Shown: positions 1 through 64,000 of the stretch, piece after piece | How the letters are laid out: each line of letters begins with the position of its first letter | Position numbering within the stretch: the stretch's first letter is position 1 | From: Mobula birostris | Lineage: Eukaryota | DNA: 64,000 nt | NCBI RefSeq assembly: GCF_030028105.1 | Contig: NC_092375.1 | Location: 43,933,130 to 43,997,129, forward strand | Reading direction: 5' to 3' | The notes under the pieces: model-generated | Databases searched by the model: none | What the model was told of the DNA's origin: nothing | The model's input: only the letters and a program-made list of their open reading frames with translations | Program-made: the position numbers and the translations under genes

Positions 1-399
1 GTCTGTTTTTGAAAGTTTTTCTGGAAGAAAGAGGTGTACATACATAGCTTTTGGTTTTCTAGATGAAGGCCACAATAATTTAATGTGCATAGGTAGATGC
101 ATGAAAATAAAATCCACCTTGAAGAACATCAAGGAAAAATCTGCACCAAGGGGATGGGCATGGCATTCTGACCAGCTATATCTGGGACATGAAACCAAGG
201 TAACCTTCAGTCTCCCTCACAGTTCAATATTTAGGAGCTGCTAACAATGAAGATAATAATTGTGCAGTCATGGTAAATGGAGTAGGTTAAAATGAATATT
301 AAATCCTTAGACTCAGGGATTCATACAACATGGAAACAGGACACTTGACTCTGCTACAGTTGGCCCAACTCGCCCCCAAGGCTACAGGACACAGATAAA

Positions 400-3300
400 C
401 TGCCAAGAGAGGAAAGGGAAAACATTAGAAAGTGGGGAGTACCCCTGTGGCCATCTCCCTCAACAATAAGTACTGTTGGGGGGGGGGCAACAACATAGCT
501 GGGTGAAGCAACACCAGCCGTGCCTCTGGTACTGATTTTGGCCTGTGGCTCAGAAGGCTAGGGAACTAAAGAGGATGGCAGCAGTAATAGGGGACTCTAT
601 ACAGGGGGACAGATACGTGACTCTGTAGCCGCAAAAAAGAAACATGGATGGTAGTTTGCCTCCCAGGTACTAGGGTCTGTGATCTTTCTAAACGCATCCA
701 CAATATCCTGAAAAGGGAGCATGAGCAGCCAGAAGCCGTGGTACATATTGATAGAAAAAGGGAGGAGGTCCTGAAAAGAGAATACAAGGCGTTACGAAGG
801 AAGTAGAGAAGTAGGACCTCAAAGGTAGGTATCTTGGGATTGCTGCCTGTGCCACATGACTGTGAGGATAGGAAACAAATGAGGTGGCAGATAAATGTGT
901 GGCTGAAGAATTGGAGCAGAGGGCAAGGATTCAGATTTCTGGATCATCGAGACCTCTTTTGGGGTAGGAGTGGCCTGTACAAAAGGAACGGGTTGCACTT
1001 GAATCTGAGGAGGACCAATATACTTGCAGCCAGATATGCTAAAGCTGTTGGGAGTGGTTTAAACTAATATGGCAGGGCGATGGGAACCAGTATGATAGAA
1101 CTGAGGATGAGCCTGCGAGTACATGATGGGTGTAATATGAATGTAAGGAAGGACAAACCAATGATGTGTACAACTCCAGACAGTGCAAAGAGTTAAATTG
1201 TACCACAGAGGCAAAATTCAAAAGGGAGAAGAATGCAGGACTGAAGGTGCTGTATTTAAATGTGCGTAGCATTCAGAATAAGATAGACAAACTCGTGGTG
1301 CAATTAGAGATTGGGCATTATGACATTGTAGGCATCACTGAGTCATGGTTGAAAGATGGTGATAGTTGGGAGCTTAATATCAAAGGATATACTTTGTATC
1401 AAAAGGACAGGCAGATAGGCTTAAGCGGTGGTTTGACCCTATTGGCAAGAGATGTAATTACTTCTTCAGGAAGAGGTGACATTGGGTCGGAGAATGTCAA
1501 ACCTTTGTGGAGTTAAGAAACTGCAAGGGTGAAAAAAACATTATGGAAATCATATAGAGGCCTCCAAATAGTAGCCAAGATGTGGGGTTGAGATTGCAAA
1601 GGGAGCTGAAAAAGGAATGTAATAAGGATTATGACACAATTGCAAAGGGGGACTTCAGTTTGCAAAGGGAGATTTCAGTATGCAAAAGGATTGGGAAAAT
1701 CAGGTTGGTGTCAGATCGCAAGAGAGGCGGTTTGTTGAATGCTTATGAGAAGGCTTTCTAGAGCAGCTTGCGCTTGAGCCTACATGGGGAAAGGCTATTT
1801 TAGATTGGGTGTTGTGCAATAACACAGAATCTTATTAGGGAGCTTAAGGTTAGAAAAACACCTTTAGGAGGCAGGGATTATAATATGATTGAATTCATAC
1901 TGCAGTTTGAGAGGGAAAGGCATATGTCAGATGTATCAGTATCACAATGGAATAAAGGGAATTACAGAGGCATGAGTGAGGAGCTTGCCCAGTTGTGCTG
2001 GAGAGGGATACTGGCAGGGATGATGGCAGAGCAGAGGTGGCTGAAGTTTCTCGGAATAGTTGTCAAGGCACAGGATAGATACGTCCCACAGAAGAAGTTC
2101 TCAAATGGCAGGGGTGGGCAACTGTGGCTGACAAGAGAAGTTAAGGCATGTATAAAAGTCAAGGAAAGGGCATATAATGCAGCAAAAGTGAGTGGGAAGT
2201 TGGATGATTGGGACGTTTTTAAAATCCAACAAACGGCAACTAAAAAAGCTATAAGAAGGGAAAAGGTGAAATATGAGGGCAAACTAGCCAATAGCATGGC
2301 GGGATACTAAAAGTTTTTTCAATTATATAAAAAGTAAAAGGAGGGTGAGAGTTGATATTCGAACATAGAAACATAGAAATCTACAGCACATTACAGGCCC
2401 TTCAGCCCACAATGTTTTGCCAACCATGTAACCTACTCTCAAGTTCCTATGGTTGTCATAGCCCGGGGGTGGTAGTGGGGATAAGCTCCCACTATCTATA
2501 AAATGCTCTAAATGGCGTGCGACTCTAACAGCCTCTGACAACCTAGTCCAGCTCTTGGTCTTCACCTGTGCCTTAGCTACTAGGCCTAGCAGAACTGTTT
2601 CTACTGACAAGAGAAGGGGCAAAGGCAGACCCACTTTGGAGTCCATTAGTAAGGATGAAGTTTCAGGGAACTTGGAGATTGATGATAAAATAAGTCAAAG
2701 TCAGCATGATTTCTGTAAAAGGAAATCTTGCCTGGAAAATCTGATAGAGTCCTTCGAGGAAGTAACAAGCAGGGTGGACAAAGGAGAGGCAGTGGATGTC
2801 ATTTACTTGGATTTCCAGAAGGCATTTGATAAGGTGCCTCACACTGAGACTGCTTATAGATAAAATCCCATGGCATTACAGGACAGATACTGCCATAGAT
2901 AGAGGAATGGCTGACAGGCAGGAAACAGAAGATTAATTTACAGGTTGAGTCTGTGGTAAAGAAGGCAAATGCAATGTTGGCATTTATTTCAAGGGGAATA
3001 GTATATAAAAACCAGGAGATAATGTTGAGCCTTTATAAGACACTAGTCAGGCTGCACCTGGAGTATGGTCAACAGTTTTGGGCCCCTTATCTCAGAATGG
3101 AAGTGTTGTCTTTGAAAAGAGTGCAGAGGAGGTTCACGAGGATGATAGCCAGGACAAAGGGGTTAGTATATGAGGAGTGTTTGGCATTTTTAGGTCTGTA
3201 TTCACTGGAATTTAGAAGAATGCAGGGTGGATCTCATTGAAACCTACTGAGTGTTGAAAGGACTAGATAAGGTGGATGTGGAGAGGATGTTTCCTATGGT

Positions 3301-3610
3301 GGAGTATCCAGAACTAGAGGGCATAGCCTCAAAATTGAGGGGCAACCCTTTAAAACAAAGGAAATGAGAAGTTTTTTAGCCAGAGAGTGGTGAATCTGTG
3401 GAATGCTCTGCCACAGGCAGCTGTGGAGGCCAAGACCATGGGAATATTTAAAGTGAAAATTGATAGTTTCCTGATTGGTCAGGCATTAAATGTTATAGCG
3501 AGAAGGCAGGTGCATGGTGTTGAGTGGGATCCAGGATCAGCTATGATGGAATGGTGGAGCAGACTCGATGGGCTGAATGGCCTAATTCTGCTCCTATGTC
3601 TTATGGTCTT
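400..3610 (+). mobile_element. CR1 LINE, near full-length and degenerate (3' part of ORF1 esterase, ORF2 APE endonuclease-RT, 3' tail)
   Basis: ORF1 SGNH/esterase-like GDS..RGTD and FRFLDH..LFWGRSGLYKRNGLHLN motifs at 590-1060. Endonuclease starts LKVLYLNVRSIQNK at 1245. RT fragments DVIYLDFQKAFDKVPH and LGLYSLEFRR. CR1 tail cctaattctgctcctatgtcttatggtctt ends near 3610. Multiple frameshifts and small nested insertions at 2360-2580. Confidence 0.9.
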
Positions 3611-3619
3611 AGCTCATCC

Positions 3620-3900
3620 ATGCCATCCAGTGGGCATTCGTCTGTATTATGCCCTTTCCCAACACTTGGTCTATTGCCCTCCCTGCCTAAGCGATTCAGG
3701 TGCTCATCTATTGCTGTTCCTTTTCGCACTTTGTGGCACATCAGACAGCATTTTTTACTGTTTTCTTAGCATTTGACTGTTTTTATGGGGTCAATTTGCT
3801 AGCTCAACACACAGATGTAAAGCATGATAGCAGATGGCCAGATTCAAACCCGGGACCAATCGCCTCGAAGTCTGATGCTGATGCCACTATACCACTGGCT
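3620..3900 (-). mobile_element. tRNA-derived SINE
   Basis: Minus-strand head has Pol III A box TGGTATAGTGG and B-box-like GTTTGAATC at 3836-3900, followed by a non-tRNA body. Confidence 0.65.
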
Positions 3901-3944
3901 AGTTTAGGTGCTTATCTATACACTTCGTAAATACCTTCAGTTAA

Positions 3945-4800
3945 CCAGCTGCTACTAAACTCTCAGAAGTGTGTTCCAAGAGAAGAAGGTCCCCCTCAGA
4001 TCCCCCTGAAATCTCTCCCACTTAACCTATACCTGTGTCATCTAATTTTAACTGCCTCTGATTTGGAAGACAGCTCCTACTGTCTATCCTATCTATACTA
4101 ATAATTTCTTATACCTTACCATGTCCCCTCTTAATGTCCTCCACTCTTCAGAGAACAGATAAGACTTCAACAGTCTCCTCAGGAGTGAACCATTTCATCC
4201 CAGGCAAATCTCCTCTCTATCCCAGCTCTATCATATCCTTCCTGTATATTGGGGTTCAGGCTGCACACAGTACTTCAGCTGAGGTATGACCTATATTTTA
4301 TAAATTAGTAGCATAACCTCTCTACCTCTGCATTTCCTTCCCCAGCTAATTAAAGCCACAATCGAACGTGCCTTTCTAACTAATTATCTTCCTGTGCAAT
4401 CGCCTTCAAGGACCTTTGAATGTCCTCCAAAATCCATCTGGCTGTCAGAACTCCCTGGAATCCTACCATGCATGGTCATTTGGCTCCCAAACTGCACCAC
4501 CTCATGTTTGTCTGGATAAAACTCCATATGCCATGTTTCATCGGCACAGTCTCACACTGCAGCCTAAAACAATCTTCCACACTATCAACTTCATGCCAGC
4601 TGTGAACTTACTCATCAAACGTCCCACACCCATACATATTTATAATGTATTGTTTATCTTACAAATATATATGAAGGTTGAAATATATATCTTACAGATA
4701 TATTATAAAAGCAGCAAGGTTCCCAGTACCAGCCTTTGTGGGACACCACTTGTCAAAGTCATTCAATTGTAGAAACCTTCAATCTGGCATTAACTTAATA
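3945..4800 (-). mobile_element. Old degenerate CR1 3' fragment
   Basis: Reverse complement of CR1 RT C-terminal and 3' UTR-like sequence, heavily mutated. Confidence 0.6.
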
Positions 4801-5339
4801 TCTAGGCAGTTAAAATATATTCCACTCAACAGACTCCATGTATTCCCCACTTTGCCTTCTTGGTGCCTCCCATCTAATGGCACCGGTAAATTAATTTAAA
4901 TAAGCTGGCAATACTTTACTGAACTTTCAGTACATCAGAGATCATGTGCATACGGTATGGGGTGGGGGTGGGAGTTGTTTGATTTCAAAGTATATACTTA
5001 CTCTGTTTACTGAATCTTTCTTCCATTTTCTCTTTGTTTGATTATCAACATTTTTGTCATGGGCTGATAAATCTATAAAAATACCATGAATATCATAAGC
5101 ATCTCAGGTTAGTGGGACATATATTTTCACATAGAAGCAACAGTCTTTTTTTACTGTTTTGCATTTTTAAATCTTTTTATTAATTATTATTGAAAATCAA
5201 CAAAAAAAAAGAAACAGTCTTGATACTGTAAGTAACAATTGGATACTAATCAGTATCAGCATTTCAATTTTTAATTCTTCAAATAATAATTGGCAAGTCA
5301 GCTTTTTTAAACTACATTCCTAAACTGTGGGACTGAATA

Positions 5340-5528
5340 CCTAAAACTGTAAGGGATGCAGACTCAGTTGACAATTTTAAACACCAGTTCAAAACCTACT
5401 TACTTAAGCTTGTTTTTAACTAACATCTATTTGTCTTTTATTTTCATGTTTGAACTTTATCTAATTGTAAGGCACTTTGAACTACATCGTTTGTATGAAG
5501 AGTATTCTATAAATAAATTATTATTAAT
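5340..5528 (+). mobile_element. L2-type LINE 3' end
   Basis: aaaacctacttacttaag...attgtaaggcactttgaact...tataaataaattattatt resembles vertebrate L2 3' termini. Confidence 0.5.
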
Positions 5529-5805
5529 AATTATACTTGAAAGCTATGTTGGCTTAATTGGATGCAGAACTATTTATATTTAGCTGCACTCATTTTCTGA
5601 TATGCTTATTTTGAAAGGAGCAAAAAACAAGCAGCTCATAGGATGGGGGAAGAGGCAAAACGAGCCTATTGTTGGATTTGGAGTAGGCGAGAGGAGGCTA
5701 CGGTTACCTTATAAGGTATCTGGAGAATGCACCCTAACAGGTGTATGTAACAAATGCAATTTTTTAGATGAACTATTGTAATTTTGTAGGCTACGTTATT
5801 ATCCT

Positions 5806-6049
5806 TGTTGTGCATTTAATATATCAGTAATATTTGAGTAATATTGTAAATATATTGTTTGATTAAGCATTTTTTGTTCATATAAATAATTCATTATATG
5901 TAAAAGTACGTGAATGCCATACGTCATTACGCCACCACACCATAAATACGCACCTCACTGAAAATAAATACAAAGAGTACACATTTGTCCTGGTCTCCCC
6001 GCGTTTTTCTTTAGATTAGTTTTATGTTTTGGAGTTACGAAACATAACA
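5806..6049 (+). mobile_element. ~240 bp solo-LTR-like repeat (second copy inverted at 47916-48150)
   Basis: TGT...ACA termini, internal AATAAA, and clear similarity to the reverse complement of 47916-48150. Confidence 0.55.
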
Positions 6050-7329
6050 ATATTCTCTCTAGAAAATGTCATTTGAGTAGAATTTAAAACAGATTTTCAC
6101 TTTTCTAATTACTTTTGCTTGAGAACTAAATGGGATGTTCACATTGATATACTCAGTTCAGTTACCAAGTAAAAATAAACAATGTATCTGATTACCTTTT
6201 CCATTCTTGTGTTTACAACATCGATTATTAATGATCCAGAGGCATAATGGTACAATGAGGGTAAGAGTCAGCAGAGCAAAATAATACTTGGGGAATCCTT
6301 CAAAATTACAATTGAAACGTAAATTAAAACAATGTCACAATGAAAAGCAAATAGATCTCTAACTGATGCATGTTACTTTACATAAAATATTTTAAATAGA
6401 CTCATACATATAACATAAATTGTACATTAAGACAGAACTATATTTAAATCTACCATTTCTCAGAGGTTGTCCTCATGAAATATGCCAATAGATAACCTTC
6501 TTCGGATCTTCACACAGAATATCAACAATACTTCTGCTTATGTAAAATCTAATTCTATTTCTACAAAAATCCTTAAATGCACAAAATAGCCTTTCAGTGG
6601 ACAAAACCCACACTGTCATGGAAGATGATATACAGAGTAATGATCTAATTATTCATGCCAAGGAACTGTCATACTTCATTGATTACCAATACAGTGAATT
6701 GCCACGATATAGTATTTTGTAAATTACCACAGCATAATCCGCTATGAAAGAGGAGCTGTCCAAAGTTGATTGGAAAGGAACACTAACTGGGATGACAGCA
6801 GAACAGCAAAGGCTGGAGTCTCTGTGGGCAATTCGGAAGGTGCAGGTTAGAAACATCGCAAAGATGGAGAGGTATTCAAAATGGAGGACAAGGCAAGCGT
6901 GGGTGACTGGTGAAGCTAAAGGCAGCATGAAAGCCAAAGAGAGGTCATATCATATAGCAAAAAATAGTGAGAAGTTAGAGGAAGTTAGGAACTTTTTAAA
7001 AACTAACAGAAGACAAAGTTAAAAACACAAGGAGTGAAAGATGAAATATGGAGATAAGGTAGACAAAAATATCAAAGACACCAAAAGTTTTTTTTCAGAT
7101 ATAAAGAGTAAAAGAGAGGTGAGAGTGGATATTGGAATGCGGGAGGTGACACTGGAGATGTAGTAACGGGAGCAAACTTAATACATATTTTGCATCAGTC
7201 TTCGTTATATCAGAAATTCGAGTGTGTTGGGGGCAGAAGTGAGTGCAGTTACTATTACTAAGGAGAAGGTGCTTGGGAAGCTGAAAGGTCTAGAACTAGG
7301 TAAGTCACCTGGACCAGATGAACTATAAC

Positions 7330-7505
7330 ACAAAATAATCTGCAGATGCTGGGGTCAAAGCAACGCTTTCAGTACGCTGGATGAACTCAGCAGGTCGGGC
7401 AGCATCAGTCAGAAATGATGAGTCGACGTTTCGGGCCGGAATCCTTCGTCAGGACTGAAGAATGAAAGATGGGGAAGGATTTGAAGAATGCTTGTAGCTT
7501 CAGTT
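7330..7505. mobile_element. Penelope-derived short repeat inserted in CR1
   Basis: ctgcagatgctgg...ctcagcagg..ggcagcatc signature shared with the copies at 39263, 40820 and 58070. Confidence 0.6.
7421..7457 (-). ncRNA. Minimal type-I hammerhead ribozyme motif
   Basis: Minus strand reads CAGUC CUGACGA AGGAUUCCGGCCC GAAAC GUC GACUC. Core intact, helix I AGUC/GACU, ACGU palindrome in place of helix III, weak helix II. Confidence 0.55.
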
Positions 7506-8504
7506 GAAAGGTCCCTCTGCAACCCATGATAGCGTTCGTCACTGTCCACAACTCCCCAAATCTTGGCGTCATCCACAAATTTGCTGATCCAGTTAACTAC
7601 ATTATCATCCAGATCATTGATATAGGTGACAAAGAACAATAGGCCCAGCACCGATCCCTGTGGCACACCACTAAGCACAGGCCTCCAGTCAGAGAGGCAA
7701 CCATCTACTACCACTCCCTGGCCTCTTAAAGCTAATGTCTAATCCAATTTACTACCTTATCTTGAATGCTGAGTGACTGAACCTTCTTTTCCAACCTCCT
7801 ATGCGGGGACCTAGTCAAATGCCTTGCTGAAGTCCATGTCAACAACATCCACTGCCTTGCCTTCATCCACTTTCCTGGTAACTTCCTCAAAAAGCTCTGT
7901 AAGACTGGTTAGACATAACCTATCACACACAAAGCCTTGCTGACTATCCTTAATCAGTCCATGTCTATCCAAATACTCATATATCTGGCCACTTAGAATA
8001 CCTTCCAATAACCTTCCCACAACTAATCTCAGACTCAGCAGCCCGTAATTTCCTGGTTTATGTATGGGGATGTTTGATGGCTCTGGGCTTGTATTCACTG
8101 GAGTTTAGAAGAATGAGCGAGGATCTTATTGAAACCTATCAAATACTGAAAAGCCTACTCAGAGCGGATGTGGAGAGGATGTTTCTTATAGTGGGTGAGT
8201 CTTGGACCAGAGGGCACAGCCTCCAAATAGAGGGACGTCCATTTAGAAAAGTGATGAGGAGGAATTTCTTGAGACAGAGGGTAGTGAATCTGTGGAATTC
8301 ATTGCCACAGGAGGCTGTGGAGGCCAAGACATTGAGTATATTTAAAGCAGAGGTAGATAGGTTCTTGATTAGTTAGTGTGTCAAAGGTTACAGGGAGAAG
8401 GCAAGAGAATGGAGTTGAGAGGAATAATCAATCAGCCATGATGAAATGGTGGAGCAAACTGGAAGAGCCAAGTTGCCTAATTCTGCTCGTATGCCTTATA
8501 AATG

Positions 8505-9180
8505 ATAAATTACCACAGTACGGTGTCTTATAAATTACCACAGTACGGTGTCTTATAAGTTACCCCAGTACAAATTATAAATTACCACAGTACAGTGTAT
8601 TATAAATTATAAATTACCACAGTACGGTGTCTTATAAATTACCACAGTACGGTGTCTTATAAATTACCACAGTATGGTATATTATAAATTACCACAGTAC
8701 GGTGTATTATAAATTATAAATTACCACAGTGCGGTGTCTTATAAATTACCACAATACAGTGTATTATAAATTATAAATTACCACAGTGCGGTGTATTATA
8801 AATTACCACAATACAGTGTATTATAAATTATAAATTACCACAGTACGGTGACTTGTAAATTACCACATTACAGTGTATTATAAATTATAAATTACCACAG
8901 TATGGTGTCTTATAAATTACCACAGTACGGTGTATTATAAAATTTAAATTACCACAGTGCGGTGTCTTACAAATTACCACAATACGGTGTATTATAAATT
9001 ATAAATTACCACAGCACAGTATTATAAATTACCACAGTACAGTGTATTATAAATTATAAATTACCACAGTACGGTGTCTTGTAAATTACCACAGTACAGT
9101 GTATTATAAATTATAAATTACCACAGTAGTGTATTATAAATTATAAATTACCACAGTATGGTGTATTATAAGTTACCACA
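8505..9180. repeat. Minisatellite, 25-bp unit TTATAAATTACCACAGTACGGTGT(C/A) with an optional extra TTATAAA; about 25 copies, plus 2 more at 9495-9532
   Basis: Direct inspection: unit spacing is mostly 25 or 32 bp. Confidence 0.95.
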
Positions 9181-9493
9181 TTTTTTTGTAGGCATCCGTT
9201 AGTCTCATGAGACCATGGATTTGCGCCTTGGAAGGTTTCCAGGGCACAGGCCTGGTGGCATGTTTGTATGGAAGGTCAGCAGTTGCCCATGCTGCAAGTC
9301 TCCCCTCTCCATGCCACGGATGTTGTCCAAGGGAAGGGCACTAGGACCTATACAGCTTGGCACCGGTGTCATCGCAGAGCAATGTGTGGTTAAGTGCCTT
9401 GCTCAAGGACACGTACGCTGCCTCAGCCAAGGCTCGAACTAGCAACCTTCAAATCACTAGACGAACGCCTTAACCACTTGGCCACACGTCAAC
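9181..9493 (-). mobile_element. tRNA-derived SINE with poly(A) tail, inserted into the minisatellite
   Basis: Minus-strand head has A box TGGCCAAGTGG and B box AGTTCGAGCC. T-run at 9180-9187 is the A tail. Minisatellite units occur on both sides. Confidence 0.8.
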
Positions 9494-11449
9494 AAATTAC
9501 CACAGTACGGTGTATTATAAATTACCACAGTATGTATGTTATAAATCATCAAGCTGTTAATGAAAAATAAACAATACACAAACATTTGGAAACGAGGATA
9601 AGGCTGATGTATGCCTGCTTCCTAATTCACAAACTGGATGTGGCAACTGACCAGCTTTTGCGTACATCAGCCTGTTGATTCTGTATTCAATGATATTAAT
9701 GGAAGCTGGTGCCATGATCAGATAATAACGTACAGAACTGTTGGAGCACACTTGAAAGCATGAAATATGTATCCTTTACTGAGCTCTCTATCCCCATGCC
9801 TACTGCATTTCTTGAAGTAACCAGCATAACTTCAACTTCCTCTACAAACAACAGTGGTTAATTGCAGAATGTTTATGTGTTCTTTCTCTGTCTTCTCCTT
9901 TCCTCCGTGTGTTAATCTATATGCAGGTTTAAGGCAGAGGTTTGCCAACCAAGGGCAGGATCTGCTTCTGCTATTTTTGATTTGGATCAAGGCACAAATG
10001 ACAATTATTTGTTTTTCAGGCTGATGGGTAATATTTCAATCTGACAGTTTGTAGAGGTTAAAATGAGATGTTTTCTTGACTCACATTGGAGATTGCCACT
10101 ATAATCAATCAAACCATTTATAAATTGCTACTGGAACCTATCATAACCAAAGGAGTTAAAAATTTAATCTATTTGATGTTACTTTTGTTCATATTTCTCA
10201 TTTACAAGAATGGGATGGACAACTGAAAATGAGCTGAAGGTTTCTAAATCACATTTGTAGGGGCACTTACTTAATATTTCCTTTCAAAGTCATACTAGAG
10301 AATAAATTATATATTAAAGTACCACTTCTACTTATTCTCATATTCTTCAAATTAACTACCTGGAGTAAATCTAACTCTTGTTTTGTATGAAACGTTCATA
10401 TCTTAAAGAGTGGTTGTAGCTTTTGGAGACAATGCAGCTGTTTCCTGGAAGTACTGCATCAGGTATCTTTACTTAGGGACACTGATGTCTTCATTTATGG
10501 ATTGTCTCACCATGAAAGATATGGAAGGATTTGTAAAGATGATGCATTTCATTCAATGGTTGTAGTTGCTTTAAAATAAAGGTGTTTTATAAAATGTAAT
10601 TCCTTGAAGTAAATCTTGTGCCTTTAACACACAGTTGTATCTTTGATCATTTCTAAATCATCAGCTATTGTACATTCCAGTTATATGTCCTGATGTTTAT
10701 GGCAAAAGTGGAATGGCCAGACCAGTTTTTGGCTTCTTATGTGCAGAAACTGATAATTAGAGTTATTATTAATTTCTTAGTTTTCCTGGGCAGAGTGAGC
10801 TTTTCTGAAATTGTCCAACTGTGTTTAATTTTCTAGCTTTGGAGAGATGCTAATTGAATGATAGACACCAAATCTGAAAATTAATATTAGATTTACTATT
10901 TGTATGACTGTTGTCAAGGGAAAATCCAATAATCCAGAACTGCAATCTGAAGTCTTGAGTTACAATGTCACTTCTATTCTGATTTGGATCCACAAACCTG
11001 CTTTGCAGCCACTAAACAGAGTTACTAAGGCCATGTCTTACAGTCTTACCTAAGGTATAGGTCCTTTCACCATCATTGACTATCTTCACATTATTATTTC
11101 AATATAGCACAGGATTTTAGGGCAAAGTTTCCTATAGTCTCCGTAGATTAGCCCCAACCATCTTATATTAATACGTATGTACAAATTCAAATCTAGGGCA
11201 GAGATATCATTCATGCCTGTTCCTTTATTTAGTAAGATCGTGGCTTTTTTGATTATAACCTCAACTCCACATTTTCGTCTCCTTAATAACATCTAACCCC
11301 TTTACTTATCAATCCATGTAGCTCAACCTTAAAAAAAAATTCAAAGCTTCTGTCTTCACTACCCTTTGAGGAAGAGAGGTTCAAAGACTCAAGACATTCT
11401 GAAAGAAAAAAGCAGTAAGACAATTCAGAACTGTTTTGTCACTGTAGTT

Positions 11450-12160
11450 TCAAGCATTCTGGCTTGGAGATTGACGAAACGGCCGGGAGTGAAACATGAA
11501 ATGATTTCACTACTTCAACAAATTAGGAACTATGAAGAATTTGAGGGTATCAACAATCATCTTGAATGTTAACTTTGCTCCCCACCAGAATCACATCTCC
11601 CCTGTGGCTCGAAGTAGCTGTTTGCATGCGTCAGCAGCCATGCCTTGATACACTGCTTCGACAGGCAGGCTAAAGCAGGTGAGGGTAGCCAGGGAAGGGT
11701 TTCATACCACAGTGAGATAGGGACATGCCTGCTCTAGCATACAAAGTCATGTCAGGCGGACTGGGTGAATGAAATCTAAAGTGAGATCCAACAGCCAGGA
11801 AGGCAGTTCTGCAACAGTCCATGAAGAGCAAAGGATATGATGAGGCAGGGAAGAAGCCAAGGAGACCCCGGTTGTGCTGTCTGCCCGTATCACTGGATCT
11901 GGACTTCCGAGGAGACAGTGGGACTGCCCTTGGGCAGTGGATTTTCCACTTTAGAAACTTCCCCGCACATCGCTAGATAAGACAGCAACCACCAGTAGTT
12001 TTGGTAGCATTCCAATTTGTTATGTATTTCATTTAAATGCACACTTTGTTACTCAGTTAAATGGTAGTTTGTTCTTTTTATATAATATTTTAACTATTTC
12101 CATTAAAGGTTGGCTAATTGGGCCAGGCACTAAAATATACTGGATGGGCCCAATTAACTG
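11450..12160 (+). mobile_element. Tigger/pogo-like DNA transposon fragments (interrupted)
   Basis: 11480-11570 encodes GVKHEMISLLQQIRNYEEFEG..HLEC, matching the internal part of 37400-38172. TIR-like gggcccaattaactg lies just before the gap. Confidence 0.55.
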
Positions 12161-12316
12161 NNNNNNNNNNNNNNNNNNNNNNNNNNNNNNNNNNNNNNNN
12201 NNNNNNNNNNNNNNNNNNNNNNNNNNNNNNNNNNNNNNNNNNNNNNNNNNNNNNNNNNNNNNNNNNNNNNNNNNNNNNNNNNNNNNNNNNNNNNNNNNNN
12301 NNNNNNNNNNNNNNNN
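12161..12316. other. Assembly gap (156 N)
   Basis: Run of N. Confidence 1.
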
Positions 12317-12689
12317 TATTACACAAGAGGGAAAAAACAGAAAATACTGGAAAGACTCGTTAGATCAGACAGCATCTGTGGAAAGAGAAGCAAGGTTAAT
12401 GTTTCAAATTAAGGACCTCGTAAGAACACAGTGCAAAGCAGGCAGATAGAAATGCCGGTGGAGAGAGCAACAGAAATAATTTCAGGCGGACATTCCTGGT
12501 GGGGAAGTGGTAATGATTTCAGCAATGAATGAGAATCAGACCTTTGCTGATGCTGCAAATCTGAATAACAACAGAAAATGCTGGAATCACTCATCAGTTC
12601 AAGCAGCAGCTGTAGAAAGAACCAGAGTGTCAATATTTCAGGTTAAAGATCCTACCACATCTTTGTTATTTTTAATTTAGTACTTCCTA

Positions 12690-13560
12690 ATTTTTCCCAC
12701 CAAAGTGGACAATGTCCTATTTTCCAATATTATGTTCCAGATGGTAGAACTTCCCAGCTCACTTAAAGTTCCCATAATCATTTTGTAGCCTCCTTCTATC
12801 CTACTTTCCTTCCTGTCCCTGTGTCATCAACAAATTTAGCAATCATTCAGTCAACATCTTCATACAAATCATATATAGCATAATAAGTTAAGAACCCAGC
12901 ATCAATCCATTTGTTTCATCTTGCCAAATATTCTGTCTGCTCTCTGCTTTCTGTTCGACTAGCTGGTCTTTTATCCTTCCCAACATTAACTTCTACAGTG
13001 AGCTTTTAATTTTTGCAAAGACCTTTGATGTGCCACCTTATCCAATACCTCTGGAAATCTATATATAGAACATCAATAGGGCCCCTTTAAATAACTCCAA
13101 TGCAATGGTCAAACATTTCCTCTTGAGAAAACCATGCTGACTTTGCTTTTGATCTTTCTGCACACTATAATATTTTCAACATGCTAAAATATTTTAATTA
13201 CAGCTTCTACTATTTTACCTTTAACAGATATTAAACTAATTGGCCTGTAGTTCTCTTGGGTTCTGTCCCCCTCCCTTCTTCAATAAAGGGGTTAAAATGC
13301 CATTTTCCAGACAAATCGGATTTTCGGGTATTCTGGAAAATGAAAACTGGTGCATCAGCTCTCCCAGAAGCAGTTTCCTTTAGGACCCTAAGGTGAGGTC
13401 CACGAGGATTCAGGTACTTGTCCACGTACAGATCCAATAATTTGCCCAGTAGTACTACCATGGCGATTGCAATTTCCCCAAACTCCTCCCTCTCTTCCAA
13501 TTCCCGATTTACAACTTCTTTTCCATTAATTCCCCAAATTCGCTTTTTGTGGGAGCAGCT
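12690..13560 (-). mobile_element. Old degenerate CR1 RT fragment
   Basis: Minus-strand remnant HLRVLKETA...VFIFQN and downstream RT-like remnants. Confidence 0.65.
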
Positions 13561-14874
13561 CCTGCTGCAGTCGTTCATTTATGGCTGGCATTGTCCCACT
13601 CTGATTCCTTTTCTTTTATTGGTTGTTCAACCTACTTGGGAAGTCAGCCTTGTTGGCGGTTCAACTGGAACCCTTTAAACATTAATTCTGCTTCCTCTCC
13701 GTTTAATTTTTCGCACAGCGCCATGCAATCGTGATTTAGAGCAGGGAAATCTGGAATGATGATGATGAATTCAATTTCAGTGAGAGGCGATTGAAAGGGA
13801 CACCCCGTCGCAACCTAAAACTGCAATTTAGCAAGTCATCGTGACCTGGGATTTGATCATTCAGCGCCCGCCGAGTGGGCAAGGCATTTGTTCACTGAAC
13901 ACCCGAAACTTCGATTTCCTGCGCACTATAGCGATTGGAATTGGCTACAATTTGGCGGGGAGAAAGTGAATTTTGCCCTGATAGTAATCAATTCCGCTGA
14001 ACGTTGTTATTTTCTCTATTCACGACCACCCATGAATTGAAAATTCTCTCGGCGGCAAATGATCACAATAAATACAATTCGGAATTTGTTTCTTTCTATT
14101 GCTGTCCTTCCCCGAGCACCGCAACTTTCGGGGTATAAATTCTATGACCCAGCTGAAGGTGTTGCAATTGGCCACCTAGTGCAGTTTATAAACCATGGAA
14201 TTTCAACTGTCAATTGATGAAGACAGTATAAATTAGATTAATTTTACAATATGAACTTTGCGTTGCCAAGTAGTATCGGCCAGGGACCCGGGGAAGAGCA
14301 CTAACCCAGACAGGACGATGGGCGAAGTCCGGTAAAATTCTACTTTTTTTTCGCCATTTATATTTTACAGTATTGAGTTTTGTTTGATTGGATTTATATG
14401 AATTGGTTCATTAGATAATACCTGCAGCCTATTGCCATAATTCGTGAATGTGTTTTGCAGTAACGCTGTTCCGAAAAAGAATACTTCGTCGGTGCAAGCG
14501 CACGAAGAAACAAAATGTTGAAGATATTAGCAGATCACGCGGGTTGTGTAGAAAGTAAACGGCAGTGTATGCTTCTGGTCCAGGGACCAACGTCATGGTA
14601 TCCTCAGCTCTTGTCTCTATCCAATTCCTTTCATAAACCTTCACAAGTAGCAAATTATTTGAAACATTCACGATAACACACAGCGCAAGTTTTCTATCAA
14701 TACAATAAATTGAAATAAATTATTTCGCAATAAAAGACTGTAGATATTGTAGGCGTTACCCGAACGAATTGCTTTCAACATATGGTTTTATAAATTTACA
14801 AATTTTATCTCCAAATTTCACCCGTAATTGGGAGAAGCAGGTTGTGAGATTTACTCCCTGTGTAAACCACCTAC

Positions 14875-15168
14875 CTCGGTTGAAAGTGAAACTTGTCCTC
14901 ACACTCCCTGTAACATGTCGAACCAGGCAGGTGGCGACCCGAACTGACTCCCGCCGAGCGTCGGTCAGCCACAGCCGGGAGCTCAAGTTGTAGGTAAGGT
15001 CCTCGTTTACCCTCAGCGGATCCGCCTCTGTTTCGTACGAGACATCTCCCGTTACAGTCCAAGAAATATTCAGATCTTTCGGGAAAAATCCCGTCGCCAC
15101 ACAAATCAGGGTCTGAACCCCAGCGGCTTCGTTCTTCGGATCCAGAGAGAGGGAGACGTCAGGCTTCG
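14875..15168 (-). CDS. Exon 4 of non-rearranging VJ-C1-C1 receptor gene: Ig C1-set domain (C1b)
   Basis: 294 bp, phase 1-1, acceptor ctgtgcAG, donor GTAGGT. AKPDVSLSL..TLICVATGFFPKDLNISW..EDLTYNLSSRL..ATCLVRH has the C1-set Cys-Trp-Cys and GFFP motifs. Confidence 0.92.
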
Positions 15169-15749
15169 CTGCACAGAACGGGAGAATTAACACATGGTGA
15201 ATTTTACTGTAACCCAGATGGATACATACAGCAAGAGTGGACACAAGTGAAGACGGTGCACGATATAAAGGTAACACTCTGAACCGAGTTGATTATTTTG
15301 TGTCTCAAAATTCGCACTGGCAGGAAGAGAAACAAAATACAGCCCGAGAATGGAATGAATTTGGAATGTTACAGCGAGTGTAAGTAAAAAAAGATGCTGG
15401 AGATTTAGAATGTTAAAAAAACAGAACCGCTGGAAGTATCCAGCTGGTCTGGTCGAAGAGACGCAGAGTTCTGACGAAAGGTCTTCAATACCAAACGTTA
15501 ACTCTGTTTCTCTCTCCACATTTGCGACCTGACCTGCTGAGTGTTTCCAGCACGTTCTAGCTTTATTTTTCAGTTCTTTTCGACCAGGCACATGTTGGTC
15601 ACAAGATGCAAGTTACGCTGGTAGGATGTTCCAACAAGGATGCTTCACGGTTCCGATTCCCCATTAAAAATCCCTAATTTTACTTCCAAATTTCACCCGT
15701 AGTTGAGAGAAGCAGGTTGTGAGATTTACTCCCTGTGTAAACCACTTAC

Positions 15750-16043
15750 CTCGGTTGAAAATGAAACTTGTCTTCACACTCCCTGTAACGTGTCGAACCA
15801 GGCAGGTGGCGACGGGAACTGACTCCCGCCGAGAGTCGGTCACCCGCAGCCGGGAGCTCAGGTTGTAGGTAAGGTCCTCGTTTACCCTCAGCGGATCCGC
15901 CTCTGTTTCGTACGAGACATCTACCGTTACAGTCCAAGAAATATTCAGATCTTTCGGGAAAAATCCTGCCGCCACACAAATCAGGGTCTGAACCCCAGCG
16001 GCTTCGTTCTTCAGATCCAGAGAGAGGGAGACGTCAGGCTTCG
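15750..16043 (-). CDS. Exon 3 of non-rearranging VJ-C1-C1 receptor gene: Ig C1-set domain (C1a)
   Basis: 294 bp, phase 1-1, acceptor ctgtgcAG, donor GTAAGT. 13 nt and 9 aa differences from the copy at 14875-15168. Confidence 0.92.
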
Positions 16044-16897
16044 CTGCACAGAACGGGAGAATTAACACATGGTGAATTTTACTGTAACCCAGATGGATAC
16101 ATACAGCAAGAGTGGACACAAGTGAAGACGGTGCACGATATAAAGGTAACACTCTGAACCGAGTTGATTATTTTGTGCCTCAAAATTTCACACCGGCAGG
16201 AAGAGAAACAAAATACAGTCCGGGAACGGAATGAATTTGAAATGTTACAGCACGTGAAAATAAAAAAGATGCCAGAGATTTTAAATTTTTTATTGAAAAA
16301 CAGAACCCGTTGGAAATATCCAGCAGGTCAGGTCGGAGAGTCGAAGATTTCCAACGAAAGTTCTTCAATACCAAACGTTAACTCTATTTCTCTCTCCGCA
16401 TCTGTGACCTGACATGCTGAGAGTTTCCAGCACTTTCTAGTTTTATTTTTCAGCTCCTTTCGACCAGGCACACATTGGTCACAAAACGCAAATTACACTG
16501 GCAGTGTGTCCCAACAATCGCAGTTCCGGTTCCCCATTACCAATCGCTCCGGTGTTTAACCGATTTCTCATCGGCTATTTTAACCGCCTCTCTACCAGTG
16601 AATTTTTGGGATGTGGCGCTGATGTATTCGGCGACATATCTTCTCCTCCCCATGCGGGAGATTGTTTCGGTGTTGCTTAATCTGGTTACTTTGGGTCAGA
16701 AGCAAAACACAAACCAAACGCCGCGAAGACAGGATTCCTTCAACAGGTCAGGGCGCCTTTGGGGAAAGGGACCTAAAGACTCGTTTTGCAGCTCGGCAAT
16801 TGGTCTGAGATTTTGCCTCCAGTTCCCTAGCTTCACACTTTGCCCAGTCTGCTGAGTATTTCCAGTGTTTACTAGTTTCGTTTCATACGTACTGTAC

Positions 16898-17221
16898 CTC
16901 GGATGGTTACTTCTGTTCCGTTTCCAAAATATGTTTTCCAGGAACCCGAATCCATTCTCAGCGCTGAGCAAAGGTAGGTGTCAGAGTCATCCACAGTCAC
17001 CTCCCGAATGACCAGCCCGCCTTCCTTCACAGATACAGAGATCCGAGCGCCATTTTTCAGGAAATTATTGGACCCGTTTACAGGATGGCCTCGTGTCCGA
17101 GTCCAATAATATCTCGCCGAATCCACCCGCTCGTCCCCGGATAACAGGGAACAGCTGATCCTAGCTGTCTGTCCTCGGAGAAGAGTCAGAGCTGAAGGTG
17201 TCTGGTTCACTTTCAGAGCAA
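16898..17221 (-). CDS. Exon 2: germline-joined VJ-type Ig V-set domain
   Basis: 324 bp, phase 1-1, acceptor ttccgttctAG, donor GTACAG. ALKVNQTP..ARISC..YYWT..DDSDTYLC..YFGNGTEVTIR has both Cys, the Trp, DxxxYxC and the J-type FGxG motif in one exon. Confidence 0.93.
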
Positions 17222-17314
17222 CTAGAACGGAAAATCACGACAATTAGCAAAAAGATTCAAAATTATGAGAAGGCAACGAGAATAAATGTCAAACGGAGAG
17301 AACGCGTGAATTAC

Positions 17315-17363
17315 CGGGGAGAAACAGCCAGAGCGTGTACAATAAGCTTCCGAGTAGTGACAT
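17315..17363 (-). CDS. Exon 1: signal peptide of the VJ-C1-C1 gene (MSLLGSLLYTLWLFLP)
   Basis: ATG at 17363, 16 hydrophobic codons plus 1 nt, donor GTAATT, 93-bp intron, splices in frame to the V exon. Confidence 0.88.
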
Positions 17364-17412
17364 GTTGGGTGAAGGAAGCGTCGGGACAGGAATCACCCAG
17401 CTCTGATGGTCA

Positions 17413-17475
17413 TTTTATAATGTGTAAAATCGCTGCAGAATTTGTGGCGGTTTCACTTCAGTGCGTCACGTGTGG
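17413..17475 (-). promoter_or_regulatory. Putative proximal promoter: TATA box, IRF-type site, E-box/CRE half-site
   Basis: TATAAAA at 17419-17413 (50 bp upstream of ATG), GAAGTGAAACC at 17459-17449, CACACGTGACGCA near 17462-17475. Confidence 0.55.
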
Positions 17476-18390
17476 CAGACTGGCGGAAAGTATAATTAAA
17501 CAACTCTTCAATCATTCCAAACATTGGCCGTCTTGCACTGACAACTGATGAAATAGGCAAACGAGAAGCTGGAATTTGTAAATAACCACTGAAAATATTT
17601 TCTGAAAAGCTAGCAGATGCACTTAAATAAAAACGAAAAAATGTTGGCAACGTTCAGCAGGTCAGAGAGCATCCAGAGAAAAAAAAATAAGAGAAAAATT
17701 TTTTTATCATTTCTGAGAGAAAGTGTGATTCAAGAGACTCAGGGGTAATGATGTGCTGGAAGAACAAGGTGAATGAGCAGCATCTGTGGGAGGGAAGTTC
17801 GCATGGAGACGCTGCATCGGTACTGAGTTATCATTTCATTTAGACATGAAACAGAAAAGCAGAAAATATGTCGCTGCCGGACTTGCTGAGAGGGGCATCT
17901 TAAGTTCTCATTTCAGCAAATGATCACCTGCTTTAAGAGATCGATCACTCAAGCGAGGTGAGGACTTGTCCGCTGTGAATGGTTGGTATCGAGAAATACC
18001 GGCTGAGTCTTAGAGTCACGGAACAATAGGGCCCGAACGCCCCGCCGTCGGTTCAACCAGCCCACGCAGACCACGTTATCCATTTCTAGCCAGTTCCAAT
18101 TTCCTGCATTCAGCCCATATTCCTCCAGGCCCCTTCCCTCAAGTGGTTCTTACATAATACTATTGCACATGAATTTTGCACTATTTAGAAATTTTATGTC
18201 TTATCACTGTACCGCTGCCACAAATTCTGCGACATATTTCAATATTAATAAACCTGATTCTCATTCTGATACTGGTTCTTCCTCAACTACTTCTTCTGGC
18301 AGCTTGTTCCCTATACTCATCACCCTCTGCGTGGGAAAAGTTGTCCCTGGGATCCCTTTTAAATCTTCCCCCTCGTCCTAAATTTATGCC

Positions 18391-19760
18391 TGTCATAAGG
18401 GGGGCGCTGGGAGCGGACCCAAATGCAAGACACAGACACTGAAGTACCAGGAACCGGACTAGAGTTAGGGACGGGACTGGATGCAGACTAGGAGCTGGGA
18501 CAAGAACACAGACTTGGGCTAGGACTTGACTAGGAAAGCGGGACCTGGACGAGGAACTAGGAACTTGGAACCTGGACAAGGACTCCGAGCCAGAGACTGG
18601 ACAAGGACGCGAAACCTGGGTCTTGACTCGGGCTCGGACCCCGGATCCAAGCAAGGAGATGACATGGCTACAGGACTGGACGACACACATGGACAGGACG
18701 AGAACACAAAGCCTGACTTGGACAGGACTTGGACTAGACGAGGTTCTTGGACGTGGCCAGGACTAGACGAGGTTCTTGGACAGGACGAGAGACTCCAGCA
18801 CAGGACGAAGGAACTCCAGCACCGGGCTGGGCGAGAACACGAAACCTTGATTTGGTCGATGGAAAGACAGGAACGCAGAGCCTTGGTCAAGGGAGAGACA
18901 GGAACGCAGAGCCTTGGTCGAGGGAGAGTGGAACATGGAACACAGAGCCGGAACCCCTCCTTGGGAACAGACGTAGGGCCAGGACTCATACACAGAATGC
19001 AGAACACGACGAGATGTTTCACAACACTAGGTAGCAGCAAACAGCCAGACCTACCTAGCAAAGGTGTGGACACAGAGACAGTTCCTTATTTTGCTCTGGT
19101 GGTTGAATCTGACAGTGGTGCAGGCGAGGGTTACAGGTGAAGGAAGGATTCAGGCGAGGCTTGGTAAGGCTTCAGGCAGGGCTTAGTCATAGTCATACTT
19201 TATTAATCCCAGGGGGAAATTGGTTTTCGTTACAGTTGCACCATAAATAATAAATAGTAATAGAACCATAAATAGTTAAATAGTAATATGTAAATTATGC
19301 CAGTAAATTATGAAATAAGTCCACGACCAGCCTATCGGCACAGGGTGTCTAACCCTCCAAGGGCGGAGTTGTAAAGTTTGATGGCCACAGGCAGGAATGA
19401 CTTCCTATGACACTCTGTGCTGCATCTTGGAGGAATGAGTCTCTGGCTGAATGTACTCCTGTGCCCACCCAGTACATTATGTAGTGGATGGGAGACATTG
19501 ACCAAGATGGCCTGCAACTTAGACAGCATCCTCTTTTCAGAACCACCGTGAGAGAGTCCACGGGAGGAAGGGGAGGGGAAGGGAACAGTCCAGCAAATGA
19601 AGCTGACCCCAGGAGCTATTTATGTAGCCAGCCCAAAATCAGATTCATATGCTTCAATTAAGGCACACAACAGGACCAGGGAAAACCGGAAAACCTGGAG
19701 TACAGATCGATGGACCGGACCGTGAACCGGAATGTGGATTTTACGGACCGGACCGTGACA
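18391..19760 (-). mobile_element. Solo LTR (LTR retrotransposon/ERV-like) containing a Rex/Babar insertion at ~19185-19560
   Basis: TGTCA...TGACA termini, colinear with the reverse complement of 20015-21555. Flanks ATGCC/TTGTC are only a partial TSD. Confidence 0.8.
19185..19560 (-). mobile_element. Rex1/Babar-type LINE 3' fragment nested in the LTR
   Basis: LSKLQAILVNVSHPLH...RSTFSQRLIPPRCSTE..RKSFLPVAIKLYN is a Rex/Babar RT C-terminus. Confidence 0.8.
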
Positions 19761-20014
19761 TTGTCCTCTGATTTGGGTTTCCCTTCCCAGGGAAAAGACT
19801 GCTTCCATTCCCCATTATCCATGCCTCCCATAATTTAAAATGCTTCTATAAGATTGTCCACCATTCTCTTACACTCTAAGTAATAAGGATCCAGAGTGAC
19901 CAGACTTTTTTCATAACTCAGACCCTCTAGACCCAGCAATACCCTCATTTTTGTACTCTTTCCAATTTAACTGCAGTTTTTCTATAATAAAGTGACCTAA
20001 ACTGTACACCAAAC

Positions 20015-21555
20015 TGTCATGGTCGGGTCCGTGAAGTCCACTTTCCAGTTCATGGTCCGGTCCATTGTTCCTTATTCCAGATTTTCTAGTTTTCCCTTGT
20101 CCTATTGTGTGCCTTAATTGAGGCACATGATTCTCATTTTGGGCTGGCTACATAAACAGCTCCTTGGTTCAGCTTCAGTTGCTGGATTGTTCCCTCCTCT
20201 TCCTTCTGAAGCCTCGCCTGCTACCTTCGCCAGTGTCCTTGCCTATAATGCTGTCAGGTTCAACCGCCAGGGCAAGATCGGGGCCTTGCTGTGTCTAGAT
20301 ATGGAACTGCCTTTTGTTGTTTGGAACTGTCTCTTTGTGTCCTCGCCTTCGTTAGGTAGGTCTGGCCATTTGCCACTACCTTGTGTTGGGAACCGTGTCT
20401 GCGTCCACGCCTTTGCTAGGTAGGTCTGGCCGTTTGCCGCTACCTTGAGTGGAGATCTGTCTCTCAGTATTCTGTGTATGAGTCCCAGCCCTATGTCCTG
20501 CTCCCTAGGAGGGGTTCTGACTCTGTGTAGAGCCCCGGCCCCAAGTCCTGTTCCCAAGGAGGTGTCCCAGCTCTGTGTTCCATGTTCCTGTTCTCCCTCG
20601 ACCAAGGCTCTGCGTTCCTGTTCTCCCTCAACCAAGTCAAGGTTTCGTGTTCTCGTCCTGTCCATGTGCTTTGCCCAGCCCAGGAGTACCTCGCTCAGCC
20701 CGATGCTGGGGTTCCCTTGTCCTGTCCTGGAGTCTCATGTCCAGTCCTGTTGCCAGTACTCATCCTGTAGCCACATCTTGTCCTCACCTAGATCCAGGGT
20801 CTGAGCCCGAGTCAAGACCCAGGTTCCGGGTCCCTGTTCAGTCTCTGGCTCTGAGTCCTTGTCCAGGTTCCAAGTTCCTTGTTCCTCATCCAGGTCCCGC
20901 TTCCCTAGTCATTCGCTGCTGTCGTTACTGTACGGTCAGGAATCTTCCGGAGGGAAGGCCTCAAAATCCCCGGCCTTGCCTGCTGTTGGCGACCGAGTTT
21001 GAGGTTGAATCGTTTGGACAGAGATGGCGCTCAGTACTCGATGTCAGAGAGCTGATTCGGAGGCTCGAAGTTTTCGGATGACTCAGAGACGGATTGTGGT
21101 CAGGCATGGCAGGAAGAGTTTTTCTTCCTTCTCCCGTCTGCGTGAGATGTGGGACATTTGAGAGACTTTGAACTTTTTACTGTGCTCATGGACTTCTTCA
21201 TCAAGTTATGGTATTGTTGCACTGTTGTAACTATATGTTATAATTATGTGGTTTTGTTAGTTTTTTCAGTCTTGGTCTGTCCTGTGTTTTGTGATATCAC
21301 ACCGGAGGAAATATTGTATCATTTCTTAATGCATGCATTACTAAATGATAATAAAAGAGGACTGCATGTCTTCATAATCATATCATCATAGTCCTAGCCC
21401 AGGCCCTGTATCCTGGCCTCGTGCAGGGCCTGTGACTTGTCCAGCGCCGTTTCTTCCCCACTTCCCTTGCTTGCTTGACTCACCTAGTCCTGTTCCTAGT
21501 ACTTCAGTGTCTGTGTCTTGCACTTGTGTCCGCCATTAACGCCACCCTTGTGACA
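20015..21555 (+). mobile_element. Solo LTR of the same family with a perfect 5-bp TSD (CAAAC), carrying an unclassified insertion at ~20911-21389
   Basis: caaac|TGTCATGG...GTGACA|caaac. Confidence 0.88.
20911..21389 (+). mobile_element. Unclassified non-autonomous retro-repeat with (ATC/AATC)n tail; related copy at 49033-49672
   Basis: Shared body (ggaggctcgaagtttt..ggactcaga, taactatatgttataattatgt, taaatgac/taataaa..gaggactg) and simple-repeat tail. Confidence 0.65.
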
Positions 21556-21559
21556 CAAA

Positions 21560-22350
21560 CTCCAAATACAGCCTCTCGAACAACTTATACAACAACACTA
21601 TATCCCAATACCAACCCAGGAGACAAGGAGGCATACAAGAGTGAAATAGATCTGTTGATTGAGTGGTGTCATAACAACAACTTTGCACTCAACAGCAGCA
21701 AGTGTGAGTATTTGTCTGTGGATTTCAGAAAGGGAAAGTCAGGACATCTACCCCACTCCTCATTGTCAGCTCAGTGGTAGAAAGGGTGAGCAACTTCAAG
21801 TTCTTGGGCATCAATGTCTCAGTAAGTCTATCCTGAGCCCAACACAATGATGCAATCACAAAGAAGGGACATCAACAGCTCCAGGAGATTTGGTATGTCA
21901 CCAAGGTCACCTGCAAATCCCTACCATGGAGAACGTTCTGACTGGTTGCATCACAGCCTGGTCCAGAGCTTTCAATGTGCAGAATTGCATGAGGCTGCAG
22001 AGGTTTGGAGATTCAGCCATTTCCATCACAGGCACATTACTTCCCACCATCGTGGACACCTTCAAGTGGCAGCAGCTCAAGAAGCCGGCATCCATCTGGA
22101 ACATGCCCTCTTTGCATTACCACCTTCAGAGGAGCCTGAAGACCTACACTCAACACTTTAAGAAGAGCTTCTTCACTCTGCCATCAGATTTCTGCACAGT
22201 TTGCAAATACATGAACACTACCTCATTATTTGCCTTTTGCACTATTTGTTTATTTTGTAATTTGTAGTAACTTTTATGTCCTGTATTGCACTGCCACAAA
22301 ACATCAGATTTCATGACCTAGGTTAGTGAAAATAAACCTCATTTTGATTC
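21560..22350 (+). mobile_element. Rex1/Babar-type LINE 3' fragment
   Basis: AYKSEIDLLIEWCHNNNFALNSSK..LSVDFRKG and ENVLTGCITAW motifs, frameshifted. Confidence 0.8.
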
Positions 22351-22399
22351 TATACATACTTGCCCTGACTGATGAATGGCAGCATGCTAAAGACCTTTT

Positions 22400-23960
22400 T
22401 CACCATCCTGTCTACCTGTGTTGCAGATTTTAATAAACGAATCACTTGCACTTCTTACCACCACTAACCCCATAATTCCTCTACACTCTCTATTGCCCTA
22501 CCATTCATAGTATAGGTCCTAAACTGATATGACTTTCCAAAATGCATCACCTCGTACTTATCTGTATTGAAATGAATTTGCTATTCCTTGGCCCACTTCC
22601 CTAACTGATCAAGATCCACTGTAATCGATGATAACCTCCTTCACTAACAACACCACCTCCCTTATTTTGTGTCATCCACAAACTTGCTGATCAAGCCTTG
22701 TGCATTAACATCCTTCTATAAATAATGAATAACGAAGGTCCAGTATGAGTGTCCCTGTGACTGCTCCTGCCCCTGTGGCACATTGGTAGTCACTGGCCAC
22801 CATTCTGAGAAACAACCTTCAACCACCACCCTTCTGCTTCCTACCCACAAAACAACTTACCTATAAGACCTTGGTCAGTCCACACTTGGAGTACTGTGTT
22901 CATTTCTGGTCACCTCACTACAGGAAGCATGTGGATACTATAGTAAGTGTGCAGAGGAGATTTACGAGGATGTTGCCTGGATTGGAGGGCGTACCTTATG
23001 AGGATAGGTTGAGTGAACTTGGCCTTTCCTCCTTGGAGCAATGGAAGATGAGAGGTGTCCTGATAGAGATAGTGTATAAGATGATGAGGGGCATTGATCG
23101 TGTGGATAGCCAGAGGCTTTTTTCCCAGGGCTGAAATGACTAACAAGAGGAGCATAGTTTTAATGTGCTTGGAAATAGGTACTGAGGGGATGCCAGGGGG
23201 ACGTTTTTCACACAGAGAGTGGTGGGTGCATGGAATGCACTGCAGGCGGTGGTGATGAAAGCGGATACAATAGGGTTTTTTAAGAGCCTCTTAGATAGGT
23301 ACATGGAGCTTAGAAATATAGAGGGCTATGCCCTAGGGAAATTCTAAGCAGTTTCTAGAGTAGGTTACATGGTCGGCACAACAGTTTGGTCCGAAGGGCC
23401 TGTAATGTGCTGTAGATTTCTATGTCCTATGTTCTAAATAGCTCTCCCTGGATTCCAGGAGAATTAACCCTGCAGACCAGGCCACCATGTGGGACCTTGT
23501 TGAAGGCCTTGCTAAAGCCCAGATAGACAATATCCACTGCTTTGCCTTCATCTACCCTTTTGGCTACCTCTTCAAAGAGCTCTAAAAGATTCAACTAGCA
23601 CAACCTCCCATGTTCAAAGCTATTCTAACTCCTCCGAATCAGCCTCTGTCTACCCAAATGCTGATAGATTCTGTCACTCAGAATTCCCTCCATCTACTCC
23701 CCCAATACTGATAACTGGCTGATTGGCCTGTAGTTCCCTGGCCTGTCCTTTCCACCCTTCTTGAACAATGGAACATTAGCCACCCTCCAGTCTTCTGGAA
23801 CATCACCAATGACTAACAATGAAACAAATATCTTTGCAAGGGCATCTGCAATTTTCTCTCTATCCTCTTACAAAGTCCAAGGACATACTCAGTCAGGCCC
23901 TGGGGACTTATTCACCTTAATGTGCTGTAAGGCTGCAAATACATCCTTCCTGGCATTACG
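22400..23960. mobile_element. Cluster of CR1 fragments: minus 22400-22860, plus 3' end 22860-23435, minus 23440-23960
   Basis: VSPHLEYCVHFWSPHYRK..RRFTRMLPGL on plus with a tail ending ttctatgtcctatgttct. Reverse-complement RT motifs on either side. Confidence 0.8.
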
Positions 23961-25702
23961 AACTTTTTCCAAAACATCTCCACTTTTTTCCCCTTCTCTT
24001 GAGCAAGCACTGTGGAGAACTATTCACTTATCTATCCCACCTGTTTCCTGTGGCTTGAGACATTTACGACCCTGCTGGTATCTGAGAGGACCTACTCTCT
24101 CTAGACACCTTTTTATTCTTTATGTAGTTGGACATCCTCTGAGAATTGTGCTTAATCTTAAGTGCCAAATCCATCTCTTATATTCTCTTTGCCCTCCTGA
24201 TTTCCATCGTTACTGTATTCTTAATCTTTTTATGGCCATCGAGAGACTTACATCTCCTCGACTTCTTAAAAGCATTGTTCACTTTCTTCTTTATCTTAAC
24301 AAGTGCAACTGGGGCATTTTATGCCCCGCTGGTGCTAGATGCTTTGTTTTCATATTACTGAGATGTTTGTGTGTTAAAAAGAACTACTTTGGCCTTTAGT
24401 ACAATGTATGATTTCATCTGTGGGAATGGTTGATTTCATAGACGGTAGAGTGAAGGAGTTCAAAATAAAACAGAGAATATTCAGTAGGTTAAGTAGCATT
24501 TGTGGGAAGGGAAACAGAGGTAACATTTCTGGTTGAAGAGTTTTAGTCAGGACTGGGAAGGAGACCAAAGACACTCGTAAAGAGGTAGGGTGGAGGATGG
24601 GAAGAAAGGGGAATGCTTCTGATAGGATAAAATGAGGGTAACCATGGAGTTAGGCTAACAATCAAAGTTATCTGGTCAGTGATTAAATGGGAGCAGTAAG
24701 AGGGTGATAACATAGACAAAGAATGGGGGAGACTGGTCATGTCCACCACTTCCAAAGAAAAGAAATAGGGAAGGAGGAAATCTGTGCTAATATTACAGAT
24801 GGGCAACTGACACAGACCAAGAAATCACATTACCTAAGGCTATAACATTCAGAATGGAATCCAAAAGATTGCAACATGCCCACACAGATTGGGTTCTTCT
24901 CTTCATGTTTGATATTTTACCTGACCATTATGTCATTGCATGGTATGCTCATTTTTCTGTGAAAGGTTTCATTTTCAGATTATTCATTGTCATACACACC
25001 GGAGTGCAATAAAACTCCTTGTCCATGTGAAGATCACAGAGTAAACAGTGCACATGGTAACAATAATAAATATAACAACAGGTGCAAACCAAAGGAACGG
25101 TGCAAAGTATAGTAGTGCAAACTGAAGTTGTCCAAGAAGAAATGCTGAATACAATAATGGAAGAGGTAGATGGACAAGGAGTTCCTAGCCAACCCAGTTA
25201 CCATTTATTCCATTGTTTAAGCTTTAATATACACCATTGCAGAAAAATACATTAGGCATCCTATGAAGATTCAGCATTAGATGTGGCATGAAGTGCAGGG
25301 TTGTTGAGAAGTGAAGGTGGCGCCAGCAAACAATATGACCAAAGCCAACGTCTTTCAGACAGTCCACAAAACTACTTCTTTCACTTTTTTTTCCTCTCAA
25401 ATGTGGTTCGGCTACTGTTGGACCCTGTGATCTACATTGCAGTGGTGTGTTTTCGGGCCAAGTCCGCAATCTGGTGCTTTGCTGTCTCCAAGGGGGTTCC
25501 ATGAGGTTTCATGCAAACTGTGCGGTCTGAAGGCCAAAAGTCCTGGAGACAGGGTGTGAGCCCACGATTCACACTGCTTCTCACCAATCTCATCGAGGAA
25601 AAATGAAATTATCTAGGCGAGAGTGGAAAGTGAGCAGGTTCAGCTCCATCTACCAGCTTCTTGCTTGGTGCTGCCAGAGCAAGGTGTCTGCATGTGACAA
25701 TT

Positions 25703-26340
25703 CTCTCTCTCACCCTCTCATCCGCTGCTCCCAGAGGGAGGTCCCGGCATTCAAATGGTCTCTCTCTCACCCTCTCATCCGCTGCTCCCAGAGGGAGGTC
25801 CTGGCATTCAAATGGTTTCTCTCTCACCCTCTCATCCGCTGCTCCCAGAGGGAGGTCCCTGCATTCGAATGGTCTCGCTCTCACCCTCTCATCCGCTGCT
25901 CCCAGAGGGAGGTCCCTGCATTCGAATGGTCTCTTTCTCTCACCCTCTCATCTGCTGCTCCCAGAGGGAGGTCCTGGCATTCAAATGGTCTCTCTCTCAC
26001 CCTCTCATCCGCTGCTCCCAGAGGGAGGTCCCTGCATTCGAATGGTCTCGCTCTCACCCTCTCATCCGCTGCTCCCAGAGGGAGGTCCCTGCATTCGAAT
26101 GGTCTCTTTCTCTCACCCTCTCATCTGCTGCTCCCAGAGGGAGGTCCTGGCATTCAAATGGTCTCTCTCTCACCCTCTCATCCGCTGCTCCCAGAGGGAG
26201 GTCCCTGCATTCGAATGGTCTCGCTCTCACCCTCTCATCCGCTGCTCCCAGAGGGAGGTCCCTGCATTCGAATGGTCTCTCTCTCACCCTCTCATCCGCT
26301 GCTCCCAGAGGGAGGTCCCTGCATTCGAATGGTGTCGCTC
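25703..26340. repeat. Minisatellite, 57/59-bp unit, 11 copies, with 173-bp higher-order periodicity
   Basis: caccctctcatc recurs at 25711, 25768, 25825, 25882, 25941, 25998, 26055, 26114, 26171, 26228 and 26285. Confidence 0.95.
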
Positions 26341-27214
26341 TCCCTCTCCCTCAAAGCTGCTGGGAGATGGTGCTGGCATCCTGGTCTTGGGCAAGGTTTA
26401 ACTGATGCGTTTTGTGAATTGGACTCTGTAGATCACGTTACGATGTGTTCCTGGTTTCTGGTCGCACTTTTTTTGTTGCTATTTTGATTGGAGTGGACCA
26501 GCTCTGCAACCTGAAGTTAACGGGCAACACAGAGCTGGATTGAACTGAACTGAGCTGAACTGAATATGTCTGGACTGGTTGGATGATTTGTAGTTTGGTG
26601 TTTTATATTCTGTGTTTTCACTTGTTTTCTTTTTTGCTGTTTGTTTGATGTGTTCTTTTTTTTGCATGTTGGGAGTTTGATGTTTTTCTTTGTGTGGATC
26701 CATGGTTATTCTTTGTTTTGTGGTTACCTGTAGGAAGACAAATCTCAGGGTTGTATATTGCACACATTCTTTGATAATAAATGTACCTTGAATCTTGAAT
26801 CTTTGAATTTATGGTTGGAAGTCTGTCAAAGAATCATACACTGCAGAGTTGTGCACTCACACGCCATGTGTTGTGGTGCAAGATCAGCAGTGGTGCAGAT
26901 AATGGAGCTGTTGCCTTACAATTTAACTAACTAGGTTTATTCCTGACTTCTAGTACTGCCTACATGGAGGTTGCATGTTCTCCCCGTGACTGTGCATGTT
27001 TACTCTGGATTTCTCCCATATCCCAGACGAGTTGCTGGTTAGGTTAAATGACTTCTGTGTACCTGCTCCTGGTGTACAGGTGAGTTGTAGAATCTCAGGA
27101 GAGTTAACAGGGATGTGAGCACGATAAAACTTTGCATAAACACAGAAATAGTGTAAATGGGTGTTTGATGCGCAGGGGATTCAGGCATGGCGAAGACACT
27201 ATGATACAGATATA

Positions 27215-28500
27215 TACTCAGTGGTCACTTTATTGGTACAGGAGGTGCCTACTAAAGTGGCCACTGATTGAATGTCCATGGTCTTCTGTTGCTATAGCCC
27301 ATCCACTTCGAAGTTTGACTTGCTGTGTGTTCAGAAATGCTCTTCTGCACACCACTTTTGAGTTATTTGAGTTACTGTCACCTTCCCATCAATTTGAACC
27401 AGTCTGGCCATTCTCCTCTGACCTCCATCACTAGCAAGGCATTTTTGCCTACAGATCTCCCTTCACTGGATGTTTTTTTTAAAAAAATATTTGTTTCTTT
27501 TTTGCACCATTCTCTGTAAACTTTGAACTCTTAAACTCTAAGAGCCTGTGTATAGAAACATAGAAAATAGGTGCAGGAGTAGGCCATTCGGCCCTTCGAG
27601 CCTGCACCGCCATTTATTATGATCATGGCTGATCATCCAACTCAGAACCCCGCCCCAGCCTTCCCTCCATACCCTCTGATCCCCGTAGCCACAAGGGCCA
27701 TATCTAACTCCCTCTGAAATATAGCCAATGAACTGGCCTCAACTGTTTCCTGTGGCAGAGAATTCCACAGATTCACCACTCTCTGTGTGAAGAAGTTTTC
27801 CCTAATCTCGGTCCTAAAAGGCTTCCCCTTTATCCTCAAACTGTGACCCCTTGTTCTGGACTTCCCCAACATCGGGAACAATCTTCCTGCATCTAGCCTG
27901 TCCAATCCCTTTAGGATTTTATACGTTTCAATCAGATCCCCCCTCAATCTTCTAAATTCCAACGAGTACAAGCCCAGTTCATCCAGTCTTTCTTCATATG
28001 AAAGTCCTGCCATCCCAGGAATCAATCTGGTGAACTTTCTTTGTACTCCCTCTATGGCAAGGATGTCTTTCCTCAGATTAGGGGACCAAAACTGCACACA
28101 ATACTCCAGGTGTGGTCTCACCAAGGCCTTGTACAACTGCAGTAGTACCTCCCTGCTCCTGTACTCGAATCCTCTCACTATAAATGCCAGCATACCATTC
28201 GCCTTTTTCACCACCTGCTGTACCTGCATGCCCACTTTCAATGACTGGTGTATAATGATGTGCATGAAAATCCCAGGAGATCAGCAGTTTCTGAGATGTT
28301 CAAAGTATCTCACCTGGCATGAACAATCATTCTATGGACAAAATCACTTAGATCATATTAATTCCCCATTCTGATGTTGGTCTGAGCAACAACTGAACAC
28401 CTTGACCTCGTCTGCATGCTTTTATGCACTGAGTGGCTGCCACAATTGACATTAATGAGCAGGTGTACTGGTGTACCTAACAAACTGGCCACTGAGAGTA
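27215..28500. mobile_element. Tc1/mariner-type non-autonomous element interrupted by a CR1
   Basis: Imperfect TIRs TACTCAGTGGTCACTTTATTGGTAC and GTACCTAACAAACTGGCCACTGAGAGTA, with TA at both ends. Confidence 0.65.
27553..28262 (-). mobile_element. Young 5'-truncated CR1 (RT C-terminus and 3' tail)
   Basis: Open 207-aa frame HQSLKVGMQVQQ..LEYCVQFWSP..LGLYSLEFRR..QRVVNLWNSLP, with tail tttctatgtttcta. Confidence 0.93.
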
Positions 28501-28664
28501 AGCGGCAAGACAAACAGAGACAAGAAATTTGCATCCATACATTCTGATAGAGAGGTTTCCAATCTAATTTGTTTCTATTATCATCTTTTGCTCTGATAAG
28601 TATACAATTTCTCATAGTCTACAAAATGGTCTGCATCCCACAGTGCTTCAGGAAGTAGCCCAAG

Positions 28665-30167
28665 AAATAGTGGATGCATTAGTGATAATTTTTCAAAACT
28701 CTTTAGATTCTGGACTAGTTCCTGAGGATTGGAGGGTGGCTAATGTAACCCCACTTTTTAAAAAAGGAGAGAGAAACCAGGGAATTATAGACCAGTTAGC
28801 CTAACATCGGTGGTGGGGAAAATGCTAGAGTCAGTTATCAGAGATGTGACAACAGCACATTTGGAAAGCGGTGAAATCATCGGACAAAGTCAGCATGGAT
28901 TTGTGAAAGGAAAATCATGTTGACGAATCTCAGAATTTTTTGAGGATGTAACTAGTAGAGTGGATAGGGGAGAACCAGTGGATGTGGTATATATTTGGAT
29001 TTTCGATAGGCTTTTGACAAGGTCCCACACAGGAGATTAGTGTGCAAACTTAAAGCACACGGTATTGGGGGTATGGTATTGATGTGGATAGAGAATTGGT
29101 TGGCAGACGGGAAGCAAAGAGTGGGAATAAACGGGACCTTTTCAGAATGGCAGGCAGTGACTAGTGGGGTACCGCAAGGCTCAGTGCTGGGACCCCAGTT
29201 GTTTACAATATATATTAATGACTTAGACGAGGGAATTAAATGCAGCATCTCCAAGTTTGCGGATGACACAAAGCTGGGCAGCAGTGTTAGCTGTGAGGAG
29301 GATGCAGGGTGACTTGGATAGGTTAGGTGAGTGGGCAAATTCATGGCAGATGCAATTTACTGTGGATAAATGTGAGGTTATCTACTTTGGTGGCAAGAAC
29401 AGGAAAACAGATTATTATCTGAATGGTGGCCGATTAGGAAAAGGGGAGGTGCAACGAGACCTGGGTGTCATTGTACACCAGTCATTGAAAGTGGGCATGC
29501 AGGTACAGCAGGCAGTGAAAAAGGCGAATCGTATGCTGGCATTCATAGCAAGAGGATTAGAGTACAGGAGCAGGGAGGTTCTACTGCAGTTGTACAAGGC
29601 CTTGGTGAGACCACACCTGGAGTATTGTGTGCAGTTTTGGTCCCCTAATCTGAGGAAAGACATTCTTGCCATAGAGGGAGTACAAAGAAGGTTCACCAGA
29701 TTGATTCCTGGGATGGCAGGACTTTCATATGATGAAAGACTGGATCGACTAGGCTTATACTCTCTGGAATTTAAGAGGGGGGATCTGATTGAAATGTATA
29801 AAATTCTAAAGGGATTGGACAGGCTAGATGCAGGGAGATTATTCCCGATGTTGGGGAAGTCCAGAACGAGGGGTCACAGTTTGAGGATAAAGGGGAAGCC
29901 TTTTAGGATCGAGATGAGGAAAAACTTCTTCACACAGAGAGTGGTGAATCTGTGGAATTCTCTGCCACAGGAAACAGTTGAGGCCAGTTCATTGGCTATA
30001 TTTAAGAGGGAGTTAGATATGGCCCTTGTGGCTAAAGGGATCAGGGTGTACGGAGAGGAGGCAGGTACAGGGTTCCGAGTAGGACGATCAGCCATGATCA
30101 TACTGAATGGCGGTGCAGCCTCAAAGGGCCGAATGGCCTACTCCTGCACCTATTTTCTATGTTTCTA
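28665..30167 (+). mobile_element. Young 5'-truncated CR1 (RT domain to 3' tail)
   Basis: [21 protein letters not shown] and a 303-aa C-terminal frame, with tail tttctatgtttcta at 30167. Confidence 0.93.
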
Positions 30168-33100
30168 AAAAAGTAATTTTGTATCTGCAGTTGTGAATGC
30201 CTTGGACCACATCTAATAAACCAATGTATAAAGAACGTCTTGAAATGTGTCTGTCTTCATCTTTACTGACAGAGTGGTAAGCTTGGTCACCTTTCATCAG
30301 ACAACATCTTATTAAACAGGAGGAGGCAGGAGAACACTGGTTTGCGTGGCCAAAGTAGAACCCTGGGTTAAATTTAAAAACAGCTGAGAGTTGAATCAAT
30401 GAATGCACAGTTGAAAGAAGTTATACTTACTATAAATTCTGATGTAAAATTGCTTGATTTACCTACCACACAGGACATGCTGTCTTCACGCTGCTGCCTT
30501 CAGGAAGAAAGTACCTCAGGACTCACATCACCAGGTTCAGGAACAGGTATTACTCCACAACCACCCCTTGACCCAAAGGGAATAACTTCACTTGCCCCAT
30601 CATTGAAACGTTCCCACAACCAATGCCACACTTTCACGACTTTTCATCTCACATTCCCGATATTTATTGCTTTTTGATCATTTTTAAATTATCATTATTA
30701 TTTCTCTCTACCTACATTTGCACAGTTCATTGTCTTTTGCACATTGGTTGAAAGGCCAATTTGGCGCAGTCTTGTTTCTATTATGGTTATTATTCAATGG
30801 ATATTCTGGGTATGCCTGCAAGAAAATGAATCTCAGGGTTGTAAATGTACTTCATTAACAAATTTACTTTCAACTTCAAAGACCAATGTTTAGATTTTAT
30901 ATTATTCTACAGCTGAGTCTTGCTAAAATGTGATTTTCTTGAATTGAGGAAGATGGAATCATCAAGAACCAGGTTGACTTTGTAAGTGATTAGATACGAT
31001 CTAAGAGATAAAAGGTAATTAAACCCTTTTATTTATTGGTTGGAGAAAGCAGCGTTCACTGTTTGTTTTCCATGCAGCATGCCAAATAATTGCAAAGTTC
31101 CCAGCCTGGGTCATTTTTCCCCTTTGGGGTGTGAATCGGAAAATTTTAATCTGAGTAATATTCTGCAGTGATGACCAGTACCCAAAGGGATATCCCTTGT
31201 TACTAAGGAGACAGCTGGATTATTTCCTTCTTCCTAAAACAAGCTAGAATGCTGACATTCTTTAAAATGTAATGGGAGCTTTCTGTAATATGTAAAATAA
31301 TACATTGCTGGTTACTCACCTGGGATATGCTGGAAGTCCAGAATTCCTTGTGATTTATAAAATGCACTGTGACCTGGGAGTCTATTCAGCTCGAATTTAT
31401 ATCGTGACCTAAGAGTTCACGAGTCAAGTTCATCCACTTTGATCAGTAACAAAATCTATTATTACATAGGTATTTTCCTTCTATTTTACTCTCTCTGCAT
31501 CCTGTTGGTTGTGTGTAGAAAATTCTTTAAGTATTCTATAAAAGCCAGATAGCTTGGCTGTAAACAGGCCAGATTGAGTTTATACTTGAGCAGATTCTAG
31601 GTCAGGGATTTCCCTTGTGATGGTGAAAACATTTCATGATCCTGTCATTCATTTAACAACCGGCTCCATGTATCCATGGTGTCAATTATGGACAGCAGCA
31701 GTAGTTCAGGCTCATCCATGGGACGAAATTCGATGGCAATATATTCAGAATGAACTTGAGCATTGCTTGAGAGTCTTCAGGAGTTGAATTACAGATACAA
31801 GAACACAGCTGCAGTCCTTTTCTTCAGGGCTGTTTTCATAGAAACCAATGGCTGGTTCTCTCAATGTCCTTGGATTTTTTCAACCTGTCTTTCACAGCCT
31901 GAATGTCAATCTCAGTGATATGAAATATGGTTTGCAAAGTAAGTTCACTGTATCTTTCCTGCATTGGTGTTCTTTGACATTTTGTTTTAGCTCCAGTTAC
32001 AGTATTCAGTGCCTACTTAACATTGTTCCCTGGTTCTAAGTGTTCACTAAGCTGCTTCTCCCGTGAGGAACATATGTGATTCCATTTCAAAGTGGCTTAT
32101 TGTAACTATCAAATAATGGAGATGATGATCAGATTCTGATGTATTTTTCTTTATTCATTTATATGATGAAGGCATTAGTGACAAAGATCAACGTTTACTG
32201 CAACACTAACTACTTTTGAAAAGGTACTCTTCTAGTTAGGGTTTATGCTGGTAAAAAGAGATTGTAGGCAAGATCATCATCCAGAAAACTGCACAATGGA
32301 TTTATGGGCATTTGTGTATACATGCTCAGTCTACAACATTAAGGATGTACTTATGTACTGCTCTCTAAAGCAAGAAAATCTCAGTGCCTGCTTCAGATAT
32401 TGAACATTCCAGAAACTAGACTTTGCAATGATAATACAGGAGGAATTAAATCATCAGGGTGGTGTGCAACCTGCCTTTTCAAAATTCCCTCTCTTAATAC
32501 ATGAGGGTTTTGCATTTGGACCTGGAGATTTTCATGTAATTGAAGACATTAATCAAAATAACACCTGATCCTTGTATTAATCATTTCACAATCCTATTCA
32601 ATTAATTAATTCAATTATTTTTATTAATCACTTAAATACAGGAAAAGAGGAAAGGAATTAAAATGAAGTAAAATAAAATGCCTCATGTTTGCATCTTTGC
32701 AAATAATTGTAGACTGAACTTTCTTCAGTAATAATCGTAGAAACAGTATACAGCATATAGCTATGGCTATGTACACTTGTACATACCACCAAGCAGTATT
32801 TTTACTTGAAGACCTAACAGTCTTCAGATATACACAAATCACAATACTTGCTTCACAGAGTTGGTTCCAACCCGAAAAATTTACCCCACTTTAGAGACCA
32901 CTCACTGACCATGATTCAAATGAGTGGTCTTCCTGAAAATCTATCACCTCTTCCAGTTTTGTTTTCATCTACCAGAGATATAAAATCACATTGCTCTAAT
33001 TTTGGTTAATTACAGTCACTTATAGTAGGAACACTACAGCACAGAGACATGTCCTTCAGCCTATCTAGACCAGACCAATTTATTCTGTCTAGTCCCATCA

Positions 33101-33463
33101 ATGTGCCATGGCCCTCCGTGCACCTCCCATCTATACACATATACAAAATTCACCTAAATATTGAAACCAAACCTACATCTACCAATTCCACTAGCAGTGG
33201 TAATTCCTTAATCCCTTACTCCAATGCTGCAACAACACCTCTAAGGGTCTTACTATGTGACCATAAAATCCAGCAAGAAAACTAGTTTTAGTTCAACCTT
33301 AACATATATTGGATTAGCCATTTTGATTAACAAAGCTGCAAATGTTTTTAAACCAAAAAACCAGAAATAAGAAAACAGTAAGTCAAATAATATCACTGAG
33401 CAGAGAGGCATATCCAGCCATCCCTATTAAGGTTCCAAAACCGGAAAAAATAACAAACTAAGC

Positions 33464-33632
33464 AGAGAGTGGAGAGAAGGGAGGGGCAGACAGGGTGGAG
33501 AGAAGGAAGGGGCAGGCAGGGTGGAGAGGAGGGAGGGGCAGGCAGGGTGGAGAGAAAGGGAGGGGCAGGCAGGGTGGAGAGAAGGGAGGGACAGGCAGGG
33601 TGGAGAGGAGGGAGGGGCAGGCAGGGTGGAGT
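33464..33632. repeat. G-rich minisatellite, ~26-bp unit CAGGGTGGAGAGAAGGGAGGGGCAGG, ~6 copies
   Basis: Direct inspection. Confidence 0.85.
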
Positions 33633-33932
33633 GGAATGTCCATGGTAGGTTGGAGACAAAAGTTGCTCACGTAACAACTAACTTTTTAAAAAGGGCTGTT
33701 GGAGACAAAAAGGAAGTAAGTTGAATCAGTAAGATCCCAGCTGCAGAGAGAAAGGGTAAGTAAGGTTGGCCAGGGTTAAAATCTCTTCCTTTAATGTATC
33801 AAAAGAAGTAGTAACTGGTGGGAGAAATTCAACTTATGATCTGTAGACCACAAGTTCTCTGCATGTTGCTCTTTGCCTGTCTGAAATTCAAGCATCATTA
33901 AAACGGACAAGCTCCAGAGTATGAAGAGTTTA

Positions 33933-34305
33933 CAGTCATCCCTCAGTATCCGCAGGGGACTGGTTCCAGGACCACACTACCCCCCCCCCCCACCCCAGCT
34001 AGCCATCCCTTACTAGCCTTAAACTCCTTCCTCTCACTCACTACACAAGTAGCAAAACAAACTAGACACAGAGTAAACAGTGCACAACTGAGTGCTGGAC
34101 AGAGACTGAGGATCTGTGAAATGGCAGGAGGCTACAGCAGGGTATGCCCACATATCACTTCATTCACGTGGATTCGCATAATGCTCGGTGCGCAGCAAAT
34201 TCAAATTTTGCTTTTTGGAACTTCCTGGAATTTTTTTCGAGTATTTTCAATCCACGGTTGGTTGAGTCCGCGTATGCGGAACCTGTGGATACGGAGGGCC
34301 GAATG
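33933..34305. mobile_element. Tigger-like MITE
   Basis: TA|CAGTCATCCCTCAGTATCCGCAGG ... CCTGTGGATACGGAGGGCCGAATG|TA, i.e. imperfect TIRs with a TA target duplication. Confidence 0.8.
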
Positions 34306-37300
34306 TACTCTGAATCAAGTTTAGGTAAAAGATGGACATTCCTTGTTACATTTCTCCCTTGTTACATTTCCCCCAAATTCAGCCTTAGATACATCCAACC
34401 ACCGAAAGGATTTATTATAGTTAAGAAGCAATAAACTTTGGAAGTTTTGCTGCGAGCGTATGACTGTTTCGAGAAACACATCTTTTCAATTATAAATCTG
34501 ATGGCTTCTCTCCATTATCCACACGGATAAGGTGTTTTCCATCTGAAAATACAAATGGGAACAAAAGTCAACATTTATTCTGCTAATACTGTGTATACAT
34601 CAGCAGGGCTATCATAATGAAATAATCTTAAATTGATTGTAATTCTGTATCTTTTATTTAGCCTTAGATTATTTCATATTCAGGTTTAAAATAAGCATTG
34701 ATCATTCTAAAACACAGTACAACAATTGCACTCAATTTTACACTGTGCACTTCCTCAGTTTTCTGCATTCCTACCAACAAAATCGTTACCTTACCTGAAA
34801 ATTCTCAGTGATGGAAACCACTTGGTTAGTGAAAACCAGAAAACAGTTGTCAGTCATTCTGCATTACTAACAATTTCTAAAGTTTCTCATGATCTACAAC
34901 CAGATAATTGTGCCAAATTTAGTCAATCCATCTCTGCAGTACTGTATTCAAGTGGAATTATTTTCCCAAAATAGGTTCATTTGTATTTACTCAAAGTTCT
35001 ATATATGCTTAATTTAATGTACCAAGTCAAAATGGTGCCAAGCAATGATGTCTGTCAAGTTGTGGCTCAGACTTATTCCTTTGAGGCTAAGGAATGGTTT
35101 TGGGGACATTGAGCAATTACAGGTCAGGTTTGGGTTTCGGGGCATAGATGCCGGGGAGATAAAGGTTAGGGCCTGTAAATGAAGAGTGAGGGCAGGAGTT
35201 GGTGGTCATAGTCCAGGCTGAAGCACTGAGGATGAAGATCAGCTATCCCCATGGTCAAGGACTGTGGTTGGCTGGTCCCAAAGATGTAGGGTTGGTGACC
35301 CTCCCAGGCCGCCAAGCCCTGGGTTCGGAAGTCCATGCGAGTCTGGAGGTCTATGCTCAGAGTTGAACATCCCATGTGATTGGTCAACCCTGGGGTCAAC
35401 ACCAAAGGTCAAAGAGCAAAATCAGCGAGTTCAAAAATTGGGGCGTGAAGGTTGAAGCCCTGAAATTTGAAGCCCCTTGATCAGTGTGTTCGGAAGTTGC
35501 TGGCTCAACATTCGTGAGTCTAGGCTAGGGACTAGGGTTAGAGGCACAATGTCTATGCCTGCTGAGTGTTCGAGGCCAAGGACTGGGGTCAAAGGCTCAG
35601 AGGTGGCCAGTCCTGGGGTTGGAGGGGGGTGTGTGTGTGTGTGTGTGTATTGATAGGTGAGAAAGGGACTTCTCTTGCTGTGTTTTTTTGCTTTGTTGTT
35701 GGTGTTGTTGCTTGGGTTGTTCTGCTGATCATAGTGAACATACTATATTGGTGCCGGAATGTGTGGCAACACTTGTGGGCTGCCCCAACACAACCTTGGG
35801 TCGTGTTGGTTGTTAACACAAACGACAAATTTCATTGTATGCTTCGATGTACATGTGATAAATAAATTAATCTGAATCTGAATGTACTTCTTGTTTCTTG
35901 ATGTTCCTCCTCCAAAACTGTTAGAGCGTGCAACAGTTTAATCTCAGCATGCAAAAAAATCTAGTTTTTAAATTATAATTAGAAATAACAAATAAGCTTT
36001 CTAACTCAATACAAAATAAAAAGAGCAAGTGCCAGAAATGTGCTGCAGATCAGAAAAGTGGAAAAAGGATTAATATATAATTGTGAAGACCCTTTGTTGG
36101 AACTGGAGAAGGGGAGAACACAGTTTGGTGTCAAGGTATGGGATAAGTGACAGAGGGATGAACAGAACAAAGGGAGTATATAGGGTAAGAGGAGCCCAGG
36201 GTAAGATGATTCAATGGGTGCAGTTAGGAAGAGATAACAAAGTCTTCTGCTCAAAATAACCCAATGCATGATTAGGGAGCAACACTTCATCTTCTATCTG
36301 GGCATGTGCCGACTCAAAATTGAATCCTACCACTTTGGGTAACACACTTTATCCATGTAAAATCAGGCCAGGTGGCTCTGGGATATTGGTTCATTTTCTT
36401 TTGTCTGTCCATAAGCCTGACCTAGGCTTGTTCTATTGGATGGCATCTCCTTTGTGTTCTCACATTCCAACGGCTCCCATATTGTAGCTTTTATGCCATT
36501 TTCTTTGTTTTTGTTCCAACCAATACTGGGTAACAGAACACCTTCAATAGCAGCATTATAACCAAATTCCTATGATTATCTAATTGTGAACTTGTAGTGA
36601 TGCTCATTGAAGCTGCACTTATTGCGCTAGCATACCCTCATGATTCACAAGAATGATGTCCTAAAAAATGTTTTCTCTTTAGGTCACGCTAAGAGCTTCA
36701 TAAAGCCTGAACCATAGTTAAATTTACAAAGTGTGCTTCTGTCAATCATGTTCACCCGCCAGAAATGGAAGGCAGCGTCCAGACTGCTATGTGGGAAACT
36801 GGAAAAGAACAAAAACTGAGTGTGTAACAGAGGCATGTTCAGCAATGGTAAAAGCTGGAATACCTGTGAATGAATGAGGATGGTCATTTCGGACAAATCA
36901 AGTTACAACACTGGAAAATGACATTGCAATATTAACCTACAAGTGCAAATTCCAACAGAAAGTCTGGTTACAAATTCCTGATGTAATGCAATGCAATGTA
37001 ACCTGGAAACAATCACTAATATACTCAGCACAAAATTAAATCTATGTTCAATAACACTGTGCTGTTTTTCTAATGATTTACTTGAACTTAAGCCAGCTCT
37101 GCACTGACTTTAAATAACTATTGTAATTAAACATTAATCCAGTTACTTGTGAAATTGTCAAGAATTCTCCCAAAACTATCACTTAATTCTTAATAAGCAT
37201 TATTTAATTTGCCCTTTTCTTAACATTTCAAGCTGGGCTTTAATTTCTGATTTAAAAATCTATGGAATGCAATTTCTAGTGATTGTACTAAAAGGTTATG

Positions 37301-37399
37301 ATTAAATAACACAACATTACTTAAAATATTTCCAGATTTCCTCTATTTTCAGCCTTGCTCAGTTTCTACACTTTTGTTCTTCCTTTGTTTCTCCTTGTA

Positions 37400-38172
37400 C
37401 AATGGGTTCCATTAATTGGGGCACATCACGATCAGTACATTTTAGCCCAATTAACCTGCTGCCCCAATTAGCCGAGGTTTCATGGAAATCATTAAAAAGG
37501 TGTAAAAAACACAAACTGAGTAACAAATTATGTATTTAACTGAAATATGGAACAAATTGGAAGACTACCAATGCTACTACAGTACTATAAAACTCTGTAT
37601 TGGTTCTTAATAGTTATCAACAGAGGAATTCATTCAGTGTATGCAATGAACAAAATCAGTGCGGACACCTACTGCAGATGATGAACTGCCTTCATACAAT
37701 GTTTTTGCTGAATGGATACTCCAAATCTTCATTTGCATTGTAACATTCAAGATGACTGCCCATACCTTCAAATTCTCAGTAGTTCCTAACTTGTTGAAGT
37801 AATGAAATAATTTCATTTTTCACTCCCACCATTTCTTGCTTGACACCTCACTGATCAAAATAGTTCTGAATTGCCTGACTGCTTATTTCTTGACAACTAT
37901 CAGTGACAAAAATCACTGATTTTTGAACACAAACACACAAAACTGATGCTATTTAAAAACAGTTCACCCTTAAGCATGATGTAGCGTCTAACAACCACAC
38001 AAGTGCTAGTTAGAACCTGTTCAGCAAGTCTCCTGTCCTAATTAAGGGGCATGGTGTCACAAATAAACAAAGGGTACCTGGCTATTTTCTCAATTAGTTT
38101 TTGCTCTTAATAGTTGTCCTAAATAAACAGCTGCCCTAGTTAACTGAAAGCCCAATTAACTAGAATCCACTG
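37400..38172 (-). mobile_element. Tigger/pogo-like non-autonomous DNA transposon
   Basis: TA|CAATGGGTTCCATTAATTGGG ... CCCAATTAACTAGAATCCACTG|TA. Internal transposase remnant shared with 11480-11570. Confidence 0.8.
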
Positions 38173-38260
38173 TATAATTTTATAAGATGTACTGATATAC
38201 TTACTGCTTATTATGTTCATTTAACACTTTCAAAAGTAACAATTTTAGAAATAAACCTAC

Positions 38261-38530
38261 CTGAGAATATCACTCGAGTCTGCGTAGGCTTGACCATCCA
38301 TTGATGAGTCATGGAGCAGATATAGTGATTCATCTTATCAATTACTTTCAAATCATTTGTCACGTTGAAATATCCATCACTTTCCCTCAATTTTATTTCA
38401 TTATGCACTGCCAATGCATTCCCAAGCTGGTCCCTCCACGTAACTTCTGGAGCAGGGTACCACCCTGAAGACCGGCATGACAGCACATCTGAATCGGAAT
38501 CCCAGAAAACATGGATGCCATCTGTACTAG
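38261..38530 (-). CDS. B7/butyrophilin-family gene, IgC exon
   Basis: 270 bp, phase 1-1, acceptor ttttatcttggtAG, donor GTAGGT. LSCRSSGWYPAPEVTW..DGYFNVTNDL..YIC is the B7/BTN C-domain signature. Confidence 0.9.
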
Positions 38531-39262
38531 CTACCAAGATAAAAGTAACACAAATTACAGCTAGTCAACAAGAACACAAATCACACAGAAATGCTTCAAT
38601 ACAAAATGTTACAGTTTTTAGAAAAGCAATAACCCTCTGCAAAATTATATATTTAAGATATTCCCTATACTTTGCTGATAATCAAGATCTGTATATTCTG
38701 GAGAAAATAAATATCTATTGGAATGAGTTGAAAGTTACCCAAAATGTGCAACAAAATAAGACAATGGTCTGACTCCTTTCCATTGGCTTACTTTGTTTTC
38801 ATAAACACATTGTTCCGTGAGCATCGTAGGTACATAAAGTTTATAAATAAATAAGATGGCACTTTTTCTACATTGATTCCACATGCATTCTCAGGCAGAT
38901 TTTCTTGATAGAGGAATTAAGTTTAAATAAACTGGGCTGCAATTGAAAATAACCTGCACATCTTAGCTTCCTTCTTATAACAAATGAAGCAAAGACTGAG
39001 CAAGCACCTTCATTGGTGAATAATCCTCCAAACTCTTTTCTTCTGTGCTGTGCTGAAGTGATCCGATGCATTCAGCACACACAGGAAAATAATAATCTTG
39101 CCAAGTAAGTATGCAGATACCAGTTTAGAATAACATTAAGCTATACTTCATCCCTTGTAATAGTTTAAATGAATGAAATTGAGCTTTCAACATTCACCTG
39201 GGCCAACTTGGAAGATTCACTTGTCAGGTCCTACTGAAGAAACTGACCATGAGTTATCAGAA

Positions 39263-39460
39263 AACAACAGGAATTCTGCAGATGCTGGAAATTCAAGCAA
39301 CACACATCAAAGTTGCTGGTGAACGCAGCAGGCCAGGCAGCATCTCTAGGAAGACGTCAGGACGTCCTGACGAAGGGTCTCGGCCTGAAACGTCGACTGC
39401 ACCTCTTCCTAGAGATGCTGCCTGGCCTGCTGCGTTCACCAGCAACTTTGATGTGTGTTG
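39263..39460 (+). mobile_element. Young Penelope-derived ~200-bp insertion with a 58-bp perfect inverted repeat and a 15-bp TSD
   Basis: TSD CATGAGTTATCAGAA at 39248-39262 and 39461-39475. Arms 39297-39354 and 39404-39461 are exact reverse complements. Confidence 0.88.
39364..39397 (+). ncRNA. Minimal type-I hammerhead ribozyme motif
   Basis: GUC CUGACGA AGG GUCUCGG CCU GAAAC GUC GAC. Intact catalytic core, 3-bp helix II, helix I GUC/GAC, GUC cleavage triplet, ACGU palindrome in place of helix III. Confidence 0.65.
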
Positions 39461-40819
39461 CATGAGTTATCAGAAGAGTGTTCGATGTATTTGAGCCAGG
39501 ATCACTCACAAGATGTTCAAGGAACATTTCATCAATTTTTTTTTTAAGACTCCTCGTCAAGTAGCCATACTAAATAGCCAGTTCAAATAGAAATGGAAGT
39601 TATACAATATACAAATCAGTAATAGTCACTAGATGCAGTGCCAGGGAATAGTTGGTGCCATGTGGGTTCCAGTCAAACCAAACAGTGAATTCTGCAATCA
39701 CCATTCCTTCGGGACTAGAGACTAGCAATAGTTGTTCTATAAAAGGCTGTTATGTAATGGTGTTATAAATAAATTTAATAGCTACTGGGCAGAACTCCAT
39801 CTTTGTCGTCACTTCATATCTGATCTGGTACTGCTATAATATTAAATACTGCATTTTCACACCTTTAGCTAGAAGCCTTAGCTATTCGTATATTGTTTAA
39901 CAGTTTTGGTTTTCCATCCATTGCCATCAAACCAAAATATAGTTCTATTTTTACTCATAAAACTATTTCTAAGTGTGTTTTTCTTGTAGAAATGCTACTA
40001 ATGCCAAGGTATCAGGGAAGAGTCATAAGCTTTACAGAATTATGTGATTGTTCTTATACCGTTCAGTCTATGGGGAAATGTTTGTCACTTTATTACCTAA
40101 AGATGATAGGGTGTAATTTCTGCAAAGGTCTCTCCACTTTGCCCTCAGCTGCGGTAGAGAGCCTGGGATTTGGCATATTTACCATCATTGCCCATCAACT
40201 TAATTGAATGAAGAAATGAATGAAAATAACTGAAGACTAGTTTACAGATGGTAAAGACCTCAAGAGGAGGCAGAGAAGAATCATACACGTGCTATTTCAG
40301 AAGATGACCGTAGATGGTTCAGTATTGTCTTTGGTCTTCACAGTTGCCTTCTCATCAAGGATGGTGATATTCATGATGTATGATGTAAAACTACAAAGAC
40401 TTTCACTTATCTCAGAAACAGGCCATTCAGCCCCACTGGTCCATGCTGACCAATATGCTCCCTCCAAGCTAAACCAGTTTTGTCTTTGGTCCATAAACTT
40501 CTAAACCTTTCCAATCTGTGCACCTGTCCAACTGTTTCTGAAGAGATATAACTGTGTTCTATCAAGTGATAACTTAATACTGTCTGTAGCATATGACCTA
40601 GCCCACATTCCTATATTGTATTTTCACCTGATGGATGTTTCCTTTTGAGCTCTACCTAATAATATTCTGGGATGTCCATATACATCACTCACTGAACATA
40701 GGTTGGTCCTTAGGTTAAAATACAATGTTACTGATTCTGATGGAACATAATCCTAGCACTCTGAAAGCTGGCAGTGCTTACAACTGGGCAGATTTGAACT
40801 GTGGTAACACAAACAAGAG

Positions 40820-41035
40820 ACAATCTGCACATGCTGGAAATCCAAGCATCGCACACACAATGCTGGAGGAACTCAGCAGGCCAGGCAGCATCTATGGGAA
40901 AGAGAAAAAAAAGAGTACAGTTGACACTTTGGGCCCAGGACCTTCATCAGGATTGAAGGGTCTGGCCCCAAAACGTCGACTAGGTGCTGCCTGGCCTGCT
41001 GGGTTTCACCAGCATTTTGTGTGTGTTGCTTGAAC
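40820..41035. mobile_element. Penelope-derived inverted-repeat element with two decayed hammerhead cores tail-to-tail
   Basis: Inverted arms cacacaatgctgg..cagcaggccaggcagca and tgctgcctggcctgctg..ccagcattttgtgtg. Cores are mutated (CAAA for GAAA, or missing CUGA). Confidence 0.7.
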
Positions 41036-41816
41036 TGTACTAAGGCTGCCCAATTTAATGTTATAGAACTACGGAACATGCAACATAATTGTATCCTCAA
41101 TCTGAACACAGGGCTTTGTCACCAACAGCTTATAAACTGTATCAGCAACAAATAGACTGGTTAGAGGAAGGTCAGGTGGGTTGCTCACTTGACCTGCAAA
41201 AGATCTAGTAACTATGTCTGTCAGGACTTGATTAGCTCTGTCAGCTATGATGCCACTGCATCAGTCTAGATGATAAGACCCGTAAGATATAGGAGCAGAA
41301 ATAGGACATCAAGTCAGCTCCGCCATTCCATCATAGCACATCCATTTCCCAGTATCCCTTCATGCCCTGACTAATCTATCAACCTCTACCTTGACTATAC
41401 CCAATGATGGCATTGATAAACTCAGGAAAAATGTGTTTTACTGCTACAAGTGATGTTTTTTTTAATTGCCAGAGCCTAACAGCAGAGTGCTGCTACTTTT
41501 TCCAACACTGTGCAATTGAAAATTGATTTAACAAGGAGTAAATTGCATTTGGTACTATTTCCAGGAAAAACCACGCTGACCTTCAACTGATAATTCTGGC
41601 CAAGTCACCCTATTTCAAATTCAGAGACTTGGTTACAATGAGCTTTAATGCAACACAATGCTTTAATATTTTTAGGCTGCTGTCTTCTGTAAAAGGTAGT
41701 GTTAATCAGTAAAACATACCCTTTTATTTCTTGCCACTATTGTCATTACAATTTAAAAAAATGAAACTAAAGTGTATTTCACCCTCACTGAGAGCAGAGC
41801 AAGATATGTGGCATAC

Positions 41817-42158
41817 CCCAAACAGGCAGATGAACAACTGCTTTTCCATATCCACCATCAGTGCTAACAAACAACATGTAATCTCCTTCATCCCAAAGAT
41901 TAACATTCTTCAATGTAAGAAATGCTTTGCCGTTATTGATTGAATTTTCATCAACTTGAATTCTTTTTGAGTAGTTGGCATGCTGGTTGCTGAAATCACT
42001 TTTACTTTCTTTGTACTCATATAAAATTTCAGAGCCAGGATTCTTCTCCCATTTCACTGCTGGAGTACATTGGCCATTGCAATCAAATGAACACTCGAAG
42101 GTGACAGATCCTCCAATTTCTGCAGCTGGTTTCTGCTCACACTCAACTCTGAATGCAC
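41817..42158 (-). CDS. B7/butyrophilin-family gene, IgV exon (atypical, F-strand Cys replaced by Leu)
   Basis: 342 bp, phase 1-1, acceptor ttctatcctttattcAG, donor GTATGC. GAFRVECEQKP..GGSVTFEC..VKW..QHANYSKRI..NGKAFLTLKNVNLWDEGDYMLFV..HLPVW splices in frame to the IgC exon. Confidence 0.9.
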
Positions 42159-43399
42159 CTGAATAAAGGATAGAAATAATGTAGTTATAAACAAAACCTT
42201 CTCGAAAAAAAATTTCAAATGTTCACTTACGTTTCAGCTGACCAGCTTTTCTATTGTTAACACAGGTCTGAAAAAGGTATATTTTTCCACTTACAAATTG
42301 CTTTCAGAAAATTCCTTGCCTGATATTCATCTCACTTTAAGAACTTGGGCAATGGACGAGGATGATCTGCAGAATTTTCCAGTTTCTCCAATTTGATTGA
42401 TTCCATTTATCTTTAAAAAGTTAATTGTATCCATCCAACACCTTCTTGTCTAAATATTAGTCTGTACTTTGCTGGGTTTTAACATTACACTGTTGCACTC
42501 ACATTTATAATTTACAGGATGTTTTCTATGCTACAGAAGAACACTGCTCCCAGCAGATCTAACTTGCACAAAATCATCACTCTGCTTGAACAAAAGTTGG
42601 ATAAGAATTACTACAAAACCTCATGGCATGATTGGAGTCTGATCTGGAAATTCTAGGACTCTACTGACTTTGAGCCTATGTCTTTGTGCTGACAATTTAA
42701 AACTTCACCCAATCAGTTTGTCTGAAAAGGGACCACAAATCCACAGTTTCAATTCACTTGGCTGTCCACATCCTTTCGTTTCATTTCTGTCACAGGCTAT
42801 AATAAAAATCAAACAGGGCAATATTCTGTATTTTCAGTTTGTTAATAACATGGCTTTGCATTGTTGTTATATTTTGCAATTTGTTTTGAGTCATGGCCAG
42901 ATTTCTTGAGGTATAGTAACATTCCCTATGGGTTTGAGAGTTGGATTCAGAAAGGGTTGAAAAATATGCAGTCTAAGAACATAACCTGTTGTCCTATCAG
43001 GTTGGAATGACAATTGACCACTGTTAAAATCCTGATCACTGAATTTTTAGATATTTAGCAATAAAACTAATAATTGTCATGTTAAACTGCTAAGCTTAAC
43101 AACAAGGATCTCTACCACAGCCTCAATATAAATTGACCCAGTTGATTCCATAAGCTGACAATATGGAAAATAAACTGTTTAAGGTAATGTGGTATTATGA
43201 TTACAAACTTAACAGTCTATTAGGTAGAAATAAAAGCACAGATCTCTTAAAACTCCAACTGAAATTTTCACACATTAACAAAATTTGAATGCTTGCCCTG
43301 GGCCTTTCAATACCAGCTTTGGCAGAATTATGTTGTCACTTACTTATTTGCCTCTTTGGCAAAAATTAAAGGTCTTAGAAATGATCTTCAATATTACTG

Positions 43400-44480
43400 T
43401 ATGTGATGATTTTACATCCTCACTGGCCACAGGAGTAATGCCAGGAGATTGGAGTATGACAAATGTTATTCCTTTGTTCAAGGAGAAAGTCATAGGGATG
43501 ACCCTGGGAATTACAGAGCAGTGATTTTACATCAGTGATGGGCAAACTTTTGGAGAGGATTTATAAGCACTTGGAGAAACACAGCCTAATTAGAGATAAT
43601 TAGCATGGTTTTGTGAGGAACAGGTCATGCTATATGAGCTTGATTGACTTGTTTGAGTCAGCAACAAAGCTAATTGTTGAAGTTAGAGCAGTGGATGCAG
43701 TGTATATGGATTTTAGTACGGAATTCAACAAGATTTCCCATGGTAAGTTCATTCAAAAAGTCAGGAGCATGGGATTCAGGGAATCTTGGCTGCATGGATT
43801 TGGAATTGGCTTGTCCACAGAAGGCAGAAGATTGTACATAGAGTGTATCCTGCCTGTAGGTCTGTGACTAATGGTGTTCCACAGGGATCTGATCTGGGAC
43901 CTCTGCTCTTCAATATTTATAAAAATGACTTAGATGTGGAATTGGAACAGCATGTTAATAAGTTGGTGGTATTGTGCATGGTGTAGAAGGCTGTCACAGG
44001 TTACAATGGGAAATTGATACAATGCAAAGCTGGGCTGAGAAGAGGCGGATGAAGTTCAACTTTGGAAGACTGAACTTGAAAGCAAAGTATAAGGTTAATG
44101 GCAGGATTCTTGATCGTGTGGAGGAATAGATAGATCTTGTGATCCATATCCATAGATCCTTCAAAGTTGCCACACAAGTTGATAGGATAGCTGAGGAGGT
44201 CTATGATGTGTTGGCCTTTGTTAGTCAAGGGACTGAGTTTAAGAAGTGATTAGAGGAAAGTCTAAGGGTATGTCTGAGGTGGTTTTTAATTAAACACAAG
44301 AGAATTTTAAGTGCATGGAACGCACTGCCCGGTAGGAGCAGATACATTAGGTATATTTTAGATAGGCATATAGATAAAAGAAAAATGAAGGACAATGTGG
44401 GTGAGAAAGGACAGATTAATCTTGGAATAGGTTAAAACGTCAGCACATCATCATGGGCTAATGGGCCTGTACTGTTCTTT
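43400..44480 (+). mobile_element. Degenerate CR1 RT and 3' end
   Basis: AVDAVYMDFS..FNKISHG and GVPQGSDLGPLLFNIY fragments, with CR1 tail. Confidence 0.8.
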
Positions 44481-44584
44481 GTCCTGTGCTCCATGTTGAG
44501 GAAATATAGTCTTGAGTAGCAATGCAGCAATGTGAGGAGGCTACTGAAGCATCTAACATCAACCTCATCCAGAGAATAACTTAC

Positions 44585-44633
44585 CAACAGGAACAAGCAA
44601 CAAGGAACACACCACAGCTGAGATATACATCAT
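44585..44633 (-). CDS. B7-family gene, signal-peptide exon (MMYISAVVCSLLLVPV); exon starts at 44634
   Basis: Strong acceptor aatttcttttcAG|G ATG, 16 hydrophobic codons plus 1 nt, consensus donor GTAAGT, in frame with the IgV exon. The acceptor implies an upstream non-coding exon. Confidence 0.85.
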
Positions 44634-44789
44634 CCTGAAAAGAAATTAACAATTGGTTAGAAGAGAGTAAACTGAGCATTTAAAGCATCTACCAAATGGT
44701 CAGAGTAAAATAATAATGTTCAAGTGTAAAATTCTAATATTTGCTTCTGCACATTCATATACAAAAATTATTTAGATATAAGACTATCA

Positions 44790-45960
44790 GATGTATAGAA
44801 CATGGAACACAGAAAGGTACAATACAGGAATAAGCCCCTTGGTTCACGATGTCTATGCTGACCATAATACTCACCCAAACTAATCCCATCTACCTGCACA
44901 TGTTCTGCATCTCTCATTTCCTGCCTGTTCACGTGCCTACCTGAATGCCTCACAAATGTTATTGTATCTGCTTCCACCACTTTACTTGGCAGCATGTTCC
45001 AGGCATCTACCACTCTCTTGTGTAAAATATTTTCCTTGTAAATCTCCTTTAAGCTTTCCACCTTGCACCTTAAAGCTACGCCCTCTGTTATTTGTAACTT
45101 CAACCCTGGGTCAAGGATTTTCATTATCTATCTATACACGCCTTTCATAACCTTATAGATTTCTATCAGGTTGCCCCTCAGCCCTGATGCTCCAAAGAAA
45201 ACTATCAAAATTTGTTTAACCTCTCCTGTGGCCCAACCATAGTTTCAGACAACTGCAATATGACTTCCCAACTTTTATACTCAACACCCCAACAGATGAA
45301 GGCAAGTATCCCAGGTAACTTCTCTTCTACCCCATTTACTTTCAGGAAGCCATGAATTCGCACCCAAGATCCCTCTCAGACCATGTATATTTTTGTCCAC
45401 ATTATTATATATTACGGATTTGTTTCTAAGTTTGCAGAGGTCAACATGACATCAAAATAAAATGCAATGTAAATATTTCTGAAATATTTCTGACATGCCG
45501 CAAGAAAATATTCAAAAGATGGGGCAAAGGCATAAGAATGAACTCTGGGGGCAGTTGGCTCATCCATCTACAAGTTCTGCTCTATCTGCATAGACTGGAA
45601 TGAAGCTTGTATCCATTGGGCAAGTGTAGGGACTGCAACTCTTCAAACACTAACTCCTGGATCCTCACAGCTGTCCCAACTCAGAGGCATACTTTCTTAT
45701 CCCCTTGACTGATAAAGTATACAGTAATTAACTAAAGGAGTGTGCACTGTTACCAGGAATGCTCTCATTCTCAAGTGCACCATAGGATCAGAATCTCTGA
45801 TTCCAGCTCATCATCTCCAAACCAAAATTCGTGTAAACGCAGGCAGATGTAGTCTTAGTATACTACAGCTGCAACATGTCACCTCTTACATATATTCATT
45901 ACCCTAAATATTTTAAATCTATCGTCACTAGTAGCTTACCGAAAAAACCCAATGCAAATA
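44790..45960 (-). mobile_element. CR1 fragments (3' end 44790-45390; ORF1 esterase remnant ~45530-45960)
   Basis: KRVVDAWNMLPSKVVEADT and the CR1 tail on minus. Second piece resembles the reverse complement of 560-1000. Confidence 0.65.
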
Positions 45961-46282
45961 TACACAGTGCTTTTCATTAAGTTCAGAGATTTAAAGTCCA
46001 TAATATCTGTACTGTACCAATATATATACCCGGCTTCACTCAACTAACTCTAGCTGGTTACTCAGTCAGTTTGGAGACTTATTTGCCTTGCTTTATATTA
46101 CCATGATTTGAAACTAAAAAATTAAGAGAATTGAATTGTAAAATTCACTAAAACATTTTAAAATAAAGCAAAACTCATCTAACTCACGAAAAGATGTAAT
46201 AGATAAAGCAGTAATGAAATGTTATGGTTAAAATGATCTGCACTCCATACCCCACTCCCTTCACAACAACTTAAAATGCATA

Positions 46283-47912
46283 CAGGTGTCCGCTGCTTTT
46301 CGAACGTTCGCTTTACGAAACCTCGCTGTTACGAAAGACCTTTATCAGTTACCTGTTTTCGCTAACAGAAGGTGTTTTCACTGTTACGAAGAAAGGCAGC
46401 GCGCGCCCCGAACAGCAAAGCTCCTCTCCCGGAACTGCATTCTAGCCGGCTTTGCTTAAACACGTGCCTCTGAGCAGCCATTAGCAAGATGAGTTCTAAG
46501 GTATCGGAAAAGCCTAAAAGAGCTTGTAAGGGTGTTACACTTAGCGTAAAACTAGACATAATTAAGCGTTTCGATCGTGGTGAAAAAAGTAAGAACAAAG
46601 TGAGTTTGGCTTGTGGAAGTTGACGAAGATGATGATAAAGAGGTTTGGCATCCCATGAGCAAAAACAGATAGATGAAGAGCCGATGCAATTGGAAGAGGA
46701 AAGGAAAATAATCGAAACCACATGCAGTAGCGAATGGACCGAAAGTGAAGTTGTCCAGGAACTGAATGTGAGCAACCGCATGAGATTTTCGCCAAAATGA
46801 TTGCAGAATAGTACAACTTTAATTTTGAAAGGGTATGTCGGTTTAGGGCATATTTGCAGGACGGTTTTGAGTGCTTACAAAGAACTGTATGATAGTAAAA
46901 TGCATGAGGCTAAGCAGTCAAGCATGCCATCGTTTTTCAAGCCTTCCACATCAGCCACAGCAGACGATGAACCTCAAACTTCGACATCGAGGCAAGCAGA
47001 CATAGTAGAAGAGGACCTGCCTGCCCTGATGGAAACAGACAACGATGAGCTGTCAACCCAGTATCCCACCACCCCAACCACCAGGCCGTGGACCGATACA
47101 TTGCCGCAGGGAATGCAGCGGTAGCCGGGACGCACCCAGCACATCTTTAAGAAAAAGACCGAAATAAACAAGCTTTAGGTGCTGCCCGGCACGTAAGTGT
47201 CGGCCCAGATCAGAGGCCATTGTCAATTACGCTGCCTCTGATCTGGGCTGACATTTACGTGCCGGGCAGCACCTAATTAATTAGCTTGTTTATTTCGGCT
47301 TTTTTCTTAAAGATGTGCTGGTGCGTCCCAGCTACAGCTGCATTCTCTGCGGATCGGTATCAGTTCGCTGCCCGGAGGTTGGGGATCACTGCACCACCCC
47401 AACCTCCGACGACTCAGCCTAACACACAATCATCAGTGTGCTCGGCGCTGTCTTCTCGATTCCGGTAAGTGATACTGCACTGTACATACATTATTTCTAC
47501 TTTATATAGGCTGTGTATTTTTTAAGTGTTATTTGGTATGATTTGGCAGCTTCATAGCTTAAGGGTTACTGGAGAGAGTGTTTCTGCCAAGAGCGCTTGC
47601 ACCATGTTTCTGCCGAGAGCACTTGCATGAGATTTTCGCTATGGAGAACAGTGCGGCAATGATTGTAGAAAAGTATTTCTACCTTATATAGGCTGTGTAT
47701 CTACCATATCATTCCTGCTTTTACTATATGTTACTGTTATTTTAGGTTTCATGTGTTATTTGGCATGATTAGGTAGGTTATTTTCTGGGTCTGCAAACGC
47801 TCACAAATTTTTCCCATATAAATAAATGGTAATTGCTTCTTCACTTTACAACATTCCAGCTTATGAACCGTCTCATAGGAACACTCTACCTTTGGATGGC
47901 GGGGGAAACATG
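46283..47912 (+). mobile_element. Tigger/pogo DNA transposon, internally deleted
   Basis: TA|CAGGTGTCCGCTG ... GCGGGGGAAACATG|TA. ATG at 46489 begins MSSKVSEKPKRACKGVTLSVKLDIIKRFDRGE (CENP-B-type HTH start), followed by acidic C-terminal remnants. Confidence 0.85.
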
Positions 47913-47915
47913 TAC

Positions 47916-48150
47916 TGTTATGTTTTATAACTCTAAAACATAAAAACTAATTGAAACAAGGGAATCCAAAATAATGTACCTGAAGTGTATCTTTGTGTTT
48001 ACTTTAAGTGAAGCATGCACATATCACATGGTGGCATGATGACGTATACTAGTTACATACCTTTACATACAACTGGAAATAAATTACTTAAGCAAAGAAT
48101 GATTTATCAACATGTTACTCAAATATTACTGAAATATTAAATACTCAACA
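47916..48150 (-). mobile_element. Solo-LTR-like repeat (family of 5806-6049)
   Basis: Reverse-complement similarity to 5806-6049, with TGT/ACA ends. Confidence 0.55.
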
Positions 48151-48179
48151 CATACTTTATAACTTCTCCACCACTATTG

Positions 48180-51100
48180 TTGGCCAAATCAAAGATTCTG
48201 ATGAATTTTAGAGAGACTGAAAATCTGGTTGAGTCACGAGAGCCCTGCTGGCAGCTGATGGAGTATCAACATTTTAGATTACTCCTACCCTTTTTACCTT
48301 ATTGTCTCCTACCAGTGTTTTTTTTGAAACCTTATTATAATACTTTAATACTGCTTTACTATGGCTGGGAAAAGAGCAAAAGCTTCTGCAAAAGAAAGAG
48401 AAACAGAAGACGAATCCCCAGTCACTTTGGAATCAATCAGTGACTTCCTTAAACGGCAAAAATCTGAATTCTCCAAGGAGTTTCAACAGCTTAATGGCAA
48501 ATTGGATACAATCCAACAAACTTTAACTGAGCACGAGAACCAAATTCAGGAAAATACTGCAAAACTGGTGACATTTGAAGAGGATGTTGAAGATACATCT
48601 AACCTCTGCGAAGAGTTATCCTTAACCAATGAAAAAATTATGAAAAGGATTATCAGTCTAGAAAATAGAAACAGGAGAAATAACTTGCGAATTCTAGGTC
48701 TTCAATCAATTGAAGGCACTGACCCTACAAAGTTCTTTGCAAACTTTCTGAAAAAGCTACTCCCTGTTCTACTGACTTCTGAGTTGAAGCTTGATCAAGC
48801 TTTTCACTCGCCGACTTCGAAGCCATTGTCGTCGGCTGCGAGACCCAGGTCGGTCACTCTAAGTTTTCATGAATTTCATAATAAAGACCTTTTAATTCGC
48901 CATACCCGTCGACAAGGAATGATTGACTTCCATGGTTACAAGGTCAGATTTGTGGAAGATTATTCGCCTGAAGTTACGGCTGATCATATGAAATGTAAAG
49001 AAGTTATGTCGGAATTTTATAATAAAGGATTTGCACCTTATGAAGGAGGAGAAGGTGGAGGCGCGACGCAGCTCGCAGCAGCCACTCCGGTGAATGATAT
49101 CTGTGCACAATCCTGATTTGATGGAGACAGACGTGACAGCACCGAGGAACATCCGGTGAAACTACTGAAATGCCTGTTTCACTGCTGTTCGCTGCTACCG
49201 TGTGATCCAGAATCCCCAGAGGGGAAGGCCCCGAGTCCTCGGATTTGCTTGTTGCTCGGCGGCCAGGGCGGGGTTGAAGCACTCGGCAGAGATGGTGCTC
49301 GGTGTCGGAAGGCTGGTTGGAGGCTCGAAGTTTTTGGACGGACTCAGAATTGGCTGCAGTCCGGTGCTTCCAACGCATCAGCAAGTTTGCAGCGCTTGGA
49401 GGCAGGGAGAGTTTCTCCCTTCTACCCTCAGCATGAGATGATGGGGCTATCGGGACTTGAGCCATTTTTTTTTACCATGCCCATGGTCTGCTCTTCATCA
49501 AATTACGGTATTGCTTTGCACTGTTGTAACTATATGTTATAATTATGTTAGTTTTGGTTTGTCCTGTGTTTCTGTGATATCTCTCTGGAGCAACATTGTA
49601 TCATTTTTTAATGCATGCATTTCTAAATGACAATAAACGAGGACTGAGTGTCCTCATAATCTAATCTAATCTAAACCATCCCTTCTGTTTCCCACCCATC
49701 TGAGTATTGATTTGAAGAAAACAGATTGCGAAAAAGAATAAAGTTGGTTGAAAACGCAAAGGAGTTTCTGAAGGATGAAGCCTAAAACTGTTATATTTCT
49801 TATTTGATCAATTTTCTCCTCTGTTAATATGAATTTGAAATAAGGTTTCAATAAGCCTATGTTTTGGTTGTTCGTATATTGTTTTTTGTTGCATTTTTTT
49901 AATACTTTTTTATTATATCCCTTTTTGAGGCTTTATTTTAATACAGCTTTCTTTGAATTTGTTTAAACTAATCCTTTTATATTTCTGAATTCTGAGTTAT
50001 TTTTCTTTGTATGTTGTGTCTTGGTAGGGACATATTTGACCTTGTAGGATCGGAGTTTCTGTCAACAGGATTTTTTGGGGAGGGAACTTAGTTGTTAGCT
50101 CGCTGATTGTCTATTGGTCAGCTTTCTTGCTTTGGGTGGGGGAGGGAGTAGGGCCTATTTCTCTCTGGGAGCTGTGTTGGGTCGGTTATATGACTGCCTC
50201 TTTGACTACCTTACCTTACGGTTTGCTTTCTAGTTTTTATAACTTATGGCCAGATATTTTAATTACATAATGATTTCTATTTAAAATGGTTCAAAATACT
50301 AACTTATTTAGTTTGAATATGAAAGGGCTGAATCATCCCATTAAACAGAACAAAGTGTTTGCTTATATTAAAAAATTAAAAGCACCCATTATTTTCTTAC
50401 AAAAAACACACATACGCAACTGTGATAGCTTACATTTGTTTACTCGGTGGAAGGGTATGCAGTTCCACTCTTCGTTTGATGGAAAATCACGTGAAGTTTT
50501 GATTTTTGTAGATAATAGCTTCCTTTGTTCAGCATACAGTTGTTTTGGATCCTAATGGTCGATTTGTTATTGTATCAGGGAGTTTAGACAGTAAATTGAT
50601 TGTTTGCCAGATTTGTGTACTTACTGTCTTGTGATGGGAGGAGATTTTACCTGCTGGTTAGATCCAGTATTAGATCACTCATCTGTCAAACCAGCCACAC
50701 TTAATAAATCAGCTTTGTTTATCCAACCCTTTCTAACTAAATGTGGTATAGTTGATGTTTGGCATTTTCTTCATCCGACGGACAGGGAGTATTCTTTTTT
50801 CTCTCATGCCCATCATTCTTATACCAGGATTGATTATTTTTTTATTGACAGTCAAATGATTCCATTGGTTCAATCGATCGAAAATAAAGAGATTGCTATT
50901 TCTGACCACTCTCCTGTACTTCTATCTTTAAATCTCCCTGGTTCTATCCCTATGAGTAGATTTTGGCGATTTAATTTAACTCTGCTATCCAATGAGGACT
51001 TTTTAAAACTTATGGAAAATCAAATTACTCTTTTTTTTTGAAGAAAATACTTTGGAAGAGACGTCTTGTCTTATTATATGGGATACTTTTAAAGCATATA

Positions 51101-54100
51101 TCCAGGGTCAAATTATGTCTTATACTGCAAATATCATTATAAAAGCTAACAAAGAGAGAAACGAACTAGCTATTCAGTTAAAACTGGACCATAAATATGC
51201 TTCGATACCCGACCCTGAAACATATAAGAGACGTATTGAAACCAAAACTAAATATGATCTTCTTTTAACCCATCCTATTGAAAGCCAGCTTATAAAAGAT
51301 AGAAGTCAATTTTATATTCACGGAGATAAAACTGGTAAGCTACCGGTTAATCAATTGAAGCCATTTTTAGCCAAGTGGCAAATTAAAGAAATACCTAAAA
51401 TTAATGGGGACATTAGTGAGAGTAAGAGTTCAGCACGGACTAGAAGGGCCGAGATGGCCTGTTTCCATGCTGTAATTGTTATATGGTTATACGACAACTG
51501 ACCACTTTGAAATTAATGACACTTTGAGGGAATTTTATTTCAAAATGTATAGTTCTGACTCTGTTAAGGATAATATTGCAATGAATAATTTTTTAGATCA
51601 AGTGAATATTCCTAATCTTTCAATAGATGATCGTAGGCAATTGGATTAACCCATTTCCCAGGAGGAAATTGCTCAGGCTATTCGAGAATTGCATTCTGGG
51701 AAATCCCCAGGATCCGATGGATTCTCTGCAGAGTTTTATAAGGCTTTTTCCTCCCTTATACCACATTTATGTTCTACCCTTACAGATTCCTTTAAGGTAG
51801 GAAGATTACCGCAGTCCTTTTTACAAAGCTTCCATTTCGCTTCTTCTCAAAAAGAATAAGAATCCTACTGAATGTTCTTCGTATAGACCTATCTCTTTAC
51901 TCAGTTTTGATAACTAAAATTTTATCTAGTGTTGGATCGCAGACTTGAAAATATTTTATCTTCTATAGTTTCGGATGATCAGACAAGATTTATTAAAAAG
52001 CGATATTCCAATTTTAATATATGGCCTTTGTTAAATGTTATGCATTCTCCATCTAAGGAAATATCGGAATGTGTGATATCTTTGGATGCAGAGATGGCCT
52101 TTGACAGAGTTGAATAGAATTTACATCCTTAGAAAAAAGTAATTTTGGACCTAATTTTATTCATTGGATTAAATTACTTTATTTATCTCCCTCCGCTCGG
52201 GTCCTTACTAATCTTCAGAATTCTAAACCCCTTAAACTCCACTGTGGAACTAGACAAAGTTGTCCTTTGAGCCCTCTGCTTTCTGATTTGGTATTAGAAC
52301 CCTTAGCAATTGCTTTTCAAGTGTCTAAAGAGATTACTGGTATTTTAAGGAGAGGTACTATCCATAAAGTGTCGCTCTATGCTGATGACTTATTGCTTTT
52401 TCTATCTAATGTTATAACCTCCTTACCATTTGTGTTTCGTTTACTGACTAATTTTAGTCAGTTCTCAGGACATAAACTAAATTTACATAAAAGTAAACTG
52501 TTTCCTTTAAACAATTTAATACCAACTAATATTAACCTTCCTTTTAAAATTTAACAAAAACAATTTATGTATTTAGGAGTAACAATTACTAAGAAATATA
52601 AAGACTTATTAAAGGAAAATTTTTTAACTTTATTGAATTAAGTTAAAAAAGCACTTTCTAGTTGGTCGCCTCTCTATCTATCATTGATTGGCCAAATTAA
52701 TTCTATTAAAATGAATATCTTACCTAAATTTATATACCTCTTTTCAAGCTGTGCCTGTTTTTATTCCTAAAACTTTTTTTGACTCTTTGGATTCAATTCT
52801 TTCTTCTTATAAATGGAAGAATACCAAACCTCTTATAAATAAAGCTCACCTTCAAAAAAAAACAAACAGAATGGTGGCTTTGCCTTACCCAACTTTAGCT
52901 TATATTATTGGGCAATTAATATACAAAATATTACGTTCTAGATATATTACATTAACCATGAGAATTGCCCTATATGGGTTTCTTTGGAAGTCAAGTCTAT
53001 TACGAAATTTTCCATTATTTCTTTACTTGGATCCTCACTTCCTTTATCTTTAAATAAGCTAACTGACAATCTGGTGGTCAAACATACTTTGAGGATTTGG
53101 TTACAGTTCAGAAAACATTTTGGTTTATTGAGATTCTCCCTCTCGAGCCTCATCTTTTCTAATTGTTTTTTAAACCATCTTTAATTGACTTATCTTTCAA
53201 AGAATGGGATAGATAGGGTATTAAACGATTTTAGCATTTGTTTGATGGAGAGAATCTCTTCTTTTTTGCAACTTTCAACGAAATTTAACCTTCGCAATAC
53301 CCACTTTTTTCAATATTTACAGCTTAGAGATTTTTAAAGATCTCAATTATATACATTTCCTACAAGTCCAGATAAGGATAATAGATACAATTTTTAATCT
53401 GAAACCCTTTGACAACGGTTCAATATCTTACATTTATGGTCTGCTATTGGGACTGAAAAAGGCCTATTTAGACAAAATTAAAGGAGACTGGGAAAAGGAT
53501 TTACAGATTTTCAAATCTGAAGAGAGCTGAAGATTATTTTAAAATTGATTAATTTTTCATCATTATGTGCTCGTCATTTTCTATTACAATGCAAAGTGGT
53601 ACATAGAGTTCATATGTCTAAAGACAAGCTCTCTCGTTTCTACGCAAATATTTCCCCTTACTGTGACAGATGTACTAATGGAATGGCCACACTAATTCAT
53701 ACGTTTTGGACATGTCTGAGCCTTGAAAAATTTTGGAAAGATGTATTTCAAACTTTTTCTGTACTCTTCAATGTTACTTTTAAGCCCAATCCTTTGACTG
53801 CCATGTTTGGTATTGTCAAGGATAGCGCGACAAAACTGAAGCCATCTAATTTGCGGGTATTGGCCTTTATGTCTCTTATGGCCAGGAGGGTGATCTTGCT
53901 CAAGTGGAAGGAGACTGCCCCGCCCACTCATGCTCAATGGTTATCTGATGTTATGTTATGCCTTGATATAGAGAAGATTCATTGTTCGATTTCTGGTTCA
54001 AAACGTGATTTTCTAATGTTATGGGGACCCTTTCTGAGTTATTTTCATAATCTTTGAACTGTTATTAAAGTATGGATCTGAGCCATTATATTATTATTAT

Positions 54101-54370
54101 AATATTAATTGTAAAGGTATCTCTTTTTTTCCTTCTCTTTTTTTTTAACCAACCAGCACATTTTGGTGGTGGGGGTAGATTTTTGTTAATAAAATACAAT
54201 TATTTTACCTTATTTCATTTCATAATTCAATTTTTTTTCTACGATTGATTTGGAATATGGGATACTGTGTTTTAAATGTAATGCAATTTATATTACTTAT
54301 TTGTATCCTAATGAATTTTGTATTTGTATTTATGCAATTTATATAATATTAATTAAAATATAGAAAGAGA
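48180..54370 (+). mobile_element. Near full-length degenerate L1-clade LINE (ORF1 48361-49741, ORF2 50286-54057)
   Basis: ORF1 coiled coil plus ENRNRRNNLRILGL. ORF2 endonuclease SLNMKGLNHPIK..FLQKTH and SDHSPV, RT SLDAEMAFDRVE and SLYADDLLL, C-terminal CDRC..HTFWTC. A-rich end. Many frameshifts. Confidence 0.92.
49033..49672 (+). mobile_element. Unclassified retro-repeat inserted in L1 ORF1, (CTAAT)n tail
   Basis: ORF1 breaks after KGF and resumes KPSLLFP at ~49673. Body is homologous to 20911-21389. Confidence 0.75.
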
Positions 54371-54439
54371 AAATCCAGTTAAGTGATGCCAAAACACTAG
54401 TCCCTCACTCAGCGTCAGCAAAACCTAAGAGCTGATTAT

Positions 54440-55740
54440 CATCTGCAGGAGGATGAAGCTCATTCCGGGAATGGAAGTGGAGAAGGCAGTAGCTTTAAAT
54501 TTCTTGGCGCTGATATATCAGAGAATATTTCCTGGAACCAGCAACTAAGTGTTATCACAAAGAAGGCACAACAGTGCCCTTACTTTCTTAGAAGTTTATG
54601 CATTCCTGGCATGTCACAAAGAATTCCGACAATCTTCTACAGATGCACAGTATAAAGTATCCAAACTAGTTGCATCATGGCTCAGCATGGAAAGTTGTCC
54701 CCGGGAATGGTGAAGGTTACAGAAAGTAGTGGATACAGCCCAGTCCATCACAGTCAAAGCCCTTCCCACCATTGAGGATATTTACATGGAATGCTGCGAC
54801 AAGAAAATAGCATCCATCATTAAAGACCCCCACCAAATGGGCCAGTCTCTTTTCTATACTACCGCTGGGCAGGAGGTACAGAAGCTTAGGCTCCCAGGGA
54901 CAGTTATTACCCTACTACCATCAGACTCCTGTTCCAGAAAGGATAATTTCAATCACCCCGACTCTGAACTGATTCTATGACTTACAGACTCACTTTCAAG
55001 GATCCTTTACAACTCATTTTTATGTGCACAATTCATCATTTGCACATTAGCTGTCAGTTGTTTGTCACTTTGTCTACTCATGAATAATTTTTCATAAAAT
55101 TCTACTTTGAATTGATTTGAATTATTTAAATGATACATCCGTCCCGCAACACAAGGGAGTAAAAATCTTCCGTCACAATGTCTAATGGCTTGTAGAAAGA
55201 AGCTGTTCCGTAGCCTGTTGGTCCTGGCTTCAATGTTGCGGTACCATTTACCAGACAGAAGCAGCTGAAACAGTTTATGGCTGGGGGTGAGTGGTGTCTC
55301 CGATTATCTTCCAAGCCTTCTTTATGCACCTACTGTTATAAATGTCCTCAATGGAGGGAAGTTCACATCCACAGATGCACTAGGCTGTCCGTACCACTCT
55401 GCATGCAGTACCCAGCGATCAAGGGTGGTGCAGTTCCCATACCAGGCGGTGGTGGAGCCAGACAGAATGCTCTCAATGGGGCCCCTGTAGAAGGTCTTGA
55501 GGATTTGGGGGCTCATGCCGAACTTTTTCAGTCGCCTGAGGTGGAAGAGACGCTGCTGTGCTGTTGTTGGCACACAGCCAGTGTGTACATTCCAGATGAG
55601 ATCATTGGTGATGTGAATACTGAGGAACTTGAAACTACTCACCCTCTCAACCACAGTCCCATTGGTATCTCCATTCCTCTTGTAATCCACGATCAGCTGT
55701 TTTGTTTTTGTTTGGTACGTCTTTTTTCCCCTGTAAACAC
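54440..55740. mobile_element. Two Rex1/Babar LINE 3' fragments (plus 54440-55090, minus 55130-55740)
   Basis: TKQLIVDYKR..VERVSSFKFL..QRLFHLRRLKKFGMS..FYRGPIESILSG motif. Confidence 0.85.
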
Positions 55741-56084
55741 CTTTAAGAAAAAGTAATCTCAAGGTAGTATTTGGTAACATATAGTATGTATCAGTCCTGA
55801 AGAAGGGTCTCGGCCCAAAACATCAATTGTTTACTCTCTTCCACAGATGCCGCCTGACCTGCTAAGTTCCTCCAGCACTTAGTGAGTGTTGCTAGGGTAA
55901 CATATAGGTACTTTGATAACTTCACTTTGACTTTGATCTCTGGAAGGAGATGGACAGTTGATATTTCAGGTCAACACTTGTTATCTGGATCCTTCAATCC
56001 AATGAATGGTCTTGACTCGAAACATCGACTGTCCATTTCCCTGCACAAATACTACCTGATCCACTGTGATCCGGCAGTTTGACC

Positions 56085-57180
56085 ATACATAGAAGCAGAA
56101 GTCGGACATTCAACCAATTAAGTCTGCTCTGCCATTTCATCATGACTAATTTATTATCCCTCTCAATCACATTCCCATGCCTTCTCCTCATAACATCTGA
56201 CACCTTGACTCAACCCATCTCCATTTTAAACATAATGACTTGGCCTCCATAGCCACCTGTGGCAATAGATTCCACAGATTCATTTTCCCTCTGGCTAAAG
56301 AAATTTCTCTACATCTCTGTTCTAAATGGACGTCCCTTTATTCTGAGGCTGGGACCTCTAGTCCTAGGCTCACTCACGAAAGGAAACATCCTCTCCAATT
56401 CCACTCTAAGCCTTTCAATATTTAATAGCTTTCAATGAGATCTCCCCCTCAATCTTCTAAAGTCCAGCAAGTACATGCTCCTCATATGTTAACCCTTTCA
56501 TTCCCAGAATCATTCCCATGAACCTCCTCTGGAGGAGCACATCTTTTCTTGGATAAGGGGCCCAAAACTGCTCACAATACTCAAAGACCAGTCTGACCAA
56601 TGCTTTATAAAGCCTCAGGATCACATCTTTTCTCTTATATTCTAGTCCTCTCCAGATGAATGCAAACATTGTATTCGCCTTCCTTATCACCAACTCACCC
56701 TGCAAGTTAACCTTGAGGGAATCCTGCAGCACTCCCAAGTCCCACTGCACCTCTGATTTTTGAATTTTCTCCCCATTTACAAAATAGTCTACGCTTTTAT
56801 TCCTTCTACCAATGTGCATGACCGTACACTATATTCCATCTATTCTAGCAACTTTTATGTGTGTTGCTATATTCCATCTGCCACTTTTTTGCTCATTGTC
56901 CCAAACTGTCTGTCCTTCTGTAGACTCCCTACTTCCTCAACACTATCTGCCCTTGCACTAATCTTCGTATCATCCGCAGTCTTCGCCACAAAGCCATCAA
57001 TTTCATCATCCAAATCATTGCAATAACATAAAAAGAAGCAGTCCCGATACCGACCCCTGCAGAGCATCGCTAGTCACCAGCTGCCAACCAGAGCAGGCCT
57101 CCTTTCTGCCAACTCTTTGCCTCCTGCCAGTCAGCCAATCATCTATTCATGCTAGTATCTTTCTTGTAATACCATGGACT
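56085..57180 (-). mobile_element. CR1 3' fragment
   Basis: VAKTADDTKI and ANTMFAFIWRGLEYK..LYKALVRL..EYCEQFWAP, with CR1 tail. Confidence 0.85.
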
Positions 57181-58442
57181 CTTATGTCTAATAGTAAGTG
57201 TTCCTTATGAAAGCCAGAGCAAAACAATGATTGAAAACTGAGTTGAACATAAGAAACACTAAAAGTGATTCCAACACATTTTCACTTTTAAATCTTACAT
57301 CCTGTATACTAAGCGTTTAGGAATTCTACACATGGGTATTAAGGAGGCCAAAAAACTATTAGAAGAAATTGCTTCTAAACAAAATGTCTTTGCTGCAATT
57401 GGCATTAGATGCTCTCAATTGTCCACAACATGAGATTTCAACCTTTGACTCCGTACATCGAATAACCCGAAGTGCATAATCATATTCTTTATCTAAGTAC
57501 CAAGTGCAGAAAATCTGGCTAGAAAGATTAACATAAATTGCTGCTATTGTGTTTATAAAATATGTGAAGCTCTCAAACTCCTTTACCAAAAAAAAATTCA
57601 AAACGGAGACATTATGTTAACTTTATGTGGAAAACGTTGCTTTTACCACACGTGGGAGAACTGTTCTGGGGACCACATGAAAACATCCAGACAGTAAAGA
57701 AAATGTTCAAAAACTTAATTATACAGTACCAGGGCGATTTGGTTTCACACTGAGGAAAGGCCATTACTACAAAAACTGTATACCAACTTAACGAAAGCCT
57801 CAAAAATATTTTTAAGATTAAGAGTTATCTAAAAATAATTGACTATAAATATCAAGCCATCAAATATTCAAGATCGTCATCCTCCCTAACTAAGATGGGG
57901 GGTTGGGCCAAGGGCCTCCGCCATAATGTACTTCCATACTTTCCACCGCCAAAATCAATGTTCAAACCTTTTAAAATCTCTCACATAAAAGTAGATGTTA
58001 TAAACACTCAGAAGGTCATCGTGGAAAGAGAAAATTAGGGCACATTTCTGGTCGGCAACCTGAAATATTAACTCTGCTACACACATCAAAGTTGCTGGTG
58101 AACGCAGCAGGCCAGGCAGCATCTCTAGGAAGAGGTACAGTCGACGTTTCGGGCCGAGACCCTTCGTTAACTCTGCTTCTCTCTCCATGGATGCGACCTG
58201 ATCTGCTGCGTGTTTCCAATATTTTTCCGATTTGTTACATCTCCGGTATCTGCGGACATTTCTGCTCTTCTATAATCTCTCAACGCCTTGTTAGTACCTA
58301 TTCCCAATAAAGCACGAACAATATATCGCATTATCACGATCAATAATCTTAGTAGACCTCGTAATATTAAATAGATCAAACATGCTTTCAGCTAGAATAA
58401 TAACCTGCAAAATATCCTCAAAAACGTAGAATTTACATGTAC

Positions 58443-58516
58443 CTTAGCAGAAAACCCGGTTTAGTCCCGGTCCTACGATCTTCTCAAAACCCCTTTTGCG
58501 GTAAAGCGTCTAACCT
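58443..58516 (-). other. Candidate non-coding 5' exon of the B7-family gene
   Basis: Strong acceptor gttttttttcttgtttgtgttcAG, donor AAG|GTACAT, 74 nt, no ATG. A second donor GAAG|GTATGA at 58663 suggests a further upstream exon. Assignment to the B7 gene is inferred. Confidence 0.4.
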
Positions 58517-59194
58517 CTGAACACAAACAAGAAAAAAAACTAGTAGAGAGGAAGGATCTGAGCTGAGCACCAATAAAACGCCGCGCCAAACGTTTCGTCA
58601 GAAGTTGTTGGTCAGAAAGGAACTGAACAGGTTGCGCTCGCAGCGATGCTCGTCCTTCATACCTTCCGCCGATATAAACCCAGTCGCGAATCTGCCTTTG
58701 TTTTCAGGTACCGACATCATGAAGACGATATGCAAAGCCCCGCAATTATTTGAATACTCAAATATTAATGTTTTGTAATGTAGTACATTAATCAAAATAC
58801 TTAGCTAATGAAACTGAACTTTGCGGCAGCAGTACATTGCAAAACATGATAAATATAGAAAAAAACCGTGAATAGTGTTAAATAGGTAGTGCAAAAACAG
58901 AAATAGAAAAGTAGTGCGGTAGCGTTCGAGGGCTCAATGGCAGAGAGGACGAAGCTGTTCCCGAATCGCTGTGTGTGCGCCTTCAGGAACTGTGTGTATC
59001 TCCTTCCTGAAGGTTAACAATGAGAAGCGGGCACGTTCAGAGTGGTGGGGTCCTTAATGATGGACGCCACAATATTAATTTGAATATCCGAATTGTTCTT
59101 CGGAATTTATTTCAAAATAATTTAGAACGAGTCATCGAAGATCAGTGGCCATAAACGGACCAATTCCGAGTAATAGGAACTGCGTATAAACGGA

Positions 59195-59211
59195 GAAACG
59201 AAACTGAAAGT
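59195..59211. promoter_or_regulatory. Tandem ISRE/IRF element GAAACGAAACTGAAAGT
   Basis: Contains the GAAANNGAAA consensus plus a third GAAA, within CpG-rich unique sequence. Confidence 0.6.
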
Positions 59212-60059
59212 GAGTGAGTGGAAATTTTGAAAACAATCCCCGCTTCACCCCCAACAGCCCGATCAGCGACCCTCCTATGGTATGATCATTATCGTCCGCA
59301 GTTATGTTTTGTATTTCTGTTGCGCGCTCGTATTGAAGAGTATACGGGAACTTAAAAGTGTGCAGATGGCCGTTTTCGACAGCATAGTGACTGCTTCGCC
59401 GCCTCAGTGACCAGGGGTGTTGTCTGCACATTCTCCCTTGTGAGTATTTCGGTTTCGTCCCACATCCATGGTAGGTTAACAGGCCACAGTATATAGGTGA
59501 GTGGCAGGAGAATCAAGACACAGGCAATAGCTGTAAATAGATAATGGGAAAATAAGAGGGGGGATGGCACTGATGGAAATGCTCTCAGAACCAGAATAGA
59601 ATTGATGGGCTGAATGGCATTATTCTGTGTGGCTGTAGATATATTAAAAATACACTCGGAGGAAAAAATGTCTGGTAGCAGCTGTAGGAAGAAACAGTTA
59701 ATGTTTCAGGGCAATTAATTTTATCAGAACCAGGAAAAAAGTTGAAAGATAAAGCAAGGTGCAAAGAAAGGAATAGAAGAGGAAACAGGATTAATAATAT
59801 TTGTGTTCGAAAAGCATGAACACGTGTGGCTGTGGCTTTTTGTGCTTGTACTGAGAGATTCCCCACAGTCCCTCAGGAAGGATCTCTGCTGGGGTAGTTC
59901 CAAAATACTTGCATAGTGATTAGGCACAATGCCTGGAGTTCAATTGCTGCAGCTCAGCTGCCAATATTGGGAACATTATGTCAGCTGTTGGACAGCCTGT
60001 ACTAGCATTGTACATGATAACCATATTTAAAAATAGGGCCAATGGTCCAATAAGAGGCA

Positions 60060-61330
60060 ATTGGTAACCTATCTTTTTTATTCTCTTTTGTCTTTTCTTT
60101 CTTTTAACTGTTCATTCCTCCCTTTTTATACATATTCCTTGCTCATTCATGTTTATCCTCCCTTCTGCCTTTATCCTCCTCCCTCCCTCATCCTCCTTCA
60201 TCCACTCCACCCTCATTCTACCACCCACTTCCATCCTCCATCTTACCTTACTTTCCCAATTTCTTCCCTTTACTCCTTCCACCTCTCAATCTCTACCTCA
60301 CTCTAACCTCTCTCCCTCTCCACCATTTCATTTCTCCTCTCCTCTATCAGCAATAGCCATAGGCAATTTGGAAAACTTATCAATACACTGTTATTGGCAA
60401 ACATCTTTCTCCCCTTTTCACTGATCTATTTGAAGAGACTACCAATAACATCACTGTTGGCAACACCATTGCTGTTGGCAGAACCTCAGATGAAGCTCAG
60501 GAGGTGTACAGGAGCAAGATAGATTGGCTGGTTTAGTGGTGAAATCACCCTACACCAGCAAGACCAAGGAATTGCTTGTGGACTTCAAGAAGGGTAAGTT
60601 GGGGGAATACACATCAGTCCTCATTGAGGGGTCAGCAATGGAAATGAAGAGCAGCTTCAGTTTCCTGGGCATCAACATCTCAGAGCATCTGTCCTTGACC
60701 CAACACATTGATGCAATCATGAAGAAGGAAATCATGAGTGGCTATTCTTCATTGGGAGTTTGGGGAGATTTGGTATGTAATGTGAGCAAGTTTCTGCAAA
60801 CGTACATTGGAGTGCATTCTGACTGGTTGCATCAACGCCTGGTATAGAGGCTTTGTTCCTACTTCCCTCCTCCCACCTTTCTCCATTGCTGTGTTATCTC
60901 TGCCTTCTTAAGCCCATATCCTCTCACCTCCTCCTTCTGTTTCACCTTCTCCTGTACACCCTCCTGTTTCTCCCTTTCTGCTCTCCATCTCCATCACCAT
61001 CACCTTCTCCCTTCACCTCGACCACCCTCTTCCCTTTGCTCCCACTATTTGCTGCTGAAAAATCTACTAAAACTCTCTCCCTCCTCCCAACCCCTCTTTT
61101 CTTTCTCCCATGTGCCTTCACATTCCTCTAATCCTGTATCAACAGATGTCAAAAGTTAGGTTGGTTTAGCCAGTTGTCAAAGATGTTCTGCTCAGAATTT
61201 GATGTCAGTGAAGTTTGCAGACCTTTCTTTTACTTTCTTTAAACTTTTTCACTCTCTTCTTTCCTTCCATCCATATCCTTCTTCAGCCTTTCCTGCAATC
61301 ATCTTTCCTCTCCATTCACTACACTTAGCT
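60060..61330. repeat. Pyrimidine-rich low-complexity tracts around the Rex fragment
   Basis: Long CT-rich stretches at 60060-60420, 60860-61130 and 61220-61330. Confidence 0.7.
60490..60850 (+). mobile_element. Rex1/Babar LINE fragment
   Basis: SKTKELLVDFKKG..SSFSFLGINISEHLS. Confidence 0.75.
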
Positions 61331-63189
61331 CTTCTATCAGTCAGGATTTCAAAGATGTTGACCAGGCAAATGAAAAAGAATGGACATCAAAGTCAGAATG
61401 ACATGACTTAAAGAAAAATTTGCAAGAGTTGTGCTTCTTACAGTATATCTTTGTTGCCCTTGTGTTTCGAATAGAAACTGTAAGCATATGCGATACTGCT
61501 GAAGAAAGCTTAACAAATAGCTGCAATGCATTCTATAGCTGCAGAGTGCAAACAGTCAGGCACACATGTCGTAGACCTTGTTCACTATCAAATCTTGAAA
61601 CAGAAAGCTAAATGTTTATTGACCTATTGAAATGTGGTTGTTAAACATCTTTTACCAATTTTGTTTCAATCTCCTGGGACATATGTTTAATAAATACAAG
61701 AAAAACTCAGGCTTCACACATTTTGTCACAATAATCAGTAGTATAATCCAAAAGAAGAACTGATGAAATTTGTATGTATATTAATGTAATTAAATGTATT
61801 TTTTTCTTTTGTCACACTATCATAAGTGCATTTAAAAATTGGTGTCTAACTAAGGAATTCGACAATTTTGGAATATCATTTAAACGTTTATTGAATATAT
61901 AAGACTCTGCATTTCCTTTAATTACTAATAATCTGAAAGCAAGAATAATTTCTATTAAGCATGATATATGTACAACAGCTTTAAAAGCAGCCTTTCTCTT
62001 GCTGAGAATGTTCCAGAAAAAAACCATCACAGAAGATCAGCTCCATGTGGTTCCAGGTTAGTTAAATGATACGGGTACCATGGTTTCCAGCAAATTTGCC
62101 TTCTGGAACTGAAGGTGAAAGGAAAATCATTATTTATAATATCAATTAACATTTTCTCCACAAGTACAACCACATTACAAGTTTTTAAAATTGTTTTTTT
62201 TCAACTACAGTTAATTTTACAGTTCCTAAATCCTTGAAGAAAAAGCAATGGAAATTGCAAGGTTTGGTTCCAGTCTCTCAGTGGTGAAAAGAGATATCAT
62301 TGGTTGCCTATTCTGTTTAAAACAACTCTGAATATTCAGCATGTTTACCCACCAATCCACTTCTCTTCCTTTCCCAGTTCCTCCCCATAAGATAACTACC
62401 TAATAATAGCTCTAAGGTGAGAGGGGCAAGTTTAAAGGATATTTACAAGGCAAGTCTTTTATACAGTTAGGTGCATGCACTGTGGGTAAATGGTGGAAGA
62501 GTTATAAGGTGCCTTGACAGGTACATGAACAGGCAGGTCATTTAAAGATGCAGACCATGTGCAGACGATCCATATTGGCATCACAATTAGCACATTGCTT
62601 GTTCCTATGTTCTGGAGTTTTAAATGGAACACTCATGAAAGTACTAATTACTTGACATTCCATTATGTGATCTTTGCCCATGTCTTGTACATGTTTTTGT
62701 CTTAGTTAATGGTTTCTTGTATCCTTATAGGTACAGGATCTCTCTGCTCCCTATGCCGATACCACCGATGCAGTGATAACGAAGCACAGAGCCCAGATAT
62801 TCTGATGTTTTGTCATTCTTTGTCCCAAATCAAATTCACCTGTGTAGTAAAAGCCATCATATGCCCTATTTCTCTACAACTGATTTTGTTTTAATAGAAG
62901 TCCCCAGCTTCAGATTCCCAGCAATCAAAAGAGCAAAATACTGCAGATGCTGAAAAAAAAAATCAAAATATAAAAAAGTGTTAGAAATGTTCAGAACAGG
63001 CATCATCTTTGAAATTGGGAAAAGTTTGTTCTGTTTCTTAAAGAAGTATGCAAAAGAGGAAAGGGAAGAAAGCTATTGTGATATGTTAGAAGGCGGGAGA
63101 GGAGTACATGCTGAAAGAAATGAAGAAACGAGGAGGTACAAGGTAACAGGTATGATATTCCAGGGGACACAATTGTTGATGCTGGAACT

Positions 63190-63760
63190 CTGAAAATGGA
63201 AGGTGCTGGAAACACTCAGTCCCAGAAATTATTAAATCAGATTAAAACTGGAAGGAATATATAGCAATTGGAGGATGAGGTTCTCTTTCTTGACCTTGCT
63301 TTGAGATTCAATTAACAGTACAGTACACAAGGGCATAGGTGTCCAAGTAGGAATGGAATGGAAAATTAGGATGACAGACTGGGATTTTGGGATTGTGTAT
63401 GCAGGGTGAATGGGGTGTTGTTTAAAGCAGCTACAAAATCAGAAGTTGGCCTTCTCAATATTAGAGAGGGCTGAATCATGAGCAAATATTGAATTTTTAA
63501 ATTGAAAATGCAAGCAAGTCGCTGCCTCACCTGGAAAAAGTATGTATGGTATGTCTGAAGCTTGAGATGGTAGGTGTTGTAGTGCCTGCAGTTGTTTTAG
63601 TAATTGCTGAAAATGAAAGAGTAAAGCAGAGCTTCTTAGATAGGAAAAAAACTCTTGATAATGATAAAGTAGAGGATAAAAAAGTATAGCTTTTGGTAAC
63701 AATTTTGGAATTACTGGAAAGAACTAGTAGATGATCCATAGAAGACTGATAAAATGGAAA
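63190..63760 (-). mobile_element. Degenerate Penelope-like element, GIY-YIG endonuclease region
   Basis: Minus-strand remnants FQVRQRLAC and ESQSKVKKENLILQL resemble the PLE FQVRQHFTC and RKLEEQHLIFRLG motifs. An adjacent pLTR-like repeat lies at 62930-63220. Confidence 0.5.
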
Positions 63761-64000
63761 GTGAGGACAAAACTAACTGTATTGTAGGTCTGGAAAGCAG
63801 GAGTCTGGGTGAGATAAATATGCTCTGTTAACCATGATGGACAAGACTGAGAAAATAAAACACAAAACATCTTTTAAAATTAATTTTCTGGATCGGGATC
63901 TCGCAGTTTTTGGTGTCATGCCCAGTTACTCTGGGGAAAACTATAGTAGCCTACCTCCTTGAACTTGTGCAGTGGTTTTAGTAAAGGTTTTCTGCGAGTG

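What the first reader, a model, noticed from the sequence alone, without database searches (positions are those of the whole stretch)
14875..17363. Intact non-rearranging VJ-C1-C1 antigen-receptor-like gene
Seen: leader (49 nt), one exon encoding a complete V domain plus J-type FGNGTEVTI (324 nt), and two C1-set exons (294 nt each). All are open, phase 1 and canonically spliced within 2.5 kb, giving an ~320-aa ectodomain. No RSS or separate J segment lies near the V. Established: VJ-type V domains with C1 domains outside the rearranging loci are rare (SIRP, tapasin, B7-H6, shark UrIg, PRARP-type genes; NKp30 is VJ only) and are discussed as relatives of the pre-RAG receptor. Inference: this is an elasmobranch germline-encoded receptor of that class and may belong to an uncharacterised family. 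I cannot assign it to a named gene from memory.
Basis: partly seen in the sequence, partly recalled or inferred. Interest (0 to 1): 0.85.

Follow-up and report, generated by a model that had tools for sequence, protein, structure and literature searches.

The report
Manta ray V-C1-C1 inhibitory receptor gene
This is a real, intact manta-ray gene for a cell-surface protein with an antibody-like tip that needs no DNA rearrangement and a tail with inhibitory signalling motifs; related genes occur in sharks, rays and frogs, databases name them inconsistently, and I found no paper describing them.

Summary
On the minus strand lie a 49-nt leader, a 324-nt single-exon VJ-type V domain and two 294-nt C1-set exons. 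All are phase 1 with AG/GT splice sites, and no RSS lies nearby.

The gene continues beyond the finding. A transmembrane exon lies at 6297-6196 and a cytoplasmic exon at 5072-5002. The last exon sits 5.3 kb beyond the window start and carries an ITIM (LQYASV) and an ITSM-like motif (TEYAAL). The seven exons translate exactly to a 466-aa NCBI model, 'signal-regulatory protein beta-1-like [Mobula birostris]'.

Orthologues occur in at least 13 other sharks and rays. NCBI gives them inconsistent automatic names (SIRP-like, Ig kappa-like, TCR-beta-like). Sharks have one C1 exon. The second manta C1 exon comes from an 875-bp tandem duplication.

A partner gene has a near-identical ectodomain but a short tail without tyrosines. 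It lies next to a TTF2-like helicase gene in both rays and a shark. The nearest outside relatives are frog V-C1-TM genes.

Identity to SIRP, Ig light chains, TCR-beta, B7-H6 and UrIg2 is uniformly low (about 17-31%), so none is a clear orthologue.

My best reading is a germline-encoded, SIRP-like paired inhibitory receptor from a family I found described in no paper. PRARP or SIRP orthology could not be excluded. The scan had not noted this gene before.

The parts
17315..17363 (-). Leader exon (49 nt). It starts with ATG at 17363 and is followed by a GT donor. The leader is split: the last few signal-peptide residues are encoded in the V exon.
   Evidence: The spliced product equals P0066 residues 1-320.
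16898..17221 (-). Single-exon VJ-type V domain (324 nt, phase 1 to 1), ending in the J-like motif FGNGTEVTI. The W-to-C distance is short (43 residues), and no C'/C'' strands are predicted.
   Evidence: Pfam V-set E 1.2e-9. Best PDB sequence matches are TCR V-alpha and shark VNAR, E about 1e-8. AF2 V-C1 model, mean pLDDT 86.8. No RSS nearby.
15750..16043 (-). C1-set exon C1a (294 nt, phase 1 to 1).
   Evidence: Pfam C1-set E 8.3e-12. Splice sites.
14875..15168 (-). C1-set exon C1b (294 nt, phase 1 to 1). It differs from C1a at 13 nt, including 9 amino-acid replacements.
   Evidence: Pfam C1-set E 8.5e-13. Differences and pN/pS.
14792..16544 (-). Two tandem copies of an approximately 875-bp unit (16544-15667 and 15664-14792). 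Each holds one C1 exon plus flanking intron. This is the duplication that made the second C1 domain.
   Evidence: the repeat finder families D1-D3, spacing 875-880. Exons are 95.6% identical and the upstream intron 83%. The Stegostoma orthologue has a single C1 exon.
6196..6297 (-). Transmembrane exon (102 nt, phase 1 to 1). It encodes the stalk residues GFPKYY, the TM helix and the juxtamembrane CC-K-H-K.
   Evidence: tblastn with P0001-P0004 and P0066. Boundaries. Included in the exact CDS reconstruction.
5002..5072 (-). First cytoplasmic exon (71 nt, phase 1 to 0). The last exon lies outside the window at about -5324 to -5590 (L001 32688-32954). It encodes LQYASV, TEYAAL and the stop codon.
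   Evidence: The seven-exon CDS translates exactly to P0066 plus stop.

Best explanation
The locus encodes a germline-encoded (non-rearranging) type I membrane glycoprotein of the giant manta ray. Its parts, in order, are:
- a signal peptide
- one VJ-type V domain, the presumed ligand-binding tip
- two C1-set domains forming a stalk
- a transmembrane helix with juxtamembrane cysteines
- a cytoplasmic tail with an ITIM (LQYASV) and an ITSM-like motif (TEYAAL)

Shown here: the exon structure, the domain types, the motifs, the family's conservation across sharks and rays, and its sequence constraint.

Inferred: ligand binding by the V domain leads to tyrosine phosphorylation and recruitment of SH2 phosphatases (SHP-1/2 type), which damps cell activation.

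Also inferred: a linked partner gene with an almost identical ectodomain acts as the activating or decoy counterpart. That partner has a different TM segment with an Arg at its outer edge and a short tail without tyrosines. The pair would then work like SIRP-alpha/SIRP-beta or other paired immune receptors.

The ancestral architecture is V-C1-TM-tail. The second C1 domain in manta and stingray comes from a young tandem exon duplication, kept similar by gene conversion or by its recent origin.

The family has relatives in frogs. It is not demonstrably orthologous to any named family.
For: Gene structure
- Exons, phases and splice sites are confirmed.
- The seven-exon CDS translates exactly to the 466-aa NCBI model P0066.
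- The window is 100% identical to M. birostris CM057561.1.
- Pfam finds V-set plus two C1-set domains.

Family
- Members occur in 7 other rays and 7 sharks, with conserved tail motifs LHYASV ... TEYAVL ... YSTV ... TTYASL.
- The Stegostoma orthologue has the same exon plan with one C1 exon.
- Manta versus Stegostoma gives dN/dS 0.47 overall (TM 0.32, V 0.43) at dS 0.72, which indicates purifying selection.

Partner genes
- P0068, P0067, P0079 and P0076 are partner genes.
- P0068, P0079 and P0076 lie tail-to-tail with a GRF-zinc-ribbon plus SNF2 helicase gene in two Mobula species and in Hemiscyllium.
- P0079's V domain shares with P0066 a stretch that is identical by eye, where the M. hypostoma orthologue P0068 differs. 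Overall V identity is 89.5%. I read this as possible gene conversion between the paired genes.

Outside relatives and structure
- Frog relatives are V(-V)-C1-TM proteins. P0020 carries LHYATI and TEYAAV.
- The AF2 V-C1 model (pLDDT 86.8) is an extended V-C1 unit. Its best rigid match is B7-H6 (Z 15.5), followed by light chains.
Against: - I could not examine any transcript or protein data. Expression rests on the NCBI gene model and on sequence conservation.
- Tyrosine motifs are short, and ITIM function is inferred. In the manta the two most C-terminal tyrosine motifs of sharks are lost.
- dN/dS of about 0.5 is only moderate constraint.
- C1a versus C1b shows pN roughly equal to pS (0.042 vs 0.053). 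One C1 copy could therefore be evolving neutrally.
- The partner's Arg sits at the membrane boundary rather than mid-helix.
- The M. birostris partner model P0079 reads part of its C1 exon in another frame. It may be a pseudogene or an assembly error.
- Distinctness from SIRP and PRARP rests on low, non-discriminating similarity and on partial synteny, not on a tree.
Confidence: 0.75

Rival explanations
1. It is the true elasmobranch orthologue of the SIRP family: SIRP-alpha-like inhibitory plus SIRP-beta-like partner, as NCBI's automatic names suggest.
For: - It shares the general plan: a VJ-like V domain, C1-set domains, a TM helix, a multi-tyrosine ITIM tail, and a linked partner with a short tail.
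- SIRPB1 and SIRPA are among the best Swiss-Prot structural matches (E about 1e-12, 22-23% identity).
- SIRP-alpha 2wng ranks sixth in the PDB sequence search with C1a (E 5e-10).
Against: - The same searches give equal or better scores to B7-H6, Ig light chains, TCR-beta, tapasin-related protein and UrIg2.
- SIRP V domains are absent from the top 60 V-domain matches.
- Orthologues in other species are auto-named Ig kappa-like, TCR-beta-like and Ig heavy chain Mem5-like. These names coincide with entries among the Swiss-Prot structural matches, so they look like best hits rather than orthology calls.
- The ancestral form has one C1 domain, not two. The second C1 in rays is a recent duplicate of the first.
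- The partner genes sit beside a TTF2-like helicase gene. From memory, human TTF2 is at 1p13 and the SIRP cluster at 20p13.
Confidence: 0.15
2. [quoted passage not shown] 2019). That paper's title, as cited in PMC10751288, describes two non-rearranging IgSF genes in chicken.
For: - PRARP is cited as a VJ gene family in PMC10751288.
- This locus also has a pair of genes, and one member carries ITIMs.
- Relatives exist in amphibians.
- From memory only: chicken PRARPs are closely linked and carry ITIMs.
Against: - The exhaustive V-domain search over 1.84 billion representatives found only elasmobranch and amphibian relatives. It found no bird or bony-fish V-C1 protein and no matching reptile V-C1 protein.
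- PMC10751288 places PRARP in the MHC. This locus instead sits beside a TTF2-like gene and a B7/BTN-like gene.
- From memory only: chicken PRARPs have a single V domain without a C1 domain.
Confidence: 0.08
3. It is a germline-joined immunoglobulin light-chain or TCR-type cluster, or a third UrIg-type secreted 'antibody', rather than a signalling receptor.
For: - The V domain's best PDB sequence matches are TCR V-alpha, VNAR and light-chain V.
- The best whole-chain PDB match of the C1 domain is UrIg2 9dmx.
- Tandemly duplicated, homogenised C exons recall UrIg2 (PMC12227049).
- Cartilaginous-fish lambda light chains are germline-joined (PMC12227049).
Against: - TM and ITIM-tail exons are spliced to the C1 exons in an exactly matching gene model. 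They are conserved in sharks.
- There are no hinge exons, no 3-9 distinct C domains, and no IgM-like TM as described for UrIg and UrIg2.
- Per-domain identity to UrIg2 is only about 31%, no higher than to ordinary Ig C domains.
- The locus sits next to a TTF2-like gene and a B7-like gene. No Ig or TCR genes were found in this window.
Confidence: 0.04

Closest known systems
SIRP family (SIRP-alpha/beta/gamma; PDB 2wng, 4i2x)
   Same: - Germline VJ-like V domain on C1-set domains, a single TM helix and a multi-tyrosine inhibitory tail.
- A linked partner gene with a similar ectodomain and a short tail.
- An extended V-C1 geometry in the predicted model.
- It most plausibly works like a SIRP.
   Different: - Only 22-23% identity, no better than to light chains or TCR-beta.
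- One ancestral C1 domain instead of two.
- The V domain is shorter and has no predicted C'/C'' strands.
- The partner genes neighbour a TTF2-like gene.
- The ligand is unknown.
UrIg and UrIg2 of elasmobranchs (Flajnik et al. 2023, 2025; PDB 9dmx)
   Same: - Non-rearranging single-exon VJ domain with a split leader, followed by C1-set domains.
- Elasmobranch distribution.
- C exons multiplied by tandem duplication and kept similar.
- UrIg2 is the best whole-chain PDB match of the C1 domain.
   Different: - UrIg is secreted, has 3 C domains and is MHC-linked.
- UrIg2 has 9-11 C domains (hinge exons in batoids) and an IgM-like TM, and it lies in the Ig/TCR complex.
- This gene has 1-2 C1 domains, an ITIM tail and a different TM.
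- Frog relatives exist.
- UrIg2's V domain is not among the top V-domain matches.
Teleost NITRs and other paired ITIM/charged-TM IgSF receptors (KIR, LILR, PILR). This comparison is from general knowledge.
   Same: V domain with a J-like motif encoded in the germline, and inhibitory and putative activating forms with similar ectodomains.
   Different: The second domain of NITRs is not C1-set, and NITRs are large multigene families. Here there are one or two genes per genome.
IgNAR / NAR-TCR V domains and TCR V-alpha
   Same: They are the best sequence matches of the V domain among solved structures (E about 1e-8). The gene shares VNAR's short C-to-D region. It is 34.5% identical to a Heterodontus protein (P0054) whose V domains I judged NAR-TCR-like.
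   Different: Those V domains are assembled by RAG recombination. This one is a single germline exon without an RSS.
B7-H6 (NCR3LG1; PDB 3pv7)
   Same: It is the best rigid-body structural match of the predicted V-C1 unit (Z 15.5, rmsd 2.9 A over 183 residues; top Swiss-Prot hit).
   Different: About 20% identity. B7-H6 is a ligand with no J-type ITIM receptor design. The match concerns domain geometry in a predicted model.

Membership tests
Rearranging antigen receptors (Ig/TCR) | V and J are separate gene segments flanked by recombination signal sequences. | tested here: not met
   V and the J-like strand lie in one 324-nt exon. No heptamer-spacer-nonamer lies within kilobases of it; the 64 kb hold two weak matches, at 2840 and 12433.
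Germline-joined Ig light chain cluster | Leader, VJ and a single C exon giving a secreted chain of about 235 aa with no TM or tail. | tested here: not met
   There are two C1 exons plus TM and cytoplasmic exons. The CDS equals the 466-aa model. The TM and tail are conserved in sharks.
SIRP family | V plus two distinct C1-set domains (d2 and d3), a TM helix, and a tail with ITIMs. | tested here: inconclusive
   The V domain, C1 domains, TM helix and ITIM tail are present. However, sharks have one C1 exon, and the ray's second C1 is a young copy of the first.
SIRP family | Sequence grouping with SIRPs above other V-C1 proteins. | tested here: not met
   SIRPA and SIRPB1 give 22-23% identity and E about 1e-12, the same range as B7-H6, IgK/L, TCR-beta and TAPBPL. 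SIRP is absent from the top 60 V matches. No tree with SIRP sequences could be built.
SIRP family | Conserved synteny with the SIRP cluster, and CD47 binding. | not testable with these tools
   Only 10-kb flanks could be read. The partner genes lie next to a GRF plus SNF2 (TTF2-like) gene. The human map positions are from memory.
UrIg / UrIg2 | VJ followed by 3 (UrIg, secreted) or 9-11 (UrIg2, IgM-like TM, hinge exons in batoids) C1 domains, linked to the MHC or to the Ig/TCR complex. | tested here: not met
   This gene has 1-2 C1 domains, an ITIM tail and a different TM. The family descriptions come from PMC12227049. Per-domain identity to 9dmx is about 31%.
PRARP (Fu et al. 2019) | Sequence grouping with chicken PRARP1/2 and their fish, amphibian and reptile orthologues. 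| not testable with these tools
   The paper and its sequences are not held. The exhaustive V search found no bird or teleost V-C1 relative.
Paired inhibitory/activating IgSF receptors (functional class) | An inhibitory member with a cytoplasmic ITIM or ITSM. | tested here: met
   LQYASV and TEYAAL are in the manta tail. LHYASV, TEYAVL, xxYSTV and TTYASL are conserved in sharks.
Paired inhibitory/activating IgSF receptors (functional class) | A partner with a near-identical ectodomain, a short tail and a charged TM residue for an adaptor. | tested here: inconclusive
   P0067 and P0068 have ectodomains 82-88% identical to the manta protein, and the tail has no tyrosine. The Arg lies at the outer TM boundary. 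Adaptor binding was not tested.

The most novel reading that the evidence does not exclude
Together with its frog relatives, this family is a third surviving lineage of non-rearranging VJ-C1 antigen-receptor-like genes, beside UrIg and UrIg2. Unlike those two, it is a membrane-bound, signalling-competent receptor, and it lies in an MHC-paralogous neighbourhood (TTF2-like gene, B7/BTN-like gene).

Its short V domain lacks C'' and is most similar to NAR and TCR V domains. It would then be the closest germline relative of the kind of cell-surface receptor whose V exon the RAG transposon split.
Probability: 0.2. Interest if true: 0.8.

Novelty: new member of a known kind. Interest (0 to 1): 0.55.

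Why it matters
Single-exon VJ domains joined to C1-set domains outside the Ig/TCR loci are few. They are the main material for reconstructing the receptor that the RAG transposon invaded (PMC12227049).

This family adds a conserved example from cartilaginous fish and frogs that is a membrane receptor with an inhibitory tail and a paired partner. The automatic names given to its members conflict with each other and hide the family.

It also gives a concrete case of C1-exon duplication and homogenisation like that reported for UrIg2. If the family turns out to be the basal SIRP or PRARP lineage, that too would date these paired receptors to the origin of jawed vertebrates.

Tried and rejected
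- **Candidate TM exon at 12560 (minus strand):** a hydrophobic ORF behind a good acceptor. Rejected because no family protein matches it, and by eye its acceptor resembles a repeat that recurs in these introns. The real TM exon is at 6297.
- **ITIM exons inside window 1-4998:** none found. The last exon lies outside the window.
- **V-domain-only AF2 model:** mean pLDDT 60. Too poor, so not used for fold searches.
- **Word-indexed homologue searches with P0001, A1 and A4**: these reached only elasmobranchs, frogs and one bird Ig heavy chain. I therefore obtained no named reference sequences (SIRP, UrIg, PRARP, TCR, IgL) as usable ids, and could build no cross-family tree.
- **Multi-Ig hits of the representative search** (obscurin-, titin-, hemicentin- and NCAM-like): their scores are summed over many domains, so they say nothing about relationship.
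- **Profile searches of the PDB**: the C1 ranking is dominated by multi-domain heavy chains and does not discriminate.
- **Foldseek and VIA searches**: all V-C1 proteins score alike.
- **Papers not held:** Ohta 2019, Flajnik 2023 (UrIg) and Fu 2019 (PRARP).
- **Locus look-ups:** DNA and coordinates of the partner locus P0079 could not be fetched, so the distance between the paired genes is unknown. P0001 is not in the contig index.
- **Assembly gap:** the window gap 12161-12316 lies in intron 4.
Full report
**1. The observation**

The gene lies on the minus strand. Translation and motif location give four exons:
- a 49-nt leader (17363-17315, starting with ATG)
- a 324-nt V exon (17221-16898)
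- two 294-nt exons (16043-15750 and 15168-14875)

Each internal exon is preceded by AG and followed by GT. All junctions are phase 1, and the spliced product is open for 320 residues.

Pfam calls the V exon V-set (E 1.2e-9). It calls both other exons C1-set (E 8e-12 and 8.5e-13), all above the curated cut-offs.

The V exon ends in the J-like strand YFGNGTEVTI. The leader is split, as in antigen-receptor V genes.

A scan for recombination signals found only two weak matches in the whole window, at 2840 and 12433, far from the V exon.

**2. The rest of the gene**

An exhaustive HMMER search with the V domain found full-length relatives. Mapping them back with tblastn located two further exons:
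- a 102-nt transmembrane exon (6297-6196)
- a 71-nt cytoplasmic exon (5072-5002)

The last exon is not in the window.

One relative, P0066, is NCBI's 'signal-regulatory protein beta-1-like [Mobula birostris]', 466 aa. It begins with exactly my 320-residue product.

Its genomic locus L001 is 100% identical to the window. The window is therefore M. birostris chromosome record CM057561.1, about 43.93-44.00 Mb.

The last exon lies 5.3 kb beyond the window start. With it, the seven exons translate exactly to P0066.

That exon carries an ITIM (LQYASV), an ITSM-like motif (TEYAAL) and a YEEP site.

I did not read the part of L001 that corresponds to the window's assembly gap (12161-12316, in intron 4).

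**3. The duplicated C1 exon**

The two C1 exons belong to two tandem copies of an 875-bp unit that includes intron sequence. The numbers are:
- 13 of 294 nt differ between the exons, including 9 amino-acid replacements
- pN 0.042 and pS 0.053
- the upstream intron copies are 83% identical

Sharks have a single C1 exon. The Stegostoma orthologue has the same exon plan (leader, VJ, C1, TM, two cytoplasmic exons) with one C1.

Hypanus also has two C1 domains. In a C1 tree the copies fall by lineage (mobulid versus dasyatid), not by position or by gene, with little resolution. That fits concerted evolution or repeated duplication. It recalls the homogenised C exons reported for UrIg2.

**4. The family**

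Word-indexed and profile searches found members in these taxa:
- rays: Mobula (two species), Hypanus, Hemitrygon, Pristis, Narcine, Leucoraja
- sharks: Scyliorhinus, Mustelus, Stegostoma, Hemiscyllium, Heptranchias, Heterodontus, Cetorhinus

Their automatic names disagree: SIRP-beta-1-like, PTPNS1-like, Ig kappa light chain-like, Ig heavy chain Mem5-like, TCR-beta MC.7.G5-like. Swiss-Prot entries with these names (SIRPB1, PTPNS1/SIRPA, Ig kappa light chain, Ig heavy chain Mem5, TCR-beta MC.7.G5) are among the structural matches. I take the names to be best hits, not orthology calls.

The shark proteins are V-C1-TM with a tail holding four or five conserved tyrosine motifs: LHYASV, TEYAVL, FYEE, xxYSTV and TTYASL.

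Manta versus Stegostoma gives dN/dS 0.47 overall at dS 0.72. By region it is V 0.43, C1 0.56, TM 0.32 and tail 0.51. This is moderate purifying selection over the shark-ray divergence, as is usual for immune receptors.

**5. A paired partner**

Hemitrygon P0067 and M. hypostoma P0068 have ectodomains 82-88% identical to the manta protein. They differ after the C1 domain. There they have a hydrophobic segment preceded by an Arg, then a short tail without tyrosines.

M. birostris has its own copy, P0079. Its model reads part of the C1 exon in another frame, which suggests a frameshift or an assembly error. A stretch of its V domain looks identical to P0066, by eye, where the M. hypostoma orthologue differs. 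That suggests gene conversion between the two genes (overall V identity 89.5%).

Three of these partner genes lie tail-to-tail with a gene of about 1,180-1,220 aa that has a GRF zinc ribbon and an SNF2 helicase domain: P0068, P0079 and Hemiscyllium P0076. This architecture fits TTF2. That identification rests on Pfam content only.

The arrangement of an inhibitory gene plus a short-tailed look-alike is that of paired receptors such as SIRP-alpha/beta. The activating role of the partner is inferred.

**6. Relatives outside elasmobranchs**

After the family itself, the best V-domain matches among 1.84 billion representatives are frog proteins:
- Leptobrachium P0020: V-V-C1-TM, with LHYATI and TEYAAV in the tail
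- Lithobates P0059, Aquarana P0083 and P0108, and Mixophyes P0109: V-C1-TM

They share 26-38% identity across both domains and the same conserved positions. Pfam calls their second domain C1-set.

No chimaera, teleost, bird or mammal V-C1 protein appeared, and the only reptile hit was a Pogona tandem-V (Ig lambda-like) protein. The remaining hits were large multi-Ig proteins whose scores are sums over many domains.

**7. Comparison with named families**

Among solved structures, the V domain's best sequence matches are TCR V-alpha and shark VNAR domains (E about 1e-8). SIRP and UrIg2 V domains are not in the top 60.

The C1 domain's best whole-chain match is UrIg2 (9dmx). Per domain this is 24-25 bits and about 31% identity, the same as for ordinary antibody C domains. 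SIRP-alpha ranks sixth. The profile search is dominated by multi-domain heavy chains.

An AF2 model of V-C1a (pLDDT 86.8) shows a V domain with no strands between C and D. This fits the short W-to-C distance of 43 residues and resembles VNAR.

Foldseek against Swiss-Prot models puts the following all within E 6e-13 to 1e-11 at 17-24% identity: B7-H6, SIRP-beta-1, SIRP-alpha, tapasin-related protein, Ig kappa and lambda, and TCR-beta.

The VIA second look gives B7-H6 (Z 15.5, rmsd 2.9 A) ahead of light chains (Z about 13). This reflects an extended rather than bent domain junction in a predicted model.

None of this singles out a parent family.

By architecture the gene is not UrIg (secreted, three C domains, MHC-linked). 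Nor is it UrIg2 (nine to eleven C domains, hinge exons in batoids, IgM-like TM, in the Ig/TCR complex).

It is not a germline-joined light chain, because it has TM and tail exons.

SIRP membership fails the sequence-grouping test and is ambiguous on architecture, since the ancestor had one C1 domain.

PRARP membership could not be tested because the paper and its sequences are not held.

**8. Surroundings**

About 21 kb upstream of the gene, on the same strand, lie a B7/butyrophilin-type V exon (42158-41817) and a BTN-type Ig-C exon (38530-38261). Their best matches are CD276, VTCN1, MOG and BTN2A1.

The rest of the window is repeats: RT-bearing LINE fragments and 57-bp satellites.

From memory, TTF2 and VTCN1 are neighbours on human 1p13, an MHC-paralogous region. 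If the ray genes are their orthologues, this family sits in such a paralogon. That is a lead, not a result.

**9. Verdict**

The feature is real. It is an intact, conserved, germline-encoded VJ-C1(-C1) receptor gene with an inhibitory tail and a paired partner.

It works most like a SIRP-type paired receptor and belongs to a family with frog relatives. I found no paper on this family and could not assign it to SIRP, PRARP, UrIg/UrIg2 or Ig/TCR.

It is already a predicted gene model in NCBI, so the novelty lies in recognising the family and its features, not in the locus itself.

Noticed in passing
window 38261-38530 and 41817-42158 (minus strand): These are two exons of a B7/butyrophilin-like gene. 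One is a V-set exon (342 nt) whose F strand reads DYMLFV, with no canonical cysteine, and which has extra cysteines in the B-C region. The other is a BTN-type Ig-C exon (270 nt). Best PDB matches are CD276, VTCN1, MOG and BTN2A1. The leader and TM exons were not located.
   Followed up: partly
outside the window: M. birostris gene for P0079, on the same chromosome record: This is the putative partner gene of the receptor. Its NCBI model switches to another reading frame inside the C1 exon, which suggests a frameshift, pseudogene or assembly error. A stretch of its V domain looks identical to the window's gene where the M. hypostoma orthologue differs, suggesting gene conversion. It lies 4 kb from a GRF plus SNF2 (TTF2-like) helicase gene.
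   Followed up: partly
window 25702-26342: A 57-bp tandem repeat, about 11 copies, 93% matches. It produces long open frames on both strands that are not genes.
   Followed up: no
window 8505-9178: An AT-rich tandem repeat (period 25/32/57, 87% matches for the 57-mer) inside the 8.6-kb intron between the C1b and TM exons. It sits beside reverse-transcriptase-like fragments at about 7400-8400.
   Followed up: no
window 48349-54054 (plus strand): A long LINE-like element. It has a coiled-coil ORF1-like frame (48349-49113), and downstream frames of which one (52114-52551) matches Pfam RVT_1. Other RT-like fragments lie at 1136-3773, 27645-30165 and 55300-56800.
   Followed up: partly
window 12410-12560 (minus strand): A hydrophobic ORF in phase 1 behind a strong-looking acceptor. 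By eye, the acceptor lies in a repeat that recurs in these introns (near 15520-15580, 16410-16460 and 16850-16880). It mimics an exon, and no family protein matches it.
   Followed up: yes
P0009 cluster (Pogona vitticeps): These lizard gene models string two to four near-identical V domains, each ending in a J-like motif, in one protein ('Ig lambda-1 chain V regions-like'). They could be tandem germline-joined V domains or an annotation artefact.
   Followed up: no

What the first reader, a model, noticed from the sequence alone, without database searches (positions are those of the whole stretch)
39248..39475. Young ~200-bp retroelement: hammerhead ribozyme core clamped by a perfect 58-bp hairpin, with a 15-bp TSD
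Seen: TSD CATGAGTTATCAGAA, exact inverted arms at 39297-39354 and 39404-39461, and between them GUC-CUGACGA-AGG(GUCUCGG)CCU-GAAAC-GUC-GAC. This is an intact hammerhead core with helix I, helix II and a GUC cleavage site, with helix III reduced to the palindrome ACGU. Established: Penelope-like elements and animal retrozymes carry such minimal type-I hammerheads, which cleave as dimers. Inference: a recently mobile, non-autonomous, ribozyme-bearing element family in this lineage. This copy lies in the IgV-IgC intron of the B7-like gene, with the ribozyme antisense to that gene, while the hairpin forms on either strand.
Basis: partly seen in the sequence, partly recalled or inferred. Interest (0 to 1): 0.7.

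Follow-up and report, generated by a model that had tools for sequence, protein, structure and literature searches.

The report
Broken Penelope palindrome, not ribozyme family
This 200-base hairpin is two back-to-back copies of the end of a very common Penelope-type jumping gene; a sister copy of the same insertion is 31 bases longer and holds two ribozyme motifs, so the single 'clamped' ribozyme seen here is likely left by a later deletion, and the insert is an ordinary by-product rather than a new mobile family.

Summary
Both arms are the end (pseudo-LTR) of an autonomous Penelope-like element (PLE); a copy with an open 1,116-codon RT-GIY-YIG frame has ends 98% identical. An arm 18-mer has 76,071 exact hits; this copy's inner joint has 3, all in one multiplied gene locus. 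A fourth paralog carries the same insertion and TSD with 31 more bases: a perfect palindrome of two hammerheads, head to head. So the 'ribozyme in a loop' is likely a deletion scar. Across the family, 28 of 28 inverted insertions have exactly one 34-nt tail, and 20 of 100 arms begin at the ribozyme's front edge, only 2 at its cut site. This fits two cDNAs primed at both target nicks on uncut RNA. Inverted ends, tail and opposed hammerheads of PLEs are published, and this scan has noted such hairpins many times on other DNA. Cleavage is untested; covariation was not found. New member of a known kind.

The parts
39248..39262 (+). Left target-site duplication, 15 bp
   Evidence: Exact repeat of 39461-39475; same TSD in all four paralogous loci. 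No empty site was found among the 4 matches to the left flank.
39263..39296 (-). 34-nt PLE 'tail', on one arm only; in the full element it follows the 5' pseudo-LTR and leads toward the ORF start
   Evidence: Matches the sequence after the 5' pLTR of L065 and L073; 28 of 28 inverted insertions have exactly one tail.
39297..39354 (-). Left arm: inverted copy of the PLE end, positions +98 to +41 (+1 = first G of helix I)
   Evidence: Exact reverse complement of 39404-39461; with the tail, 97.8-98.9% identical to full-length PLE ends.
39354..39355 (.). Site of 31 missing bases (+40 to +10 of the left arm, most of the second hammerhead)
   Evidence: The paralog at G000:C7:44.117 Mb (L179) has these 31 bases and is otherwise identical over the 302 aligned columns.
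39355..39363 (-). 9-bp remnant of the left arm's hammerhead (+9 to +1); with 39364-39372 it forms an 18-bp palindrome around the head-to-head joint 39363|39364
   Evidence: Sequence; same central joint at 12 of 13 loci examined (one of them the paralog of this insertion), with different TSDs.
39364..39397 (+). Minimal hammerhead motif: helix I GUC 39364-39366, core CUGACGA 39367-39373, unpaired A 39374, helix II 39375-39386, GAAAC 39387-39391, GUC 39392-39394 (predicted cut after 39394), helix I GAC 39395-39397
   Evidence: Sequence; fits the min-HHR anatomy in PMC4209133; register. Helix I has 3 bp here, 4 in the family (A0-U35 lost at the joint).
39364..39461 (+). Right arm: PLE end +1 to +98, without tail
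   Evidence: 98% identical to both pLTRs of L065; its last base is also the first base of the right TSD.
39461..39475 (+). Right target-site duplication, 15 bp
41788..42222 (-). Open frame holding the IgV exon of the host B7/butyrophilin-like gene (context)
   Evidence: Pfam V-set E 9.6e-10.
38220..38564 (-). Open frame holding the IgC exon of the host gene (context)
   Evidence: Pfam C2-set_3 (butyrophilin-like Ig-C) E 2.1e-14.

Best explanation
The insert is a head-to-head pair of the last ~100-130 bases of an abundant Penelope-like retrotransposon, likely written at one staggered cut by two short cDNAs, and it likely lost 31 bases from one arm afterwards, which left one hammerhead motif looking as if clamped in a loop. 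Shown: the arms and tail are the end of an RT/GIY-YIG element; a paralog holds the full palindrome; the joint is not shared with other insertions. Inferred mechanism: the element's protein nicks both target strands about 15 bp apart (TSD); each nick primes reverse transcription on uncut element RNA, one at the tail site (+133) and one at the arm end (+98); both cDNAs stop at the front edge of the hammerhead (+1), most likely because the template RNA begins there (about 55%; a splice boundary or a stall are the rivals); the two ends are joined into a perfect 196-bp palindrome; a central deletion then broke the symmetry (about 75% for this direction). The hammerhead is a passenger from the parent's pseudo-LTR. 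In this copy it is antisense to the host gene and predicted to misfold, so it is probably inactive.
For: Parent element: L065 has pLTR-ORF-pLTR with an open 1,116-codon frame, DKG and YIDD motifs, a CX4CXXC linker and a GIY-YIG domain; its ends are 98% identical to both arms (Pfam RVT_1 E 2.9e-5, GIY-YIG E 1.1e-3, both under curated cut-offs). 11 of 12 RT-bearing loci examined end in this arm at 96-100%; 3 of those 12 have the same inverted end around a long ORF piece. Abundance: 76,071 and 38,637 exact hits, reversed-pattern controls 0. Joint unique: 3 hits, one multiplied locus. Paralog with 31 more bases, same TSD and flanks, perfect 98-bp arms. The full +1|+1 palindrome recurs at 12 of 13 loci examined on five arm haplotypes with different TSDs. 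Unselected sample of the first 100 arm hits on contig C1: 3' ends 47 at arm end, 48 at tail end; 28 of 28 inverted insertions have one tail; 27 of 28 have a TSD of 7-18 bp. The tailed arm is longer in 14 and shorter in 14 of 28, whereas fold-back of one cDNA needs the tailed arm longer. Arms of one insertion agree at 76 of 93 subfamily sites, against 57% when shuffled. 5' ends: 20 of 100 at -6..+6, 2 at -19..-7 (p 1e-4), 2 at the cut site +29..+35. In vitro, an anole PLE nicks and extends both strands, starts at two sites that bound the tail, and uses uncut RNA (PMC11167929).
Against: Direction of the 31-bp difference is not proven: the intact paralog L179 is closest to a deleted one (2 substitutions in 3.4 kb to L180; 14-29 between the other pairs), so repair of L179 from its own right arm, or an assembly error at a perfect palindrome, is possible. 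Two pairs of longer inverted insertions share an inner joint but have different TSDs, so some inverted copies may be re-copied as units. Arm concordance is 82%, not 100%. Later deletions, like the one here, could shorten tailed arms and blur the 14:14 test (6 cases exceed 50 nt). The 100-arm sample comes from the first 4.4 Mb of one contig and includes 4 arms from one old local duplication. The cited in vitro work is on a Poseidon-clade element and does not show inverted products.
Confidence: 0.88

Rival explanations
1. A non-autonomous ~200-bp retroelement family (retrozyme-like) that copies itself as a hairpin with one clamped, cleaving hammerhead.
For: True TSD; 40 scored look-alikes among 684 candidates; one joint type has 45 exact hits; the full palindrome recurs; two pairs of inverted insertions share joints.
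Against: This joint: 3 hits, one insertion. The 45-hit joint sits on at least four arm haplotypes with the tail on either arm, and 8 of the 30 fetched are one C17 duplication family. 5' ends form a continuum into the ORF. No tandem unit, which animal retrozymes require by the definition in bioRxiv 10.64898/2026.07.22.740005. Only 2 of 100 arms start at the cut site.
Confidence: 0.05
2. Same PLE origin, but the palindrome arose by one cDNA folding back on itself (self-priming, as proposed in PMC3846280) rather than from two primed cDNAs.
For: Perfect symmetry at the joint; arms share subfamily variants; palindromic inverted joints were read as self-priming in Adineta PLEs.
Against: Fold-back of a sense-templated cDNA requires the tailed arm to be the longer one; it is the shorter in 14 of 28. 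17 of 93 subfamily sites differ between arms.
Confidence: 0.2
3. The deleted form was the original insert and the long paralog was restored later by copying from its own right arm, or one of the two forms is an assembly artefact.
For: 3 of 4 paralogs are deleted, and the intact one groups with a deleted one near the insert.
Against: The 9-bp remnant shows the left arm once reached +1; the full form is common elsewhere and the deleted form unique; the paralogs show mosaic allele sharing, so the local tree is unreliable.
Confidence: 0.22
4. The hairpin was kept for a function in the B7-like pre-mRNA (dsRNA, A-to-I editing, antisense ribozyme control).
For: Intronic position; a 58-bp perfect stem forms on either strand; insert unchanged in 4 paralogs.
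Against: The flanks are just as unchanged (99.1-99.6% identity over 3-10 kb), so youth explains it; 16 of about 83 sampled insertions are similar short hairpins; the ribozyme strand is not the gene's strand.
Confidence: 0.04

Closest known systems
Endonuclease-bearing PLE insertions with an inverted 5'-truncated pLTR and a one-sided 30-40-bp tail (Craig et al. 2021, PMC8557442; Adineta Pen2/Pen2a, Arkhipova et al. 2013, PMC3846280; passages read)
   Same: Head-to-head inverted pLTRs, tail on one side, TSD, palindrome at the inverted joint (an 18-bp one is described for Pen2).
   Different: Here both arms are cut down to the hammerhead's front edge, so no ORF lies between them, and one arm then lacks 31 bp.
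[quoted passage not shown]
   Same: No helix III beyond a palindromic core, unpaired base between positions 9 and 10.1, short helix I, many dispersed single copies, and pairs on opposite strands 100-700 bp apart; in D. virilis an intron ends at the 5' end of helix I, as the splice-acceptor-like sequence does here.
   Different: Helix II is 4 bp and position 11.1 is mostly U (71 of 92 arms), giving G10.1-U11.1 instead of the conserved G-C; helix I is 3 bp in this copy.
Poseidon element PAc of Anolis (Frangieh et al. 2024, PMC11167929; main text read)
   Same: Two RT start sites that bound the tail, both strands nicked and extended, uncut RNA used, no reads ending at the cut site; matches the +98/+133 ends and the lack of 5' ends at the cut here.
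   Different: Other clade; there the ORF starts inside the hammerhead, here the first ATG lies about 170 nt downstream of it; inverted products were not examined there.
Neptune/Nematis-type PLE (linker Zn-finger-like motif, PMC8557442)
   Same: Single ORF, RT then CX4CXXC linker then GIY-YIG.
   Different: Neptune versus Nematis was not separated by a tree.
Animal non-LTR retrozymes (bioRxiv 10.64898/2026.07.22.740005, parts 1-2 of 5 read)
   Same: Non-coding, type-I hammerhead, PLE-derived.
   Different: Retrozymes are head-to-tail tandem units; this is a head-to-head pair with a tail and a TSD, and its joint is not propagated.

Membership tests
EN+ Penelope-like element (insertion derived from) | Sequence belongs to the pLTR of an element with one RT + C-terminal GIY-YIG ORF | tested here: met
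   L065: 1,116-codon frame between two pLTRs 98% identical to the arms; Pfam RVT_1 and GIY-YIG hits below curated cut-offs.
EN+ Penelope-like element (insertion derived from) | Partial-tandem pLTR organisation | tested here: met
   486-bp and 421-bp direct repeats at 97% flank the ORF in L173 and L174.
EN+ Penelope-like element (insertion derived from) | Inverted 5'-truncated copy and one-sided 30-40-bp tail | tested here: met
   34-nt tail here; 28 of 28 inverted insertions with one tail.
EN+ Penelope-like element (insertion derived from) | Variable 5' truncation and variable-length TSD | tested here: met
   5' ends +63 to -2897 in 100 arms; TSD 7-18 bp in 27 of 28 inverted insertions.
Neptune clade | CX2-5CXXC linker between RT and endonuclease | tested here: met
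   CKRNRCYTC in L065; shared with Nematis per PMC8557442.
Neptune clade | RT phylogeny places it in Neptune | not tested
   No reference PLE proteins were fetched.
PLE minimal hammerhead | Core CUGANGA...GAAA...UH with palindromic positions 15.2-16.2 and an extra base after position 9 | tested here: met
   Sequence; core intact in 59 of 72 arms that span it.
PLE minimal hammerhead | Helices I and II supported by compensatory changes | tested here: inconclusive
   26 copies: 76% and 89% of cells paired, 0 pairs changed on both sides, score not above shuffles; copies are closely related and decaying.
PLE minimal hammerhead | Self-cleavage as dimer or with protein | not testable with these tools
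   Fold predictions disfavour the active fold: 9.8 kcal/mol in this copy, 7.8 in the parent pLTR; double-hammerhead -9.1 versus -27.9 for the best dimer; the program ignores tertiary contacts and protein.
Rfam hammerhead families | Match to a covariance model | tested here: not met
   No hammerhead model at gathering score or at E<=10.
Animal non-LTR retrozyme | Head-to-tail tandem units, each with a hammerhead | tested here: not met
   Head-to-head pair; no direct repeat other than the TSD and chance 12-13-mers in 38500-40300.
Animal non-LTR retrozyme | Circular RNA from cleavage and ligation | not testable with these tools
   No run on record as RNA was listed.
Non-autonomous family with fixed structure (SINE/MITE-like) | Same internal structure at many independent sites | tested here: not met
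   This joint: 3 hits, one insertion.

The most novel reading that the evidence does not exclude
The short head-to-head stubs of this family are a genomic record of the PLE reaction: each is made by two cDNAs primed at the two target nicks from the two tail-bounding start sites, and both run off a template whose 5' end lies at the first base of the uncut hammerhead. The motif would then mark the start of the RNA and serve as a protein-binding or pairing site rather than as scissors, and about 10^4 such stubs would let PLE integration be mapped base by base; this locus adds a paralog pair that catches one palindrome before and after its collapse.
Probability: 0.45. Interest if true: 0.5.

Novelty: new member of a known kind. 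Interest (0 to 1): 0.3.

Why it matters
As a single insert it is ordinary. Its value is twofold. It shows that a 'ribozyme clamped in a hairpin' can be an accident of a deletion in a retrotransposon palindrome, a warning for motif scans. And the family statistics (one tail per inverted insertion, no length bias between arms, 5' ends at the ribozyme's front edge and not at its cut site) bear on an open question named in PMC8557442 and PMC11167929: how PLEs form inverted ends and what their hammerheads do. These give direct predictions for an in vitro system that already exists.

Tried and rejected
Rfam: no hammerhead hit; the miRNA-precursor hits at E 1e-9 to 1e-6 are far below gathering score and reflect the long stem. 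Covariation on 26 copies: nothing above shuffles. Ribozyme cleavage as the source of the short copies: 2 of 100 arms start within 3 nt of the cut, no excess over neighbouring bins; rare joints at the cut, which earlier scan notes report, were not searched for here. Empty site: none among 4 flank matches. Expression: no RNA holder listed; four contig sets of uncertain kind and species laid on the parent's 5' pLTR showed no GT-AG joint among the 15 joints displayed (25 more not shown) and cannot show RNA starts. Look-up of earlier findings by sequence returned nothing. Supplement search of PMC11167929 for 'inverted' and 'tail' found nothing in 3 text files. The palindrome review PMC7999016 (passages) supports instability of palindromes but gave no passage on central deletions; that link is from my own knowledge. 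Six literature searches (listings only, except the papers named) showed no paper on this family or on 5' ends piling up at the hammerhead edge; Repbase/Dfam entries, subscription papers and the supplementary figures of PMC4209133 were not seen and may cover it.

Full report
Observation. The sequence is as described. The 15-bp repeat is exact at 39248-39262 and 39461-39475, the arms 39297-39354 and 39404-39461 are exact reverse complements, and the fold is far beyond chance (z -20). The motif between them has the core of a minimal hammerhead but matches no Rfam hammerhead model. The insert lies between a V-set exon and a butyrophilin-like Ig-C exon on the minus strand, so the motif is antisense to that gene. 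Two features were missed: a 34-nt extension on the left only (39263-39296) and an 18-bp palindrome at the centre (39355-39372). Below, +1 is the first G of helix I (39364).

The parent element. The window is G000:C7:43933130-43997129 of a 4.0-Gb genome. A 25-mer over the hammerhead has 38,637 exact hits and an 18-mer of the arm 76,071, with 0 for reversed controls. In the first 30 hits of the 25-mer the sequence shared upstream ran from 3 to at least 1,500 bases. Following the longest gave RT and GIY-YIG coding sequence. A search with 500 residues of it had 79,163 first-look candidates, 86 scored at 95-100% identity. Of 12 such loci examined, 11 end in our arm at 96-100% and one in an older version; L065 has an open 1,116-codon frame between two pseudo-LTRs that are 98% identical to the window's arms, and the 34-nt extension is the sequence that follows its 5' pseudo-LTR. 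[quoted passage not shown] This is a PLE of the Neptune/Nematis type as defined in PMC8557442 (passages); the two clades were not separated. That the host is a cartilaginous fish is my recall of similar repeats and comes from no call.

Not a family of its own. A 20-mer across this copy's inner joint has 3 hits in the genome, all in copies of one gene locus that are 99.1-99.6% identical over 3-10 kb. The commonest joint among the best look-alikes has 45 hits; the 30 fetched carry at least four arm haplotypes with the tail on either arm, which points to repeated formation.

The decisive paralog. A search with the left flank found a fourth copy of the locus (L179, C7:44.117 Mb). It has the same TSD and flanks and differs over 302 columns only by 31 extra bases in the left arm. 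With them the insert is a perfect palindrome with 98-bp arms: two complete hammerheads joined head to head at +1. The same central joint occurs at 12 of 13 loci examined from a search with that centre (one being L179 itself; 303 candidates, 40 scored), with different TSDs and five arm haplotypes. I read the gap as a later deletion (about 75%). Against this, L179 is nearest to a deleted paralog (2 substitutions in 3.4 kb), so self-repair or an assembly error is not excluded.

Family anatomy. I mapped the first 100 arm hits on contig C1, unselected for their 5' ends; no rows were dropped. 3' ends fall at the arm end (47) or the tail end (48). All 28 inverted insertions have exactly one tail, and 27 have a TSD of 7-18 bp. 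The tailed arm is the longer in 14 and the shorter in 14; fold-back of one cDNA would need it longer. The two arms agree at 76 of 93 subfamily sites against 57% for shuffled pairs, and short arms pair with short arms (16 both short, 8 both long, 4 mixed; p 4e-4). 5' ends range from +63 to -2897 but 20 lie at -6..+6, against 2 at -19..-7 and 2 at the predicted cut (+29..+35); among 55 single arms the counts are 9 and 0. Sixteen of about 83 insertions are short hairpins like ours; scaled to the genome this is of the order of 10^4 (inference from one 4.4-Mb stretch).

Mechanism. Frangieh et al. (PMC11167929, main text read) show that a PLE protein nicks and extends both strands, starts at two internal sites that bound the tail, uses uncut RNA, and that its hammerhead cleaves only with protein. 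Applied here (inference): two nicks 15 bp apart each prime a cDNA, one from +133 and one from +98; both stop at +1 and are joined. Why they stop there is open. I favour the template's 5' end (about 55%): single arms abut their TSD with no foreign exon. But a branch-point-like heptamer, a pyrimidine run and AG sit directly before helix I in the young family, and a pyrimidine run plus AG in older ones, as the intron end does in D. virilis Penelope (PMC4209133; PMC2377424 passages), so a splice boundary or a stall remains possible. Public runs did not help.

The ribozyme. It fits the published minimal hammerhead of PLEs, including the unpaired base before helix II and opposed pairs 100-700 bp apart (PMC4209133). 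The family register of helix II is G12-Y23 to U15-R20. The core is intact in 59 of 72 arms that span it. No compensatory double change was seen in 26 copies. In this copy helix I has lost a pair, the 9-bp remnant sequesters the core's 5' half, and the hammerhead fold is predicted to cost 9.8 kcal/mol; the parent pLTR also disfavours it (7.8), so this says little about the parent with protein. Activity is untested.

Age. The copy has no private change in 190 aligned positions; the family mean is 2.6% and 20 of 100 arms have none. It is shared by four paralogs, so it predates their multiplication or was spread among them.

Comparison and verdict. Inverted pseudo-LTRs, one-sided tails and joint palindromes are described for PLEs (PMC8557442; PMC3846280 passages). 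Animal retrozymes are tandem (bioRxiv 10.64898/2026.07.22.740005, parts 1-2 of 5), which this is not. Earlier notes of this scan reach the same reading on other DNA: 485 findings hold the search words and 183 fit in this genome; I had stated my reading before looking, and they are not independent support. Some of them report joints at the cut site, which my sample does not show. What this locus adds is the paralog pair. New member of a known kind; interest 0.3.

Noticed in passing
L159 (G000:C1:3.940 Mb) and L165 (C1:4.096 Mb); L160 (C1:3.954 Mb) and L171 (C1:4.345 Mb): Two pairs of longer inverted PLE insertions share the same inner joint but have different TSDs; in the first pair the tail is on opposite arms and the joint 20-mer has only these 2 hits in the genome. 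Local re-copying of an inverted copy or ectopic conversion; unexplained.
   Followed up: partly
G000:C7:43.97, 44.04, 44.12, 44.18 Mb (window 33471-43790 and paralogs): The B7/butyrophilin-like locus is present in four near-identical copies about 66-77 kb apart with mosaic allele sharing; two differ by only 2 substitutions in 3.4 kb and could be alleles assembled in tandem.
   Followed up: partly
L031-L060, positions -22 to +1 before the hammerhead: Branch-point-like heptamer, pyrimidine run and AG directly before helix I; older families have a pyrimidine run and AG at the same place. A likely splice acceptor, as in D. virilis Penelope.
   Followed up: partly
window 7339-7455, 15463-15507, 40812-41034, 55794-55891, 56004-56031, 58076-58167: Further, mostly older PLE ends with hammerhead remnants; 40812-41034 is a second head-to-head hairpin in the same intron.
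   Followed up: partly
L065 ORF (L173 sense 5981-6401): The PLE ORF holds an internal 213-bp tandem duplication (94% identical) coding a Pro/Ser-rich stretch before the RT.
   Followed up: no
L018, L022, L029, L030, L128-L135 (contig C17): One hairpin insertion sits inside an older PLE end and was multiplied with its flanks at 11 or more places on C17.
   Followed up: no
window 27642-30168 and 48349-51501: Fragments that look like CR1-type and L1/Tx1-type LINE coding sequence by eye; labels recalled, not tested.
   Followed up: no
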